Positions 1-64,000 of a stretch of 64,000 nucleotides of DNA are shown piece after piece (positions within the stretch are counted from its first letter, which is position 1; every line of letters starts with the position of its first letter). The stretch is taken from contig JAZRQE010000043.1 in NCBI GenBank assembly GCA_045649545.1, forward strand, positions 476 to 64,475, read 5' to 3'. Origin of the DNA: Acutalibacteraceae bacterium. Its GTDB lineage: Bacteria > Bacillota > Clostridia > Oscillospirales > Acutalibacteraceae. The notes under the pieces are model-generated. The model worked only from the letters and a program-made list of their open reading frames with translations, was not told the DNA's origin and did no database searches. Position numbers and translations under genes: made by a program.

Positions 1-27
1 ACCCACCGCATAACGCGGTGGGTTTTA
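1..27. terminator. GC-rich hairpin ACCCACCGC-N5-GCGGTGGGT plus T-run, just beyond the cysK stop and cut by the window edge
   Basis: Perfect 9-bp stem 1-9/15-23 and TTT 24-26 read directly. Any minus-strand U-tract would lie outside the window. Confidence 0.45.
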
Positions 28-37
28 AGATTTAGTA

Positions 38-964
38 TTAATCAAACATTCCTGTTGAGAGGTAACGTTCACCTGTATCGGGCAGGAGAGCTACGATTGT
101 TTTACCTTTGTTTTCGGGTCGGCGTGCTAACTGTAAAGCCGCAAAGCAGGTAGCACCTGAAGATATACCAACCAAAATCCCTTCGGTGTGGGCAATTTCT
201 TTTGCCATAAGCATAGCATCGTCGGATTTGACGGCAATGATTTCATCAATAATATTTTGGTCAAGATTTTCAGGCACAAAGTTTGCACCTATTCCTTGAA
301 TTTTGTGCGGACCTGAGTAGCCTTTCGATAAAAGCGGCGAGTCAAACGGTTCAACAGCCACTATTTTCACATTGGGGTTTTGCTCTTTTAAATATTTGCC
401 CGTGCCGGAAAGCGTACCGCCCGTACCCACCGATGCAACGAAAATATCAACAGTGCCGTCGGTATCGTTCCAAATTTCAGGACCGGTCGTGTTATAATGA
501 GCCTCGGGATTGGCAGGGTTATCGAACTGTGAAGGGATAAACGAGCCGGGGGTGGTTTTAGATAACTCTAAAGCCTTTTCAATAGCACCGCTCATACCCT
601 TACTGCCTTCGGTTAATACAATTTCAGCACCGAACGCCTTAAGCAGGTTTCGGCGTTCAACACTCATAGTGTCCGGCATAGTGAGTATAACTTTATATCC
701 GCGTGCCGTCCCGACCGACGCAAGACCGATACCGGTGTTACCGCTTGTGGGCTCGATAATGGTCGCACCCTTAGTGATTTTGCCGGTTTTCTCAGCAACG
801 TCAAGCATACTTAAAGCAACGCGGTCTTTAGCACTGCCGGCAGGGTTAAAACACTCCATTTTACCTAAAACCGTTGCCGAAATTTTATGTTGCTCGGTTA
901 AATTATTAAGTTTTAATAGTGGTGTGTTGCCAATTAGTTCGGCAACCGAATTATAAATTTTCAT
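38..964 (-). CDS. cysK: Cysteine synthase A (O-acetylserine sulfhydrylase)
   Basis: 308 aa. KIYNSVAELIGNTPLLKL N-terminus and the SGNTG and GTGGT loops are typical of CysK. ATG 964 is preferred over TTG 976 because GGAG lies 6 nt upstream. Confidence 0.9.
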   Translation of the reverse strand: MKIYNSVAELIGNTPLLKLNNLTEQHKISATVLGKMECFNPAGSAKDRVALSMLDVAEKTGKITKGATIIEPTSGNTGIGLASVGTARGYKVILTMPDTMSVERRNLLKAFGAEIVLTEGSKGMSGAIEKALELSKTTPGSFIPSQFDNPANPEAHYNTTGPEIWNDTDGTVDIFVASVGTGGTLSGTGKYLKEQNPNVKIVAVEPFDSPLLSKGYSGPHKIQGIGANFVPENLDQNIIDEIIAVKSDDAMLMAKEIAHTEGILVGISSGATCFAALQLARRPENKGKTIVALLPDTGERYLSTGMFD

Positions 965-1508
965 TTCGTTCTCCAATTCGTTTTGTCAAAATAGCACCGG
1001 GTAGTTTTCTTAATACCGTCACAAGCGGGAAGATAAGAGTTCCTACGAATATATTACCCACACAGTGTATTGTGTCATAAGGCAGACCCATAATAACCCA
1101 AGTGAAAAATTGGCTCCAATCGCCACCTGTAAACAATATAATATGTGCCGGAGCATATAAAAGACCAAATAGAAGTCCATGCAAACCGCAAACGGCAATA
1201 TAAACAAAGGTTGCTACAATAGGTTTCATATTGCGGGGTAATAGCATTACAACCGCCCAAAGCACCGTCCATACGTAAAGGTAAGGTAGTGTCCAAGGTG
1301 ATAAGCCTGAAAAGAACAACGTCAAAAACACATAAACATATATGGGAATCAGTGCTTTTAAACGGTATACCACCGTAAATGTGACGGTGAACATTCCTAT
1401 AAGATGTATATTCGGCAATAATTCCATTATTATGTCCGAAATATACATTAACGTACCAAACGAGGCAAACAGAACGATTTGGAAAAGCAAACGTCCTGTT
1501 TTACTCAT
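951..1508 (-). CDS. Small polytopic membrane protein, possible ECF-type S component (CbrT-like) for a corrinoid
   Basis: 185 aa, about 5-6 hydrophobic helices, no soluble domain. ATGA start/stop overlap with the upstream DUF4430 gene. The operon lies behind a cobalamin riboswitch. The family call is contextual inference. Confidence 0.5.
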   Translation of the reverse strand: MSKTGRLLFQIVLFASFGTLMYISDIIMELLPNIHLIGMFTVTFTVVYRLKALIPIYVYVFLTLFFSGLSPWTLPYLYVWTVLWAVVMLLPRNMKPIVATFVYIAVCGLHGLLFGLLYAPAHIILFTGGDWSQFFTWVIMGLPYDTIHCVGNIFVGTLIFPLVTVLRKLPGAILTKRIGERNENL

Positions 1509-2023
1509 TCCTTAGTGTATTGGAACCAATATTCAGCGTCTTTTACGATATCGGTTTTATCAACGCCGGTTGAGGCATACTTGCCGTCGATATAAAATGC
1601 CCAATAAGCCTTATCTTTGTCGTAATCGGCGGTAATGCCGGTGACGGTTTTAACATAAAGACCGTATGCACCTTCCTCACCGGAAATCATATTCAGGTCT
1701 TGCAGGGCATCACCAACGATTGTTTTGTTAGTGAAAACACGGTAAATAGTGTTAGAATCATTTGGACCGAGAACGCGGAAAATAAACGAGATGTTGCCGT
1801 TACCCTTGTTGACATCGGTGGCGGCTACGCCATAAGTATCGCCCGGAACATAAGACGAGGTTTCACTAGAACCGGTTGATGCAGTTGCCGACTGTCCGGG
1901 AACATAGTTGTCTTGGGGTGTTTCTTTTTCGCCGCAAGACGTGAGTGAAAGTCCTATTGCCGCAATAAGACAAATTGATAAAATGAGGGACATAAGTTTT
2001 TTGATAAAGTTTAAATTTTTCAT
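1505..2023 (-). CDS. Lipoprotein with transcobalamin-like C-terminal (DUF4430) domain
   Basis: Signal peptide with lipobox LTSC. The C-terminal GAYGLYV...AYWAFYIDGKYASTGVDK...DAEYWFQY resembles the DUF4430 pattern. AGGAGAAA RBS upstream. Confidence 0.7.
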   Translation of the reverse strand: MKNLNFIKKLMSLILSICLIAAIGLSLTSCGEKETPQDNYVPGQSATASTGSSETSSYVPGDTYGVAATDVNKGNGNISFIFRVLGPNDSNTIYRVFTNKTIVGDALQDLNMISGEEGAYGLYVKTVTGITADYDKDKAYWAFYIDGKYASTGVDKTDIVKDAEYWFQYTKE

Positions 2024-2094
2024 TTATCATTTCTCCTTTTTTGTTTTGAAAACTATTCTTCGGCACTCGCAAAGCTGAAATTTCAGAAGTTTTC

Positions 2095-2260
2095 TGTTTC
2101 GGATTCGGTCTTCCGACTTAAAGCAAAATTAAGTCACCTTCTCAGTGTTACCCAATGGCTTATCTCCCTTTGCGGCAGGGGATAGACTTGATAAATCAAA
2201 CTAATTACGGCGGCGTGCCCGTGCAGGAGTTACACCTGCTTCCCATTAATCCGATAACAT
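2095..2260 (-). promoter_or_regulatory. Cobalamin (B12) riboswitch
   Basis: Minus-strand RNA reads AAUGGGAAGCAGGUGUAACUCCUGCACGGGCACGCCGCCGUAA (conserved core), then GCCAUUGGG...GAAGGUGAC, then the B12-box-like AAGUCGGAAGACCGAAUCC. P1 is CGGAUU (2248-2253) pairing with AAUCCG (2100-2105). Confidence 0.8.
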
Positions 2261-2355
2261 TTTACCACTTTTTTTAATGCATTTCAATAGTAAGTTATTG
2301 TCAGCCAAAGCAAAAATTTAAGCGGAAGGGTATGTCCCTTCCGCTTAAAAACATC

Positions 2356-3267
2356 TTATTTTTTATCACCCATAGTAAGCACCAAAACTGCCTTTTGTGC
2401 GTGCAGGCGGTTTTCTGCCTCGTCGAAAATCTCGTCGGCGTGCTTTTCAAAGGTTTCTGCGGTAATTTCTTCACCTCTGTGAGCAGGTAAGCAATGCATA
2501 ACCATTGCGTCCTTATGAGCCAACGACATAAAGCCCTCGTTAACCTGATATTCTTTGAATACACGTTCACGTTCAACCTTTTCGTCTTCCTGACCCATTG
2601 ATGCCCAAACGTCAGTATAAACGGCGTCGGCGTCTTTTACGGCTGCACCGATATCCTCTGTGCAGGTGAATTTGCCGGTAGCACTTGCCCACTTCATAAT
2701 ATCGGCATCAGGCTCGTAACCCTTAGGACAGGCAATTGCCACTTCCATACCGCACTTAATACCGCCGACAATCAGCGAGTTTGCCATATTGTTTCCGTCA
2801 CCGACAAAGGTAAGTTTAAGTCCCTCTAAAGAGCCTTTATGCTCACGGATTGTCATTAAGTCGGCTAAAACTTGGCAGGGATGACAATAGTCGGTCAAAC
2901 CGTTGATTATGGGGATTGAGCCGTATTTTGCCAAATCCTCAACCTCTTGTTGAGCAAAGGTACGAATCATAATACCGTCTAAATAACGTGATAATACACG
3001 TGCGGTATCCTCGACCGGCTCACCTCTGCCGATTTGAAGGTCGCGTGAACTTAAAAACAAAGCTTGACCGCCCAAGTGGTACATACCGGCTTCAAATGAA
3101 ACACGGGTACGTGTAGAAGATTTTTGGAAAATCAAACCTAATGTTTTACCCTTTAAATAGCGGTGGTCAACGCCGTGCTTTTGGTCGTATTTTAACTGGT
3201 CGGCGAGATTTAAAATTTCTTCGATTTCAGCGGTTGATAAATCGCCTAATTTAAGTAAATGTTTCAT
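2356..3267 (-). CDS. argF: Ornithine carbamoyltransferase
   Basis: 303 aa. STRTRVSFE, HPCQ, DVWASMG and HCLPAHRGEE motifs. Confidence 0.92.
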   Translation of the reverse strand: MKHLLKLGDLSTAEIEEILNLADQLKYDQKHGVDHRYLKGKTLGLIFQKSSTRTRVSFEAGMYHLGGQALFLSSRDLQIGRGEPVEDTARVLSRYLDGIMIRTFAQQEVEDLAKYGSIPIINGLTDYCHPCQVLADLMTIREHKGSLEGLKLTFVGDGNNMANSLIVGGIKCGMEVAIACPKGYEPDADIMKWASATGKFTCTEDIGAAVKDADAVYTDVWASMGQEDEKVERERVFKEYQVNEGFMSLAHKDAMVMHCLPAHRGEEITAETFEKHADEIFDEAENRLHAQKAVLVLTMGDKK

Positions 3268-4427
3268 TCTTCAATAATCTCCTTTAAGATTTTCAGAGCT
3301 TTGTCTACCTGTTCTTTTGTTATGTTTAAGGGAGGCAACAATCTTAATTTCGTTTTTGCGGTTAAAACCAAAACACCCTTTTCCAACGCTTTATCGCTGA
3401 GCTCTTTTGCCGGTTTTTCGGTTTCGATACCGAGCATAAGTCCTAATCCTGAAACGCTTTTGACACCGTTAATTTTCAAAAGTTGGGATTTTATGTATTC
3501 TGATTTCTCTGTGACCTCGTCAAGCAGTTTCTGGTCAATTCTTTTAACAATGGACACAGCACCGGCTGATACTACGGGGTTTCCTCCGAAGGTTGAGCCG
3601 TGGTCACCGCCCTTTAATGTAAACTCGGTCTTTTCACCGAAAATACAAGCACCAATCGGCAATCCTCCGCCAAGACCTTTTGCGGTTGTGATAATGTCCG
3701 GTTTTAAATTGAAATGCTCGCAAGCGAAATATTTACCTGTTCTGCCGTTGCCGGTCTGCACTTCGTCGGCAATAATGAGAAAGCCATATTTTTGGGCTTC
3801 CGTTTTAACACAGTCGATAAATTCTTGCGATAAGGCGTTAACTCCGCCCTCACCCTGAACTAATTCAAGCATAACTGCGGCGGTATCACTGCCTACAGCC
3901 GATTTCAAAGCCTCGCAATCGTTAGCGGGGACAAACTCAAAACCGTTTGTAAAGGGGCCAAAGTCTTTATGGAAAACGTCCTGACCTGTGGCGGAAAGGG
4001 TAGTAACTGTTCTGCCGTGGAAACTGTTTATTAAGGTGATTATCTTACCCTCGGCACCGTTATGACAGTCGGAATAATATTTACGTGCGGTTTTTATTGC
4101 ACATTCGTTAGCCTCTGCACCCGAATTGCCAAAAAAGACCTTTTTCATTCCTGACTTTTCGCAAAGCAACTTTGCCAATTCAACACACGGCTTTGAATAG
4201 TAAAGGTTAGAGGTGTGTTGAATTAAATTCAACTGCTCAATTACTGCATTTTTCCATTCTGTATCGTTAATACCGAAGGTGTTTACGGCAATACCTGAGC
4301 CTAAATCAATGTATTTTTTGCCGTCAACATCTGTAATTTCGGCACCGTTACCGCTTATTAATTCAACATTAAATCTGCCGTACGTGTTAGCGACATACTG
4401 TTTATCATTTTCAATAAAATGTTCCAT
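3264..4427 (-). CDS. argD: Acetylornithine aminotransferase
   Basis: 387-aa class-III aminotransferase. 4-nt overlap with argF. Lies in the arg operon. Confidence 0.88.
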   Translation of the reverse strand: MEHFIENDKQYVANTYGRFNVELISGNGAEITDVDGKKYIDLGSGIAVNTFGINDTEWKNAVIEQLNLIQHTSNLYYSKPCVELAKLLCEKSGMKKVFFGNSGAEANECAIKTARKYYSDCHNGAEGKIITLINSFHGRTVTTLSATGQDVFHKDFGPFTNGFEFVPANDCEALKSAVGSDTAAVMLELVQGEGGVNALSQEFIDCVKTEAQKYGFLIIADEVQTGNGRTGKYFACEHFNLKPDIITTAKGLGGGLPIGACIFGEKTEFTLKGGDHGSTFGGNPVVSAGAVSIVKRIDQKLLDEVTEKSEYIKSQLLKINGVKSVSGLGLMLGIETEKPAKELSDKALEKGVLVLTAKTKLRLLPPLNITKEQVDKALKILKEIIEE

Positions 4428-4430
4428 TTT

Positions 4431-5285
4431 TTACCCCACAAACATTGTGCCGATACCTTCGTCGGTGAGAGTTTCTATTAAAATTGCGTGCGGAATACGT
4501 CCATCAATAATAAATACCTTTTGAACTCCGCGACGGATAGCCTCAATACAACATTCAACCTTGGGTATCATACCGCCTTGGATAACGCCGTTTTTAATGA
4601 GCAGGGTAGCCTCACTGACGTTAACTTTTCTAATCAGCGAATCGGGGTCGTCTTTATCTCTCATAAGACCTGAAATATCGGTCATGGAAATAAAACTTTC
4701 AGCCTTTAATTTGCCTGCAATTTCTGCCGCGGCAGTGTCGGCATTAATGTTGTAAACATTACCCTCACCATCACAACCTACGGTTGAAACAACGGGGATA
4801 TATCCCTTTTCAAGCAAATCCAAAATAGGTTGGGTGTTAATATCGGTAATTTCACCGACAAAGCCTAAATCTTCGTTCATTTTTTCGGCACGAATCATAT
4901 GTCCGTCGATACCACAAAGACCAATAGCCTTACCGCCGGTATTTTCCAAAAGGTTGACTAAATCCTTGTTGGTTTTACCTGCCAATACCATTTGTACGAT
5001 TTCAACAGTTTCTTGGTCGGTAACACGAAGTCCGTCTTTAAATACCGATTCTTTGCCGACTCTTTTCAACATTCCCGAAATTTCGGGACCGCCGCCGTGC
5101 ACCAAAACAACTTTAGCACCGACTAACGATAAAAGCACAATATCGTGCATAACTGCGGCTTTAAGTTCGCCGTTTATCATAGCGTTACCGCCGTATTTTA
5201 TAACGACGATTTTACCGGCATATTTTTGAATATAAGGTAATGCTTCGGTTAAGACCAAAGCTCTTTGAGCGTTATTAATTTCCAT
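4431..5285 (-). CDS. argB: Acetylglutamate kinase
   Basis: 284 aa amino-acid kinase fold. KYGGNAM and VHGGGP motifs. Confidence 0.92.
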   Translation of the reverse strand: MEINNAQRALVLTEALPYIQKYAGKIVVIKYGGNAMINGELKAAVMHDIVLLSLVGAKVVLVHGGGPEISGMLKRVGKESVFKDGLRVTDQETVEIVQMVLAGKTNKDLVNLLENTGGKAIGLCGIDGHMIRAEKMNEDLGFVGEITDINTQPILDLLEKGYIPVVSTVGCDGEGNVYNINADTAAAEIAGKLKAESFISMTDISGLMRDKDDPDSLIRKVNVSEATLLIKNGVIQGGMIPKVECCIEAIRRGVQKVFIIDGRIPHAILIETLTDEGIGTMFVG

Positions 5286-5305
5286 TATAATTCACCCTTT
5301 CGAAA

Positions 5306-6523
5306 TCAGGTTCTGTAGTCGCCGTTGATTTTTACGTAATCGTAGGTCAAATCGCAACCCCAAGCGGTCGCGGTAGCGTCACCGCTGTCTAACGTAACAA
5401 GAATTGTAATTTCTTCTTCCAAAAGAATTTTCTTTGCAATTTCTTCGCTGAAATCTACACCTGCACCGTTGCGACAAACTTCGATTTCGCCGGAAACCGA
5501 CTTAAACGAAACGCCGACTTTGGTAACATCTAAATCAGCACCGCTGTAGCCGATTGCACAAAGTACGCGACCCCAGTTAGCGTCAGCACCGAAGATTGCA
5601 GCTTTAAGCAGTGACGAGCAGGCGACCGACTTGGCGACTGTTCTGGCAGTCATTTTATCGGAAGCACCCGAAACGATAACCTCCATAAGTCTTGTTGCAC
5701 CCTCACCGTCACGTGCAATGCTACGGCAAAGGTAAGAGGTTACGGCAAACAGCGCTTCTTTAAATGCCTTAAATCCGTCACTGTCAACACTGTCAATAAT
5801 GGGGTTTTCAGCCAAACCGTTGGCTAAAATACAACACATATCGTTGGTTGAGGTGTCACCGTCAACGCTTACCATATTGAAGGAATCTTTAATATCCTCG
5901 CTTAACGCGGTTTGAAGAATCTCAGGTTTAATATTAACGTCACTTGTGATAAAAACAAGCATAGTTGCCATATTGGGATGAATCATACCTGAACCCTTGG
6001 CAATACCGCCGATGGTACACATTTTACCATTTACTTCGAACTTAAAGGCAATTTCCTTAACCTTGGTATCGGTGGTCATAATACCCTCTGCAGCACGGCG
6101 GCTGCCCGAAAAGTCAAGCTCTTTTATTAGCTGAGGCATACCGTTTGCGATAGGGGTAATGTCAAGCGGTTGACCGATAACGCCGGTCGAGGCAACGATA
6201 ACGTCACTTGCATTAATCTTTGCATATTGCTGAACTAAATCACACATACCCTCGGCAATTTCAATACCGTTGGCGTTGCAGGTGTTGGCGTTACCGCTGT
6301 TGCAGATAATTGCCTGTGCATAGCCGTCAGTTAAGTTTTTCTTGGTAACGGTCAAAGGTGCACCCTTGACAAGGTTGGTTGTGTAGGTTGCGGCTGCAGA
6401 AGCCTTAACCTCGCTCACAATCAGTGCTAAATCGCGTTTTGTTTTATTCTTTCTAATTCCGCAATGGATACCCGATGCTTTAAATCCTTTTGCGGCACAA
6501 ATGCCGCCCTCTGTTTTTATCAT
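5306..6523 (-). CDS. argJ: Bifunctional ornithine acetyltransferase / N-acetylglutamate synthase
   Basis: 405 aa. HPNMATML autoprocessing site. ATG 6523 has AAGGTGA 5 nt upstream and is preferred over GTG 6532. Confidence 0.9.
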   Translation of the reverse strand: MIKTEGGICAAKGFKASGIHCGIRKNKTKRDLALIVSEVKASAAATYTTNLVKGAPLTVTKKNLTDGYAQAIICNSGNANTCNANGIEIAEGMCDLVQQYAKINASDVIVASTGVIGQPLDITPIANGMPQLIKELDFSGSRRAAEGIMTTDTKVKEIAFKFEVNGKMCTIGGIAKGSGMIHPNMATMLVFITSDVNIKPEILQTALSEDIKDSFNMVSVDGDTSTNDMCCILANGLAENPIIDSVDSDGFKAFKEALFAVTSYLCRSIARDGEGATRLMEVIVSGASDKMTARTVAKSVACSSLLKAAIFGADANWGRVLCAIGYSGADLDVTKVGVSFKSVSGEIEVCRNGAGVDFSEEIAKKILLEEEITILVTLDSGDATATAWGCDLTYDYVKINGDYRT

Positions 6524-6535
6524 TGTAATCACCTT

Positions 6536-7468
6536 TTATAAGTCTAAACCTTCGGTTTCGTCGAAACCAAGCATAATATTCATACATTGTACTGCGGCAC
6601 CTGAGGCACCTTTGCCCAAGTTGTCAAATCGAGCCGAGACAGTGAAACGTTCCTCATTACCGCAAACAAAAATTTGCATTTTGTCTTTACCTGACAGGTT
6701 GTTCGAGCCCAACATAGAGCCGGTGCTTTCACCGTTTATATCCGAAACATCAATAAACTTTGCGTCAGCGTACTTTTTTAAGTAGACCTGTTTTACTGCC
6801 TCAATACCGCCTTTGACCTGACTTTTGAAGAATGGTACGGTTACTAACATTCCGCTGTAATAGTCGTCAACAATGGGGGAGAATACGGGTTGGTTTTCAA
6901 GTCCCGATATTGCTGCCATTTCGGGCAGATGCTTATGTGTTTGTCCCAAAGCATAAATTCTGGCACTGTTCATTTCGTCTGACTTCTCATTTTCGTATTG
7001 AGCAATCATTTTTTTGCCGCCGCCGGAATAACCTGTCAATGAAAAGCAGGTGATAAGAGCATCACTCTCAATCACGCCAGCCTCAACCAACGGACTGATT
7101 AAAGCGTTAAAGCCGCTTGCGTGACAGCCGGGAACAGCAACACGCTTTGCGTTGGGAAGTTTTTCTCTGAACTCTTTTTTTAGTTCGGGAAAGCCGTAAA
7201 CCCAATCGGGATTAGTGCGGTGAGCAGTCGAAGTGTCAATTATTTTAACATTCTCATTTTCAACCAAGCTTACCGCCTCGATTGCAGCGGCATCAGGCAG
7301 ACATAAAAAAGCTACGTCGCAAGCATTTAAAAATTTGCGTCGTTCTTCCAAGTCCTTACGCTTGTCCTCGTCGATAAGCATAAGTTCTATATCTTTTCTC
7401 TTACTTAAACGCTCGATTATCCGAAGACCGGTTGTGCCTTCGCGTCCGTCAATGAAAACTTTGAACAT
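6536..7468 (-). CDS. argC: N-acetyl-gamma-glutamyl-phosphate reductase (short form)
   Basis: 310 aa. Catalytic PGCHASG. GGAGG RBS. First gene of argCJBDF. Confidence 0.9.
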   Translation of the reverse strand: MFKVFIDGREGTTGLRIIERLSKRKDIELMLIDEDKRKDLEERRKFLNACDVAFLCLPDAAAIEAVSLVENENVKIIDTSTAHRTNPDWVYGFPELKKEFREKLPNAKRVAVPGCHASGFNALISPLVEAGVIESDALITCFSLTGYSGGGKKMIAQYENEKSDEMNSARIYALGQTHKHLPEMAAISGLENQPVFSPIVDDYYSGMLVTVPFFKSQVKGGIEAVKQVYLKKYADAKFIDVSDINGESTGSMLGSNNLSGKDKMQIFVCGNEERFTVSARFDNLGKGASGAAVQCMNIMLGFDETEGLDL

Positions 7469-7518
7469 TTTTGACCTCCGTCAGTTGTAAAAATATGCTC
7501 CCATGCTATGTTCTTATA

Positions 7519-7546
7519 ATTATACAACAAAAATGAATAAAATCAA
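7519..7546 (-). promoter_or_regulatory. Probable sigma-A promoter of argCJBDF
   Basis: On the minus strand: TTGATT (7541-7546), 16-nt spacer, TATAAT (7519-7524), about 50 nt upstream of the argC ATG. Confidence 0.5.
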
Positions 7547-7777
7547 GTGTTTTTTATAAATTTATCTAATGTATGCAAAATCGCCGTTTTTTACTTAAAA
7601 TACTGTAAAAAAGCAACAAAACATATAAATTTTGGATGTATTAAAGATTTGCGGTTAAAATCATTGATTTTAAGAAAATGCATAAATACTCTAAAATTTT
7701 GCATATTAATACATTTCCATCGCAATTTGAGGGTCATTCTCGCGGTTTAATATGTAAAGATAGTGGTAATATTTATA

Positions 7778-7982
7778 ATAATGATTGTAGTTAGTCAAAA
7801 CGCTTTGAAAACGTTTTGACGAGCCACTTAGAAGTGGCACTAACAAAACCAAATTGCATAATTTGGTTTTGTACGACAATCATTGTAATAGATATGGACA
7901 AATTTTCTTTGAAAATTTGCTACAAAATCAAAGATTTTGTGTCGAAACAGACATGTTTCGACTAACCATAACTATTATAATA
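7778..7982 (+). repeat. Six-hairpin structured intergenic element, copy 1
   Basis: Hairpins at 7794-7820, 7823-7838, 7843-7872, 7899-7919, 7922-7940 and 7941-7962. Flanked by GTTAG/CTAAC and AATGATTG/CAATCATT pairings. No ORF. Homologous to 26143-26351. Confidence 0.75.
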
Positions 7983-8076
7983 GTGTAAATAATGTGTAAA
8001 TTTAAAATAGTTAGGTTTACTTTTTTCCAAAATAGTGGTAAAATTTAGTAAGAATATTTTTTTACGGAGATATATT

Positions 8077-8907
8077 ATGCAACCTACTTTTAGTGAAATT
8101 AAAAAAGCGGCACGAGGTGCGTTAAAACATCGTTGGCCTGAAGCTATTGTGATTTCGGTTGTACTTATTGCTACATTGTTGCTTAATACTTTTATGCAAT
8201 ATATGTTGATGAGTATCTTTAAAGTTAAAGAGGTTTGGACACCGTTCACTCCTACTGATTTACCGCTTTATAGCCAATTAGCAAGTGTTGGAATAACACT
8301 TTTTTCTGCAGTTTTCAGTTTTCTTATAATGTTTCCTTTGTTTTTCGGTGTAATGCGTTGGTTTTGGTTTGTTACGGGTGGAAGTTCAGTCAGTGTTGGA
8401 GACATTTTTTATTACTTTTCCTCGCCGAAAACCTTTTTTAAAACATTAGGTCTTTCAATAAGACTGTATATAAGGTTGGTTATAGGTGCTATTGTTTGTT
8501 TTTTGCCTTATATTACAGTAGGTATTTTAACATCACCTCATTTGTACGATAGTTTGGGAGTTTCGATGCCGATTGTTATGAACGGCTTGTTACCGTTGGT
8601 ATCGTTTTTCAAATTGTTCGGATTTTTAGCACTTTTAATGTGGATTAGTGTTTATATTTTGTGTTACACTGTAATTTTTTCCGAACCCGAACTCTCATCA
8701 GGCAAAACTATCCGCCGAACTGTCAAGGTGACAAAAGGTTTCAGGTTTAATACGGTAGGATTTTTCTTCAGCTTTTTCGGTTGGCTTTTGCTGTCACTTT
8801 TGGCGGTGCCGCTTATTTTTACAGTGCCTTATTTGTTGGCATCGTTTGCGGTTTACGGTCGTGAGGTATACCGTGCCTCAAAACATACTGAACAGCAGTC
8901 TCTATAA
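8077..8907 (+). CDS. DUF975-like polytopic membrane protein
   Basis: 276 aa from ATG 8077 (GGAGA at 8066-8070). About 6 TM helices. The FSEIKKAARGALKHRW N-terminus is reminiscent of DUF975. Confidence 0.6.
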   Translation: MQPTFSEIKKAARGALKHRWPEAIVISVVLIATLLLNTFMQYMLMSIFKVKEVWTPFTPTDLPLYSQLASVGITLFSAVFSFLIMFPLFFGVMRWFWFVTGGSSVSVGDIFYYFSSPKTFFKTLGLSIRLYIRLVIGAIVCFLPYITVGILTSPHLYDSLGVSMPIVMNGLLPLVSFFKLFGFLALLMWISVYILCYTVIFSEPELSSGKTIRRTVKVTKGFRFNTVGFFFSFFGWLLLSLLAVPLIFTVPYLLASFAVYGREVYRASKHTEQQSL

Positions 8908-9379
8908 AGTCGAAATCGTTGTTTTGACCGGGGGTTTCTGTGAGGTACTGCCGGTGCAGGTCTAAAAAATCTATTTCCGGGTCACAAATGCTTTCAAGAG
9001 AAGACTCATTATTTTCAGTTTGGCGGTCAAAATAATTATGCAATGCTTTTTCATAAGCGGCGTGTTTTAAAAGGTTTCCCGTAAACTCTTTGTTGTGGGT
9101 GTGTGTAAAGGCATCGCAAATATAATGCACAAGTTTACCAAGCTCGAAAGCATTAAGTTGCTTGTGTTTTAATTTTTGGATTTCGGATAAAATATAATCT
9201 TTGCGATTGTCCCAGTTGTGGCCGAAAAAGGGTTTTATTTTAAATGATTTCAGGTAAGAAAACGGGTTATAATCCGGCAAAACAGAGCCCAAAATAAATA
9301 AAAAGCGGTCAAATCGGCTGTTTGAAAAATATCGGTTTGAAAGAGCTTTAGCGTATTTTAAATGCGTATCGGTTTTCAT
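8819..9379 (-). CDS. Zinc-dependent phospholipase C-like family protein
   Basis: 186 aa. LGSVLPDYNPF and HYICDAFTHTHN histidine/aspartate motifs. AAAGGAG RBS. Confidence 0.5.
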   Translation of the reverse strand: MKTDTHLKYAKALSNRYFSNSRFDRFLFILGSVLPDYNPFSYLKSFKIKPFFGHNWDNRKDYILSEIQKLKHKQLNAFELGKLVHYICDAFTHTHNKEFTGNLLKHAAYEKALHNYFDRQTENNESSLESICDPEIDFLDLHRQYLTETPGQNNDFDFIETAVQYVLRHGIPHDRKPQTMPTNKAL

Positions 9380-9458
9380 TTTTTACTCCTTTAGTGAACT
9401 TTACTAAAGGAATTTTGTGTAGTATTTATTAAATTATTTCATTCGGAGGTCTATTAGG

Positions 9459-10172
9459 GTGTTTTATATTGATTGGTCTTATATAATTTTGGTAATGCCG
9501 TTTGTTATTCTTTCAATGCTTGCCAGTGCGAAGGTTAATTCTTCTTTTAAAAAGTATTCAGAAGTTTATTCGCGTCGCGGACTTACCGCTGCCGAGGCGG
9601 CAAGAAGAGTTTTGCAGGATAACGGCGTTTTAGGTGTAAATATTGAGCGTGTGAAAGGTCATTTGACCGACCATTTTGACCCCAAAGCTAATACAATCAG
9701 GCTTTCGGAAAACGTTTATGACAGTACCTCGGTTGCCTCAATCGGTGTTGCCTGTCACGAGGCAGGTCACGCTGTTCAGCACGCGGTAGGGTATTTGCCG
9801 GTTAAAATTCGCACTGCCATTGTTCCGATAACCAATATCGGCTCAAAGTTGTCGATTCCGCTAGTGCTGTTGGGAATAATTCTTTCGTCATTCGGTGCTC
9901 AATACAGCATAATCGCATATATAGGTGTTGCACTTTTTGCGTTGTGTGTTGTATTCCAGTTGGTCACCTTGCCGACCGAATTTAACGCAAGCCGTAGGGC
10001 TTTAAGGGCGATAACTGATGGCGGTATTTTGTATGAAGACGAGGCAATAGGTGCTAAAAAAGTGTTAACTGCCGCCGCTATGACCTATGTTGCCGCATTA
10101 GCGGTTACCGTAATGCAGTTATTAAGACTGTTTTTACTTGTTGCAGGCTCGCAACAGCGTCGCAGAAGATAG
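9459..10172 (+). CDS. Putative neutral zinc metallopeptidase (YugP-like membrane protein)
   Basis: 237 aa. GTG start with GGAGG upstream. HEAGHAVQH zinc motif. TM helices at both ends. Confidence 0.75.
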   Translation: MFYIDWSYIILVMPFVILSMLASAKVNSSFKKYSEVYSRRGLTAAEAARRVLQDNGVLGVNIERVKGHLTDHFDPKANTIRLSENVYDSTSVASIGVACHEAGHAVQHAVGYLPVKIRTAIVPITNIGSKLSIPLVLLGIILSSFGAQYSIIAYIGVALFALCVVFQLVTLPTEFNASRRALRAITDGGILYEDEAIGAKKVLTAAAMTYVAALAVTVMQLLRLFLLVAGSQQRRRR

Positions 10173-10196
10173 TTTGTGCAGTTTATATTGAATATG

Positions 10197-10246
10197 AAAA
10201 CCCGCGGTTGAACAATTGCTCAACTGCGGGTTTGTTTTGTTTTTTT
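10197..10246. terminator. Bidirectional intrinsic terminator
   Basis: Stem CCCGCGGTTGA (10201-10211) / TCAACTGCGGG (10220-10230), flanked by an A-run and a T-run, between convergent genes. Confidence 0.8.
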
Positions 10247-10252
10247 ATGATT

Positions 10253-11608
10253 TTATTTTTCTTCTGTAGTTTCCAAGTTTTCGGGCAAACGTTCTACGGT
10301 TATACGGACAATTCGGCGTTCATCCATTTCGGCAACCGTAAAGGAGTAGCCGCCGTATTCAACTGTTGGGTGCTCATAGGCTTCGGGAACGCGTCCTAAA
10401 ACCGACATCAAATAACCTGCAACGGTTTCGTATTCACCCTCGGGCAGTTCGATATCTAAAAGTTCGTCAACCTCGGAAACAGCCGACATACCGTCAATAT
10501 TAAACTTGTCCTCGCTGATTTTCTGGATTTCTTCTTCCTCGTCGTCAAATTCGTCCTGAATGTTGCCGACAATCGACTCGATTAAATCTTCAACCGTAAC
10601 AATACCGGCAACGCCGCCGTATTCATCGGCAACGATAACCATCTGTAAATGCTTTTCAATCATTTCGGTGAGCAGGTCACTGCACTTTTTGGTTTCGGGG
10701 ATAAACATAGCCTCACGCATAAGGTCGGCAGGTTTTAATTTTGCGGGAATTTTAGTGCCGACATACTGTAAAAGGTCTTTAACATAGAGGATACCCTTAA
10801 TGTTATCCAACTCGTCCTCGTAAACCGGCAGTCTTGAGCAACCGGCATCAATGGCTTTAGCAATAACTTCCGCGATAGGCTCGCTGACTTCGGCGGCAGT
10901 GAGGTATGTACGGTGTGTCATAACCTCGGCAGCGGTAAGTTCACCGAATTCGAAAATGTTGTTAATCATTTCTTTTTCGATTTCTTCTAAAACGCCGGAT
11001 TCCTCGCCCTCGTCAACCATTGAAAGAATTTCGTCTTCGGTTACGGGTGCTTCATCAACGTGTGGGTCACCGCCGAAAATTTTAACTAAAATTCTTGCAA
11101 TTGTTGAGGTTAAAGCTGTCACAGGCAGAACAACGGTTTTTATGAATAATAAGAATCCCGATACATTTGCGGCGATTTTGTCAGGATTTTGTTTCCCTAA
11201 TCTTCTTGGCAGCATAAAACCGAACACTGTAAACAGCACGGCAGTTGCAACTGCGGCAATAAGACTCGGCAGTAATACTGTTGTGCTGACTAAGGAGATA
11301 CTGCTTGTATTAGAAATTGTCGGTAATATATATTTCGTAAAAGCGAAAAGTAGGGCAGAGCCAAGCCCAAAAATCAAGCAAAGTGTTGTAGTGGTACTTG
11401 CGGTGTCGGTCGGTTTCGGTCTGCGGTCAATCAGTCGGCTTAAACGTTTGGCCTTTTTATTGCCGTCTTCCGCCAAATCGCGAATTTTCTTCTCGTTAAC
11501 CTCTTGCAATGCAGAGGTTCCTAAGGTCACAAGAAAACATACAATGACCGATAAAACAAAAATCAATACTAGAATCATCGCGGTAGTATCAGGTTCGGGG
11601 TCGTCCAT
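10253..11608 (-). CDS. Hemolysin-family protein (CNNM/DUF21 TM domain + CBS pair + CorC_HlyC)
   Basis: 451 aa. N-terminal TM region, CBS pair (AEVMTHRT...VVDEYGG) and a CorC-type C-terminal domain. Confidence 0.85.
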   Translation of the reverse strand: MDDPEPDTTAMILVLIFVLSVIVCFLVTLGTSALQEVNEKKIRDLAEDGNKKAKRLSRLIDRRPKPTDTASTTTTLCLIFGLGSALLFAFTKYILPTISNTSSISLVSTTVLLPSLIAAVATAVLFTVFGFMLPRRLGKQNPDKIAANVSGFLLFIKTVVLPVTALTSTIARILVKIFGGDPHVDEAPVTEDEILSMVDEGEESGVLEEIEKEMINNIFEFGELTAAEVMTHRTYLTAAEVSEPIAEVIAKAIDAGCSRLPVYEDELDNIKGILYVKDLLQYVGTKIPAKLKPADLMREAMFIPETKKCSDLLTEMIEKHLQMVIVADEYGGVAGIVTVEDLIESIVGNIQDEFDDEEEEIQKISEDKFNIDGMSAVSEVDELLDIELPEGEYETVAGYLMSVLGRVPEAYEHPTVEYGGYSFTVAEMDERRIVRITVERLPENLETTEEK

Positions 11609-11901
11609 TTTATATTCTCCAATTCAAAATAATATTTTTTTTAGAGAGTAAATATACTCTCACAAGTATATATATTATACATTAAATGCCAGTTTGTCAA
11701 TGAATATCGTAATTTAAGGGAATTTCCGGCGATTATTTTTATAATTTAGCATAAAAAACTCTTTATTATTTCGCTTTGTTATGGTACAATTACCACATAT
11801 ATTTATCTAATGTTAATTGAATGTTTACAATTTAACAGACGCCATTTGATAAAATATAAAATTGGAAAAACAAAACTTATATGTTTGGAGGAAAAACATA
11901 A

Positions 11902-12951
11902 ATGATAGAAGTTAAAAATCTCTCCAAGAAATACGGTTCTCACGTTGCGGTAAACGATGTCAGTTTTACTGTTAACGACGGTGAGATTTTAGGTTTCTTG
12001 GGACCTAACGGTGCCGGTAAGAGTACCACGATGAACATCGTCACCGGATATCTGTCGGCAACCTCCGGCAGTGTTGCTATTGATGGATACGATATTTTGG
12101 AAAATCCGAATGAAGCCAAGATGCGTATTGGCTATCTTCCTGAACAGCCGCCGCTTTACCTTGATATGACGGTTAAGGAGTATTTGAGCTTTATTTTCGA
12201 CCTTAAAAAGGTTAAATTTCCCAAAGGTCCTCATATTGATGAAATCTGCAGGTTGGTTAAAATTGACCACGTTAAGGGCAGACTTATTAAAAACCTTTCC
12301 AAAGGTTACCGTCAGCGTGTGGGCATCGCCCAAGCCTTGGTGGGCAACCCTGATGTTTTGATTTTGGACGAGCCTACCGTTGGTCTTGACCCCAAGCAGA
12401 TTATTGAAATCCGTACCCTTATTACCGAACTTGGTAAAAATCACACTGTTATTTTAAGTTCGCATATTTTGTCTGAAATTCAGGCGGTTTGTGAGCGTGT
12501 TATCGTTATTAACCACGGTAAGATTATTGCCGATGATACACCGGGCAATCTTTCCAAGACCTTGTCTGACGACCATACTTTGACAGTCCGTATCGGCGGA
12601 CCGAGAACCGAGGTTTTGAAGACCTTGGCAACCATTCCGGGTGTTAAAAACGTCACCTGCACCGGTATGCAGGAGAAGAACTCTAATGATTTTATAATTG
12701 AGCCGGATGGAAACACCGATGTCCGTCGCAGCATTTTCAACCGCTTGGCTGAAAGAAACTGGCCGTTGATGCTTATGCAGTCTAATGAATTGAGTCTTGA
12801 GCAAATATTCTTAAGACTGACCGAGATGTCGGACGAAGAACAGCAAAAGCTTTTCGGCAAAAGGGCAGACAAGGTTGCTGAGGACACAGTAGATGAGGCT
12901 GCCGAGACACCTGAAGTTTCAGAAGAAATTACCGAAGGGGAGGAAAAGTAA
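11902..12951 (+). CDS. ABC transporter ATP-binding protein (ABC-2/GldA-like) with acidic C-terminal tail
   Basis: Walker A GPNGAGKST, signature LSKGYRQR, Walker B LILDEP. GGAGG RBS. Confidence 0.9.
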   Translation: MIEVKNLSKKYGSHVAVNDVSFTVNDGEILGFLGPNGAGKSTTMNIVTGYLSATSGSVAIDGYDILENPNEAKMRIGYLPEQPPLYLDMTVKEYLSFIFDLKKVKFPKGPHIDEICRLVKIDHVKGRLIKNLSKGYRQRVGIAQALVGNPDVLILDEPTVGLDPKQIIEIRTLITELGKNHTVILSSHILSEIQAVCERVIVINHGKIIADDTPGNLSKTLSDDHTLTVRIGGPRTEVLKTLATIPGVKNVTCTGMQEKNSNDFIIEPDGNTDVRRSIFNRLAERNWPLMLMQSNELSLEQIFLRLTEMSDEEQQKLFGKRADKVAEDTVDEAAETPEVSEEITEGEEK

Positions 12952-13662
12952 ATGGTTGCTATTTTTAAAAGAGAATTCAAGTCGTTTTTCACTACCCCTA
13001 TCGGATATGTGTTCTTGGCTTTGATGATGTTTGCTCAAGGTATGAGCTTTGCAGAGGTTTATTCTCACGGCAGTGCTGATATTGGTTACATATTCAGTAC
13101 ATTCTTGTCATTTACCGCAATTTTCTTGCTTATCCCCGTTCTTACCATGAGAACTATGAGTGAGGACCGCAGGCAAAAGGTTGACCAAGTGCTTATTACT
13201 TCGCCGGTAAGTCTTTATGCAATCGTTTTCGGTAAGTTTTTCGCAACGCTTGCAATATTTATGATGGGCTACTCGATGACTTTGGTTTATCAGATTATTA
13301 TCGCCTTCCAGGGTGTTACCGTTAACTGGCTTATTTATATCGGTAATATTTTAGGTGTTTTGCTCATCGGTTCGGCTTTAATTGCGTTAGGTGTGTTTAT
13401 TTCGTCCTTAACCGAAAGTCAGCTTGTTGCCGCAGTTGGTAGTTTCGCCGCTTCAATAATGCTTTATCTTATGGACTCTATTGCAGAAAGCATCGGCGTA
13501 AGCTGGGTTACTAAAGTGGTTGAATGGATTTCGTTCATTGGCCGTTACAGTGCATTTGCACAAGGCGTTATCGATTATTCCAATGCCGTGTTCTTTATCG
13601 GCTTTACCGCAATTTTCATATTCTTAACAGTGCGTGTCCTTGATAAACGCCGTTATTCTTAA
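12952..13662 (+). CDS. ABC-2 type permease (GldF-like)
   Basis: 236 aa, 6 TM helices. The start codon directly follows the ATPase stop. Confidence 0.7.
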   Translation: MVAIFKREFKSFFTTPIGYVFLALMMFAQGMSFAEVYSHGSADIGYIFSTFLSFTAIFLLIPVLTMRTMSEDRRQKVDQVLITSPVSLYAIVFGKFFATLAIFMMGYSMTLVYQIIIAFQGVTVNWLIYIGNILGVLLIGSALIALGVFISSLTESQLVAAVGSFAASIMLYLMDSIAESIGVSWVTKVVEWISFIGRYSAFAQGVIDYSNAVFFIGFTAIFIFLTVRVLDKRRYS

Positions 13663-13679
13663 GAGAGGGGTGTATTTTA

Positions 13680-15383
13680 ATGTTTAAAAAAGAAAAGTTG
13701 ACAGAAAAAACAAACAAACTCAAAAATACAATCGCTCTTAAAAGAAACGTTTACGCAGTTGTGTTGTCGGTGATATTTATTGCCGTTGTTATCGGTCTTA
13801 CAGCACTTTCAACCGTTTTGGCTGACCGTTATCCGTTAGAAATTGACCTTACTGCTGACAAGCAGCATAGTATCAGTGATAAGAACTTTGAGTATATCAG
13901 CAGTGTTGAGGAAAAAATCAACGTTTACATCGCTTGTACAGAGGCACAGTATTTGAGCCAAACAAGTACAACTGCCGATATGGGTTATTTTGCCGCAAAA
14001 GAGTATTTTGTTGATTATAATGCAAATAATATGGTATATTTCACCCAAACCGTTGAGCTTTTGAAAAAATATCAAAGTTATAACAGTAATATTAGTGTAA
14101 AGTTCATTGATATTTATGACGCAAAAACCCGTGAAATTACCGACAACTTCTCTGATTTTGAGTATCAAACCGGAGATATTTTGGTTGAAACTACCTTTAA
14201 GTTGGGCGGTAAGGATGTTACCCGCCGTGCAGTAGTACCTTTTAAAGATATTTATACACTTGAGGATACAAGTGGCAATGCCGATTATCTTACAGGCGAC
14301 GGTCAAATGTATCAGATGTACGGTTATACCGCTACTGCAGGTGCCGGTTACGGATACTTTATTACCGAAAACAAAATAGAGGCTGCAATTTCCTCGGCTA
14401 TATATCGTGTAACATCTGCCAAAACTCCGCTTTTCTTGGTACCTACTACTATCAGCAGTGATAAAATTTTAACCGAAGCTTTAGAGAAGGTTTTACAGGT
14501 TAATAACATTGATATTGAGTTTAGTGATAAACTTTTATCAACCGTTTTAATTCCTGAAAATTATGATAAATATGCCGGCATCATTCTTGCAGACTGTAAG
14601 TCCGACATATCGGTTGCTGATCGTGAATTAATAGAAAACTTCCTTAATAATAACGGCAAAAAGCAAAAAGCTCTCTACTATTTTGCCGGAACAAATACTA
14701 CGTCGTTAAAGAATCTTTGCGGTTTGCTTGGCGACTGGGGTATCGGATTCGACGAGGGCATTTTGTATGAGACTGATAGTAGCTTCCACGCAAGCGAGGA
14801 TAACACTCAGCTTATTATGGAAGTTGTTGAAACCGAATATACTCCAAGCAGTAGTGACTTGGGTAAATACTGTGTTGCAAAAAATATAGTTCATGTAAAA
14901 CAGCTTTGGCCCACCAGTACCACTGCAACCTATACCCGTACTGCCGAGGTAATCATGCGTACGGCAAGTATGGGCTATACAACACTCATGCCGTTAGGCG
15001 TTGATATTAAGGATTGGAAACCGGCTGAAAATGCTGAAAAGTTCAAATTTGCTACAGCGATTTTCTCTCATGATGACGACGTTTATGAAAAGAATTATGT
15101 AAGCAGTTATATTGTTGCTTTTGGTTCTGCTGAAATGATTTCCGGCAATTACAATCAAAACAGTGTGGCTAATATGGACATCACTCTTACTACCTTTAAA
15201 CAGGTCGTTGGTACTGCCGATTCGGCGTTTAGTTTTGTTCCAAAAACCATTAAGGTTGAGGATTACTACGATAAGGTTAACCAAAAGAAGGTTGACGTTA
15301 TGAAGTGGATATTCATGGCAGCCGTTCCTATTGCTATAGTCGTATTAGGCACTGTTGTTTGGATTAGGAGAAAGAGTAAATGA
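13680..15383 (+). CDS. GldG-like ABC-transporter auxiliary component
   Basis: 567 aa. N- and C-terminal TM anchors around a large external domain. Its position after the ABC-2 permease matches the GldA/F/G architecture. Confidence 0.5.
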   Translation: MFKKEKLTEKTNKLKNTIALKRNVYAVVLSVIFIAVVIGLTALSTVLADRYPLEIDLTADKQHSISDKNFEYISSVEEKINVYIACTEAQYLSQTSTTADMGYFAAKEYFVDYNANNMVYFTQTVELLKKYQSYNSNISVKFIDIYDAKTREITDNFSDFEYQTGDILVETTFKLGGKDVTRRAVVPFKDIYTLEDTSGNADYLTGDGQMYQMYGYTATAGAGYGYFITENKIEAAISSAIYRVTSAKTPLFLVPTTISSDKILTEALEKVLQVNNIDIEFSDKLLSTVLIPENYDKYAGIILADCKSDISVADRELIENFLNNNGKKQKALYYFAGTNTTSLKNLCGLLGDWGIGFDEGILYETDSSFHASEDNTQLIMEVVETEYTPSSSDLGKYCVAKNIVHVKQLWPTSTTATYTRTAEVIMRTASMGYTTLMPLGVDIKDWKPAENAEKFKFATAIFSHDDDVYEKNYVSSYIVAFGSAEMISGNYNQNSVANMDITLTTFKQVVGTADSAFSFVPKTIKVEDYYDKVNQKKVDVMKWIFMAAVPIAIVVLGTVVWIRRKSK

Positions 15384-17197
15384 TGAATTCCTTTGAAAAG
15401 GATAAATTGAATGAGGCAGAATCTTCTGTTGAGCCTAACAAGGCGGAAGTGCCGTCAATTGACAGCGAACCTCAGTCAACTATTTTTGTAAAACACGTTT
15501 ATGACACCAAAAAACCTGCCAAGAAAGGAAACTTTATACGCATTTTGATTTGCGTCATTGCGGCGGTGCTTTGCGGTGCCATAATTGGAAGTATATTTTT
15601 AGTTGAAAAATTACTTCCAACTGAAAATTCAAGCTCGAACAATTCGGTTGCCGAGGAAGAAGAGTTTGATATTTTAAAATTCAAAGATATTGTTAAATCT
15701 TCATACGTAACCATAAAAGGCGAAAAGGTTGAGGTTGAAACCAATATCGAATCGGTTAGTTACGTTAATGTCTTGGATGAATTTGTTTGCTTGCCGGTTT
15801 ATGTAAAGAATGAGAAAAAAGAAGACACCGCTTCTGCTGATTCTTCCGGTACTTCCTCAAGCACGACTTCTTCGAGCAGTAAAAAAACCTACCTTTATGA
15901 TACCCAGTGGCGTGTGGACGGTTTGGACACCAAACTTACAATGTCTGACTCTATTGGATTGAAGATTCAGGACAGTCTTGAGATTAAGGGCTTCCGTGAG
16001 ATGGAAAACACCTTCTCAAGCGTTGAAGAATACCACGAGTATTACGGTATTACGGATAGTCTTAATGCAGGTTGCATTATTAAATTCAATGACGGCACCG
16101 AAACTTTGACTATTAAGGTCGGAAGTTCTGTTGCAGGCGGTGACGCATACTACTTTGTGACCAGTCTTTCAGACACTATTTATGTCGTAAAGGCTGAATA
16201 TGCAGAGGTTTTTATGTGTACCACAAAGACCTTTGCTGAACCGACCATTATTGAGGCAATCAGCAAAACTGATGATAATAAATCATATTTTAATGAGAGC
16301 ACCAACAAATTAGCAAGATTTGACAGCATCAAGATTTCCGGTGATGTTTTTGGCGGAAAGACTTATGCGTTTAAGATGGCGACAGGTGCTTCGGCGGATT
16401 ATATGCCGTATATGATGACCACACCGTATAAGCGTCCTGCCGACACTGCTTTTATAACAAATATTATTAATTTTGCTAATAACGGATTAGAAGCAGTTGC
16501 TATGTATTCATACACATCGACCGACAAGGAAAAGGAAACCTATAACCTTAAAAATCCTAAAGGTGTGATTGAGTTTAAGGTAGGCAAGTATACTTATACG
16601 TTGACAATCGGCGGTGTAGTAGGTAAGGATACCGATACTCAGTGTATGACCGTTATGGCTAACGGTAAAAACCAGATTTTCGGTGTGGCAGTAGACAGCT
16701 TTAACTTCCTTATAGAAGCATCAAATGATATTACCAAGATGTTTAATGCCGGCTTTATACTGGAGGACCTTTACTCTATCAAGAGTGTGGAAATGGCGGA
16801 TAAAACAGGCAAATATAAGTTTGATTTAAAGCACAATCTTCGTGAGGGCGAAACCGATGTTTACGATACGGTTGTTAAAAAAGGTTCTACCGAGATGAAC
16901 ACTAAATCGTTTAAACTTATTTATCAGCGTGTGTTAATGCTGTCTCTTACCGAGTATGTTTTAGAGGCAGAATATACAGAACCTGTTTTCAGCGTCAAGT
17001 TTAATTTTATAGAGGGCGGAAGCAAGTTGGTTGAATTTACTGAAAGCCCGGATGATATGTATCATTACACAGCTTGGCTTGACGGCACACCGTTAGGTGA
17101 AGTCATTAAATCCAGCGTAACTGATATTGAAAAGTGCCTTGAGATTTATCTCTCGGGCGGTGAAGTCCCTGATACCTGGGATAAGGTTGAAGGCTGA
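15380..17197 (+). CDS. DUF4340-like membrane-anchored protein
   Basis: 605 aa. Single N-terminal TM, Ser-rich linker, beta-rich repeats. 4-nt overlap with the GldG-like gene. This is the usual partner in such operons. Confidence 0.45.
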   Translation: MMNSFEKDKLNEAESSVEPNKAEVPSIDSEPQSTIFVKHVYDTKKPAKKGNFIRILICVIAAVLCGAIIGSIFLVEKLLPTENSSSNNSVAEEEEFDILKFKDIVKSSYVTIKGEKVEVETNIESVSYVNVLDEFVCLPVYVKNEKKEDTASADSSGTSSSTTSSSSKKTYLYDTQWRVDGLDTKLTMSDSIGLKIQDSLEIKGFREMENTFSSVEEYHEYYGITDSLNAGCIIKFNDGTETLTIKVGSSVAGGDAYYFVTSLSDTIYVVKAEYAEVFMCTTKTFAEPTIIEAISKTDDNKSYFNESTNKLARFDSIKISGDVFGGKTYAFKMATGASADYMPYMMTTPYKRPADTAFITNIINFANNGLEAVAMYSYTSTDKEKETYNLKNPKGVIEFKVGKYTYTLTIGGVVGKDTDTQCMTVMANGKNQIFGVAVDSFNFLIEASNDITKMFNAGFILEDLYSIKSVEMADKTGKYKFDLKHNLREGETDVYDTVVKKGSTEMNTKSFKLIYQRVLMLSLTEYVLEAEYTEPVFSVKFNFIEGGSKLVEFTESPDDMYHYTAWLDGTPLGEVIKSSVTDIEKCLEIYLSGGEVPDTWDKVEG

Positions 17198-17208
17198 TAA
17201 AACAAAAA

Positions 17209-17239
17209 ACTCCACTTGGAATACCAAGTGGAGTTTTTC
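17209..17239. terminator. Bidirectional intrinsic terminator
   Basis: ACTCCACTTGG-AATA-CCAAGTGGAGT flanked by A6 and T5. Confidence 0.85.
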
Positions 17240-17257
17240 GTTGCTTGTTTTTAACGG

Positions 17258-19261
17258 TTATTTTTTACCGAACACATGCTTGTAATAATTATTGTCGAAA
17301 ATTGCTTTTGACATTTTAAAGCGGTTAGCAACCAAATCCTTAACCTGCTTAACGTAAACATCCTGTTCCTCTTTTGAGGCAAAACTCTGACCTTCGTGTA
17401 AAGTAAATTCTTTGGTTTTAGCGTTGTATTTACCTTTACTTGAAACGAATGAGCGGTCATGAAGCTGGGCTACACAGTCGGTGGTTGACATTATGTCAGT
17501 TCCGATAAGCAATCTTGAATCATATTGGATTCCAAAAAGATTGAGTATGGTCGGTAAAACGTCTACGGTTGAGCAAGGCTTGTCAACTGTGGGAGCGTTT
17601 TTAGTGCCTTGGCAGTAAAGTAAGAAAACGCTTTCATACAGTTCAAAGGTGGTTTCAACGTCGTGGCCTAAAAACTCTCTCCAAACTGAATACTTATCGT
17701 CGCCATCTTGCTCTAATCCATAAGGGTGGTGGTCGGGAGTGATAGTGATAACGGTTTTGTCGGCAACACCGGCAGCGTTAAGGTCCTTTAACAACTGCTC
17801 CATAGCACGGTCAAGTTCAATGTTGCAGGCGTAATAGGCTTTCATTGCATCAGAACAGTCAAGATGCTTTACCAAATCCTTGTTTTTGTTGCACATACTG
17901 TTGCCTGAAAAACTGTATTGATAATGTCCGCTAACTGTCATATAGTATGCATGGAATCGCTCATTATCACTCAAATAGTCCTTGGTTGAGCCGGTTATCA
18001 TTTCAAGGTCGGACTCAGGCCATCTTTTCTTAACATACTTCTCCAAACCGTTGCCCATACCGAGATATGTATAACCCATATTAGGATGGGAAAGATGGCG
18101 GTTATAGTAGTTATAAGTGTGGTTGTGGTAAGCGAATGTTTTATCAACGCCGATACTTTGGAAGATATTACCTAATGTATAAGGGTAATAGTTTGAGCCC
18201 GAAAGTTTAAGTCCCATACTGTTTGCCGGTAAAAGTCCGGTACAAGCAGCATACTCACCGGCTGATGTTGAACCGAGCCATGGGGTATAGAAATTGGTGA
18301 ACTTAAAACCGTCCTGATACATTTTGTAAAGTGTAGGAGTAAGTTCGGGATGAATAGCGTAGTGAGAAAATCCTTCAGCCGTAATGGTTATAAGATTATA
18401 TCCTTCATACATTCCGGTGTAATGGTTTTTAAGGGTGGGTTGCTTTTGGCTGAAATATTCATTTAAAGTTTTTAACTGCTTACTGCTTGCACTTTCGCTC
18501 AAAGCAGTAAAATCAATATCGATAACATTCGGCGAAGTGTCAATAGGCTCTGTGTTTTCGGTCGGGGGAGGGGTAGGGGTTACGGTATCTATAAGATTTG
18601 GGTCTTCGGTATTAATATCAATATCTTGTTCAACACCAAGTATATTATACTTGAAATCGAGCGTTTCGGTACGCAAAAGACCGAATTTATTTACACCGAA
18701 ATTCACAGTAAAGTCACCCGACTGAACTGAAGAAAGATTGCCCGACAGTGAAATTATAAGTGTAATTGCAATGTGCAAGCATACTGCAGCGACTCCAAGA
18801 AGTGCCACGCCCTGCCATTTCATTCTACGGTATTTAAGCCTTTTAAAACCGAACAAAATGTAAACAACCAACGGAACAGATAAAAGGATAATTGCAGGCA
18901 AACCGCTTAAAATCGCATTAAAGGTGTTACCTATGATTCCGCCTTCTGTAATTTGTCCGATACCGCCGGCTACGATTGAAGTTAATTCGAAATAATAACT
19001 AAAGACCTTATAATAAATTAGTTGTGATGCATAAAGTAAGGTTAAAAATGCTAAAATGCCGGTGGTTATATGCTTGGCAATATGTTGCTTTACCCTTGAA
19101 AAAATGCAGGACAATATAAGAGCCGAAACCATTGAAAAAACGGGCATTATTAAAAGACCGATATCAAAGAATGTGTGGCTGGTAAAAGCCTTTAATATCA
19201 GTTCTAAATATACTATTGCAAGAAATAAGAACCAAAACGTACTGTATTTTTTTACTTTCAT
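17258..19261 (-). CDS. LTA synthase family (sulfatase-domain) membrane protein
   Basis: 667 aa. Five N-terminal TM helices, a Pro/Thr linker and an alkaline-phosphatase/sulfatase-like ectodomain. Confidence 0.7.
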   Translation of the reverse strand: MKVKKYSTFWFLFLAIVYLELILKAFTSHTFFDIGLLIMPVFSMVSALILSCIFSRVKQHIAKHITTGILAFLTLLYASQLIYYKVFSYYFELTSIVAGGIGQITEGGIIGNTFNAILSGLPAIILLSVPLVVYILFGFKRLKYRRMKWQGVALLGVAAVCLHIAITLIISLSGNLSSVQSGDFTVNFGVNKFGLLRTETLDFKYNILGVEQDIDINTEDPNLIDTVTPTPPPTENTEPIDTSPNVIDIDFTALSESASSKQLKTLNEYFSQKQPTLKNHYTGMYEGYNLITITAEGFSHYAIHPELTPTLYKMYQDGFKFTNFYTPWLGSTSAGEYAACTGLLPANSMGLKLSGSNYYPYTLGNIFQSIGVDKTFAYHNHTYNYYNRHLSHPNMGYTYLGMGNGLEKYVKKRWPESDLEMITGSTKDYLSDNERFHAYYMTVSGHYQYSFSGNSMCNKNKDLVKHLDCSDAMKAYYACNIELDRAMEQLLKDLNAAGVADKTVITITPDHHPYGLEQDGDDKYSVWREFLGHDVETTFELYESVFLLYCQGTKNAPTVDKPCSTVDVLPTILNLFGIQYDSRLLIGTDIMSTTDCVAQLHDRSFVSSKGKYNAKTKEFTLHEGQSFASKEEQDVYVKQVKDLVANRFKMSKAIFDNNYYKHVFGKK

Positions 19262-19344
19262 TTATATCACCCAAAAACAGTTTATCACGAATGTTAAAAA
19301 AGTCAACATTTTTTGAAAAATATATTTATTTGTATATTCTGGGA

Positions 19345-19480
19345 TTTAAAAGCAAAAGGACCACCGAGGGAATGGCGGTCCTTTTACTTTTTTCGAGGGT
19401 TATTTGAGGAGGGTAGAGTAATGTTCAGTTCACACAAATCTACTTTAATGTGTTAAGAGTTGCGGTTCTCTCCTGAACTG
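19345..19480 (-). ncRNA. Candidate ~130-nt small RNA or leader with three CCCUC motifs and an intrinsic terminator
   Basis: TATAAT at 19486-19491 (minus). P1 GUUCAG/CUGAAC encloses two short hairpins. Terminator GGACCGCC-N8-GGUGGUCC plus UUUUGCUUUU. G-U pairs favour the minus strand. Confidence 0.4.
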
Positions 19481-19617
19481 ATTTTATTATACAATACATA
19501 TTTTTAATTTGTGTGTCATTTTTGTGAACTTAAAGTAAACAATAGTCAAGTGTTTTGTTAACAAAATGAATACTTACCTTAATTTGGGGTCAAAATAGGT
19601 TTGAAAGGATGTTTTGT

Positions 19618-20355
19618 ATGAGTAATAAGAATAAATCGAAATCAAAAATCATAAAATTTCTTAACGGCAGAGCATTTTACGTGGTGTTGTGTTTGTGTTT
19701 TGTTGCAATCGGCGTTGCTGCGTGGTCAGGCGTCGAGGGAATGAAGATTATGAATGCCGAAAAGCAAAATAACAGTACATCTTCGGTTAACTCGGGGTCG
19801 GGTAGTGATGTTTTGCAGGTAATCCCGCCGATTTCGTCGGTTATCACACCGAGCTTTGACGAGGATGACCAAAACGATAGCACGGAGTCCGAAACCGAGG
19901 CAATCAACCCTACAGAGTCCGAAACCGAAGAGGCTGTAGCACCTGTGGCCACATTCTTTGTCAATCCGGTTTTAGGCGAGGTTATAAAGGATTTTTCGGA
20001 TACTGAACTGCAGTATTCAATGACAATGTGTGATATGCGGTTGCACAAGGCGGTTGATTTAAAGGCTAACGAAGGAACGCCGGTTATTGCGGCAGGGAAC
20101 GGTATAGTTACCGAGGTCTATACCGATGTAATGTTAGGCTCGGTTGTGGAAATCGACCACGGCAACGGAATAATTGCAAAATATTGCGGATTAAACGAAG
20201 AGCCGTTTGTTAAAAAAGGCGATACGGTTGATTCCTCAAAGCAAATCGGCACAGTGGGTGTTATCCCGTCAGAGTCGGTTGAGCAACGTCATATTCACCT
20301 TGAGTTTTTCAAAAACGGCAAGGCTGTTTCGCCGATGAATTATATTCAAAAATAA
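19618..20355 (+). CDS. M23 family metallopeptidase, membrane anchored
   Basis: 245 aa from ATG 19618 (AAAGGA 8 nt upstream). N-terminal TM. LHKAVDL and HIHLEF M23 motifs. Confidence 0.75.
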   Translation: MSNKNKSKSKIIKFLNGRAFYVVLCLCFVAIGVAAWSGVEGMKIMNAEKQNNSTSSVNSGSGSDVLQVIPPISSVITPSFDEDDQNDSTESETEAINPTESETEEAVAPVATFFVNPVLGEVIKDFSDTELQYSMTMCDMRLHKAVDLKANEGTPVIAAGNGIVTEVYTDVMLGSVVEIDHGNGIIAKYCGLNEEPFVKKGDTVDSSKQIGTVGVIPSESVEQRHIHLEFFKNGKAVSPMNYIQK

Positions 20356-20432
20356 ATTGAGAATATTCTTGCCCCCTATGGGTCGAAGCGGTTAAAATTT
20401 TTACAATTAACCAATCGGTTGGGGCAGTAAAA

Positions 20433-20476
20433 AGCGGAAGCTTGTAATTTCAAGCCTCCGCTTTTTGCTGTTTTTT
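20433..20476. terminator. Bidirectional intrinsic terminator
   Basis: GCGGAAGCTTG-N6-CAAGCCTCCGC followed by TTTTTGCTGTTTTTT. Confidence 0.75.
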
Positions 20477-20478
20477 AG

Positions 20479-20976
20479 TTATTCTTTAATTAAAACCTTT
20501 TCAATTTTACCGTAAACGGAATAGTGGAAATCGTTATTAGGAAACCACTTTAAAGGCTCTGTATCACAAAAGCATTTTTCTTCCATAGCCTGAACATACT
20601 GCTTTTTGCAGACTAATACCATTCTTGCCTCGTTAAAATATACCGCATCGCCGTCAAAAACAGGGGTAAGACCGGTTAAAGCGGTCTTGTCACAGTCGCG
20701 TCCTGACTTTGAACCGCAGATTTTGTGGATTTCCTTGTTATCGCCATAAAAGGAAAGGGTGAAATAATCAGAATTGTTTATAAACTCCATTGTGTATCGC
20801 TGGGGACGGACAACGCACATTGCCGTGTCTGCGCCCCACATTTCACCCACAAAACCCCAAGAAGCCGTCATCATATTATAGCCCGACTCATTTCCTGCGG
20901 TTATGAGCATATATTCTTTCGAAATTGCCTCAATTAAATTACCTTTAATTTCGGTTGCTTTAATTTCTTTAAACAT
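20479..20976 (-). CDS. Flavin reductase-like (FMN-binding split-barrel) protein
   Basis: 165 aa. MLITAGNESGYNMMTASWG is typical of the flavin-reductase/flavoredoxin family. Confidence 0.6.
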   Translation of the reverse strand: MFKEIKATEIKGNLIEAISKEYMLITAGNESGYNMMTASWGFVGEMWGADTAMCVVRPQRYTMEFINNSDYFTLSFYGDNKEIHKICGSKSGRDCDKTALTGLTPVFDGDAVYFNEARMVLVCKKQYVQAMEEKCFCDTEPLKWFPNNDFHYSVYGKIEKVLIKE

Positions 20977-21030
20977 ACCGTCACTCCGTTCTTACATTAT
21001 ATAGTATATATGCTATGTTAGTTTTCTTTT

Positions 21031-21059
21031 AAAAATGCCACCGCATATGCGGTGGCATT
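21031..21059 (-). terminator. Intrinsic terminator after the yebC-like gene
   Basis: ATGCCACCGCA/TGCGGTGGCAT palindrome followed by T5 on the minus strand. Confidence 0.8.
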
Positions 21060-21068
21060 AAGCCTGAT

Positions 21069-21803
21069 TTAAGCTTCTTCTGGTGTTTCCCAGTTGTGCC
21101 AAACGTTTTGAACATCCTCATTTTCATCAAGCATATCCAAAAGTTTTTCCATTTTTACGACCAAATCGGGGTCGTCGATGCTTGAGGTGGTAGCGGCAAC
21201 GTATGCCGGCTCTGCCGAAACGAAGGTATATCCCTTTACTGATAAAGCCTCACTGACGGCACCTACCGAGTTGGGGTCGGTCGAGATTTCGTAAACGTCA
21301 CCGTCAAAACTGAAATCATCGGCACCGGCTTCCAAAACATCTTCCATAACCTTGTCTTCATCCAAGCCTTCGCCCTCAATAACGATAAGACCTTTACGCT
21401 CAAACATAAACATAACTGAGCCTGACTGTCCCAAGTTACCGCCGCATTTGTCAAAATAGTGACGCATTTCACCGGCAGTACGGTTACGGTTGTCGGTCAA
21501 AACTTCAACAATAACTGCAACGCCCGAAGGACCGTAGCCTTCGTAAACTAAAGATTCATAGTCTGCACCGCCGCCTTCACCTGCAGCCTTTTTAATGATG
21601 CGTTCAATATTATCGTTAGGAACGTTGTTTGCTTTTGCTTTAGCAATAACGTCCTTTAATTTACTGTTGTTATCGGGGTCGGGTCCGCCGGCCTTAACAG
21701 CCATTGCCAACTCACGGCCTATACGGGTGAAAACCTTAGCACGAGCCTGGTCGGTTTTCTCTTTCTTTCTTTTAATGGTACTCCATTTCGAATGTCCTGA
21801 CAT
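21069..21803 (-). CDS. YebC/PmpR family DNA-binding regulator
   Basis: 244 aa. The MSGHSKWSTIKRKK N-terminus is diagnostic. Confidence 0.92.
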   Translation of the reverse strand: MSGHSKWSTIKRKKEKTDQARAKVFTRIGRELAMAVKAGGPDPDNNSKLKDVIAKAKANNVPNDNIERIIKKAAGEGGGADYESLVYEGYGPSGVAVIVEVLTDNRNRTAGEMRHYFDKCGGNLGQSGSVMFMFERKGLIVIEGEGLDEDKVMEDVLEAGADDFSFDGDVYEISTDPNSVGAVSEALSVKGYTFVSAEPAYVAATTSSIDDPDLVVKMEKLLDMLDENEDVQNVWHNWETPEEA

Positions 21804-21988
21804 ACTGTTTCCCTCCGGAAAATGATAATTTTTACATTGAACCTACGTATTTTAACACATTTTTCTGACGATATCAAGCGGTTGATTGAAAAATTTAGCG
21901 TTTTAATGCAAAAAAGTCTTGAACAACCGCGGTAAGATGTGGTAATATAACCTTGTATTACTAAATTTCACTATGGGGAGTGTGTAGA

Positions 21989-23557
21989 ATGGATAGCAAA
22001 ACGATACAAATACTTGTTGCTATGATTGCCTATATGGCAGTTGTTATCGTAATTGGACTTTTGTATGCCAAGCGTGCAAACAAGAGTTCTGAAAACTACT
22101 TTTTGGGTGGACGTTCGTTAGGACCTTGGGTTACCGCTATGAGTGCCGAGGCTTCTGATATGTCAGGCTGGCTTTTGATGGGATTGCCCGGTGTTGCATA
22201 TTGGTGCGGTTTGGCTGATGCAACCTGGACTGCAATCGGTCTTGCCGTTGGTACATATTTAAACTGGTTGATTGTTTCCAAAAGGCTTCGCCGTTACAGT
22301 ATAAGAGCCAACAACGCTATTACCTTGCCTGAGTTTTTCTCTAACCGTTTCAGAGAAAACAAAAAGGTTATCACAAGCATTGCTGCTTTGTTTATACTTG
22401 TTTTCTTTACAGTTTACGCATCGAGTTGTTTTGTTACCTGTGGTAAACTTTTCTCGACCCTTTTTGATGCACCTTATATTCCGATGATGATTATCGGTGC
22501 AATATTTGTTCTTGTTTATACCATTTTGGGCGGATTTTTGGCAGAAAGTGCTTCCGACTTTATGCAGGGTGTCGTTATGTTTGTAGCGTTAACCGTCATT
22601 GTTGTTGTAAGTATTTTCAAAGCCGGCGGATTAAATGAAATTTTAAATAACGCAAAAGAAATTCCCGGTTTCTTTGAGTTCTTTGGTCTTGCAAATCCGA
22701 CTGTTGATGAAGCAGGAAAACAGCTTATCGACGCTGCAGGCAAGCCGATGTTTGGTGAGTCTTTGCCTTACGGTGCTTTGAGTGTTGCTTCTATGATGGC
22801 ATGGGGCTTGGGTTATTTCGGTATGCCTCAGGTACTCTTACGCTTTATGGCGGTTCGCAGTGAGAAAGACCTTAAGGCTTCAAGAAGAATCGCAATGATT
22901 TGGGTTGTTATTTCGTTGGCTGTTGCCGTATTTATCGGTATTGCCGGACGTGAACTTTTCCCGACTGAACTTACTACTAAATCGGAATCAGAAAGCATTT
23001 TCATTCTGCTTTCCGAAAGTTTCTTGCCGCCGATTTTGGCAGGTCTTGTAATGGCAGGTATTTTGGCAGCCACCATCAGTTCGTCTGACTCTTATCTGCT
23101 TATCGCCGCATCTGCATTTGCTAAAAACATCTTCCAGGGTATTGCCAAGAAAAATGCAACAGACAAGCAGGTTATGACAATGTCGAGAATTACGCTCTTG
23201 GTAATCGCCGCAATTGCAGTGGTAATTGCGTTGGATAAAGACAGCGTTATCTTTAACATTGTTTCGTTTGCTTGGGCAGGCTTTGGTGCAACATTTGGTC
23301 CTTTGATGTTGTTCTCACTTTTCTGGAAGAGAACAACCCGTTGGGGTGCTGTTGCCGGTATGGTCGGCGGTGCAGGAATGGTATTCTTGTGGAAATTGGT
23401 TATCAGCAAATTGGGCGGTGCATTCGCAATTTATGAGTTGTTACCCGCATTCATTTTCTCTTGCATCTGCATAGTCGTTGTATCTTTGATTACACCCAAA
23501 CCCTCTAAAGAAGTTGAGGAAGATTTTGAGGCTGTAAGATTAGGCAATGTTGAATAA
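21989..23557 (+). CDS. putP: Sodium:solute symporter, proline (PutP-like)
   Basis: 522 aa from ATG 21989 (GGGGAG RBS). About 13 TM helices. SSS-family N-terminus. Confidence 0.7.
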   Translation: MDSKTIQILVAMIAYMAVVIVIGLLYAKRANKSSENYFLGGRSLGPWVTAMSAEASDMSGWLLMGLPGVAYWCGLADATWTAIGLAVGTYLNWLIVSKRLRRYSIRANNAITLPEFFSNRFRENKKVITSIAALFILVFFTVYASSCFVTCGKLFSTLFDAPYIPMMIIGAIFVLVYTILGGFLAESASDFMQGVVMFVALTVIVVVSIFKAGGLNEILNNAKEIPGFFEFFGLANPTVDEAGKQLIDAAGKPMFGESLPYGALSVASMMAWGLGYFGMPQVLLRFMAVRSEKDLKASRRIAMIWVVISLAVAVFIGIAGRELFPTELTTKSESESIFILLSESFLPPILAGLVMAGILAATISSSDSYLLIAASAFAKNIFQGIAKKNATDKQVMTMSRITLLVIAAIAVVIALDKDSVIFNIVSFAWAGFGATFGPLMLFSLFWKRTTRWGAVAGMVGGAGMVFLWKLVISKLGGAFAIYELLPAFIFSCICIVVVSLITPKPSKEVEEDFEAVRLGNVE

Positions 23558-23567
23558 TTGAATTTAA

Positions 23568-23596
23568 GGCGTACGGGTTTCCCGTACGCCGTTTTT
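23568..23596 (+). terminator. Intrinsic terminator after putP
   Basis: GGCGTACGGG-TTT-CCCGTACGCC followed by GTTTTT. Confidence 0.85.
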
Positions 23597-23609
23597 GTTG
23601 TTACATAAT

Positions 23610-23643
23610 AAAAAACTCTCGGTTTGAAACCGAGAGTTTTTTG
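23610..23643 (-). terminator. Intrinsic terminator after ruvX
   Basis: ACTCTCGGTTT/AAACCGAGAGT stem flanked by A- and T-runs. Confidence 0.8.
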
Positions 23644-23649
23644 ATGTTG

Positions 23650-24072
23650 CTATTTCTTTGTATTTGCACGGTGACGTAGGAAATCCTCCAAAATAATGGT
23701 GGCGGCAACGGCGTCTACAGTTTCTTTGCGTTTTTTACCTCTGACATCGGTGTAGTTTAATGCGGTGTGGGCACTGACTGTTGTACAACGTTCGTCCCAA
23801 AGTTCAACCGGCAAGCCTGTGGCTTGTCGTAAACTTTCTGCGGCGGCGGCACATTCCTGTGCTTTAAAGCCTTCGCTACCGTCCATATTTTTAGGATAAC
23901 CGACCACAATCATTTCAGCACCCAATTCTTTTGCCTTGGCGGCTAATTTTTCAATAAGTTTTTCGCGGTTATATTCGGTGATAACACCTTTCGGAAAGGC
24001 AAAACCCTCATTTTTGTCACTGAACGCCACTCCGGTACGGGCAGTGCCGACATCGACCGACATTATATACAT
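23650..24072 (-). CDS. ruvX: Holliday-junction resolvase-like nuclease YqgF/RuvX
   Basis: 140 aa from ATG 24072 (GGAGG 7 nt upstream). SVDVGTARTGVA N-terminus. The longer ORF extension overlaps the upstream gene. Confidence 0.85.
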   Translation of the reverse strand: MYIMSVDVGTARTGVAFSDKNEGFAFPKGVITEYNREKLIEKLAAKAKELGAEMIVVGYPKNMDGSEGFKAQECAAAAESLRQATGLPVELWDERCTTVSAHTALNYTDVRGKKRKETVDAVAATIILEDFLRHRANTKK

Positions 24073-24074
24073 AA

Positions 24075-24443
24075 TCATTCCTCCGTTATCGTCCAATAAT
24101 ACTTGCGGTTTGAGGTGGGGAAATCCGTTAAAACTCCGTGTTCCGGGTCGTAAAACAAGCCTTTGAAATAAAGCGACCAATGCCAACACCGAGGGGTTTC
24201 AAGACTTAATATTGCAATAGGCGGAAGCTCCGTTTTTAAGTTTGCCTGCTTGCGTTCGGGGTCGTATTTTATATTTAAGTTATCAAGTGCTAAAAACATC
24301 TGCTTTAGATTTGTTTCACGGTCGGTGCCGACAAGTGAAATTATATCGTCAACAGTCACATTGCCAAGCATTGCTAAAACGGCTTGACCGCATTGCAGGT
24401 CGGTCGGCTCGTGTATGTAAAAGGGGTTGTTGGTCAAAGGCAT
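24075..24443 (-). CDS. Small stand-alone papain-like (C39-like) peptidase-fold protein
   Basis: 122 aa from ATG 24443, 2 nt after the tadA stop. LQCGQAVLAML (Cys motif) and HWSLYFKGLFYDPEHG (His...DP motif) resemble the C39 catalytic signatures. Confidence 0.4.
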   Translation of the reverse strand: MPLTNNPFYIHEPTDLQCGQAVLAMLGNVTVDDIISLVGTDRETNLKQMFLALDNLNIKYDPERKQANLKTELPPIAILSLETPRCWHWSLYFKGLFYDPEHGVLTDFPTSNRKYYWTITEE

Positions 24444-24444
24444 A

Positions 24445-24900
24445 TTATTTGTCCTTTTCGCGTAAATTTTCAAAAAATTCGGTTAAAACCTCGGAGCATT
24501 CTTTCTCCATTATCCCTGCCCAGACTTCAGGGCGGTGGTTATAGGGTAGGCTGAACAGGTCAATTACCGACTCGTGCGAGCAGGAACCTGCCTTTTTATC
24601 AAATGCACCGAAAATAACCTTTTTAATTCTCGAATTGATAATAGCTCCGGCACACATTGGGCAGGGCTCTAATGTGACGTATAATTCACAGTCGTCCAAT
24701 CTCCAACTGCCTAAACGACGGCAGGCGTTGGAAATTGCCTCGATTTCGGCGTGGCCTAATGCAGTATTTTCGGTTTCACGGCGGTTAATTCCGGTGGCAA
24801 TGATTTCACCGTTTTTAACAATAACCGCACCGACCGGAATTTCACCTAAATTCCCGGCTTTTTTGGCTAAGGCTAATGCTTCGTTCATAAATTTTCTCAT
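24445..24900 (-). CDS. tadA: tRNA adenosine(34) deaminase
   Basis: 151 aa. HAEIEAI and PCPMCAGAI zinc motifs. Confidence 0.92.
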   Translation of the reverse strand: MRKFMNEALALAKKAGNLGEIPVGAVIVKNGEIIATGINRRETENTALGHAEIEAISNACRRLGSWRLDDCELYVTLEPCPMCAGAIINSRIKKVIFGAFDKKAGSCSHESVIDLFSLPYNHRPEVWAGIMEKECSEVLTEFFENLREKDK

Positions 24901-24904
24901 AGCA

Positions 24905-25972
24905 TTAACCTAACATTATTACGCCTTGTGCCAAAAGCACCTGAATTACACAAAGCACAAGGAAAATTATTATCCACGGGGATGCGAGGAATTTACGCAA
25001 GTTCGGGCCGGTTTCCTCTGCACGTTCGGGTGACAGTTTGAAAGCGTTGCTGTCCGATTTTATCAATATTATAAATCCGCAAATTCCAATAATCAGTGAT
25101 ACGGTGAAATAAATGTACGAAGTCATTTCACTAACCATGGGTGACATATTTTGCGAGCTGAATGCCAATGTTACCGACACAGTGTTATTTACCGCGTGAA
25201 TTAAAACGGCAGGGAGGAGTGAACCGGTGTATATAGTGGTGTATGCCAGCAGAAGACCGAGTAAAGTTGCAAAGGGGATTTGTTGCAGGTTTCCGTGCAA
25301 AACACCGAAAAGAACTGAAGAAATTACGATTGCCGATGTGTCGCTGAATTTTTTACGCAAGGCACCCAAAATTACACCGCGAATAGCGAACTCCTCTAAC
25401 AGTGCGGGCAATATACCGACGCACAAAAGCATAAGTACAAATGACCAAGTGCCGTTGCCGTATTCAGGTGCAGTTGTTTCAAATTTTATACCAAAAAGGG
25501 AGTTTGCAAAACTTTCAAGAATGTTAGACGCAAGGTTGCTCAAAGCACTTGCGCCAAAACCCAACATTACCAAGGCTATCAATTTGGAAGACGCAACACG
25601 CTTTACAGAGATAAGTTCGGAAAAGGTTGATTTTGTCGCCTTCAAGGTGTAAAGATAAGGTACGGTTAACGAAACGAGTGAAATTAGACTGCTTAAAACA
25701 TATTGAACATTAGGGTCGGCAAAACTTTCAAGACCGGAGCTTTTATTAAAAACGGCACTGAAAATTAAAACAGCATATACAATCGCATATTGGATTGCAT
25801 AACTTATAATAAAAAACATACAAAGCGGGAAGCCGACGGCATCGCCCAAGGTTTGAAGACTGCGGTCGGGGATAATGGGCGAAGCAGGGGGTGTCGGTGT
25901 TGCCGATTCGGGAGCAGGCTGGTCGTTTTCCAACAAATTATTCAAATTTTCGTTTTTATCGGTTCCAATCAT
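24905..25972 (-). CDS. CPBP (CAAX/Abi) family intramembrane glutamic endopeptidase
   Basis: 355 aa, polytopic. EEFAIRG, FGVLH and HAVNN motifs. Confidence 0.8.
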   Translation of the reverse strand: MIGTDKNENLNNLLENDQPAPESATPTPPASPIIPDRSLQTLGDAVGFPLCMFFIISYAIQYAIVYAVLIFSAVFNKSSGLESFADPNVQYVLSSLISLVSLTVPYLYTLKATKSTFSELISVKRVASSKLIALVMLGFGASALSNLASNILESFANSLFGIKFETTAPEYGNGTWSFVLMLLCVGILPALLEEFAIRGVILGALRKKFSDTSAIVISSVLFGVLHGNLQQIPFATLLGLLLAYTTIYTGSLLPAVLIHAVNNTVSVTLAFSSQNMSPMVSEMTSYIYFTVSLIIGICGFIILIKSDSNAFKLSPERAEETGPNLRKFLASPWIIIFLVLCVIQVLLAQGVIMLG

Positions 25973-26118
25973 AAGTTTACCTCATTTTAAGTTTGTTACA
26001 GTTTAAAAAGTGGGGATTTTAGTGCAAATTGCTAATAAACGGGTTCATAAAATGTCATTTGTGGACTGTTTTTATAAAAAACGTATAAAAAATGCCCATA
26101 TTTTTTACATAACAGATA

Positions 26119-26147
26119 TTGAAATTCCTGTGCGTTTGTATTATAAT
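26119..26147 (+). promoter_or_regulatory. Near-consensus sigma-A promoter at the 5' edge of repeat copy 2
   Basis: TTGAAA (26119-26124), 17-nt spacer, TATAAT (26142-26147). Predicted start is near 26154. Confidence 0.6.
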
Positions 26148-26351
26148 GATTGCAGTTAGTCGAAACACTCTAAAAGCGTTTCGACAAGCCACTTGACAAG
26201 TGGCTTTTGCAAAATTAAATTATAATATTTAATTTTGCACGACAATCATTTCAATGGAATAGGACAAATTTTTGACAAAAATTTGTCGCAAAATCAAAGA
26301 TTTTGTGGCGAAACAGGATTGTTTCGCCTAACCTATTTCATTATTATAATA
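26143..26351 (+). repeat. Six-hairpin structured intergenic element, copy 2
   Basis: Hairpins at 26159-26185, 26188-26204, 26209-26238, 26263-26287, 26288-26306 and 26307-26328. Same order and linkers as copy 1. Confidence 0.75.
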
Positions 26352-26434
26352 ACGTGATAATATAATAATAAGATATTATCAAAAAATAATCAATGAATAT
26401 TTAGTAAATTTTTTATATTTTTGGAGGGAAATTG

Positions 26435-28843
26435 ATGTATACAATCAAAGAAATCTATGACCTTATCGGTCAAAAGCTGACACATAATTTCGGCGTTGCA
26501 CCGGCTCAAGCCTCGGACGAGCTTTTTTACAAAGCATCCGTTTTGGCTTTGCTCGATATTATGACCGAACGCCGTGCCGCATTCCGCGAAGATACCTCAA
26601 AACAGGAAAGCAAGATGGTTTACTATCTTTCAATGGAGTTTTTGATGGGTCGTTCATTAAAAAACAACCTTTTCAATATGAAGTTGGATGAGACCTTTAA
26701 AAAGGCTTTGGCAAAATATGACGTAAAGCTCGATAATCTTTATGAATTAGAGCCTGATGCAGGTTTGGGTAATGGCGGTTTGGGTCGTCTTGCCGCTTGC
26801 TTCTTGGACGGTCTTACTACCGGCGGTTATCCTGCAATGGGTTACTGCATTAAGTATGAGTTCGGTATCTTCCGTCAAAAGTTTGCTGACGGTTGGCAAA
26901 CCGAAATGCCTGATTTCTGGCTTCCGGGTGGCAGTTGCTGGTTAGTTCGCCGCGACGGCTCTGCAGTGGATGTTAATTTTGGCGGAAATATTAGAGAAAT
27001 TTGGTGCGACAATTACCACAGTGTTGAACTGGAGAACTGTGATACTGTTCGTGCAGTTCCGTATGACCTTATGGTTGCCGGTGCTGACGGCAGAAGTGTT
27101 AACGTATTAAGACTTTGGAGTTCTGAAACCCCGTCTATCAATATGGCGGCATTTAACCAAGGTGATTATGTCAGAGCTTTGGAGCGTCAGGCTATGGCAG
27201 AGGTTATCAGCAAGGTTTTGTACCCCGAAGATAACCATCCCGAAGGAAAGTCTTTGCGTTTAAGACAACAGTATTTCTTGGTTTCGGCATCTATTCAGGA
27301 TATTTTACAGCGTCATTTACGTAAATACGGCACTTTGGACAATCTCCCCGAAAAGGCGGCTATTCATATCAACGATACACACCCCGCACTTGTTGTACCT
27401 GAACTTATGCGTTATCTTTTGGATGAGTGCGGATATGCTTGGGATAAGGCTTGGGATATTGTTGTGCGTACTACTGCATATACCAACCACACAATTATGC
27501 GTGAGGCTTTGGAGTGCTGGCAGATTGATTTGTTCCGCGGTCTTTTGCCCCGTGTATTCCAGATTGTTACCGAGATTGACAACCGTTTCAGAGCTTCTAT
27601 GTGGGAGAAAACACATGATGCTGATTATGTTGCCCGTACCGCAATTATTGAAGGCGGCGTAGTTAAAATGGCTAACCTTTGTGTTGCCTCCTGCCACAGT
27701 GTTAACGGTGTTTCCAAGTTGCACAGTAATATTATTAAGGATAACCTTTTTAATGATTACTATCGCGTAACTCCTGAAAAGTTTACCAATGTCACCAACG
27801 GTATTGCTTTCAGACGTTGGATTTGTCAGTCTAACCCCGAATTGACCAAGCTCATCACCGAATGTATCGGCGACAAGTTTATTTTGGACAATGCCAAGTT
27901 AAAGGAATTTGAAAAATTCCAGGACGATAAGGCAGTACTCCAGCGTTTGGCCGAAATTAAACACGGCAACAAGGAACGTTTTGCAAAGTATGTTAAGAAT
28001 GAGTATGGAATTATCTTGGATACCAACTCTATTTTTGATATGCAGGTTAAACGCTTGCACGAGTATAAGCGTCAGCATTTAAATGCACTTCACATTATTT
28101 CGGATTATCTGTTTATTAAGGAAAATCCGAATGCAGAATTCACACCTAAAACCTACATTTTCGGTGCCAAGGCTGCCCCCGGTTATCATTTGGCTAAAGA
28201 AATTATTCAGATGATTATCAATCTTTCCAAGGCTATTGAAAATGACCCGCAGGTTAAAGATAAGATTAAGATTGTATTTGTTGAGGATTACCGTGTAACC
28301 TTAGCAGAGCTTATGATTCCGTCGGCTGAAATTTCCGAGCAGATTTCATTGGCTTCGACCGAGGCAAGCGGTACCGGTAATATGAAATTTATGCTTAACG
28401 GTGCTATCACTCTCGGTACAGAAGACGGTGCTAATATCGAGATTCATGAGGCTGTGGGCGATGACAATATTATAATTTTCGGTATGCGTACTCCTGAGGT
28501 TTTGGCGTTGAGGAATCAGTACTATCCCGGCCGTTATTATGACAACAATCCAAAACTTCGCCGTGCTGTTGATTTTATCACCAACGGTATTAACGGGGTA
28601 CAGTTCCCCGCCTTGTCAAAGGCTTTGAGAGATAGTGACTATTATATGGCGTTTGCCGATTTTGAGGATTACTGTGCTGCTCAAAACAAAGCAAGCGAGT
28701 TGTATAAGGATACTGAAAAGTGGAATAAGATGTCACTTATTAACATTGCTAACGCCGGAATATTCTCGGCTGACCGTTCGATTTATGATTATGCAACCAA
28801 TATTTGGAACGCAAAGCCGCTTGACAAACCGACTAAGAAATAA
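26435..28843 (+). CDS. glgP: Glycogen/alpha-glucan phosphorylase
   Basis: 802 aa from ATG 26435 (GGAGGG RBS). EASGTGNMKF PLP-lysine motif. Confidence 0.95.
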   Translation: MYTIKEIYDLIGQKLTHNFGVAPAQASDELFYKASVLALLDIMTERRAAFREDTSKQESKMVYYLSMEFLMGRSLKNNLFNMKLDETFKKALAKYDVKLDNLYELEPDAGLGNGGLGRLAACFLDGLTTGGYPAMGYCIKYEFGIFRQKFADGWQTEMPDFWLPGGSCWLVRRDGSAVDVNFGGNIREIWCDNYHSVELENCDTVRAVPYDLMVAGADGRSVNVLRLWSSETPSINMAAFNQGDYVRALERQAMAEVISKVLYPEDNHPEGKSLRLRQQYFLVSASIQDILQRHLRKYGTLDNLPEKAAIHINDTHPALVVPELMRYLLDECGYAWDKAWDIVVRTTAYTNHTIMREALECWQIDLFRGLLPRVFQIVTEIDNRFRASMWEKTHDADYVARTAIIEGGVVKMANLCVASCHSVNGVSKLHSNIIKDNLFNDYYRVTPEKFTNVTNGIAFRRWICQSNPELTKLITECIGDKFILDNAKLKEFEKFQDDKAVLQRLAEIKHGNKERFAKYVKNEYGIILDTNSIFDMQVKRLHEYKRQHLNALHIISDYLFIKENPNAEFTPKTYIFGAKAAPGYHLAKEIIQMIINLSKAIENDPQVKDKIKIVFVEDYRVTLAELMIPSAEISEQISLASTEASGTGNMKFMLNGAITLGTEDGANIEIHEAVGDDNIIIFGMRTPEVLALRNQYYPGRYYDNNPKLRRAVDFITNGINGVQFPALSKALRDSDYYMAFADFEDYCAAQNKASELYKDTEKWNKMSLINIANAGIFSADRSIYDYATNIWNAKPLDKPTKK

Positions 28844-28951
28844 TTGGCAAATTAAGAAAATAATAAATTTTGCTTGCATTTTGTAAAATCTGTGCTACAA
28901 TGAGTTTACAATCAGGCAACTGAAATATTATCAGACGGAGGTGTATTCCTA

Positions 28952-29122
28952 ATGGCATATAAGATTTCTGACGCTTGCATCAGCTGCGGTGCTTGTGCTG
29001 CACAGTGCCCTGTTGAGGCTATTTCTGAAGGTGATGGACAGTTCGTTATCGATGCAGATACCTGTATTGATTGCGGTGCTTGTGCTGACCAGTGCCCTGT
29101 TGAGGCTATTGCTGAAGCTTAA
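28952..29122 (+). CDS. fdx: 2x[4Fe-4S] clostridial-type ferredoxin
   Basis: 56 aa, MAYKISDACISCGACAAQCPVEAI...CIDCGACADQCPVEAI. GGAGG RBS. Too short for the ORF track. Confidence 0.9.
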   Translation: MAYKISDACISCGACAAQCPVEAISEGDGQFVIDADTCIDCGACADQCPVEAIAEA

Positions 29123-29150
29123 TAGTTTAGCCAAAACATTTAAACTTACA

Positions 29151-29184
29151 TACCCGAGGGGTTACCCTCGGGTATATTTTTTTT
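29151..29184 (+). terminator. Intrinsic terminator after ferredoxin
   Basis: TACCCGAGGG-GTTA-CCCTCGGGTA followed by TATTTTTTTT. Confidence 0.9.
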
Positions 29185-29205
29185 GAGTAAAAAGATTGAC
29201 AAAAA

Positions 29206-29240
29206 TTGTTTATGCACAAACATTGTTAAAACATAAACAA
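29206..29240. promoter_or_regulatory. Tandem palindromes resembling Rex operators upstream of rnfC
   Basis: TTGTTTATGCACAAACA (29206-29222) and TTGTTAAAACATAAACAA (29223-29240), compared with the clostridial Rex consensus TTGTTAA-N4-TTAACAA. They sit next to TTGACA at 29196-29201. Confidence 0.35.
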
Positions 29241-29399
29241 ATATTGTATTTTTGTGCAATATGTGGTAACATATATTTGTTGTAGTATGTAAAAGAGGTA
29301 AAATATAGTTAATAATAACTGTATTGTTTAGGTTTTTACGATTTTTGAGGCAAAATTTTACTGTTTTGCCGTTGAATTGGCATTTAGGAGGAAACGCAA

Positions 29400-30812
29400 A
29401 TGGCAAATCCTGAAGGAATTTTACGCCCGATAAAAAACATTTTCGGCGGAGTGAAATTACCTCATAATAAAGGCACTGCCGAAGCACATTCGGTTGTTAT
29501 GCCGCCGCCTGAAATGGTTGTTATTGCAATGCAACAGCATATAGGTGCCGAGTGTGAGCCTTGTGTCAAAAAGGGTGATACTGTTTGGGTCGGTACTAAA
29601 ATAGGTGACAGTGATTCTGTTATTTCAGCACCTATTCATTCGAGTGTTTCGGGTACGGTTGACAGTATCGGCACGCTGCTTTTGCCGTCGGGCAAAACCT
29701 GTAAAACGGTCGTTATTAATTCTGACGGATTAATGACTCCTGACCCCGAGTTAAAACCGCATACTGTTGAAACAAAAGAACAGTTGGTTGCGGCTGCAAG
29801 GGATTCGGGACTTGTAGGTTTAGGCGGTGCAGGTTTTCCGGCACACGTTAAGCTCAATGTTAACGAAAATACAGCCATTGATACACTTATTGTAAACGGT
29901 GCCGAGTGTGAGCCGTATATTACATCTGACTACCGTGAGTGTGTTGAAAGTACCGATAGTATTTTGGGTGGTATTCTCCTTATTAAAAAAATCCTTGGTA
30001 TTAAAAATGTAATTATTGGCGTTGAAGATAATAAGCCCGAGGCTATTTCCAAATTGCAGAAAATGGCTGAAGATGCTTTAGGTCATACCGTTGGCGTTAA
30101 TTCTACCGACGACGAAAAGGTGCAGGCACTTTATAAAATTGCATCCGACAGTCAGGATGCCGATGATTCGGTTAAACTGATGAGATTGAAATCTCAGTAT
30201 CCGCAGGGTGCTGAAAAGGTGCTTATTTACACAACCACCGGTCGTAAATTGCCGTTGGGCAAGTTGCCGTTGGACGTTGGCTGTTTGGTTATGAATATCA
30301 CCAGTATTTCGTACCTTTACAAGTATATTACAACCGGTATGCCGGTTGTATCGCGTACCGTTACCGTTGCAGGTAACGCCGTAGCAAATCCTCAAAACGT
30401 GGTTGTGCCTATTGGCACCCCGGTTGAAAGTATTATTGAATTCTGCGGCGGATATAAAATGGCGGCAAGAAAGGTTTTATATGGCGGACCGATGATGGGT
30501 AATGCTTTGGTTGATACCAAAATGCCGTTATTAAAACAGAATAACGCTATATTGGCGCTTGGACGCAAGGATGCCGAAAGGTTGACCGAAAATCCGTGTA
30601 TCAGGTGCGGTCGTTGTGCCAACACCTGCCCGATGGCGTTGCAGCCGTTGGAGATTGAGTCGGCACTGCGTATCGGCGATATAGAAAGAGTCAAAGGACT
30701 TTACGCCGATTACTGTATTGAGTGTGGCTGTTGTTCGTATATTTGCCCGTCTAAACGTCATTTAACACAAACAATGCGTTTGGCAAAGGCAGAATTAAGA
30801 AATTTAAAGTAA
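29400..30812 (+). CDS. rnfC: Rnf complex subunit C
   Basis: 470 aa. GGAGFP nucleotide site and two C-terminal CxxCxxCxxxCP clusters. AGGAGG RBS. Confidence 0.9.
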   Translation: MANPEGILRPIKNIFGGVKLPHNKGTAEAHSVVMPPPEMVVIAMQQHIGAECEPCVKKGDTVWVGTKIGDSDSVISAPIHSSVSGTVDSIGTLLLPSGKTCKTVVINSDGLMTPDPELKPHTVETKEQLVAAARDSGLVGLGGAGFPAHVKLNVNENTAIDTLIVNGAECEPYITSDYRECVESTDSILGGILLIKKILGIKNVIIGVEDNKPEAISKLQKMAEDALGHTVGVNSTDDEKVQALYKIASDSQDADDSVKLMRLKSQYPQGAEKVLIYTTTGRKLPLGKLPLDVGCLVMNITSISYLYKYITTGMPVVSRTVTVAGNAVANPQNVVVPIGTPVESIIEFCGGYKMAARKVLYGGPMMGNALVDTKMPLLKQNNAILALGRKDAERLTENPCIRCGRCANTCPMALQPLEIESALRIGDIERVKGLYADYCIECGCCSYICPSKRHLTQTMRLAKAELRNLK

Positions 30813-30824
30813 GGAGGAGTCAGA

Positions 30825-31754
30825 ATGGATAGATTAACAGTTTCAAGTTCACCGCATATAAGACACCAGGACTCCTCTAAAGGTATAATGTTTGATGTCA
30901 TAATTTCGCTCTTACCGTTAACGGTTGCCGCTTGTGTTATGTACGGTTGGTACTCGCTTTTACTTGTGGCGGTAACTGTTGTGGCGGCTGTGCTGTCAGA
31001 GTATATCTGCTGCAAGGTTATGAAGCGAAGAAATTCGATTTATGATTTGTCGGCAGTGGTTACCGGTCTTATTTTGGCACTTAATTTTCCGCCTCATTTA
31101 CCGCTTTGGATGGCGGTTATCGGTAGCGTGATTGCTATAGTTGTCGTAAAAATGATGTTTGGCGGTATTGGTCACAACTTTGCCAATCCCGCTATTACTG
31201 CCCGTATTGCTTTGTTGGTTTCGTTCCCAAGTGCTATGACGGCTTGGGTTGCACCTAAAGGTGCCGAGGTTATTACCGGTGCTACTGATGCCACTTCAAT
31301 GGCAACTCCGCTTACTACCGACGGATATTCTTATACCCAGTTGTTTATGGGTCGAATTCCCGGTTCGTTGGGTGAAACATTTAAGTTTTTGATTGTTTTA
31401 GCATTTTTATATTTGGTTATCCGCCGTGTTATAAGTCCTGTTATCCCGCTTGTTACTGTGGGAACAGTTGCTTTAATGGCGGTCATTTTCGGGCTTGACC
31501 CCTTATATATGATACTTTCAGGCGGACTTTTATTCGGTGCTGTATTTATGGCAACCGACTATGTTACAAGTCCTATAAATTGGAAAGGACATATCATTTA
31601 CGGTGTTGGCATAGGTGCGATTACATTTTTGATTCGACGTTTCGGTTATTTGCCGGAGGGTGTGTCATATGCCATACTTTTGATGAATCTGTTTGTTCCG
31701 TATATTAACAGAATCACGGCTCCCAAGCCCTTTGGATGGGAGGCAAAGAAATGA
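30825..31754 (+). CDS. rnfD: Rnf complex subunit D
   Basis: 309 aa, polytopic. Flavinylation-type SGATDATS-like TGATDATSMATPL motif. Confidence 0.9.
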   Translation: MDRLTVSSSPHIRHQDSSKGIMFDVIISLLPLTVAACVMYGWYSLLLVAVTVVAAVLSEYICCKVMKRRNSIYDLSAVVTGLILALNFPPHLPLWMAVIGSVIAIVVVKMMFGGIGHNFANPAITARIALLVSFPSAMTAWVAPKGAEVITGATDATSMATPLTTDGYSYTQLFMGRIPGSLGETFKFLIVLAFLYLVIRRVISPVIPLVTVGTVALMAVIFGLDPLYMILSGGLLFGAVFMATDYVTSPINWKGHIIYGVGIGAITFLIRRFGYLPEGVSYAILLMNLFVPYINRITAPKPFGWEAKK

Positions 31755-32308
31755 AAAATATTAAAAGTATTATTATAACCACCGTTATTTTAACGGTTAT
31801 TTGTGCTGCTTCTGCAGCAGGCTTGGCAGGTACTAATGCTTTGACCTCGGAACGCATAGCAAAGGCTGAAAAATTGGCAGAGCAAAAAGCTATGTCGAGA
31901 ATTATCAAGGCAGACAACTATACTCAGGCTGTTGTTGTTATTAACGGCGTTCAAAACATTTATTATATTGCCGAAAATGAGAACACTTACGGTTATATTT
32001 TCACATCTTCTCATAACGGTTACGGCGGACCGGTTAAGGTTATGACCGGTGTTGATTCTAATGGCAAGGTTATTGCTATTGAGGTTTTGAGTGCTTCGGA
32101 TGAAACTCCGGGTCTTGGTCAAAACATCACCAAAAAGACCTATTGGGAGAAGTTTAAAGGATTATCCCAAAAGGCAGTTGTTGGAAACAGCGGAAACGTT
32201 GAGGCGGTTACCGGAGCGACATTTTCTTCAAAGGCTGTTGCCGAATGTGTGAATGACGCACTTGATATGTATAAAGCAATAGTTAAGGAGGGTGATAACA
32301 ATGGCTGA
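31751..32308 (+). CDS. rnfG: Rnf complex subunit G
   Basis: 185 aa from ATG 31751 (GGGAGG RBS). N-terminal TM. FMN-attachment TGATFSS motif. Confidence 0.85.
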   Translation: MKNIKSIIITTVILTVICAASAAGLAGTNALTSERIAKAEKLAEQKAMSRIIKADNYTQAVVVINGVQNIYYIAENENTYGYIFTSSHNGYGGPVKVMTGVDSNGKVIAIEVLSASDETPGLGQNITKKTYWEKFKGLSQKAVVGNSGNVEAVTGATFSSKAVAECVNDALDMYKAIVKEGDNNG

Positions 32309-33155
32309 AAGCAGTAAATTATCGACCCTTACTAAAGGAATTGTTAAAGAGAACCCTGTTTTGCGTTTGGTTTTGGGCACCTGCCCGACCTTGGCGATTA
32401 CCACTGCCGCAATTAACGGTATCGGTATGGGTGTTGCTGCAACGTTGGTTCTTATTGGCTCAAATGCCGTAATTTCATTGCTTCGAAATGTTATTCCCGG
32501 AAAGGTAAGAATTCCGGCATTTATCACAATAATTGCCGCATTTGTTTCGATTATTCAGATGCTTGTTAAAGCGTTTTTGCCGAGCATTGATGCTGCCTTG
32601 GGCATATTCTTACCGTTAATCGTTGTTAACTGCATTATTTTAGCAAGAGCAGAAATGTTTGCTTCTAAAAACCCGATTTTACCCAGTATTTTAGATGCTA
32701 TCGGTATGGGCATTGGCTTTACCGCCGCATTAACCTTAATGGGTATGATTCGTGAACTGCTTGGTGCAGGTACAATTTTTGGTCTTGAAATAACCAAAGG
32801 TGCCATAGCACCTATGCTTATTTTCATTCTCCCTCCGGGCGGATTTTTCGTATTTGGTATGTTGGTTGCACTTTCTAACAAGTTGGCAATTAAAATGGGC
32901 AAAAAGCCGGTTAAGAATTTAGGCTGTGGCGGCTGTAACGGTTGTGCAGGTTGTGATTCTTGCGAAACTTTGGGTGAGTCTGCACCGGTTGACGAGGGCG
33001 TCGTTACCAACGCTGATATTGCAAAGCAATTTGGCGAGGAATTTCCTAAAGATGAGCCAACAGTAGGCGTTATCGGTGACGGCGTTACTGATGAAAACGT
33101 CCGTACCGAAGCCGAAAATGTAGACGTGCAAAATAATGATGGAGGTGAGCATTAA
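32301..33155 (+). CDS. rnfE: Rnf complex subunit E with an ~80-aa Cys-rich/acidic C-terminal extension
   Basis: 284 aa from ATG 32301 (GGAGGG RBS). The core (ENPVLRLVLGTCP...) is RnfE. The tail contains CGGCNGCAGCDSC. Confidence 0.85.
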   Translation: MAESSKLSTLTKGIVKENPVLRLVLGTCPTLAITTAAINGIGMGVAATLVLIGSNAVISLLRNVIPGKVRIPAFITIIAAFVSIIQMLVKAFLPSIDAALGIFLPLIVVNCIILARAEMFASKNPILPSILDAIGMGIGFTAALTLMGMIRELLGAGTIFGLEITKGAIAPMLIFILPPGGFFVFGMLVALSNKLAIKMGKKPVKNLGCGGCNGCAGCDSCETLGESAPVDEGVVTNADIAKQFGEEFPKDEPTVGVIGDGVTDENVRTEAENVDVQNNDGGEH

Positions 33156-33745
33156 TGAATGTAACTAACATTATTACCATTGTGCTTGCCGGTATTTTAA
33201 CCGAAAATATGGTGTTGGCAAAGTTTTTGGGAATTTGTCCTTTCTTGGGCGTTTCCAAAAAAACTAATACTGCTGTAAGTATGGGTATTGCCGTAACATT
33301 GGTTATGTTGCTTTCAACTGCGGTTACCTATCCCATTCACCGTTATTTACTGGTTCCCAACGGCTTGGATTACTTGCAGACAATCGTGTTCATTTTGGTA
33401 ATTGCCGCTTTGGTACAGTTGGTTGAGATTGTTTTAAAGAAATATATCCCGCCGCTTTATACCGCTTTGGGTGTTTATTTACCGCTTATTACTACCAATT
33501 GTGCGGTTTTGGGTATTACAATGCTTAACTTCACTAATGCAAGAGTTACTAACTATGTTGAGGCACTGTTTAACTCGTTGGGAGCAGGCTTGGGCTTCTT
33601 ACTCGCAATGTTTATCTTTGCCGGTGTAAGAGGACGTCTTGAAAGCTCTGATATTCCTGAGTCATTAAAGGGTTTGCCGATAACATTGGTTGCGGCGGCT
33701 ATTGTGTCGCTTTCTTTCCTCGGCTTTGCCGGGCTTGTAAAGTAA
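33155..33745 (+). CDS. rnfA: Rnf complex subunit A
   Basis: 196 aa, 6 TM. TAATG overlap with rnfE. Confidence 0.9.
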   Translation: MNVTNIITIVLAGILTENMVLAKFLGICPFLGVSKKTNTAVSMGIAVTLVMLLSTAVTYPIHRYLLVPNGLDYLQTIVFILVIAALVQLVEIVLKKYIPPLYTALGVYLPLITTNCAVLGITMLNFTNARVTNYVEALFNSLGAGLGFLLAMFIFAGVRGRLESSDIPESLKGLPITLVAAAIVSLSFLGFAGLVK

Positions 33746-33759
33746 GGGGGGCGACAAAA

Positions 33760-34548
33760 ATGAATCCTATCTTATTTGCTGTAATTATTGTCGCCGGTAT
33801 TGGCCTTGTTGCAGGTTTGGGTCTTTCTATTGCTTCAATCGTCATGGCGGTCAAGGTTGACGAAACAGTTGAAAAATTACGTGCCGAATTGCCGGGTGCT
33901 AACTGCGGTGCTTGCGGATACTCTGGTTGTGACGGCTACGCCGAAGCATTGGCTAAAGGCGAGACCAAACCCGGTCTTTGTGCTCCGGGCGGTGTTGAAT
34001 GTAATAATAAATTGGGCGAGATTTTGGGCGTCAGTGTCGAAATGGCAGAACCGTTGGTTGCTACCGTTAAGTGCAACGGCAGTTGCGACCACGTTGGCAA
34101 TAAAATGAATTATTTCGGCGTTTCAACATGTCAAGCCGCTAATATGCTTTATGCCGGCACCTCGGAATGTAATTTCGGTTGCTTAGGTTTTGGTGACTGT
34201 CAGCGGGCGTGTCATTACGGTGCGATTGAGGTTATCAACGGCAAGGCGGTTATAGACCCCGAGCAGTGTACTGCTTGTACGGCGTGTGCATCAACCTGTC
34301 CTAAAGGTATTATTGAAATGATGCCGAAAGAAAAGGTATATGCTAAGGTGCTTTGCTCCAATAAGGATAAGGGCGCTGTTGCACGCAAGATTTGTGAGGT
34401 TGCGTGTATCGCTTGCGGCAAGTGTAAAAAGGCTTGCGAGTATGATGCTGTTATTGTCGAGGATAATTTGGCACGTATTAGTCCCGAAAAGTGTGTAGCT
34501 TGCGGTGCTTGTGTTGAAGCTTGTCCGATGAAATGTATCGCAATATAA
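33760..34548 (+). CDS. rnfB: Rnf complex subunit B (polyferredoxin)
   Basis: 262 aa. N-terminal [11 protein letters not shown] motif and several CxxCxxCxxxCP clusters. Confidence 0.88.
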
Positions 34549-34730
34549 GTAAGAGTTTTGGCTTCAAGAAAAAAACTCTTTACTTTTTAAAAACTTTGTG
34601 TTATAATGCTTCAAGTCGGCGTATGTGCCGGTGGAAATACCGTTTTCTGAGTTTGGGGAGTAAGCCCTTCTGGGAGTTCACCAACCCTTTACTCGGGAAC
34701 TGGCTTAAAATTATAGAAAGGGTGAAAACA

Positions 34731-34994
34731 ATGCTTAAGGAAGAAAAGAATCAGATTATTGCTGAGTACGCTACTCACGATGGTGACACCGGTTCTCCGG
34801 AAGTTCAGATTGCTGTTCTTACTCGTCGTATTAACGACTTAACCGAGCATTTGAAGGCTAACAACCACGACCATCATTCTCGTCGCGGTTTGCTTAAAAT
34901 GGTTGGTCACAGACGTAATCTCTTGGCTTACTTGCAGAAGAAGGATATCGAAAGATACCGTTCTATCGTTGCAAGACTTGGCTTGCGTAAGTAA
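34731..34994 (+). CDS. rpsO: 30S ribosomal protein S15
   Basis: 87 aa. [25 protein letters not shown]...[13 protein letters not shown]. Confidence 0.95.
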
Positions 34995-35004
34995 TCGCAT
35001 TATC

Positions 35005-35046
35005 AGCCGGTTGAGGTTTCTCAACCGGCTTGATTTACTTTTTTAA
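35005..35046 (+). terminator. Intrinsic terminator after rpsO
   Basis: AGCCGGTTGAG-GTTT-CTCAACCGGCT followed by TGATTTACTTTTTT. Confidence 0.8.
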
Positions 35047-35202
35047 AGGTTTTAAAAAGACAAAAAAACAGTGTAATTTACGGGGAAGTGTGCTGATTTT
35101 AGCAGTTGTTCGGGTGGTTGAATTTTTTTGTTTGACCGTTGGAACTATTGCTAAAGTACGCACCCCCGTGAAAATATAAAAATTTTATGGAAGGTGTAAA
35201 AA

Positions 35203-37413
35203 ATGAGTCAAATTTCAAAAATGCAGTTTAACAACTACAGAGTTTACGAAACTGTGCTTGCAGGCCGTCCTCTTAAAATTGAGACCGGTATGATGGCACA
35301 ACTCTCCAACGCTTCGGTTATGTGTACCTACGGTGAGACCGCCGTTTTGTGTAACGTTACCGCCTCGGCAAAGCCCCGTGAAGGCGTTGATTTCTTCCCC
35401 TTGTCGGTTGATTATGAGGAGAAGATGTATTCGGTAGGTCGTATTCCCGGTTCTTTCCAGCGTCGTGAGTCAAGACCCTCTGAAAAGGCAATTCTCACAG
35501 GTCGTTGCATCGACCGTCCTATCCGTCCTTTGTTCCCTAAGGATATGAGAAACGATTGCTCGGTTGTTGCTACCGTTATGGCAGTTGACCCCGATTGCAG
35601 TCCTGAAGTAACCGCTATGATTGGTGTTTCCGCTGCTATTGCTATTTCGGACATTCCGTGGGATGGTCCTATCAGCGGTGTTAAGGTTGGTTTGGTTGAC
35701 GGTGAAATCGTTATCAACCCGACTTTAGACCAGCGTGCAAAAAGTGAAATGGAAGTAACCGTTGCTTCTACCGGCGAATTGGTCGCTATGATTGAGGCAG
35801 GCGGTAACGAAATTCCTGACGATTTAATGTTCGATGCCATTATGAAGGCACACGACGTTAACAAGGAAGTTGTTAAGTTTATCAACGGCATTGTTGCCGA
35901 AATCGGTAAGCCGAAGTTCGAGTTCCAGTCTAACGACCCTGACCCCGAGATTATGGCTGAAATTGAAGCTTTCTGTATCGAAGATGTTAAGAAGGCTCTT
36001 GATACCGACGATAAGACCGTTCGCGATGCTGCACTTTTGCCCATTTATGACGCTGTTCACGAAAAGTTCGACGAGCGTTTTGAGGGTAAAGAGGCTAAAT
36101 TGGACGAGATTATGTACCTCGTTCAGAAGCACGTTGTACGTGAGTGGTTAAAGACTGAGCATAAGCGTGTTGACGGTCGCGGTATTGACGATATCCGTCC
36201 TTTGGACGCTAAGGTTGATTTACTTCCCAGAGTTCACGGCTCGGGTATGTTTACTCGCGGTCAGACTCAGGTTTTGTCGGTTACCACTTTGGCACCCGTC
36301 AGCGAGGCACAAAAGCTCGACGGTCTTGATGAAGAAACCGAGAAGAGATATATCCACCACTATAATTTCCCGTCTTATTCTGTCGGTGAAACCAAGCCGT
36401 CTCGTGGCCCCGGACGCCGTGAAATCGGTCACGGTGCTTTGGCTGAACGTGCATTGTTACCGGTTATTCCGTCGGTTGACGAGTTCCCGTATACTATCCG
36501 TGTAGTATCCGAAGTTCTTTCTTCTAACGGTTCTACCTCGCAGGGTTCAATCTGCGGTTCTACTCTTTCACTTATGGCTGCCGGTGTTCCCATTAAGGCA
36601 CCTGTTGCAGGTATTTCCTGCGGTCTTATCACCGGTGATGACGGTGTTAAGGGTGACTTTATGACCATGGTTGATATTCAGGGTCTTGAAGATTTCTACG
36701 GCGATATGGACTTTAAGGTTGCCGGTACTAAAAAGGGTATCACTGCTATTCAGATGGACCTTAAGGTACACGGTCTTACTCCCGAAATCATTAGAGAGGC
36801 TTTCAAGAAGACTCACGATGCAAGAATCAATATTTTAGACGAAATTATGCTTCCCTGTATTGCAGAGCCTCGTGCAGAGCTTTCTAAATATGCACCCAAA
36901 ATGCTCACTATGTCGATTAACCCCGAAAAAATCGGTGATGTTATCGGTAAGCAGGGCAAGGTTATCCAGAAGTTGCAGGAGCTTTATGAGTGCGTAATCA
37001 ACATTGAGGAAGACGGTCGCGTATTCATCTCTACTCTTGATACCGAAAAGGGTCAGGCAGTTATGGGTGTTATTGAGATTATTGCAGAAGGTCCCGAGGT
37101 TGGTGCTTTCTATCAGGGTACCGTAACCAGAATTATGGACTTTGGTGCATTTGTTGAAATCGCTCCCGGTGTTGAGGGTCTTGTACACGTAAGTAAGCTC
37201 GACGTTAAGCGTGTAGAAAAGGTTGAGGATGTTGTTACTGTTGGTGACATCATTAAGGTTAAGGTTACCGAGATTGACGACCGTGACCGTGTAAACCTTT
37301 CTCGCCGTGATGCTTTGGTTGAACTTGACGGTATGACCGTTGAAGAGGGTGCTGATGAGGAACGCCGTCCGAGACGTGACGGTGACCGCCGTGGCTTTAA
37401 AGGCAGAAGATAA
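35203..37413 (+). CDS. pnp: Polyribonucleotide nucleotidyltransferase (PNPase)
   Basis: 736 aa. Two RNase PH domains plus KH and S1 domains, with an Arg-rich tail. Confidence 0.95.
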   Translation: MSQISKMQFNNYRVYETVLAGRPLKIETGMMAQLSNASVMCTYGETAVLCNVTASAKPREGVDFFPLSVDYEEKMYSVGRIPGSFQRRESRPSEKAILTGRCIDRPIRPLFPKDMRNDCSVVATVMAVDPDCSPEVTAMIGVSAAIAISDIPWDGPISGVKVGLVDGEIVINPTLDQRAKSEMEVTVASTGELVAMIEAGGNEIPDDLMFDAIMKAHDVNKEVVKFINGIVAEIGKPKFEFQSNDPDPEIMAEIEAFCIEDVKKALDTDDKTVRDAALLPIYDAVHEKFDERFEGKEAKLDEIMYLVQKHVVREWLKTEHKRVDGRGIDDIRPLDAKVDLLPRVHGSGMFTRGQTQVLSVTTLAPVSEAQKLDGLDEETEKRYIHHYNFPSYSVGETKPSRGPGRREIGHGALAERALLPVIPSVDEFPYTIRVVSEVLSSNGSTSQGSICGSTLSLMAAGVPIKAPVAGISCGLITGDDGVKGDFMTMVDIQGLEDFYGDMDFKVAGTKKGITAIQMDLKVHGLTPEIIREAFKKTHDARINILDEIMLPCIAEPRAELSKYAPKMLTMSINPEKIGDVIGKQGKVIQKLQELYECVINIEEDGRVFISTLDTEKGQAVMGVIEIIAEGPEVGAFYQGTVTRIMDFGAFVEIAPGVEGLVHVSKLDVKRVEKVEDVVTVGDIIKVKVTEIDDRDRVNLSRRDALVELDGMTVEEGADEERRPRRDGDRRGFKGRR

Positions 37414-37431
37414 TTTAATACTAAATTAGCA

Positions 37432-37466
37432 AATCACCTGAGGTATCTCCTCGGGTGATTTTTTGT
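37432..37466 (+). terminator. Intrinsic terminator after pnp
   Basis: AATCACCTGAGG-N5-CCTCGGGTGATT followed by TTTTGTTG. Confidence 0.85.
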
Positions 37467-37570
37467 TGTAAAATATTAGGGATTTCGCTTGCAATAATAC
37501 TTAATTTATAGTATAATTATTTAGAATATGGAGAAGTGTTTCTAAATGCGATTTACAGGAGAAGTTTAAC

Positions 37571-38977
37571 TTGGAAATTACTGCAAATTTAAGCGAAAAA
37601 GAAATCGAGTTACAACGTCAATTTGGCTTTTGCCAACGTGTTCGTGAAATAGTAAATGAGAAATACGGGTATAAACCGTTGGCGTTTGTACATACTTACG
37701 GTTGTCAGCAAAATGTTAGCGACTCTGAGCATTTAAAGGGCTATTTGGAGCTTATGGGTTACGGCTTTACCGACGACCTTAATGAGGCGGATTTGGTGCT
37801 TTACAACACCTGTGCCGTGCGTGAACACGCCGAAACACGTGTGTTCGGCAATGTCGGCATTTTAAAGGCTAATAAGCGTCAAAGACCTAATATGCTCATT
37901 TGTATGTGCGGATGTATGGCACAGCAAAAGGAAGTGTCTGACCGCATTCGCAAAAGTTATCCGTATGTTGATATTTTGTTTGGAACTCATGTGCGTCATA
38001 AATTCCCTGAGTTTGTTTACAGAAAATTGACTTTGGGCAAGCGTGTTTTTGAAAATCCGCAGGATGACAGCGGTATTTATGAGGGTATTCCCGTTCACCG
38101 CGACAAAACCTTTAAAAAATGGCTACCCATTATGCAGGGTTGTAACAATTTTTGCACATACTGTATTGTACCGTATGTCAGAGGGCGTGAATTTTCCCGC
38201 GAGCCTGAAGACGTTTTACGTGAGGCAAAGGAACTTATCGACTCAGGTGCAAAGGAAATAATGCTTTTAGGTCAAAACGTTAATTCTTACGGTAAAAACT
38301 GCAAAAATAAAATGACCTTTGCTGAACTTTTGCGTGAAATCAACGCTTTAGAGGGTGACTTCAGGATAAGGTTTATGACCTCGCACCCGAAGGACTGCTC
38401 GGATGAGTTGTTGGTTGCGATTTCAGAGTGTGAAAAGGTTGAAAGACATCTGCATTTGCCGGTGCAATGCGGTTCGGACAGGATATTGAAAGCAATGAAC
38501 CGTCATTATGATTCTGAAAGTTACTTGAAGTTGATTGACCGAGCACGTGAGCTTATGCCGGAAATTCAGTTTACGAGTGACATTATTGTAGGCTTCCCCG
38601 GTGAAACCGAGGAGGATTTTAAAAAGACGGTTGAACTTATAAAAAAAGTAGAGTATTACTCACTTTTTACCTTTATTTTTTCACCCCGACCCGGTACACC
38701 TGCCGCCAGTATGCCTGACCCCGAATTGAAAGCGGACAAGTCCCGCAGATTTAGTGAGATGTTGGCAGTGCAAGAGGAAATTTCTTTAAAAATCAACAAT
38801 TCACTTATCGGGAAAAAGGTAAGGCTTTTGATTGAGGAGGTTGACGGCGATATATTAATCGGTCGCTCGTCGGAAAACCTGGTTGTAAGAATTGTAGGTT
38901 CGCCTGACAGTTTGGGAACGTTTATAGATGCCGAGATAGTAAGTTTTGACGGCGTACTTCACGGCAAGGAAATATGA
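37571..38977 (+). CDS. miaB: tRNA-i6A37 methylthiotransferase
   Basis: 468 aa. TTG start. N-terminal Cys triad, radical-SAM CNNFCTYC and a TRAM domain. Confidence 0.88.
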   Translation: MEITANLSEKEIELQRQFGFCQRVREIVNEKYGYKPLAFVHTYGCQQNVSDSEHLKGYLELMGYGFTDDLNEADLVLYNTCAVREHAETRVFGNVGILKANKRQRPNMLICMCGCMAQQKEVSDRIRKSYPYVDILFGTHVRHKFPEFVYRKLTLGKRVFENPQDDSGIYEGIPVHRDKTFKKWLPIMQGCNNFCTYCIVPYVRGREFSREPEDVLREAKELIDSGAKEIMLLGQNVNSYGKNCKNKMTFAELLREINALEGDFRIRFMTSHPKDCSDELLVAISECEKVERHLHLPVQCGSDRILKAMNRHYDSESYLKLIDRARELMPEIQFTSDIIVGFPGETEEDFKKTVELIKKVEYYSLFTFIFSPRPGTPAASMPDPELKADKSRRFSEMLAVQEEISLKINNSLIGKKVRLLIEEVDGDILIGRSSENLVVRIVGSPDSLGTFIDAEIVSFDGVLHGKEI

Positions 38978-39001
38978 TTTTTTGAATTAGGAGATTTTAA
39001 A

Positions 39002-39412
39002 ATGGATATTATTGAAGCAGCAAGAAATTTGGGCGTTGCAATGCAGGCCGATGAAAGATACTTGAAGTATATTGAAGCTCGTAAAAAGAATGACGAGGAC
39101 CCCGAACTTCAAAAATTGGTAGGTGAGTTTAATCTTGCCCGCATGACGGTTGATTCGGAATTCCAAAAGGACGAGTCCGAGCGTGATGTTGAGAAAATCA
39201 AGGAATTCAACGTTAAAATCCGCCAACTTTACGGACAGATTATGTGTAACGACACTATGATGGAATTTAACAAAGCAAAGGCAGAATTTGAAGAGGTTAT
39301 GAAGCGTGTTAACGGCATTATCGAACTTTCGATGGATGGCGAAGACCCCTTAACCTGTGAGCCTGCCTCTGGTTGTACCGGAAGTTGTTCGACCTGCAGT
39401 GGTTGTCACTAA
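39002..39412 (+). CDS. ylbF: YlbF/YmcA family protein with Cys-rich C-terminus
   Basis: 136 aa, helical. The N-terminus resembles the YlbF family. Tail is CEPASGCTGSCSTCSGCH. Confidence 0.6.
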   Translation: MDIIEAARNLGVAMQADERYLKYIEARKKNDEDPELQKLVGEFNLARMTVDSEFQKDESERDVEKIKEFNVKIRQLYGQIMCNDTMMEFNKAKAEFEEVMKRVNGIIELSMDGEDPLTCEPASGCTGSCSTCSGCH

Positions 39413-39459
39413 TTATTGATTCTTTCAATTTATCTAATCTTTAGACCGAGGTGAATCTC

Positions 39460-42066
39460 ATGGCTGAACTGTCGCCGATGATGCGTCAGTATCTTGAAAT
39501 TAAAGAGCAAAATAAGGGTAGCCTTCTGTTTTTCAGAGTGGGTGACTTTTATGAGTTGTTTTTTGACGATGCTATACTAGCGTCGCAAGAATTGGACATT
39601 GTCTTAACCGGTAAGGACTGCGGGCAGGAGGAAAGGGCACCTATGTGCGGTGTGCCTTATCACTCTTGCGAAGGTTATATCGGACGTCTTATCGAAAAGG
39701 GCTACCGCGTTGCTATTTGCGAGCAGGTTGAAGACCCTGCGACCGCAAAAGGTCTTGTCAAGCGTGACATTATCCGCGTTGTCACACCTGGTACTGTTTT
39801 AGAGGACAGTATGTTGGACGAAGCACGCAACAATTACCTTGCCGCACTTTGCTTTGATAAAAAAGGCTACGGCTTGTGTTTTGTTGATGTTTCAACCGGT
39901 GACGTCAGCGTGACCGAAATTTCGGGCAGTGATGCCGTTCAAAGAGTGACGGCTGAGTTGGGACGTTTTAGTCCGAGTGAGATTATTACCACTAACGAAT
40001 TAGTTAAAAGAGAAGAAGTTTGTGAATTTATAAAAAATAAACTCAAGTGTTGCTTGACAATGCTTGAAGACGAAAAGTTTGACATTGATGTTGCGGAAAT
40101 TGCAGTTTTACGTCATTTCGGCATTAACTCGGTTGCTGAAAAAGGCTTAACGGCAGGCTCACTTGTCGTTTCGGCTTTAGGTGCAACACTTTCATACCTT
40201 GAAAAAACACAGATGAGCGGTATGGAACGCATTTCTGATGTTAATCTTTATACCGACAACCAGTTTATGAAGATTGATGTCACTGCTATGCGTAACCTTG
40301 AGCTTTGCGAGACTATGCGTAACAAAGAAAAACGAGGCTCGCTGTTATGGGTTTTAGATAAGACCAAAACTGCAATGGGCAAACGTCTTTTGCGTAAAAT
40401 TATCTGTCAGCCGCTTATGGACCGTTTAGCCTTGGAAACCCGTTACAACGGCGTGGACGAGTTAGTTGGAAACACTGTAACCTTGGGTGAAATAAGAGAG
40501 CTTTTAGCGGGAATTCACGATATTGAGCGTCTTATGACCCGAATTGTTTATGGCACTGCCGGCGGACGTGAGCTTCGCTCACTCTGTGCTACAATGCAGA
40601 TGTTACCCGCTATAAAAGGACAGTTGACTACACTTAAAAGCAGGATTTTAAGTGGTATTAATAACGATATCGACACGCTCGAAGAACTGTGCGACCTTAT
40701 TGACCGTGCTATTGTCGACGAGCCTCCGTTCTCGGTTCGTGAGGGCGGAATTATCAAAGAGGGTTACAATTCTGAGGTTGATTTACTTCGTTCTGACCTT
40801 AAAGGCGGAAAGGATATTATTACCGACATTGAGCTTTTTGAACGTGAAAAAACCGGAATTAAAACCTTAAAGGTACGTTACAATAAGGTTTTCGGTTATT
40901 ATATTGAGGTTACCAATTCCTTTAAAGATATGGTACCTGACCATTACATAAGAAAACAAACCCTGACTAACTGTGAACGTTATATCACCGACGAGCTGAA
41001 AAATATTGAGGCTCGCGTTTTGGGTGCAAGGGAACACGGTGCACAGTTAGAGTTTCAAATATTTGACTCGGTGCGTAAAACCGTTGCCGATGCATTACCG
41101 AGGGTACAGAAAACTGCCGATGCGTTAGGTCTTTTAGACGTTTTGTGTTCTTTGGCAGAGGTTGCGGTTAAAAACAACTATTGCCGACCGACGCTTAACA
41201 CCACTGGCGTATTAAACATTGTTGCGGGCAGGCATCCCGTGGTTGAGCAGATTAGTTCAATGCCGTTTGTACCTAACGATACGGTTTTGGATAACGGCAA
41301 CAACCGTTGTGCTATTATTACCGGACCTAATATGGCAGGTAAATCAACCTATATGAGGCAGGTTGCAATTATAACCGTAATGGCACAAATCGGCTCGTTT
41401 GTACCGGCCGAAAGTGCTGAAATTCCCATAACCGACGCAGTGTTTACCCGTGTCGGTGCTTCGGATGACTTGGCTTCGGGTCAGTCAACCTTTATGGTTG
41501 AAATGAGCGAGGTTGCGTATATTTTGAAAAACGCCACATCAAAAAGCCTGCTTATTTTGGATGAAATCGGCAGAGGTACTTCAACCTATGACGGTATGTC
41601 GATTGCGAGAGCCGTTTTGGAGTATGTTTGCGACAAGAAAAAGATAGGCGCAAAAACACTGTTTGCAACGCATTACCATGAGTTGACGGCATTGGAAGGT
41701 CAGCTTGAGGGCGTTAAAAACTACAATGTTGCCGTTAAAAAACGCGGTGACGATATTACATTTTTACGCCGAATTGTGCGTGGCGGTGCCGATGACAGCT
41801 ATGGCGTTGAGGTTGCCAAGCTTTCGGGAATTCCTAATTCGGTAATTGAGAGAGCAAAAGAGGTTTTGAAGACGCTCGAAACCGAGGGTGCTGATACCAC
41901 ACCGAAGTTTGCAACCGACGAAACCGATGCGCAGATTACAATTGAGCTTCACGGTGCAAAGCAGTTATTAGAGGAATTGAAACTTTTAGATGTTAACACG
42001 TTAACACCTATTGAGTGCATGACCGCATTAAACGGCTTTGTTCAAAAGGCTAAAGAAATAAAATAA
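39460..42066 (+). CDS. mutS: DNA mismatch repair protein MutS
   Basis: 868 aa from ATG 39460 (GAGGTG RBS). Walker A GPNMAGKST. STFMVEM motif. Confidence 0.95.
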   Translation: MAELSPMMRQYLEIKEQNKGSLLFFRVGDFYELFFDDAILASQELDIVLTGKDCGQEERAPMCGVPYHSCEGYIGRLIEKGYRVAICEQVEDPATAKGLVKRDIIRVVTPGTVLEDSMLDEARNNYLAALCFDKKGYGLCFVDVSTGDVSVTEISGSDAVQRVTAELGRFSPSEIITTNELVKREEVCEFIKNKLKCCLTMLEDEKFDIDVAEIAVLRHFGINSVAEKGLTAGSLVVSALGATLSYLEKTQMSGMERISDVNLYTDNQFMKIDVTAMRNLELCETMRNKEKRGSLLWVLDKTKTAMGKRLLRKIICQPLMDRLALETRYNGVDELVGNTVTLGEIRELLAGIHDIERLMTRIVYGTAGGRELRSLCATMQMLPAIKGQLTTLKSRILSGINNDIDTLEELCDLIDRAIVDEPPFSVREGGIIKEGYNSEVDLLRSDLKGGKDIITDIELFEREKTGIKTLKVRYNKVFGYYIEVTNSFKDMVPDHYIRKQTLTNCERYITDELKNIEARVLGAREHGAQLEFQIFDSVRKTVADALPRVQKTADALGLLDVLCSLAEVAVKNNYCRPTLNTTGVLNIVAGRHPVVEQISSMPFVPNDTVLDNGNNRCAIITGPNMAGKSTYMRQVAIITVMAQIGSFVPAESAEIPITDAVFTRVGASDDLASGQSTFMVEMSEVAYILKNATSKSLLILDEIGRGTSTYDGMSIARAVLEYVCDKKKIGAKTLFATHYHELTALEGQLEGVKNYNVAVKKRGDDITFLRRIVRGGADDSYGVEVAKLSGIPNSVIERAKEVLKTLETEGADTTPKFATDETDAQITIELHGAKQLLEELKLLDVNTLTPIECMTALNGFVQKAKEIK

Positions 42067-42080
42067 GGTGGGGAAAGAAA

Positions 42081-42599
42081 ATGAATATTGGTAGTAGATA
42101 TAAAGTCTTGGGAAAACGCAGACGTGCAATGCTTGATTTACCTTATACGGAGGTTTTAGACACATTTGAAAATGCGTTGTCTGATGAAAACGGCTCACGT
42201 CTTTCAGGCAGTGTTAACCGTGAAACCGGTGTTTTCAAGCTGGAGTATAAAATTGTGGAAGACAAAAATGATACATATGAAAATTACTGTATGTTGGTTG
42301 ATTTACAACCCACCGAAAGCGGTACAAAGATAGAATACGCCTTTGTTTATGACCGCTTAATCAGTTGGTATACAAGGATTTTGTCAATCATTTGTTTTTT
42401 GGTTCCCCTTATCGCAATGCTGACAATTTTGTTGAAATTTCAGCTTACTGACGTCATTCATTTGGCAATTTATATTCCGTTATTTTTGATTTCTGTTTTC
42501 GGAGTTTTCTCGCTTTTTGGCTATAAGGAGAGTAAATCCAAAGTACAACCCATGGTTAAGGAATTTGAAGAACTTTTGATGTCGGCATTTAACGATTGA
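42081..42599 (+). CDS. Hypothetical membrane protein
   Basis: 172 aa. Soluble N-terminal half plus two C-terminal TM helices. GGTGGGGAAAG RBS. No family recognised. Confidence 0.45.
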   Translation: MNIGSRYKVLGKRRRAMLDLPYTEVLDTFENALSDENGSRLSGSVNRETGVFKLEYKIVEDKNDTYENYCMLVDLQPTESGTKIEYAFVYDRLISWYTRILSIICFLVPLIAMLTILLKFQLTDVIHLAIYIPLFLISVFGVFSLFGYKESKSKVQPMVKEFEELLMSAFND

Positions 42600-42643
42600 T
42601 AGAATAATTTGTTGTAGTTTGATTTTGAAGGGAGGTCGCCTTT

Positions 42644-44665
42644 GTGTCTTTAATAAACGTATTGCCTAAACAGGTTGCTGAATTGATTGCTGCGGGAGAG
42701 GTTGTTGAACGTCCGTCGTCGGTTATCAAAGAATTGGTTGAAAACTCAATAGATGCAGGCTCAACGCTCATAACGGTTGAGATTAAGAATGGCGGCGTCA
42801 CCTTTATGCGTGTTACCGACAACGGTTGTGGTATTGCACGCGAGGATGTCACAGTGGCATTTAAGCGTCATGCAACAAGCAAAGTGTCCACTGCTGACGA
42901 TTTAAACAGTATTGCTACCTTGGGTTTCCGCGGTGAAGCCTTGGCGGCTATTTCTTCGGTCTCCCGTATTGATATGCTTACCAAACGTAAATCGGACGAA
43001 TTTGGTACTGCCTATTCATCCGAGGGTGGCTCTGAAATCAGTGTTCAAGATGCCGGTTGTCCCGACGGCACAACCATAATTGTTCGTGATTTGTTTTTTA
43101 ACACCCCTGCACGAATGAAGTTTTTGAAAAAGGACGTTGCCGAGGGTAACTCGGTAGGTGCTATATTAGACCATATTGCGTTATCACACCCTGAAATTTC
43201 TGTGCGGTTTATCCGAGACGGCAAGCAGGTTTTTGCAACGCCCGGCGATGGGAAATTAATGTCGGCTGTCTATCAGGTATGTGGCAGAGATTTTGCTTCA
43301 ACACTTATTCCGGTTGAGGGTGAATTACAGGGGATAAAGGTTTCGGGTTTCACCTGCAAGCCGACCGCTTGTAGACCGAAACGTAATGCACAGTTTGTCT
43401 TTTTAAACGGCCGTTATGTACGGTCGGGTACGGTTGCCTCGGCTTTGGAGGCGGCTTATAAAAATATGGCAATGGTAGGTCGTTATCCTGCCGCCGTTTT
43501 GCATTTGACAGTGCCTTACGGTGCGGTGGATATCAACGTTCACCCTGCCAAAACAGAGGTTAGATTTTCTGACGAACGCAGGATTTTTGACTGTGTTATG
43601 TTCAGCATTAAAAATGCGTTGGCTAAGGGCGACAGCCGACCTGAAATGAACTTACAAAAAGGTCACGGTCAGATTAGAATGACGGCAGATGAGTACCGTC
43701 AGACCGTTTTGCCGGGAGTGGAAAAGGCAAAAAGTGACCCGCTTAATGCGTACGCTAAAATGCTGTCCGAACAGAGCAAGAAAAGTACACTGCTATCACA
43801 AAATACTGTGGGTGGCGGTTACCGTTATGAAGTGCCGGTAGTAAAGAAGCCCAATGAAGAAACTAAACAGAGTTATTTTCCGTGGCAGGATGCCGAAAAG
43901 AATGACACCGAAAGCAAAAGAACAGCAACTAATATTGAGGATATTGAATTCATTGAAACTAAACCCGTCGAACCTGACGTGAAGTCAGAGGTAGAAACGG
44001 TTAAGAAGGCTGAGCCGATTATTTCTGAACCTACACCCGAAAATGCGGTTGAGGTAAGTGAAGTTAACGTTGAAAAGGAACTCGAAGAGCCTTCACTTGA
44101 AATGGATATTGAGTATATAGGCGAGGCGTTTTCGACCTATATTATTGTCAGAAAAGGTGAGAGCCTTTATCTTATTGACAAGCATGCCGCACACGAGCGG
44201 ATTTTGTTTAATAAACTGAAATTCGAGGCAGAAAACCATCCGCAGATATTACTTTCACCCGAGCAGGTTACCTTGACAAAGGATGAGTACACCGTTGTAA
44301 CAGAAAATCTCGAACTCTTGGAAAAGGCAGGCTTTGAGATTGACGATTACGGCGACGGTACTGTGCTTGTGCGTACAGTTCCCTCTACTTTGGCAGGGGA
44401 AAATGTTTCGTCATTGGTTTCGGAGCTTGCCGCTAATTTAAGCGAAAAAGCCACCGTTGAGGTTGAGCGATTGGAGCGTATTTATGAAACCGTTTCCTGC
44501 CGTTCTGCTGTAAAAGCGGGTAATCTTTCTTCGATGGAAGAGTTAATTGCACTCGCTAAAACGGTTTTAGGCTCTAAAGAAATTATGTACTGTCCGCATG
44601 GACGTCCTGTGGCGATTGAGCTTACAAAACGCGAAATCGAAAAGCAGTTTGGAAGGATACAGTAA
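42644..44665 (+). CDS. mutL: DNA mismatch repair protein MutL
   Basis: 673 aa. GTG start after GGAGG. GHKL ATPase motifs (ELVENSIDAG, DNGCGI) and a C-terminal dimerisation domain. Confidence 0.95.
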   Translation: MSLINVLPKQVAELIAAGEVVERPSSVIKELVENSIDAGSTLITVEIKNGGVTFMRVTDNGCGIAREDVTVAFKRHATSKVSTADDLNSIATLGFRGEALAAISSVSRIDMLTKRKSDEFGTAYSSEGGSEISVQDAGCPDGTTIIVRDLFFNTPARMKFLKKDVAEGNSVGAILDHIALSHPEISVRFIRDGKQVFATPGDGKLMSAVYQVCGRDFASTLIPVEGELQGIKVSGFTCKPTACRPKRNAQFVFLNGRYVRSGTVASALEAAYKNMAMVGRYPAAVLHLTVPYGAVDINVHPAKTEVRFSDERRIFDCVMFSIKNALAKGDSRPEMNLQKGHGQIRMTADEYRQTVLPGVEKAKSDPLNAYAKMLSEQSKKSTLLSQNTVGGGYRYEVPVVKKPNEETKQSYFPWQDAEKNDTESKRTATNIEDIEFIETKPVEPDVKSEVETVKKAEPIISEPTPENAVEVSEVNVEKELEEPSLEMDIEYIGEAFSTYIIVRKGESLYLIDKHAAHERILFNKLKFEAENHPQILLSPEQVTLTKDEYTVVTENLELLEKAGFEIDDYGDGTVLVRTVPSTLAGENVSSLVSELAANLSEKATVEVERLERIYETVSCRSAVKAGNLSSMEELIALAKTVLGSKEIMYCPHGRPVAIELTKREIEKQFGRIQ

Positions 44666-45582
44666 TGGCAGATTTGAAAAAGGTTTTAGCCGTTGTTGGA
44701 CCTACTGCTTCGGGAAAAACCGCTTTGGGAGTGAAATTGGCCCAAGCCTTAAACGGTGAGGTTGTGTCGTGCGATTCGATGCAGGTTTATAAAAATATGC
44801 CGATAGCATCCGCCGCACCCACTGCTGACGAAACTAAAGGCGTACCGCATCATTTAGTCGGTTTTGCCGAGGCTTCGGATAAATTTTCGGTTGCAGAATT
44901 TATAAAACAGGCACAAACAGTTATTGATGATATTATTTCGCGTGGAAAATTGCCCATAATTGTTGGCGGAACGGGTCTTTATATTGATTCGCTCATTTCG
45001 GGGATAAATTTTTTGGATGAGAACTCCGATTCGGTAAGGTTAGAACTTGAAAAGCAAGCTGACGAATTAGGCGTCGAGGCAATGCTGGAACTTTTACGTG
45101 AGATTGACCCCGAAACTGCGGCTAAATATCATATAAATGACCGCAAAAGGATATTAAGGGCCTTGGAAATTTACCGTATTCACGGTAAAACAAAAAGCCA
45201 ACTTGATAAAGAATCAAAACTTTCGGGCGACCGATATGATTGTGTATGGATAGGTATTACCTACCGTAATCGCGAGGTTTTGTATGACCGCATTAACCGA
45301 CGTGTTGATATTATGCTTGAAAACGGGTTGTTGGAGGAAGCAAAAACAGCGTTTTTAAGTGATTGCGGTAAAACCTCGGTGCAGGCAATCGGTCATAAGG
45401 AATTTTTCCGATATTTTAAAGGTGAAATGCCGTTGGAAACTGCGGTAGAAAACCTTAAAACCGAAACAAGGCATTATGCAAAGCGTCAGTTAACTTGGTT
45501 TCGTAAAAATGAAAAAATCAATTGGATTTATGCTGACGAAACAGACGATGTTTTGACAGATGCACTTGAATTTATTAAATGA
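44665..45582 (+). CDS. miaA: tRNA dimethylallyltransferase
   Basis: 305 aa. P-loop GPTASGKT. 1-nt overlap with mutL. Confidence 0.9.
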   Translation: MADLKKVLAVVGPTASGKTALGVKLAQALNGEVVSCDSMQVYKNMPIASAAPTADETKGVPHHLVGFAEASDKFSVAEFIKQAQTVIDDIISRGKLPIIVGGTGLYIDSLISGINFLDENSDSVRLELEKQADELGVEAMLELLREIDPETAAKYHINDRKRILRALEIYRIHGKTKSQLDKESKLSGDRYDCVWIGITYRNREVLYDRINRRVDIMLENGLLEEAKTAFLSDCGKTSVQAIGHKEFFRYFKGEMPLETAVENLKTETRHYAKRQLTWFRKNEKINWIYADETDDVLTDALEFIK

Positions 45583-45624
45583 GATTGTAAATTATAATTA
45601 GAGCGTTGAAATGGAGGCGGTCGA

Positions 45625-46839
45625 ATGTTAAACTCAAGTGTTTTAAAGGTGGTAAAATGGGCCGCCGCTATCTTTTTGGTAGTATACATCATTGTGCAGA
45701 TTTACTCTGCCGTTGTGGTGCCGGTTACTACCGATACGGTGTTTTCATATTCGACATACACCGGCTTTGATACTGCCGGATTTATAATCCGCAACGAAAC
45801 AGTGTTAGAGGATACTGTCAGCGGCGTTTTGAGTTATGAGGTCAGTGACGGTGGACGCGTTTCAAAGGGCGGCGTTGTGGCTGTGTCATACCCAACCTCT
45901 GCTGATGCGGACAACCGTGTCAAGGTTGAGGAATTGGACCGCAGGATTGCAACCTTGCAGAAAATACAGACATATAATGACCTTAATGCGGCTGATATTA
46001 CCTCGGTAAATCGCAATATTCACAAGGAAATTTACGGCGTGATTTCGGCAACGCAGGGTGGGAAGGTCAATAAAACCGAAAGTTATGACGCTCTTTTGGA
46101 AAATATGGCAAGACGGCAGATAATAACAGGAGAAGTGACCGATTTTAACGCACTTATATCCTCTTTGAAGTCGCAAAGGGATAGTTTAAAGGCTTCTTTA
46201 AACGCCGCAACGGCAGAAATCGTGTCTCCGCAATCGGGTCACGTTATTTATTCGGTTGACGGTTATGAAGATGCCGTTTTGGTAGAAGATTTGGAAAACT
46301 TAAATGCCGACACCTTGAAAAGCATTAAAAAAGGTGCTGTATCATCATCGGCAGTGTGTAAGATAGTCAGCGATTATGAATGGTACATTGCGGTCGCCAT
46401 CCCGTTTTCCGAGGCCCTTAATTTGAGGCTTGGTTCAAAGGTTATGATTAAAACCGATTTGCAGTCGGTGCCGGAGCTTGAAGTCACTGTAAAGTACATC
46501 AATAAGCAGTCGGTTCAGGGTGAGGCGGTTGTGGTATTTACTGTTGATACGATGAACAATGAGTTGGCTCAACAGAGACAGCTCGATGTTACAATTGTTT
46601 ACGAGGAGCATGAGGGCTTGAAGGTTGACAACCGTGCAATCCGTTTTGTTGACGGGCAGAAAGGCGTTTATGTTTTCATCGCTTCGCAGGTTAAGTTTTT
46701 GCCGGTAGAGGTGCTTTGGCAGGGTGAAAACTACTCGATTGTTAAGCAGGAAGCCTCGGCGGATAAAAAACACCTCCGCATTTATGATGAGGTAATTGTT
46801 AAAGGAAAGAATTTGTATGACGGAAAATTTATCAATTGA
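45625..46839 (+). CDS. HlyD-like / membrane-fusion-like protein, N-terminally anchored
   Basis: 404 aa. One TM, a coiled-coil segment and beta-barrel-like ends. The family call is tentative. Confidence 0.4.
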   Translation: MLNSSVLKVVKWAAAIFLVVYIIVQIYSAVVVPVTTDTVFSYSTYTGFDTAGFIIRNETVLEDTVSGVLSYEVSDGGRVSKGGVVAVSYPTSADADNRVKVEELDRRIATLQKIQTYNDLNAADITSVNRNIHKEIYGVISATQGGKVNKTESYDALLENMARRQIITGEVTDFNALISSLKSQRDSLKASLNAATAEIVSPQSGHVIYSVDGYEDAVLVEDLENLNADTLKSIKKGAVSSSAVCKIVSDYEWYIAVAIPFSEALNLRLGSKVMIKTDLQSVPELEVTVKYINKQSVQGEAVVVFTVDTMNNELAQQRQLDVTIVYEEHEGLKVDNRAIRFVDGQKGVYVFIASQVKFLPVEVLWQGENYSIVKQEASADKKHLRIYDEVIVKGKNLYDGKFIN

Positions 46840-47557
46840 AATCTCCCAAAAAATAGAATGGTTTGACCGCAATTTTGAGGATATAAACAGAAGAATTGCA
46901 TTAGCCTCTAAGCAGGTTGGCAAAAGTCCTTGCGATATCATTATGCTTGCTGCGACCAAAACCGTTCCGGTTGAGGTTATTAACCACGCAATAAAAAGCG
47001 GTGTTAAATATATTGGTGAAAACCGCGTGCAGGAATTTTTAAGCAAAAAGGATGAACTGTTGCCTGACGCTCACCGCCACTTTATCGGTCATTTGCAAAC
47101 CAACAAGGTTAAGGACATTGTCGGCGAGGTTGAAATGATTGAATCGGTTCATTCGGTAAAACTTGCCGCTGAAATTAACCGACTTTGCGAAAAGCTCAAT
47201 AAAACAATGGATATTTTGCTTGAAGTAAACATAGGGAACGAAGAAAGCAAGTCAGGTTTTTCACCCGAGGAATTGGAAGAAAAGATAGTCGAAATCAGCA
47301 AAATGCCGTTTATAAAAGTTAAAGGCTTGATGACAATACCGCCGATTTGTGATAATAACGAAAAAAGTATGCAATATTTTGAAAAAATGAGCAAACTGTT
47401 TATTGACATTAGAGCCAAAATAAAGGATAATATAGATATGGTATACTTGTCTATGGGTATGTCCGGTGATTTTGAAGATGCCATTAAGTGCGGAGCGAAT
47501 ATTGTTCGCATCGGCACCTCGCTTTTCGGTCAGCGTGACTATTCAAAGACCAAGTAA
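46817..47557 (+). CDS. yggS: YggS/YlmE family PLP-binding homeostasis protein
   Basis: 246 aa from ATG 46817. LAATKTV lysine motif. HFIGHLQTNKV. Confidence 0.85.
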   Translation: MTENLSIEISQKIEWFDRNFEDINRRIALASKQVGKSPCDIIMLAATKTVPVEVINHAIKSGVKYIGENRVQEFLSKKDELLPDAHRHFIGHLQTNKVKDIVGEVEMIESVHSVKLAAEINRLCEKLNKTMDILLEVNIGNEESKSGFSPEELEEKIVEISKMPFIKVKGLMTIPPICDNNEKSMQYFEKMSKLFIDIRAKIKDNIDMVYLSMGMSGDFEDAIKCGANIVRIGTSLFGQRDYSKTK

Positions 47558-47594
47558 AAAATTAAAATAAATTATAATCGAAGGAGATTTGAAA

Positions 47595-48077
47595 ATGGGT
47601 TTTTTTGATAAGATTAAGGACATTATGAGTGCAACTGACGAAGACGAAGATTATGAGGAGACTGTGGAAACCTCGCGTGAGGTTCCGTCAAGCAACGATT
47701 ATTATTCTTCATCTACCGGCCGTTCTTACGAGAGAGAAAAAACCACTCAGTTCCCCAGCGAGCGTAAAGCAAAGTCCGGTACTGTCACCCGTGTAAATTC
47801 TCAACTTCAGGTAGCCCTTGTTAAACCTGAAAGATTTGAGGATGCTCCCAATATTGCCGACCATCTTGCTGACGGCAGAACTGTTGTTTTGAATTTAGAG
47901 GTTGCTAACCGTGAAACTCAGCGCAGATTGCTCGATTTCTTGAGCGGTGCTGCTTATGCTCACGGCGGTAGAATCAAGAAGGTTGCTAACAGCACATATA
48001 TCATCACCCCCAGCAATGTTGATGTTATGGGTGAATTGCTTCTTGACGAACTTGACAGCGGTAGTACATACTTTTAA
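47595..48077 (+). CDS. sepF: Cell division protein SepF
   Basis: 160 aa from ATG 47595 (AAGGAG RBS). GFFDKIKD N-terminus. C-terminal SepF domain. Confidence 0.85.
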   Translation: MGFFDKIKDIMSATDEDEDYEETVETSREVPSSNDYYSSSTGRSYEREKTTQFPSERKAKSGTVTRVNSQLQVALVKPERFEDAPNIADHLADGRTVVLNLEVANRETQRRLLDFLSGAAYAHGGRIKKVANSTYIITPSNVDVMGELLLDELDSGSTYF

Positions 48078-48829
48078 TGGATGCTAAAACTCGTGCGATT
48101 TTAGAAGCACGAATTCAGGACGCGATAAGGTATGCCGAAACACGGGGAGTGCCCAAGTTCGTGGGTTTTCTTGATATGAGTGGTGCGGCAATTGCTGTGG
48201 CGATTGCCGAAAAGTCGCGTTGTAAATTTAAACTTTACGGCGGGTACGACGGTGCTGAACGCGTGTATTTCGGCGTGTTTCCTGACTGGTGTGAGCCGGA
48301 AAATGAAACGTTCCCTATTGTAAGACTTAAAATTCAGAATAAAGGTATTAAGACACTGACACACAGGGATGTGTTGGGTGCTTTAATGTCTGCGGGGATT
48401 GAACGCGATACAGTCGGAGATATTCTTATAGGTGATAAGTTTTCGGTCGTATTCACGGCACAGTCGGTGGCTTCGCATATTAAGGCTGACATTGTTAAAA
48501 TCGCGTCGTGCGGTGTTGAAATCACAGAGGACTTTGATGATTTAGAGTTGCCGATAGCTCACCGCTTTACCGAAAATAGCGGCACTGTGGCATCTTTAAG
48601 GCTTGACTGTGTTGTTGCCGAACTGTGTAATTGCTCACGTAATAAAGCCTGCGAGCTTATAGAAACCGGTAGTGTTGCACTTCGGGGACTTGAGGTTTTA
48701 AAGCTGACGGCCGAAGTTGTAGCAGGTGATACTGTCACTGTACGCCGTTTTGGTAAATTTATCGTTGACCGGTGTGACCGAATAACCAAAAAAGGCAGGA
48801 TTGCCATTATTTATAGAAAATATATTTGA
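48077..48829 (+). CDS. ylmH: YlmH-like RNA-binding (S4 domain) protein
   Basis: 250 aa. Sits between sepF and divIVA as in Firmicutes. C-terminal S4-like segment. Confidence 0.7.
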   Translation: MDAKTRAILEARIQDAIRYAETRGVPKFVGFLDMSGAAIAVAIAEKSRCKFKLYGGYDGAERVYFGVFPDWCEPENETFPIVRLKIQNKGIKTLTHRDVLGALMSAGIERDTVGDILIGDKFSVVFTAQSVASHIKADIVKIASCGVEITEDFDDLELPIAHRFTENSGTVASLRLDCVVAELCNCSRNKACELIETGSVALRGLEVLKLTAEVVAGDTVTVRRFGKFIVDRCDRITKKGRIAIIYRKYI

Positions 48830-48846
48830 CTTCTCGGAGGAAAATT

Positions 48847-49857
48847 ATGAAAACACCTGAACAAATCCGTGATATGGAATTTCAGAAAGGCCCTATGGGT
48901 GGTTATAAGCAGAGTGATGTTGAACTGTTTTTAGAAGAGGTAGCTTCACAGATTGAAATCCTTACAAAACAGAAGAACGATGCCGAGCGTAAATTACAGG
49001 AGATGGGAAAGCATGCCCCTGAAGCCGCTTTGACCGCTACCGGCATTCAAAATGTTTTGGTTAGTGCACAGCGTGTTGCTGACCAGGTTGTTGAGGATTC
49101 TAAGGCTGAGGCTGAGCGTATTGTTGCTGAAGCTAATTTGAAACTTGCCGAGGCTGACATTAAGGCTCGCGAAGTGATTTCTGAGGCAGAGGCAAAGGCT
49201 ATATTGCTTGGCGAAACCGCCGAAACTGAGGCTGCCAAGATTATTGCCGCCGCAGTTAAAGAGGGCGAAATAATCGTTGCCGAGGCTAAGGAAAGCATTG
49301 AGCTTGAGCAAAAGCTTTATGACCGCTTGAAGATTGAGGTTTCGGATTTCCGCAAAAAAGCCTCACAGCAGTGCAGTGCTTTGGTTGAGCTTATTAATCA
49401 GTTGCCTGGCGAGATTCCTTTTAATATGGAACGTTCAAAGCAGGTGCTTTCGGTTGATTTTAGCAACCCTGATGAACTTTTAAAGGTTGCAGTTGAGGAA
49501 AGAATTGCTAAGGAAATGGCAGAAGCACAAGTCAAAGCTGAAGCCGAGGCAGAAGCTCCGGTTGAGGCTGTAGCCGAGCCGGTAATTGAGCAGGAAGAAG
49601 AACCTGAGATTCCTGAAGAGCCTGTTTCGGAGCCTACCGTTGAGGAAGAAGAGGAAGCTCAACTTACGTTTAATGCAGAAGCTTCGGTTAAGTTCGAAGT
49701 AGTTGAGGATGAAGAAGAGGACGAAGCCGTGCCTTTTGTAATTGCTTCAGAACCTGAAGAACCGGTGGTTCAAAAGAACCACATCACATTTAGTGATGAT
49801 GATTTTGATGACGAGGATGACGAGCCGAGACTTTTTTTCCGTCGCAAGAAAAAATAA
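48847..49857 (+). CDS. divIVA: DivIVA domain protein with long acidic tail
   Basis: 336 aa from ATG 48847 (GGAGG RBS). TPEQIRDMEFQKGPMGGYKQSDVELFLEEV. Confidence 0.85.
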   Translation: MKTPEQIRDMEFQKGPMGGYKQSDVELFLEEVASQIEILTKQKNDAERKLQEMGKHAPEAALTATGIQNVLVSAQRVADQVVEDSKAEAERIVAEANLKLAEADIKAREVISEAEAKAILLGETAETEAAKIIAAAVKEGEIIVAEAKESIELEQKLYDRLKIEVSDFRKKASQQCSALVELINQLPGEIPFNMERSKQVLSVDFSNPDELLKVAVEERIAKEMAEAQVKAEAEAEAPVEAVAEPVIEQEEEPEIPEEPVSEPTVEEEEEAQLTFNAEASVKFEVVEDEEEDEAVPFVIASEPEEPVVQKNHITFSDDDFDDEDDEPRLFFRRKKK

Positions 49858-50041
49858 TTAAGCCTACGGACGATGACAAACCGAAAAATGCCGAGATTAT
49901 GCCATTTTAGGCAGGTTCGGATTATTCGCGTTTGCTTAAGTAAATTGTTTCTCACGGTGTGCTTTTCGGCGTGCCGTGAGAATGTGCCGTTAAAAGGGGT
50001 TATCTTTTACGGCTATATAGATTTAGATTGGAGTTAAAATA

Positions 50042-52816
50042 ATGGATTACAATGAGACACTGAACCTGCCCCAAACAGAATTCCCTATGCGAGCAGGTTT
50101 GCCCACCCGCGAGCCTGAAGCTTTAAAAGAGTGGCAGGATAGCGACATTTACGGCGAATTGATGAAGAAAAACGAAGGTAAGCCGAGCTATATTTTGCAT
50201 GACGGTCCTCCGTATGCTAACGGTATCATTCATATGGGTACCGCTTTGAATAAGAGCTTAAAGGACTTTGTTCTTCGTTACAAAAATATGTCGGGATTTA
50301 AAGCTCCTTATGTGCCGGGCTATGACACTCACGGCTTGCCGACCGAGTTAAAGGCACGTAAAAAAGCAGGTGTAAGCTCGACTGCACAGGTTTCGGCTTT
50401 GGAGCTTCGTAAAATCTGCCGTGACTTTGCTTTGGGCTTTGTTGACGACCAGCGTCATCAGTTTGAGCGTTTGGGTATTTTGGGCGATTGGGCTCATCCT
50501 TATTTAACTCTTACAAATGATTATGTTGCAAAGCAGGTCGAGATTTTCGGTAAAATGGCAGAAAAGGGTTATATTTATAAGGGTTTAAAGCCGGTTTATT
50601 GGTGCCCTGAGTGTCAGACTGCTTTGGCTGAGGCTGAAATTGAGTATGCTGAGGACCCTTGCCATTCTATCTATGTTAAGTTCAACGTTACCGATGATAA
50701 GGGTGTTTTGACCTCGCTTGGTGCTGAACTTTCCAAGACCTACTTTGTAATTTGGACTACTACTACTTGGACCTTACCTGCTAACCTTGCAATTTGTGTA
50801 GGTCCTGACTATAATTACGGTTTATATAAGGCAAACGGTGAGTATTTTGTAATGGCAGAGGAACTTGCCGCAAATTCTTTCAAGGCTGCAAAGATTGAAG
50901 AATTTGAGCTTATCGGTACTGTTAAGGGTGCTGACCTTGAGTATATTAAGTGTGCTCATCCGTTTATCGACCGTACTTCGTTGGTAATCGTTGGTAACCA
51001 CGTCACCTTGGAAAGCGGTACAGGTTGTGTTCATACCGCTCCCGGTCACGGTGTTGATGACTTTGAGGTTTGCCGTAACTACCCCGAAGTAGGTATGGTT
51101 GTACCGGTTGACCACAAGGGTGTTATGACTGCTGATGCAGGTGAATTCCAAGGCTTAACCACCGACCAAGCCAACAAGGCTATTGCCATTAAGTTGGACG
51201 AAACCGGTAATTTGTTTGCTTTAGAGAAAATTATCCACCAGTATCCTCACTGTTGGCGTTGTAAGTCTCCCATTTTGTTCCGTGCTACCGAGCAGTGGTT
51301 CTGCTCAATTTCTGCTTTTGCTGACAAGGCAATTGAGGAAATCAAGAGTGTAAAATGGGTACCCGGTTGGGGTGAAGACCGCATCACCGGTATGATTCGC
51401 GACCGCAGTGACTGGTGTATTTCCCGTCAGCGTACTTGGGGTGTGCCGATTCCGATTTTCTATTGTAAGGATTGCGGCAAAGAGGCTATCACTCCCGAAA
51501 CCATCGCTAAGGTTGTTAGTGTTTTCCGTGAAAAGGGTGCTGACGCTTGGTATGAGCTTTCTGAAAAGGATTTAATGCCCGAAGGCTTTAAGTGTGAATG
51601 CGGTTGCACCGAGTTTAAGAAAGAAACCGACATTATGGACGTTTGGTTTGACTCGGGTGTGTCTCACGCCGCAGTTATGGATGAGCGTGACGAGCTTTCA
51701 AGCCCTGCTGACCTTTATTTAGAGGGTGCTGACCAGTATCGTGGTTGGTTCCAGTCGTCGTTGCTTACTTCGGTTGCCGCTTACGGAAGAACACCTTACA
51801 AAACCGTTGTTACACACGGTTGGGTTGTTGACGGTGAGGGCAAAAAGATGTCTAAATCTATCGGTAACACCATCAACCCTGACGATATTGTAAGTCAGTA
51901 CGGTGCCGATATTTTAAGACTTTGGGTTGCTTCTTCCGATTATCATGCCGATATTCGTATCTCCAAAGATATTTTGAAGCAATTAAGTGAAATTTACAGA
52001 AAAATCCGTAATACTGCTCGATTTATCTTGGGCTGCATCAGTGATTTTGACCCCGATAAGGATGCAGTATGTGACTGTAAGTTGCACGAAATGGATAAGT
52101 TCGCATTAATGCGTCTTGACCAGGTGACCAACGAGTGTATCAAGGCTTATGAGAATTTTGAGTATCATCTCATTTTCCACGCAATTCACAATTTCTGTGT
52201 ATTGGATATGTCTAACTTCTACCTTGATGCCGCTAAGGACAGATTGTATGTTGAGGGCAAGGATTCTGAAACTCGCCGTGCCGCACAGACCACAATTTAC
52301 AAGGTTTTGCACGTGCTTACCCGTCTTATCGCCCCGATTTTAAGCTTTACTTCGGACGAAATTTGGAAGTTTATGCCTCATAAAGCAGGCGACGACGTAA
52401 GAAACGTTGTGCTTAATGATTTCCCAAAAGTTTCGGGTGAGGTTGACAATGAGTTGCTCCAGCGTTGGGAGAAAATCCACGCTATCCGTGATGATGTTAA
52501 AAAGGCTTTGGAGCTTGCCCGTACTGAAAAAATCATCGGTGCATCTTTAGAGGGTGCAGTTACTGTTTATGCTGAGGGTGAGCAGTTTGCTTTCTTAAAG
52601 AGTGTTGAGGATATTCTTTCTACCGTATTTATCGTTTCCTCGGTCGAGCTGGTTGAGGGCAACGGCGGTGACCATAAGGGTGACAGCGGCATTGGTGTTA
52701 CTGTTACTCACGCTGCCGGTGAAAAGTGCGAGCGTTGCTGGAGCTTTAGCGAAACCGTAGGTAAGGATACCGAGCATCCCACACTTTGTGAGCGTTGCCG
52801 CAACATCGTAAAATAA
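50042..52816 (+). CDS. ileS: Isoleucine--tRNA ligase
   Basis: 924 aa. HMGTALNK (HIGH-type) and KMSKS motifs. C-terminal CERCW...CERC zinc finger. Confidence 0.95.
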   Translation: MDYNETLNLPQTEFPMRAGLPTREPEALKEWQDSDIYGELMKKNEGKPSYILHDGPPYANGIIHMGTALNKSLKDFVLRYKNMSGFKAPYVPGYDTHGLPTELKARKKAGVSSTAQVSALELRKICRDFALGFVDDQRHQFERLGILGDWAHPYLTLTNDYVAKQVEIFGKMAEKGYIYKGLKPVYWCPECQTALAEAEIEYAEDPCHSIYVKFNVTDDKGVLTSLGAELSKTYFVIWTTTTWTLPANLAICVGPDYNYGLYKANGEYFVMAEELAANSFKAAKIEEFELIGTVKGADLEYIKCAHPFIDRTSLVIVGNHVTLESGTGCVHTAPGHGVDDFEVCRNYPEVGMVVPVDHKGVMTADAGEFQGLTTDQANKAIAIKLDETGNLFALEKIIHQYPHCWRCKSPILFRATEQWFCSISAFADKAIEEIKSVKWVPGWGEDRITGMIRDRSDWCISRQRTWGVPIPIFYCKDCGKEAITPETIAKVVSVFREKGADAWYELSEKDLMPEGFKCECGCTEFKKETDIMDVWFDSGVSHAAVMDERDELSSPADLYLEGADQYRGWFQSSLLTSVAAYGRTPYKTVVTHGWVVDGEGKKMSKSIGNTINPDDIVSQYGADILRLWVASSDYHADIRISKDILKQLSEIYRKIRNTARFILGCISDFDPDKDAVCDCKLHEMDKFALMRLDQVTNECIKAYENFEYHLIFHAIHNFCVLDMSNFYLDAAKDRLYVEGKDSETRRAAQTTIYKVLHVLTRLIAPILSFTSDEIWKFMPHKAGDDVRNVVLNDFPKVSGEVDNELLQRWEKIHAIRDDVKKALELARTEKIIGASLEGAVTVYAEGEQFAFLKSVEDILSTVFIVSSVELVEGNGGDHKGDSGIGVTVTHAAGEKCERCWSFSETVGKDTEHPTLCERCRNIVK

Positions 52817-52832
52817 GTTTTAGGAGTAAATT

Positions 52833-53390
52833 ATGTCAGCTGTTTTAGCCATAATTTGCGGTGTTTTGGTCGTAGGCATTGACCAGTTAACCAAGTATTT
52901 GGTTACGGTTTTTATGGAGCCTGACGAGGTAATCACCGTAATCCCGTATGTTATAAATTTCAACCGTATACCGCCTAACACCGGTGCCGCGTTCGGCATC
53001 TTTCAGGGTCAAACCTGGTTTTTAATCACGGTTACATGCGTTATTATGATAATCTGCATTGGAATGTTGATTAGAAAAACCTTTGAAAGCCGGTGTATGT
53101 TCTGGGCTTTGTGCTTGGTTTTAGGCGGCGGTATCGGTAATCTCATTGACCGCGTTTTCAGAGGCGGACACGTTGTTGATTTCTTGGAATTCGGTTTTTT
53201 TGAATTTCCCGTCTTTAACGTTGCCGATATTGCGGTTTGCGTCGGTGCAGGCTTAATTTTGTTGTATTTTATTATGGATTTTGTTAAGGATGCCCGTCGT
53301 AAAAATGGTATTGCAAAAATCAACGCCAAGTCGGACAGTGAGATTGAAGCTGAAAATATAAAAGTCGGCGAACAGAACAATGGCAACTGA
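52833..53390 (+). CDS. lspA: Lipoprotein signal peptidase II
   Basis: 185 aa, 4 TM. GNLIDR and FNVAD motifs. Confidence 0.9.
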   Translation: MSAVLAIICGVLVVGIDQLTKYLVTVFMEPDEVITVIPYVINFNRIPPNTGAAFGIFQGQTWFLITVTCVIMIICIGMLIRKTFESRCMFWALCLVLGGGIGNLIDRVFRGGHVVDFLEFGFFEFPVFNVADIAVCVGAGLILLYFIMDFVKDARRKNGIAKINAKSDSEIEAENIKVGEQNNGN

Positions 53391-54288
53391 GATACTTTTA
53401 TCTAACGTAGACGGTGTAAGGCTTGACGCGTTTATTTCAAGTGAACTTGATATTTCGCGTTCGCTTGCCGCAGAGTTGATTGACAGTGGCAAGGTCACTG
53501 TCAACGGTAAACTCGCCAAGAAAAGTAATAAGGTAATGATGGGTAATGAAGTTTCGGTTGAAGTTCCGGAATTAGTAGAGCCTGAAGCGTTACCGGAGGA
53601 CATTCCGCTTGACATCGTGTACGAGGACGATGACCTGCTTGTGGTTAATAAGCCTAAAGGTATGGTTGTGCATCCCGCACCCGGCAATCCCGACGGTACG
53701 TTGGTTAACGCCCTGCTTTACCACTGTAAGGGCAGTTTGTCGGGTATAAACGGTGTTATGCGTCCCGGCATTGTTCACCGAATTGACAAGGATACAAGCG
53801 GGTTGTTGATTGTTGCAAAAAACGATGCGGCTCATCGCTCTTTAGCCGAGCAGATAAAGGAACATTCCTTTACCCGCGAGTATAGAGCAGTTGTTTACGG
53901 AAATTTAAAGCAAGACAGTGGCACTGTTAACGCACCAATTGGGCGTGACCCTAAAAACCGCCAACGAATGGCTATTGTGTATGTCAATTCAAAACCGGCA
54001 GTAACACATTATGAGGTGTTGCAACGTTTTGATGGCTTTACGTACATCAAATGCCGTCTTGAAACCGGACGCACGCATCAAATCAGGGTGCATATGGCGT
54101 CCTTGGGACACCCAATTGCAGGCGACCCCGTTTACGGACCTAAAAAGGTTATTACTAAACTTCAGGGTCAGTGTTTACACGCAGGTTTGATTGGATTTAT
54201 ACATCCGAAAACCGGCAGATATTTGGAATTTACGAGTGAAGTGCCCGAGTATTTCAGTTCGTACTTAAACAGTTTAAAAGAAATATAA
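53380..54288 (+). CDS. rluD: RluA-family 23S rRNA pseudouridine synthase (RluD-like)
   Basis: 302 aa. N-terminal S4 domain. HRIDKDTSG catalytic motif. Confidence 0.85.
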   Translation: MATEILLSNVDGVRLDAFISSELDISRSLAAELIDSGKVTVNGKLAKKSNKVMMGNEVSVEVPELVEPEALPEDIPLDIVYEDDDLLVVNKPKGMVVHPAPGNPDGTLVNALLYHCKGSLSGINGVMRPGIVHRIDKDTSGLLIVAKNDAAHRSLAEQIKEHSFTREYRAVVYGNLKQDSGTVNAPIGRDPKNRQRMAIVYVNSKPAVTHYEVLQRFDGFTYIKCRLETGRTHQIRVHMASLGHPIAGDPVYGPKKVITKLQGQCLHAGLIGFIHPKTGRYLEFTSEVPEYFSSYLNSLKEI

Positions 54289-54310
54289 TATATATTTTTG
54301 GAGGTTCAAA

Positions 54311-55150
54311 ATGAACGAGCAAAGAAAAAAGGAATTAAGAAAATTTTCCTTACAAGCCAGAAGGCAGGTTATTATTGGTACAAACCGTGCTAAATCCGGT
54401 CATCCGGGCGGTAGTTTGTCTTGTGCAGATATTTTGACATATCTGTATTTCGATAAAATGAATATTGACCCGAAGAATCCTCAAATGGAGGGTCGCGACC
54501 GCTTGGTTTTGTCTAAAGGACATGCCGCACCGGGACTTTACGGTGTTTTGGCTGTTCGCGGTTTCTTCCCCGTAGAAGAAATTGAAAAACTCCGCAAACC
54601 TTATGCAATGTTGCAGGGTCACCCTGATAAAAAAGGTATCCCGGGTATTGATATGTCGACAGGCTCTTTAGGTCAGGGTATTTCTGCTGCCGCAGGTATG
54701 GCTTTGTCTGCCAAGCACTTTGGTGACGATTACCGCGTATACGCCATTATCGGTGACGGTGAGTCGGAAGAGGGTCAGGTTTGGGAAGCCGCTATGTTTG
54801 CCGCTCACAAGAATCTTAATAATTTAACCGTTTTTGTTGACCTTAACCATTTGCAGATTGACGGTACCGTTGAAGAGGTTAACTCTCCGCTGCCGCTTGA
54901 CAAGAAATTTGAGGCATTTAACTGGAACGTAATTGTCATTGACGGCCATGATTTCGACCAAATCGAAGCCGCAGTTGCCGCTGCTGAAAAGTGTACCGAC
55001 AAGCCGACCGCTATCATTGCCAACACAATTAAGGGCAAGGATGTTTCGTTTATGGAAAATCAGGTTAATTGGCACGGTGCAGGTCCGAATGACGAACAGG
55101 CTGCCGCCGCTTTGGCAGAATTAGATTTGAAAATTGCCGAGTTGGATTAA
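54311..55150 (+). CDS. Transketolase, N-terminal (TPP-binding) subunit
   Basis: 279 aa. GHPGGSLS and GDGESEEG motifs. Confidence 0.9.
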   Translation: MNEQRKKELRKFSLQARRQVIIGTNRAKSGHPGGSLSCADILTYLYFDKMNIDPKNPQMEGRDRLVLSKGHAAPGLYGVLAVRGFFPVEEIEKLRKPYAMLQGHPDKKGIPGIDMSTGSLGQGISAAAGMALSAKHFGDDYRVYAIIGDGESEEGQVWEAAMFAAHKNLNNLTVFVDLNHLQIDGTVEEVNSPLPLDKKFEAFNWNVIVIDGHDFDQIEAAVAAAEKCTDKPTAIIANTIKGKDVSFMENQVNWHGAGPNDEQAAAALAELDLKIAELD

Positions 55151-55163
55151 GGAGGAAACAAAA

Positions 55164-56111
55164 ATGGCTGAAGTAAAAAATATTGCTACCCGTGATGCTT
55201 ATGGTGCCGCTTTGGTAGAGCTTGCCGAAAAAAGAGATGACTTTATCGTTTTAGATGCTGACCTTGCCGCCGCAACCAAGACCGGTACTTTTAAAAAGGC
55301 ACATCCGGAGCGTTTTTACAACTGCGGTATTGCCGAGCAGAATATGATGAGTGTTGCTGCAGGCTTTGCATCGACCGGTAAAATGGTTTTTGCAAGCTCG
55401 TTTGCAATGTTTGCCGCAGGTCGTGCTTTCGAGCAGGTTAGAAACTCAATCGGTTATCCTAATTTAAATGTTAAAATTGGTGCTTCTCACGCCGGTATTT
55501 CGGTTGGTGAGGATGGTGCTACACATCAGTGCTGTGAAGATATTGCTTTGATGCGTACAATTCCCGGTATGACCATCATCAATCCTGCTGATGCTGTAGA
55601 GGCTCGTCAGGCAGTGCTTGCTGTTGCTGAGATGGATGGTCCCGCTTATATGCGTTTTGGTCGTCTTGCCGTTCCGGTTGTGTTTGATGACAGCTATAAG
55701 TTTGAAATCGGCAAGGGTGTTGAATTAAAGAACGGTACTGATGTTACCGTTATTGCCACCGGTCTTTTAGTTAAAGAGGCATTAGAGGCTTACGATTTGT
55801 TGGCAGCAGAGGGTATTTCGGCAAGAATTATCAATATGGCTACCATTAAGCCGATTGACCGCGAGATTATCGAAAAAGCCGCCCGTGAAACCGGTGCGAT
55901 TGTTACTGCCGAGGAGCATTCAGTTATCGGTGGACTTGGTTCTGCAGTTGCAGAGGTTGTTACCGAAACCTGCCCCGTTCCGGTTGTTAAGGTCGGTGTT
56001 GAGGATACATTCGGTATGTCAGGTCCTGCAAATGAGTTGCTTGATATCTTTGGTCTTCGTGCTAAAGACATTGTTGAGAAAGCAAAGAAGGCAATCGCCG
56101 CTAAAAAGTAA
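55164..56111 (+). CDS. Transketolase, C-terminal (pyrimidine-binding) subunit
   Basis: 315 aa from ATG 55164 (AGGAGG RBS). Follows the N-terminal subunit. Confidence 0.9.
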   Translation: MAEVKNIATRDAYGAALVELAEKRDDFIVLDADLAAATKTGTFKKAHPERFYNCGIAEQNMMSVAAGFASTGKMVFASSFAMFAAGRAFEQVRNSIGYPNLNVKIGASHAGISVGEDGATHQCCEDIALMRTIPGMTIINPADAVEARQAVLAVAEMDGPAYMRFGRLAVPVVFDDSYKFEIGKGVELKNGTDVTVIATGLLVKEALEAYDLLAAEGISARIINMATIKPIDREIIEKAARETGAIVTAEEHSVIGGLGSAVAEVVTETCPVPVVKVGVEDTFGMSGPANELLDIFGLRAKDIVEKAKKAIAAKK

Positions 56112-56124
56112 TTATATAAAAAAC

Positions 56125-56163
56125 AAAGGGAGACACTTCGTAAAGAAGCTGTCTCCCTTTTTA
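56125..56163. terminator. Bidirectional intrinsic terminator
   Basis: GGGAGACACTTC-N5-GAAGCTGTCTCCC flanked by A- and T-runs. Confidence 0.8.
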
Positions 56164-56188
56164 ATATTTAATTATGAAATATTTATAA

Positions 56189-56590
56189 CTATCTTTCCAT
56201 TTCTTCGGCAAGGGCTTTAAATTCTGCTGCACCGCCGGTGATATGCGTCACATAAGTAACCACAAAATTCGATTTTTCTATCATCAATTTATTTCTTTCA
56301 GCAATTCGTACTCTGTACGGCTTTACATTTAATTCATCAAAATAAATACTGTCCGTATAATCGTTATCGTCCATTTTTTGTGGGATATATGCGAGTACAA
56401 CATAGTAATTTATATTGTATGTTGTTTTAAATTCTTTAAGTAATTCTCGTACCATTCGGTCAAATGCACCGTTGTTCCCGACATAAAACATATTTACGTT
56501 TTTATTTTCAATTAAATCAATCAAAGTTGCCCTCAAAGCCGTTTTTATTGTTTCGGGTGCATTCCTATGACCGAAGAAAGTACAAACCAT
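56189..56590 (-). CDS. SLOG-fold DUF1273 (YpsA-like) protein
   Basis: 133 aa from ATG 56590. The TFFGHRN motif near the N-terminus and the GGAAEF region are reminiscent of DUF1273. Confidence 0.5.
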   Translation of the reverse strand: MVCTFFGHRNAPETIKTALRATLIDLIENKNVNMFYVGNNGAFDRMVRELLKEFKTTYNINYYVVLAYIPQKMDDNDYTDSIYFDELNVKPYRVRIAERNKLMIEKSNFVVTYVTHITGGAAEFKALAEEMER

Positions 56591-56682
56591 AACTATCTCC
56601 CGATATGCCCAATATTCGAGCATTTTATATGACCATTATATCGAGCATAATAAAAATATGCAAGATATTTTGGAGGTATATT

Positions 56683-56889
56683 ATGATAACTTATACTCCG
56701 TTGTGGGAAACATTAAAGAAAAAGGGAATGTCCACTTATACTTTAAGAGTTAAACTTAATATAAGCGGAAGTACCGTTCAGCGTTTGCGTAAAAATATGT
56801 CGGTTTCAACAAACACTTTAGATGACCTTTGTGAGTTGTTAGATTGTTCTATATCAGATATTGTTGAACATATACCAAACCATAAGTAA
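56683..56889 (+). CDS. Small XRE-type helix-turn-helix protein
   Basis: 68 aa. GGAGG RBS at 56672-56676. The GMSTYTLRVKLNISGSTVQRLRKN segment fits an HTH. Confidence 0.6.
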   Translation: MITYTPLWETLKKKGMSTYTLRVKLNISGSTVQRLRKNMSVSTNTLDDLCELLDCSISDIVEHIPNHK

Positions 56890-56905
56890 AAGTATTTATA
56901 TATGA

Positions 56906-56943
56906 TAAAAAGACAACCCGCAGTTAGCGGGTTGTCTTTTTTG
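56906..56943. terminator. Bidirectional intrinsic terminator
   Basis: AGACAACCCGC-AGTTA-GCGGGTTGTCT flanked by A4 and T6. Confidence 0.85.
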
Positions 56944-56956
56944 TGTAAAGGTATTT

Positions 56957-58507
56957 TTACTTTTGTTCTTCGTGGTATTCTTTTTCGGTATTGACATTCC
57001 AAATGGCAGTTTTGTCAGAAATTCCGTTAACAATACAATTTACCGCCTCAAAGGCTGTTGCCATTGAATGGTCCATATTGTTGTAGCGGTGCTGACCGTT
57101 ACGGCCGATACAGTAAAGGTTTTGATAGGTGTTCAAATGCCCGATAATCTTATCCATTTGACTGTAGGTGTCAAAATAAGCGGGGTAGGCTTTCTTTATC
57201 AATTCGCGGTGACTGTCAAGCACATCCGCCTCGTCAATAACACCGATTGAATTGAGCTCTTTTACCGCAAGACTTACCGCGTCACTGTCGGTCATATTCC
57301 AAAGCTCGTCACCCTCGCGGCAGAAGTATTCAAGCCCCACCCAAACGGTGTTTTCAGGGTCGGCGACCAAATAGGGTGACCAGTTGTTGAATACCTGAAT
57401 TCTACCTAATTTCACACTTGTATCCTGTACGTAAATCCAACAGTCCGGCACAATGTTGCCAAAGGTTTTGTAATCGGTTTTATTTTTAAGGTTCATTTTT
57501 TTGAGCAACAAACCGACCGTCATAAAATCGCGGAAAGGCAAGCCAAAAGCCGCTGATTTGATGTCTTCAGGTACAGTGTCACCCAAACCGCTGACTAACT
57601 CGTTGAGGGGCATTGTGGAAATGACGATGTCTGACTCTAAAGTTGCGGTTTTGCCGTCGGCATCAGTGAAATTCACAGCAGTGATTATACCATTTTGAAC
57701 ATTAAAATCACAAACTTTACAGTTAGGTTTAAATTTTACACCGTTTTGTATGGCTTTTTCGAGTGCCAACTCCCACAACTGTCCGGGACCGAATTTTGGG
57801 TAGCGGAAATTCTCAATCAGCGAGGTTTCGGTTGCCTCTTGTTTTTTACCGAAAGTTTTAGAAAGAATATCCTTAATAACGGCGGTGATTGAAAGCCCTT
57901 TTACACGCTGAGCACCCCAGTCTGCCGAAATTTCACTCGGGTGACGTCCCCAGAGTTTTTCGGTGTAACCTTCAAAAAACATCGAGTACAAAACCTTGCC
58001 GAAACGGTTTATGTAAAAGTTTTCGAGCGAGGTTTCGGGGCGTTTGTGAAGTTTAGCACCAATGTAGGAAAATCCTGCTTTAACAGTAGTTACAAAACCC
58101 ATATTTTTGATTGTATCCCATTTTAATGTTACGGGATAATCGAAAAAGTGATTTTTATAATAAATTCTCGAAATGCGGTCGCGGTTGAGCATAACTACAT
58201 CGGTCAGTTCGGGGTCGGGACCGTTCATCTTAAACTCTTTTTGGCGGTCGAACGCCAAATCATCTTTAGCGGGCGAGCCTTGTAAAGGCAACAGCTCGTC
58301 CCACCAAGCAGTGACGCGGCGGTCTTTAGAGAAAAAACGGTGACCGCCGATATCCATTCTGTTACCGTTATACTGTACGGTTTGCGAAATGCCGCCAATA
58401 CGGTCAGTAGCCTCTAAAACAGTTATTTCATAAGTGTTTTGTTTAGAAAGTTCAACTGCGGCGGTAATTCCGGCAGGGCCGGCACCGATTATAATTATTT
58501 TCTTCAC
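56957..58507 (-). CDS. FAD/NAD(P)-binding oxidoreductase (amine-oxidase / UDP-galactopyranose-mutase-like)
   Basis: 516 aa. N-terminal [14 protein letters not shown] dinucleotide fold. Confidence 0.6.
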
Positions 58508-58914
58508 GAGTCGTCACGCTTTCTGTATAAAATGATTTTCTTTGAGCCGAAATTCCAGCCGAAAACGAGCAAAGTTGTGATGATTTTTGCGGTCATATAA
58601 TGTACATTAAGCAGTCCGTCATACAAAAGCATAAATAACTCGGTCAAAACAAGACCGATTACGCCGGTAGTGAAGTAAACCGAAAATTTGGTTGAGTGGT
58701 TTTGGTCTTTGGCGATGCCGGTAAATACAAAATGAATTGACAAAATGTAATTTACGAACAAACCGCAAAGGAAAGCCAGAGCGACAGAAATATATTCCGG
58801 AATTTCGATAACGCTGTAAAAAAGCCAAAGTGCCACCCAGTCAACAACGCTGGCAATTCCACCTACGAAAAGATAGCGGAAAAACTGTATAAATGTGTTA
58901 TGAGTTTTAGCCAT
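58504..58914 (-). CDS. GtrA-family membrane protein
   Basis: 136 aa from ATG 58914, 4 [19 protein letters not shown]-terminus. 4-nt overlap with the oxidoreductase. The start is uncertain because the ORF extends to 59058. Confidence 0.55.
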
Positions 58915-59066
58915 AAACAGTGCTTTTATTTTGCGGTGACGAATAAGCCTTAACAGTTCTTTCAAAGTGAATTTCCTTTCAAATAAAAAGTATATTATTA
59001 GTATACCATATTTGTCTGTAATATGGTAGAAAAATTTTAATGTTAAAAATTGTTTCAATCAACAAA

Positions 59067-59103
59067 GCAGAAAGCCGAGGATAAATAACCCTCGGCTTTC
59101 TGC
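59067..59103 (-). terminator. Intrinsic terminator
   Basis: 14-bp perfect stem GCAGAAAGCCGAGG / CCTCGGCTTTCTGC followed by TTTGTTG on the minus strand. Confidence 0.8.
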
Positions 59104-59152
59104 TTGGAAAATTAAAAAGAAAGGATGATGAAAATTGATAGAAAAACGACAC

Positions 59153-59350
59153 TTATGCACAGGTGCGGTCATCCCTCTGGCAACGCGATTCGTGGCGATA
59201 CATGTTACGCTTTTTAGCAGAGGATTTAGTGTGACGTTTAACAAAATCGATAACACGGTCTTCAAATTTAATTAATTTCTTTTCATTAAAAAGACCCCAA
59301 ATGATAAAACCTGCAACGCTGAACTCAAGAACGGTTTGTAGTATAAACAT
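59153..59350 (-). CDS. 65-aa membrane micro-protein behind a LexA box
   Basis: AAAGGAGA RBS 6 nt before the ATG. Hydrophobic N-terminal ~20 aa and a basic C-terminal tail ending CQRDDRTCA. Confidence 0.55.
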   Translation of the reverse strand: MFILQTVLEFSVAGFIIWGLFNEKKLIKFEDRVIDFVKRHTKSSAKKRNMYRHESRCQRDDRTCA

Positions 59351-59365
59351 AATTTTTCTCCTTTC

Positions 59366-59379
59366 CGAACATTTGTTCG
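59366..59379. promoter_or_regulatory. LexA (Cheo/SOS) box CGAACATTTGTTCG
   Basis: Perfect match to the Firmicutes consensus CGAAC-N4-GTTCG. It lies 8 nt downstream of the -10 element. Confidence 0.7.
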
Positions 59380-59387
59380 GTATCTAT

Positions 59388-59416
59388 ATTTTAGCACCTT
59401 TCATGCCGTTTGTCAA
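59388..59416 (-). promoter_or_regulatory. Near-consensus sigma-A promoter for the micro-protein gene
   Basis: On the minus strand: TTGACA (59411-59416), 17-nt spacer, TGcTAAAAT with the hexamer at 59388-59393. Confidence 0.65.
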
Positions 59417-59595
59417 GGGTTTTCTTCACCCTACGTGTATATAATACCGCACATAAAGTACCATAAAAGGCACTTTGCTTGAAAAGTTTGAAAAATTGTT
59501 TAAAATTTATTTGATTTTGCGTTTTTATCCTTGCGGTTAAAAGCATATAGGACAGACAGTGATTCATACCTTTTTATTGAATGGGGGATTCGAGA

Positions 59596-60138
59596 ATGAA
59601 ATTTTTAATTTTAACAAAAAAGCACCTGGTGACGGCGGGGTGTTTATTATTGGCGGTGATTATCGGCACTGCGATTTCGGTTAATGCTTTTGCAAAGTCG
59701 GATAGGCTGTTGCCGATTTACTGCGTTAAGACTGAGGAGAAAAAAATAGCACTCACGTTTGATGCGGCTTGGGGTGCGGATGATACCGATACATTGATTA
59801 GTATTTTGAAACAATATAATGCACCGGCAACCTTTTTCGTGGTAGGTGAGTGGGTTGATAAGTACCCAGATGAGGTCAAAAGGTTGAGTGAGGCGGGCAA
59901 TGATGTTATGAATCACTCGGCAACTCACCCGTATATGACCTCGTTAAGTGAAACTCAAATGAAAGAGCAGTTGACCTCCTGTAATGCAAAGATTGAGGCG
60001 GTAACCGGCAAAAAACCGACGCTTTTCCGTTGCCCTTACGGTGACTATGATAATAAGGTGGTTTCAACGGTAGAAAGCATGGGAATGAAAACACTGCAAT
60101 GGGACGTTGAAACACTTGCAACAAAAGTAATAATGTGA
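59596..60138 (+). pseudogene. 5' portion of a NodB-type polysaccharide deacetylase gene (PdaA/PdaB-like), interrupted
   Basis: Signal/TM, then NodB motifs TFDAAWG, HSATH and RCPYG. The sequence diverges inside motif 4 (QWDVETL then ATKVIM-stop instead of D-W). The final LxH motif is absent. Confidence 0.7.
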
Positions 60139-60247
60139 TATAATATGCAAGGAAAGGATATCTTTTGTGGTGCTTCAAGCAGTGAAAAAGATAGGATTTT
60201 CAAAGAAATACTTGATATTATATTTTCAAAAAAAGGGGAAGTTGAAG

Positions 60248-61726
60248 ATGATAGCGATATATGCGAGACAGTCAGTAGATAAGAAAGACAGTCTCTCAAT
60301 AGAAACTCAAATTAACCTATGTACTAATTACATAAATGCCACCCCACACACCGAAACAATAGAAACATATCAGGATAAAGGTTATTCAGGAAAAAACATT
60401 CACAGACCTGATTTTACACGAATGATGGCAGATATAGAATGTGGTAAAATATCAAAAATCGTTGTTTATAAACTTGATAGAATAAGCAGAAATCTTTTGG
60501 ATTTTATGGGGATGTATAAAATCTTTAATGAACACAAAATTGAGTTTTGTTCTGTAAATGATACTTTTGACACTACCACCCCTATGGGTCGTGGTATGTT
60601 AAAAATAGCAATGGTTTTTGCGGAAATGGAACGAGAGTCAATTCAACTCCGTGTTAAAGACAACTATTACGAACGGATAAAAGATGGCAGATGGGCGGGT
60701 GGTCCTGCACCATACGGATTTAAAAACGGAAGAACAAAAAATAATATACCTACACTTATTAGAGTTAGCGAAGAAATAACCGCCATTAAATTAGCATTTA
60801 ATCATTATGAAGATGATTTTTCAATGTCGCTTGGTAAGGTGGCAAGATTGCTTGAAAAAAAGGGATATCAAAGCAGAAAACGGAAAGCATTTGATAATGT
60901 TACTATCGGTCGCATTTTACAAAATCCCGTTTATGCAATAGCGGATGAAACTTTATACAAGTTTTTTAAAACAAGAAAGGCAAAAATACTTAACCCCATA
61001 GAAGAATGGGATGGAACTCGTTCTGCAGTAATAGTCGGTAAAAGGGTTGCAAACAACAATACAAGAAAATATACTGACTTGTCGGAACAAACAGTTTATT
61101 TAACTAATTTTAAGGGCTTTATAAAATCAAGGCAATATGTTAAGGTGCAAGAACGGTTGGCACAAAACCAACAAATCAAAAGAGCAAATGCACCCACACG
61201 ATTGAAAGAATTAGCAGGTCTTTTGAAATGTGCAAAATGTGAATATGCTATCAAGATTTACAATGACCCTAAATTAGATTGTTATAATAATCGTGGTTTG
61301 CATAGTTGCGATGCACAGTTTAAAACAGTTGATTTTGAAGCATTAAGAAAAAGCATTCGTATGAAAGTTTTGGATGTCATAAAGCATTTGGCAGAACGAG
61401 TTGAAGAAAGTGAAAGAGGTTATAAAAAAATAGAGGAAGAGTTAAATGAATTAGTTGAAAAACGAGATAATCTCGTTTTGTTATCTTCGGGTAAAAGTAA
61501 ATTAGAAAAAGCATTTGCAGATACTATTGAGAAATTACAAGACCAAATAGAAGAAAAGGAATTGCACCTTTCAACATACACTCCTATTAGATATGAAGCC
61601 TTTAATTTTGACATTATCGAAATGGAACTTGCTGATGTAGAAAAAGCAAAAGAGATTTACCGCAAACTTATTAAACGAGTTTTACTCGAAGAAAACGGCG
61701 ATTATACAATAGAGTGGAAAATATAA
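60248..61726 (+). CDS. Large serine recombinase
   Basis: 492 aa from ATG 60248. IAIYARQSVDKKDSLSIETQ catalytic-Ser region, VYKLDRISRN, a recombinase domain, a Cys zinc ribbon (CAKC...C..C) and a coiled coil. Confidence 0.9.
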   Translation: MIAIYARQSVDKKDSLSIETQINLCTNYINATPHTETIETYQDKGYSGKNIHRPDFTRMMADIECGKISKIVVYKLDRISRNLLDFMGMYKIFNEHKIEFCSVNDTFDTTTPMGRGMLKIAMVFAEMERESIQLRVKDNYYERIKDGRWAGGPAPYGFKNGRTKNNIPTLIRVSEEITAIKLAFNHYEDDFSMSLGKVARLLEKKGYQSRKRKAFDNVTIGRILQNPVYAIADETLYKFFKTRKAKILNPIEEWDGTRSAVIVGKRVANNNTRKYTDLSEQTVYLTNFKGFIKSRQYVKVQERLAQNQQIKRANAPTRLKELAGLLKCAKCEYAIKIYNDPKLDCYNNRGLHSCDAQFKTVDFEALRKSIRMKVLDVIKHLAERVEESERGYKKIEEELNELVEKRDNLVLLSSGKSKLEKAFADTIEKLQDQIEEKELHLSTYTPIRYEAFNFDIIEMELADVEKAKEIYRKLIKRVLLEENGDYTIEWKI

Positions 61727-61727
61727 C

Positions 61728-61771
61728 AAAAAAGATATGAGAGATTTTAGTTTTCTCTCATATCTTTTTTT
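61728..61771. repeat. 44-nt palindromic terminator-like hairpin, copy 1
   Basis: AAAAAAGATATGAGAGA-N9-TCTCTCATATCTTTTTT. Near-identical to 62987-63029. Confidence 0.8.
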
Positions 61772-61914
61772 GCTTTCTCATCGTTATATATCTGTTCTGC
61801 TTGTTCGTAGGTGCATTGAGTTTCTTTTCGTATTTCTGCATTACGGAGTGCCTTTTTCCATTTCTCAACATTACACCTTTTGCACACGTCTTCATAGTTA
61901 GAATCTACATACAT
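61747..61914 (-). CDS. Possible 55-aa protein downstream of mob
   Basis: ATG 61914 lies 5 nt after the mob stop, with AAGGTGA upstream. MYVDSNYEDVCKRCNVEKWKK... The 3' end runs into the hairpin. Too short for the ORF track. Confidence 0.3.
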   Translation of the reverse strand: MYVDSNYEDVCKRCNVEKWKKALRNAEIRKETQCTYEQAEQIYNDEKAKKDMREN

Positions 61915-61918
61915 AAAA

Positions 61919-62608
61919 TCACCTTAAATCATCAAAAATATCATTTTCAAGGGTTTGTGTGGTGGTTTCATTTTCTTCTGCGAAAATGCCCTCTGTCATT
62001 TCTTGCAGTTCCTTTTCCAACCTCTCACATTCTATCTGTCGCCATTCGTGTAGTGTTTGGTGTCTTGCCCCTGTCTGCTCTTTGCTTTCCCCACGAACAA
62101 GACCGAACGGTGCCATCGCTTCTGCATAACTGTCCTGTAATTCAATGACTTGATTTTTCTTATTGAAAAATCTTGATGAATTGAACTTGCCTTGCTCATC
62201 TGTCATTATCACAAAGCAATGCAAATGGGTTGTAGTTTCATCTCTATTCAAATCTGCTCGTATCATTTTACCTTTACCAAAGGTATCACGAACCCAAGCA
62301 AAGTTTGCCTTTACCCATTCTACCAAGTTGATTTTATCTTCCATTTCCGGAGAAAAAGTCAAAACCAACTCACAAAGCACATTCGCATCTTTGCGAACCT
62401 TTCGCCCCGTTGCTTGTTCCTGTTCTTTGATTGCCTTTTTTATTGTTCGCGTCATTGTCTGCTCACCCCTTTGCCAAGTGTGATTTTCACTTTCTCTTTC
62501 AGGGTGTTTTCTATTTCGTAGTCGCTCCCTGTGTTTTTGGTGTCGCTCTATATTCGCAACAGAACCCACCTTGTATTTTGCAAATCGCATTATCGCATAA
62601 TTACTCAT
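61919..62608 (-). CDS. MobV (Mob/Pre) family relaxase, short form
   Basis: 229 aa from ATG 62608 (AAGGGGGA RBS). MSNYAIMRFAKYK N-terminus and the NRDETTTHLH histidine motif are typical of the pMV158-type relaxase domain. Confidence 0.75.
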   Translation of the reverse strand: MSNYAIMRFAKYKVGSVANIERHQKHRERLRNRKHPERESENHTWQRGEQTMTRTIKKAIKEQEQATGRKVRKDANVLCELVLTFSPEMEDKINLVEWVKANFAWVRDTFGKGKMIRADLNRDETTTHLHCFVIMTDEQGKFNSSRFFNKKNQVIELQDSYAEAMAPFGLVRGESKEQTGARHQTLHEWRQIECERLEKELQEMTEGIFAEENETTTQTLENDIFDDLR

Positions 62609-62786
62609 CACAAATCCCCCTTTGCTCTTAATATGCGAGAGCAAAGAAACGGCAACACACACGAAAGGAAAGGTGTCGCCGTTCAACCTTACTGCAAAGC
62701 ACTTGGAAAACGGTGCTTTTTCGTGCGGTCATATCTCTGCTCTACAAAATCAGTATGGAAAAACAGATTTTATTTCGCAGAAATAT

Positions 62787-62821
62787 GACTTACTACGACT
62801 TGCATGCAAGTCAGTAAGGTC
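62787..62821. promoter_or_regulatory. Candidate oriT nested inverted repeat
   Basis: Perfect palindrome GACTTGCATGCAAGTC (62797-62812) nested in GACTTACT/AGTAAGGTC arms, about 180 nt upstream of mob. Confidence 0.35.
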
Positions 62822-62889
62822 TGCCGACAGCATTTGCAAAAAATATCATTCATATTTATTGCAAAGAAAACGAAAGGAGCGAACACAGT

Positions 62890-63000
62890 ATGAATGAAAC
62901 CCTACAAGATTTAGAACAAAAGCGAGAGGTGGTTGAAAAGGATATAGACTTCCTTTTTGAAACCTTGCAAAAGGAAATAAAGGCACAAAAAAAGATATGA
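62890..63000 (+). CDS. Possible 36-aa coiled-coil peptide
   Basis: AGGAG 8 nt before the ATG. MNETLQDLEQKREVVEKDIDFLFETLQKEIKAQKKI. The stop lies inside hairpin copy 2. Confidence 0.3.
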   Translation: MNETLQDLEQKREVVEKDIDFLFETLQKEIKAQKKI

Positions 63001-63029
63001 GAGATTTCGTTTTCTCTCATATCTTTTTT
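62987..63029. repeat. Palindromic terminator-like hairpin, copy 2
   Basis: AAAAAAAGATATGAGAGA-N8-TCTCTCATATCTTTTTT. Confidence 0.8.
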
Positions 63030-63032
63030 GTT

Positions 63033-63596
63033 TTAATCAATATGTCTAACTGTATCTAACATATTAGAAAGTATTTCTGCACCTTGTTCAGACTCATAAA
63101 AACCCACTTCTCTTACAATTCCCGAAAGCATTTCTAATGCTTTATTTTTAGTGCTTTCTTCACGAGGTTTTAAATCATCATACATTTTTTCATATAATCT
63201 TAATGCTTGTTGATTTGTTGTTTCTCTACAACGAACAATGTCGCCGATTGCTTTTGCTTTTTCTTGTCCTGCAATATCACCTGGGTCTGATTTTGGCATT
63301 GAGGCAAGTTGTTCTAATGCATTATGAATATATTCATTATCTTTTACGATTTGTTCTATTTGATTGAGAACATAGTTAATTGTAAGTTTCTCTTTGGGTT
63401 TAGTTGTAGTTTTAGTTGTATTTGACATATTGTTATCCTCCATATTATTTGGCGGACACACAAGACATATTTTGTTTGTATCTATAAAGCGTGCCCGACC
63501 ATTTTTAACAAGACCTTTTGCACGTTTTGGATAGGTCGCTTCATATTCGTTTCCTTGTTCATCTACAACAACAATGTTTTTTTCTATGGGTATCAT
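63033..63596 (-). CDS. Hypothetical protein of the element
   Basis: 187 aa from ATG 63596. The upstream part of the ORF looks like non-coding read-through. No family recognised. Confidence 0.45.
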   Translation of the reverse strand: MIPIEKNIVVVDEQGNEYEATYPKRAKGLVKNGRARFIDTNKICLVCPPNNMEDNNMSNTTKTTTKPKEKLTINYVLNQIEQIVKDNEYIHNALEQLASMPKSDPGDIAGQEKAKAIGDIVRCRETTNQQALRLYEKMYDDLKPREESTKNKALEMLSGIVREVGFYESEQGAEILSNMLDTVRHID

Positions 63597-63788
63597 CCCC
63601 CTTGTTGTACTGTAAAGCAGTTTTTTGTGATGGGTGCCATCCCCTTTTACAAATAAGATTATACCAAAGTATTTATATTTTGTCAATGTGCCGAAAAAAG
63701 TTATGCAGAAAAATTGTGTTGTGTTTTCATCTTTCATACTTTTAATATCTCGTAAGAGAAATATTAAAACACGAAAGGACTTTTATTT

Positions 63789-64000
63789 ATGAAAAGTAAA
63801 AAGAAACCAAACAATGCAATTTTTTATGGAAATTATAAGGAGTTAATTTATAATGGCACTCCTGAACAAGTCAAAGCGATTATGACTGCATTTTGTCAAT
63901 ATGCCTTTGATGACATAACCCCCACCGTACCGAGCGATATATCGCTCGCGTGGGGCATTATGAAAGGTAATATTGATGGAGATTTTAAGCAGTACAATGA
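63789..64000 (+). CDS. Partial CDS, replisome-organiser-like N-terminal region (DUF6291-like)
   Basis: AAAGGA RBS. MKSKKKPNNAIFYGNYKELI...AFCQYAFDD pattern. Truncated by the window end. Confidence 0.4.
   Translation, partial: MKSKKKPNNAIFYGNYKELIYNGTPEQVKAIMTAFCQYAFDDITPTVPSDISLAWGIMKGNIDGDFKQYN

Follow-up and report, generated by a model that had tools for sequence, protein, structure and literature searches.

A probable MITE-like mobile repeat with a conserved double three-hairpin fold in Acutalibacteraceae and related gut Clostridia

Two intergenic six-hairpin segments in Acutalibacteraceae contig JAZRQE010000043.1 are most probably copies of a non-autonomous, MITE-like mobile repeat of about 200 bp that is specific to Acutalibacteraceae and related gut Clostridia; we put the probability of this reading at roughly 0.8. 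The window, as we call the whole stretch of 64,000 nucleotides that was analysed, carries both copies. It represents a new structured, MITE-like family, a kind of element already known, rather than a new class of regulatory RNA. Unusual are its ten conserved helices, its dimeric, double-cloverleaf architecture and the rebuilding of TATAAT at its target.

The two copies in the window, and the AT dinucleotides beside them, are located as follows.

7780-7976, plus strand: copy 1 of the six-hairpin element, from AATGATTG to CTATT (nhmmer match 7778-7978)
26145-26342, plus strand: copy 2 of the six-hairpin element, from AATGATTG to TTTCATT (nhmmer match 26143-26344)
7778-7779, no strand: left AT beside copy 1, with a partner AT at 7977-7978 (from the sequence)
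26143-26144, no strand: left AT beside copy 2, with a partner AT at 26343-26344 (from the empty-site comparison)

A first-pass annotation of this DNA had placed two collinear homologues at 7778-7982 and 26143-26351. Both segments are present, but their left border lies further out, at 7777/7780 and 26142/26145. Pairwise alignment of 7777-7979 with 26142-26345 bears out the collinear homology, with a mean column identity of 83% and abrupt borders; an additional AAT (7777-7779) directly precedes copy 1. The element contains no conserved open reading frame, in keeping with its earlier description as noncoding, and the reading as a protein operator array is excluded, as that description also held.

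The six hairpins described for each copy were all recovered in the predicted folds, and the individual pairs that had been named are correct, for example A7797-T7817 in copy 1 versus G26162-C26182 in copy 2. The folds contain, in addition, two long-range helices, P1 and P2, which close two domains of three hairpins each, so that each terminal repeat is paired with an internal complement.

7794-7872, plus strand: domain 1 hairpins of copy 1 (H1 7794-7820, H2 7821-7840, H3 7843-7872)
7898-7962, plus strand: domain 2 hairpins of copy 1 (H4 7898-7920, H5 7922-7940, H6 7941-7962)
26159-26238, plus strand: domain 1 hairpins of copy 2 (H1 26159-26185, H2 26186-26206, H3 26209-26238)
26264-26328, plus strand: domain 2 hairpins of copy 2 (H4 26264-26286, H5 26288-26306, H6 26307-26328)
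7780-7791, plus strand: 5' strand of P1 in copy 1, the left terminal repeat (partner 7873-7884; encloses H1-H3)
7887-7897, plus strand: 5' strand of P2 in copy 1 (partner 7966-7976, the right terminal repeat; encloses H4-H6)
26145-26156, plus strand: 5' strand of P1 in copy 2 (partner 26239-26250)
26253-26263, plus strand: 5' strand of P2 in copy 2 (partner 26332-26342)

In P1, the 5' end (AATGATTG..) pairs with a mid-element segment (..CAATCATT), and P2 is formed by AATGGnnnnGG and, at the 3' end, CCnnnnnCATT. In the single-stranded form, P1 and P2 thus each close a four-way junction of three hairpins. The minimum free energies are -79.1 kcal/mol for copy 1 and -82.2 kcal/mol for copy 2, with z about -10 relative to dinucleotide shuffles, and RNAalifold, run on an alignment of 31 distinct full-length copies, predicts P1, P2 and the hairpins as well. 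A closing helix between GTTAG and CTAAC, suggested earlier, finds no such backing: 85% of its cells are paired, a level matched by 162 of 500 shuffles, and it clashes with H1, H6, P1 and P2.

About 35 further copies with unrelated flanks were found in genomes of Acutalibacteraceae and other Clostridia (at least five source MAGs) and in gut and rumen metagenomes. The central linker, run against a genome collection, brought in seven more copies from Acutalibacteraceae MAGs and from a Clostridia MAG of sheep rectum, one copy being truncated where its contig stops; the other matches were due to chance or coding. An independent pattern (left end plus H2) gave some 30 more in metagenomes, many from assembly JAEIGA01, one from human gut and others from animal samples. 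Across the collected related DNA, nhmmer recognized about 38 copies and fragments. The element is repeated within individual sources, with two copies in the 64-kb window, at least two each in MAGs JAZRSW01 and JAZONB01, and more than 20 contigs of JAEIGA01 carrying it. All copies begin to resemble each other at (T)ATAATG and cease to do so at CATTAT(A), with unrelated flanks outside; copies L113 and L123 are only 1 nt apart despite different flanks. Sizes range from 200 to 213 bp, with indels of 1-10 nt in the loops. Degenerate variants also occur, as expected of a decaying repeat: L116 has lost the segment between the GCAAAATCAAA repeats of H3 and H5, L134 is truncated, and in L106 a copy is fused to an inverted partial one. 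There is no IS inside L134, whose neighbors are small non-transposase ORFs. Phage and plasmid BLAST searches gave no match to the element, and H5, the central linker and the left end, used as queries against viral contigs, gave chance matches or none. No orthologues of the genes flanking the window copies occur among the first 70 loci, so the insertion positions are not shared. The two proteins encoded downstream in the window had no exact match in the contig index.

Orthologous loci of close relatives lack the element at both window sites (eight loci, four for each site). At the glgP site (L140-L143; GlgP 95, 88, 86 and 83% identical), the arrangement of the Rce1-like gene and glgP is kept, while the intergenic region is about 200 bp shorter and has no nhmmer match in any of the four. 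The closest of these, L140 (GlgP 95%), is a base-precise empty site, reading ...GTTTGTATTAT/TATATTAACG... across the junction, or ...TTGAAAATTTGTCATGTTTGTATTAT/TATATTAACGTGATAG... in a longer reading; the window has 200 bp more, its filled site being ...TTGAAATTCCTGTGCGTTTGTATTAT/AATGATTGC...CCTATTTCATTAT/TATAATAACGTGATAA. At the argC-DUF975 site, the element is missing from L144-L147 (DUF975 68-90% identical), with an alignable right junction at ATAATAGTGTAAAT. Copies L075 and L083 are found in the MAG that contains L144, and L147 lies on the same contig as L140. These two independent contrasts between filled and empty sites, together with the dispersed copies, identify the element as an insertion that is mobile or was so recently. 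The first-pass annotation had argued for selected structure rather than a recently copied MITE; that opposition does not hold for a repeat that has terminal inverted repeats, is dispersed in many copies among unrelated flanks and is absent from orthologous sites.

The unit of about 200 bp runs from AATGA to TCATT, or in extended form from AATGATTGTAG... to ...CTA..TCATT, with AT on each side. The terminal inverted repeats are perfect over AATGA/TCATT and imperfect over about 27 bp, 19 of which match. The five nucleotides before AATGATTG read (A/G)TTAT, with AT at positions -2 and -1 in 30 of 30 copies, and the three after CATT-AT agree with AAT in 22, 22 and 17 of 30 copies. Such flanks point to a palindromic, AT-rich target, ATT[AT]AAT, and an AT-flanked core inserted within it reproduces the length of the L140 empty site exactly, which is then parsed as GTTTGTATT-AT-TATATTAACG. 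The AT on both sides may stem from duplication of 2 bp, from a conservative crossover at a 2-bp core or from duplication-free insertion 3' of ATTAT, as both flanks can be aligned in a single filled/empty pair, that of copy 2, which lies within a (TAT)n tract. The AT pair around copy 2 can accordingly be read as a duplication or as a crossover core. Two other schemes were rejected. A TA duplication of IS630 type predicts a glgP empty site that is 2 bp too short, and a general 5-bp duplication would need equal pentamers on the left and right, which few copies have.

Joined end to end, two elements would form TCATT-AT-AATGA, a perfect 12-bp palindrome, and a look-alike junction, TCATT-NN-AATGG, is found at the center of the element. 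In L101 and L105, a right-end fragment of 10-12 nt abuts the left end; the left flank of L134 (CCTATTT) bears a weaker resemblance to the right end. The two halves of the element are related to each other in inverted orientation (z = 4.9), whereas a direct (tandem) duplication is rejected (z = 0.2). This inverted relation indicates that the element is an ancient inverted dimer of two units of about 100 bp. Members of the IS30 family make 2-bp duplications, have palindromic hot-spot targets and are attracted to their own ends, and their reactive junction consists of abutted ends 2 bp apart. The likeness of this junction to the element center and to the TCATT-AT-AATGA of L101 and L105 is purely formal, and neither a gene of IS30 type nor inverted repeats that match came to light. 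More generally, a search of 668 kb of related loci gave no transposase next to the copies, no solo ends and no autonomous partner with the same ends, and the phage, plasmid and viral collections gave no autonomous partner either.

Compensatory change maintains the fold. Between copies 1 and 2, 11 pairs differ on both sides and still pair, which agrees with the double substitutions reported earlier; seven are in hairpins and four in a long-range helix that had been missed. Another eight pairs are changed on one side. Several of these apparently compensatory differences recur in other genomes and therefore mark variants of the element, not events in this genome. We tested a structure of 82 pairs (P0, P1, H1-H3, P2, H4-H6) on the 31 distinct full-length copies, in which 95.6% of cells are paired. 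Double changes occur at 25 of the 82 pairs, compared to 10.3±1.7 in shuffles, none of 500 shuffles reaching 25; when partners were slid by 1-3 columns, 3-11 pairs had double changes. As the copies share descent, these counts exceed the number of independent events. The best-supported helix is P2, with covariation at 8 of 11 pairs although its strands are about 90 nt apart. Its center exists in at least five versions (AAAA/TTTT, AATA/TATT, ATAT/ATAA, AATG/CATA and TTAA/TTAA), and its pairs 124/215 and 126/213 are A-U in 20 copies each and U-A in 10 and 8, respectively. In H6, pair 177/206 is G-C in 21 copies and U-A in 9. This H6 pair and the two P2 pairs are among the differences between the window copies that recur in other genomes.

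Could such a pattern be a mutational by-product? Intrastrand template switching at quasi-palindromes copies changes from one arm to the other, so that a neutral repeat would keep perfect stems, and six short-loop palindromes in AT-rich DNA, as all the hairpins are, make a classical substrate. Strand symmetry (see below) is also what a process at the DNA level predicts. We nevertheless regard this explanation as quite improbable. The partners in P1 and P2 are separated by about 90 nt, and it is P2 that covaries most strongly; several pairs pass through a G-C, G.U, A-U series; and the window copies differ at 18 of 60 unpaired columns (30%), compared to about 6% of paired positions with uncompensated change.

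The level at which the fold is constrained was addressed by comparing the two strands. G.U and A.C cells number 66 and 41 and occur in 22 and 21 pairs, respectively, and thus the strand asymmetry of an RNA is absent. Plus- and minus-strand RNAs are also indistinguishable in minimum free energy (13:18, p=0.26). An A.C in H1 of one subfamily (nine copies) would be a G.U on the opposite strand. Consequently, of the earlier proposal of selection on RNA or single-stranded DNA structure, the constraint on the fold stands, and nothing in these strand-symmetric data favors RNA over single-stranded DNA. The evidence says that a single-stranded fold is under constraint, be it one of RNA or of DNA.

The absence of an RNA-type asymmetry would suit a derivative of a single-stranded DNA transposon, either an IS200/IS605-type PATE or an element mobilized by an HUH enzyme, whose fold is selected in the single-stranded intermediate. 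Insertion would then take place 3' of (A/T)TTAT with no duplication, which is compatible with the L140 empty site, and H1 and H6, which share the core CGAAAC...GTTTCG, would be the subterminal hairpins recognized by the enzyme. The left flank ending in (A/G)TTAT and the element ending in CATTAT fit a target that equals the right cleavage site. The plus strand of the element also lies on the locally G-rich strand at 15 loci versus 5 (absolute skew above 0.03); this bias is confounded with gene orientation, and fits either a replication-strand bias or selection for the sense orientation. However, inverted-repeat ends and a palindromic target logo are foreign to IS200/IS605 elements, no tnpA or tnpB was found near the copies, and terminal hairpins alone would suffice for such a mechanism, yet all ten helices are conserved. 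On balance, we consider this origin unlikely.

The element has inserted into AT-rich, promoter-like sites, as at glgP.

26119-26147, plus strand: glgP promoter TTGAAA-17-TATAAT (promoter scan, 11/12 matches)
26317-26345, plus strand: possible outward hybrid promoter at the right junction of copy 2, TTGTTT (3' arm of H6)-17-TATTAT (predicted)

The -10 hexamer of the glgP promoter spans the left junction of copy 2, with TAT contributed by the flank and AAT by the element. Relatives lacking the element have TTGAAA or TTGCAA, a 17-bp spacer and TATTAT or TATAAT at the same place. Copy 2 has split the -10 hexamer of this promoter. At the right junction, 20 of 30 copies have TTGTTT at a spacing of exactly 17 bp from the hexamer. 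Ten copies have TATAAT itself as the hexamer, and 23 of 30 agree with TATAAT at five or more of six positions, which makes the right end a possible outward hybrid promoter. Two other promoter arrangements were considered and rejected. The left-end TATAAT is not a general inward promoter, as -35 matches in the flank are at chance level (mostly 2-3/6), with a good one only in copy 2 of the window, L084, L101, L126/L136 and L132; and a left-end outward promoter would have a poor -35, GCGTTT. Copy 1 is located upstream of a conserved DUF975 promoter (TTTACT-17-TAAAAT with a TG extension) and thus need not be part of the DUF975 mRNA. Copy L113 lies 7 nt from the stop codon of comFC, on the way to the ribosome-binding site of an mreB-like gene, and must be read through if the latter gene is expressed from the operon. 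It is from gene layout only that we infer transcription of the copies.

The copies lie between divergent, convergent and tandem genes, in the last case either sense or antisense, and both of their orientations to the neighboring genes occur; left ends are often 10-40 nt from the start of a divergent gene. About 16 copies, some two thirds, are sense-oriented upstream of a gene, some of them directly before a ribosome-binding site. Together with the strong covariation, which includes a long-range helix, the position of copy 2 behind a good promoter and the basal pair of H5 (G.U in 19, A-U in 6 and G-C in 3 copies), this placement would be expected of a genuine structured RNA, cis-acting or stand-alone (a leader, riboswitch-like RNA or sRNA), that regulates the downstream gene and whose own gene is merely repeated. 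We find that explanation very improbable. Close relatives lack the element at these loci; there is no relation among the downstream genes, which include glgP, DUF975, fhs and an mreB-like gene; about eight copies face the 3' end of a gene on the opposite strand; copy 1, being upstream of its promoter, is outside the DUF975 leader; strand asymmetry is lacking; and the scans showed no terminator-like site, either in the region covered around copy 1 or overlapping copy 2.

Nor does the element match a known RNA family, as had been suspected from inspection. Rfam 15 gave no match for either copy at the gathering or a relaxed threshold (sub-threshold noise only), the sole match in the window being a cobalamin riboswitch elsewhere, and a search of 14 related loci gave no match on the element. 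In the literature, we found no described repeat of this type for Ruminococcus or Acutalibacteraceae. The element conforms to a MITE in its size, its inverted terminal repeats, its number of copies and the polymorphism of its insertions. The features of a cis-regulatory RNA or riboswitch are missing, there being no coherent gene set, no retention at orthologous loci and no strand signature. The ends differ from those of an IS200/IS605-derived PATE in being inverted repeats with a palindromic target, although subterminal hairpins (H1 and H6) are present. Both the PATEs and the REP/BIME-RAYT systems share with the element a short, specific left-flank target and may also resemble it in hairpin recognition, single-strand biology and strand bias. 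However, they are devoid of terminal inverted repeats, REPs are GC-rich imperfect palindromes of 20-40 nt, often clustered in 3' UTRs and paired with a RAYT, as opposed to an AT-rich composite unit of 200 bp that forms no clusters, and no Y1 transposase was found near the copies.

Among described repeats, bcr1 of Bacillus cereus is the nearest to the present element, and the Correia elements of Neisseria (CREE/NEMIS) come nearest in creating promoters at their ends. Correia elements duplicate TA and are processed by RNase III. They are MITEs with terminal inverted repeats, an AT target and ends that make promoter boxes, as in the present element, and they often lie 5' of genes, are co-transcribed and fold in RNA (PMC3184786). 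A Correia element is a single long hairpin formed by 26-bp terminal repeats with an IHF site, whereas here there are internal hairpins and each terminal repeat pairs with an internal complement; promoter activity at the present ends is a prediction. BOX, RUP and SPRITE of Streptococcus pneumoniae are likewise short, multi-copy, hairpin-forming intergenic repeats of a Firmicute, and are transcribed with their neighbors (PMC3184786). BOX is modular (boxA-boxB(n)-boxC), and RUP is a 107-bp MITE of IS630 type; ends and target differ from those described here, and the copies give no evidence of modular copy-number variation as in BOX.

The bcr1 repeat of the B. cereus group is about 155 bp long, occupies positions that are not conserved between strains and is flanked by TTTAT direct repeats; it is transcribed in UTRs and operon spacers, and its cruciform-like fold is kept by compensatory changes (PMC3184786, PMC6542083, PMC3446304). 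Like bcr1 (bcr1-bcr3, group A), the present element is a Firmicute-specific interspersed repeat in the range of 150-200 bp, whose positions differ between close strains, with a short AT-rich repeat at its ends and compensatory changes in its stems, a likeness that is functional and architectural and is drawn from descriptions. In contrast to bcr1, which has two stem-loops and belongs to another host clade, it has ten helices in two three-hairpin domains, and it has a palindromic, -10-like target with TATAAT rebuilt at the junctions.

These properties can be drawn together as follows. The element sits inside ATT[AT]AAT, and as its ends mimic the halves of the target, TATAAT is rebuilt at both junctions; this mimicry makes -10 boxes natural targets. 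The old -35, together with the rebuilt -10, would now read into the element, while the right end would place TTGTTT 17 bp before the second rebuilt -10. Compensatory substitutions between subfamilies preserve the fold within the lineages that have spread, and the level at which selection acts would depend on the relevant single strand. This strand could be RNA, transcribed through the element in one or the other orientation, or DNA, as an intermediate of transposition or replication. We prefer the reading that the fold is self-contained and renders insertions tolerable, and perhaps stabilizing, in promoters, leaders and operon spacers. The fold may also have a role in mobility itself. Double-stranded cut-and-paste transposition gives no obvious reason to conserve six internal hairpins, a point against the MITE-like reading.

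These results explain a striking intergenic structure that is easily misfiled as a new riboswitch or sRNA, and they illustrate that covariation alone is no proof of a host-encoded RNA where the sequence is a mobile repeat. The family is unannotated, as neither Rfam nor the phage and plasmid collections searched contain a match, and it is carried by gut and rumen Clostridia that are themselves abundant. Its copies are often at gene starts, and it is therefore expected to affect the annotation of promoters and UTRs, assembly breaks and strain typing. A palindromic target that contains a -10 box, with TATAAT rebuilt on both sides, offers a testable route by which a MITE could insert into promoters and leave them functional, and the glgP promoter of this genome is a natural experiment for which a relative with an empty site exists for comparison. 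Ten conserved helices in a mobile element also reopen the question raised by bcr1, namely the level at which such a fold is selected. More tentatively, and with the odds against it, the double three-hairpin fold could be the functional core of the element, either as a new type of single-stranded DNA or RNA substrate for a recombinase that targets -10-like palindromes, or as a mobile “plug-in leader” co-opted by the host. If the latter were true, the leader would bring an RNA structure that insulates or stabilizes itself along with a rebuilt -10 and an outward -35, and would allow promoters to be rewired by transposition.

At two related loci, L101 and L105, a short stretch of the repeat's right end is found next to a full copy.

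L101 ~92-105 and L105 ~114-127 (-): right-end fragments adjoining the left end of the full copy

These fragments comprise 10-12 nt, are identical to the right end of the element (CCTATTTCATT / CATAACCATT), and meet the copy at both loci in the joint TCATT-AT-AATGA. They could be the relic of a tandem copy, or could reflect an insertion beside a pre-existing end. The left flank of the copy in L134 (5503-5510) reads CCTATTT, with a weaker likeness to the right end than in L101 and L105. The left border of copy 1 differs from the family consensus (TATAATGATTG) in reading TATAAT-AAT-GATTG. The additional AAT (window 7777-7779), probably a 3-nt slippage, shifts the apparent border of this copy by 3 nt.

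Two further loci carry rearranged or deleted forms of the element.

L106 119-261 (-) and 1-142 (+): inverted partial copies, forming a long palindrome at the contig end
L116 9750-9871: deletion variant, with H1-H2 fused directly to the H5 3' arm plus the whole of H6

The L106 palindrome consists of the initial ~143 nt of the element fused to its own inverted copy, and a full copy is located 3.3 kb away (3537-3736). The L116 deletion apparently arose by recombination between the GCAAAATCAAA words common to H3 and H5.

The glgP leader regions of two relatives, which lack the element, contain other inserts.

L141 ~4690-4750 and L143 ~9880-9950: short inserts, ~55-70 nt

Both contain GC-rich hairpins and are placed at the glgP -10 box occupied by copy 2 in the window, or just 3' of it, with ends reading ...ACATTAT / ...AATCATTAT, then TATAAT/AAT. 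They may be unrelated insertions into one hot spot or remnants of related elements. In L143, dnaA-dnaN lies ~7 kb from glgP.

The GC skew of the window is negative over 1-8000 and positive from 8001 onward, and this sign switch (~7500-8100) coincides exactly with the divergent argC/DUF975 intergenic region containing copy 1. It may be a mere effect of the gene-strand change or a replication-related switch. At the far end, G+C falls to 0.35-0.39 across 56000-64000, a region that is probably an integrated element.

Window 60167-61726 (+): large serine recombinase, 519 aa, with Resolvase and Recombinase domains

Ahead of the recombinase lie several ORFs without a Pfam match, along with a short one for a polysaccharide deacetylase (59581-60138). 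No connection was found between the repeat and this serine-recombinase region (56000-64000).

Riboswitches were identified in the window and beside one related copy.

Window 2107-2244 (-): cobalamin riboswitch RF00174, 40.5 bits (gathering score 31.5)
L138 1560-1671 (+): TPP riboswitch, ~120 nt from the copy's left end

Downstream of the former are minus-strand ORFs 1505-2023, orthologous to the DUF4430 protein of the element-free argC-DUF975 loci L145 and L147, and 951-1508. Since the TPP riboswitch is directed away from the copy at so short a distance, its promoter must lie at or beside the left junction of the element.
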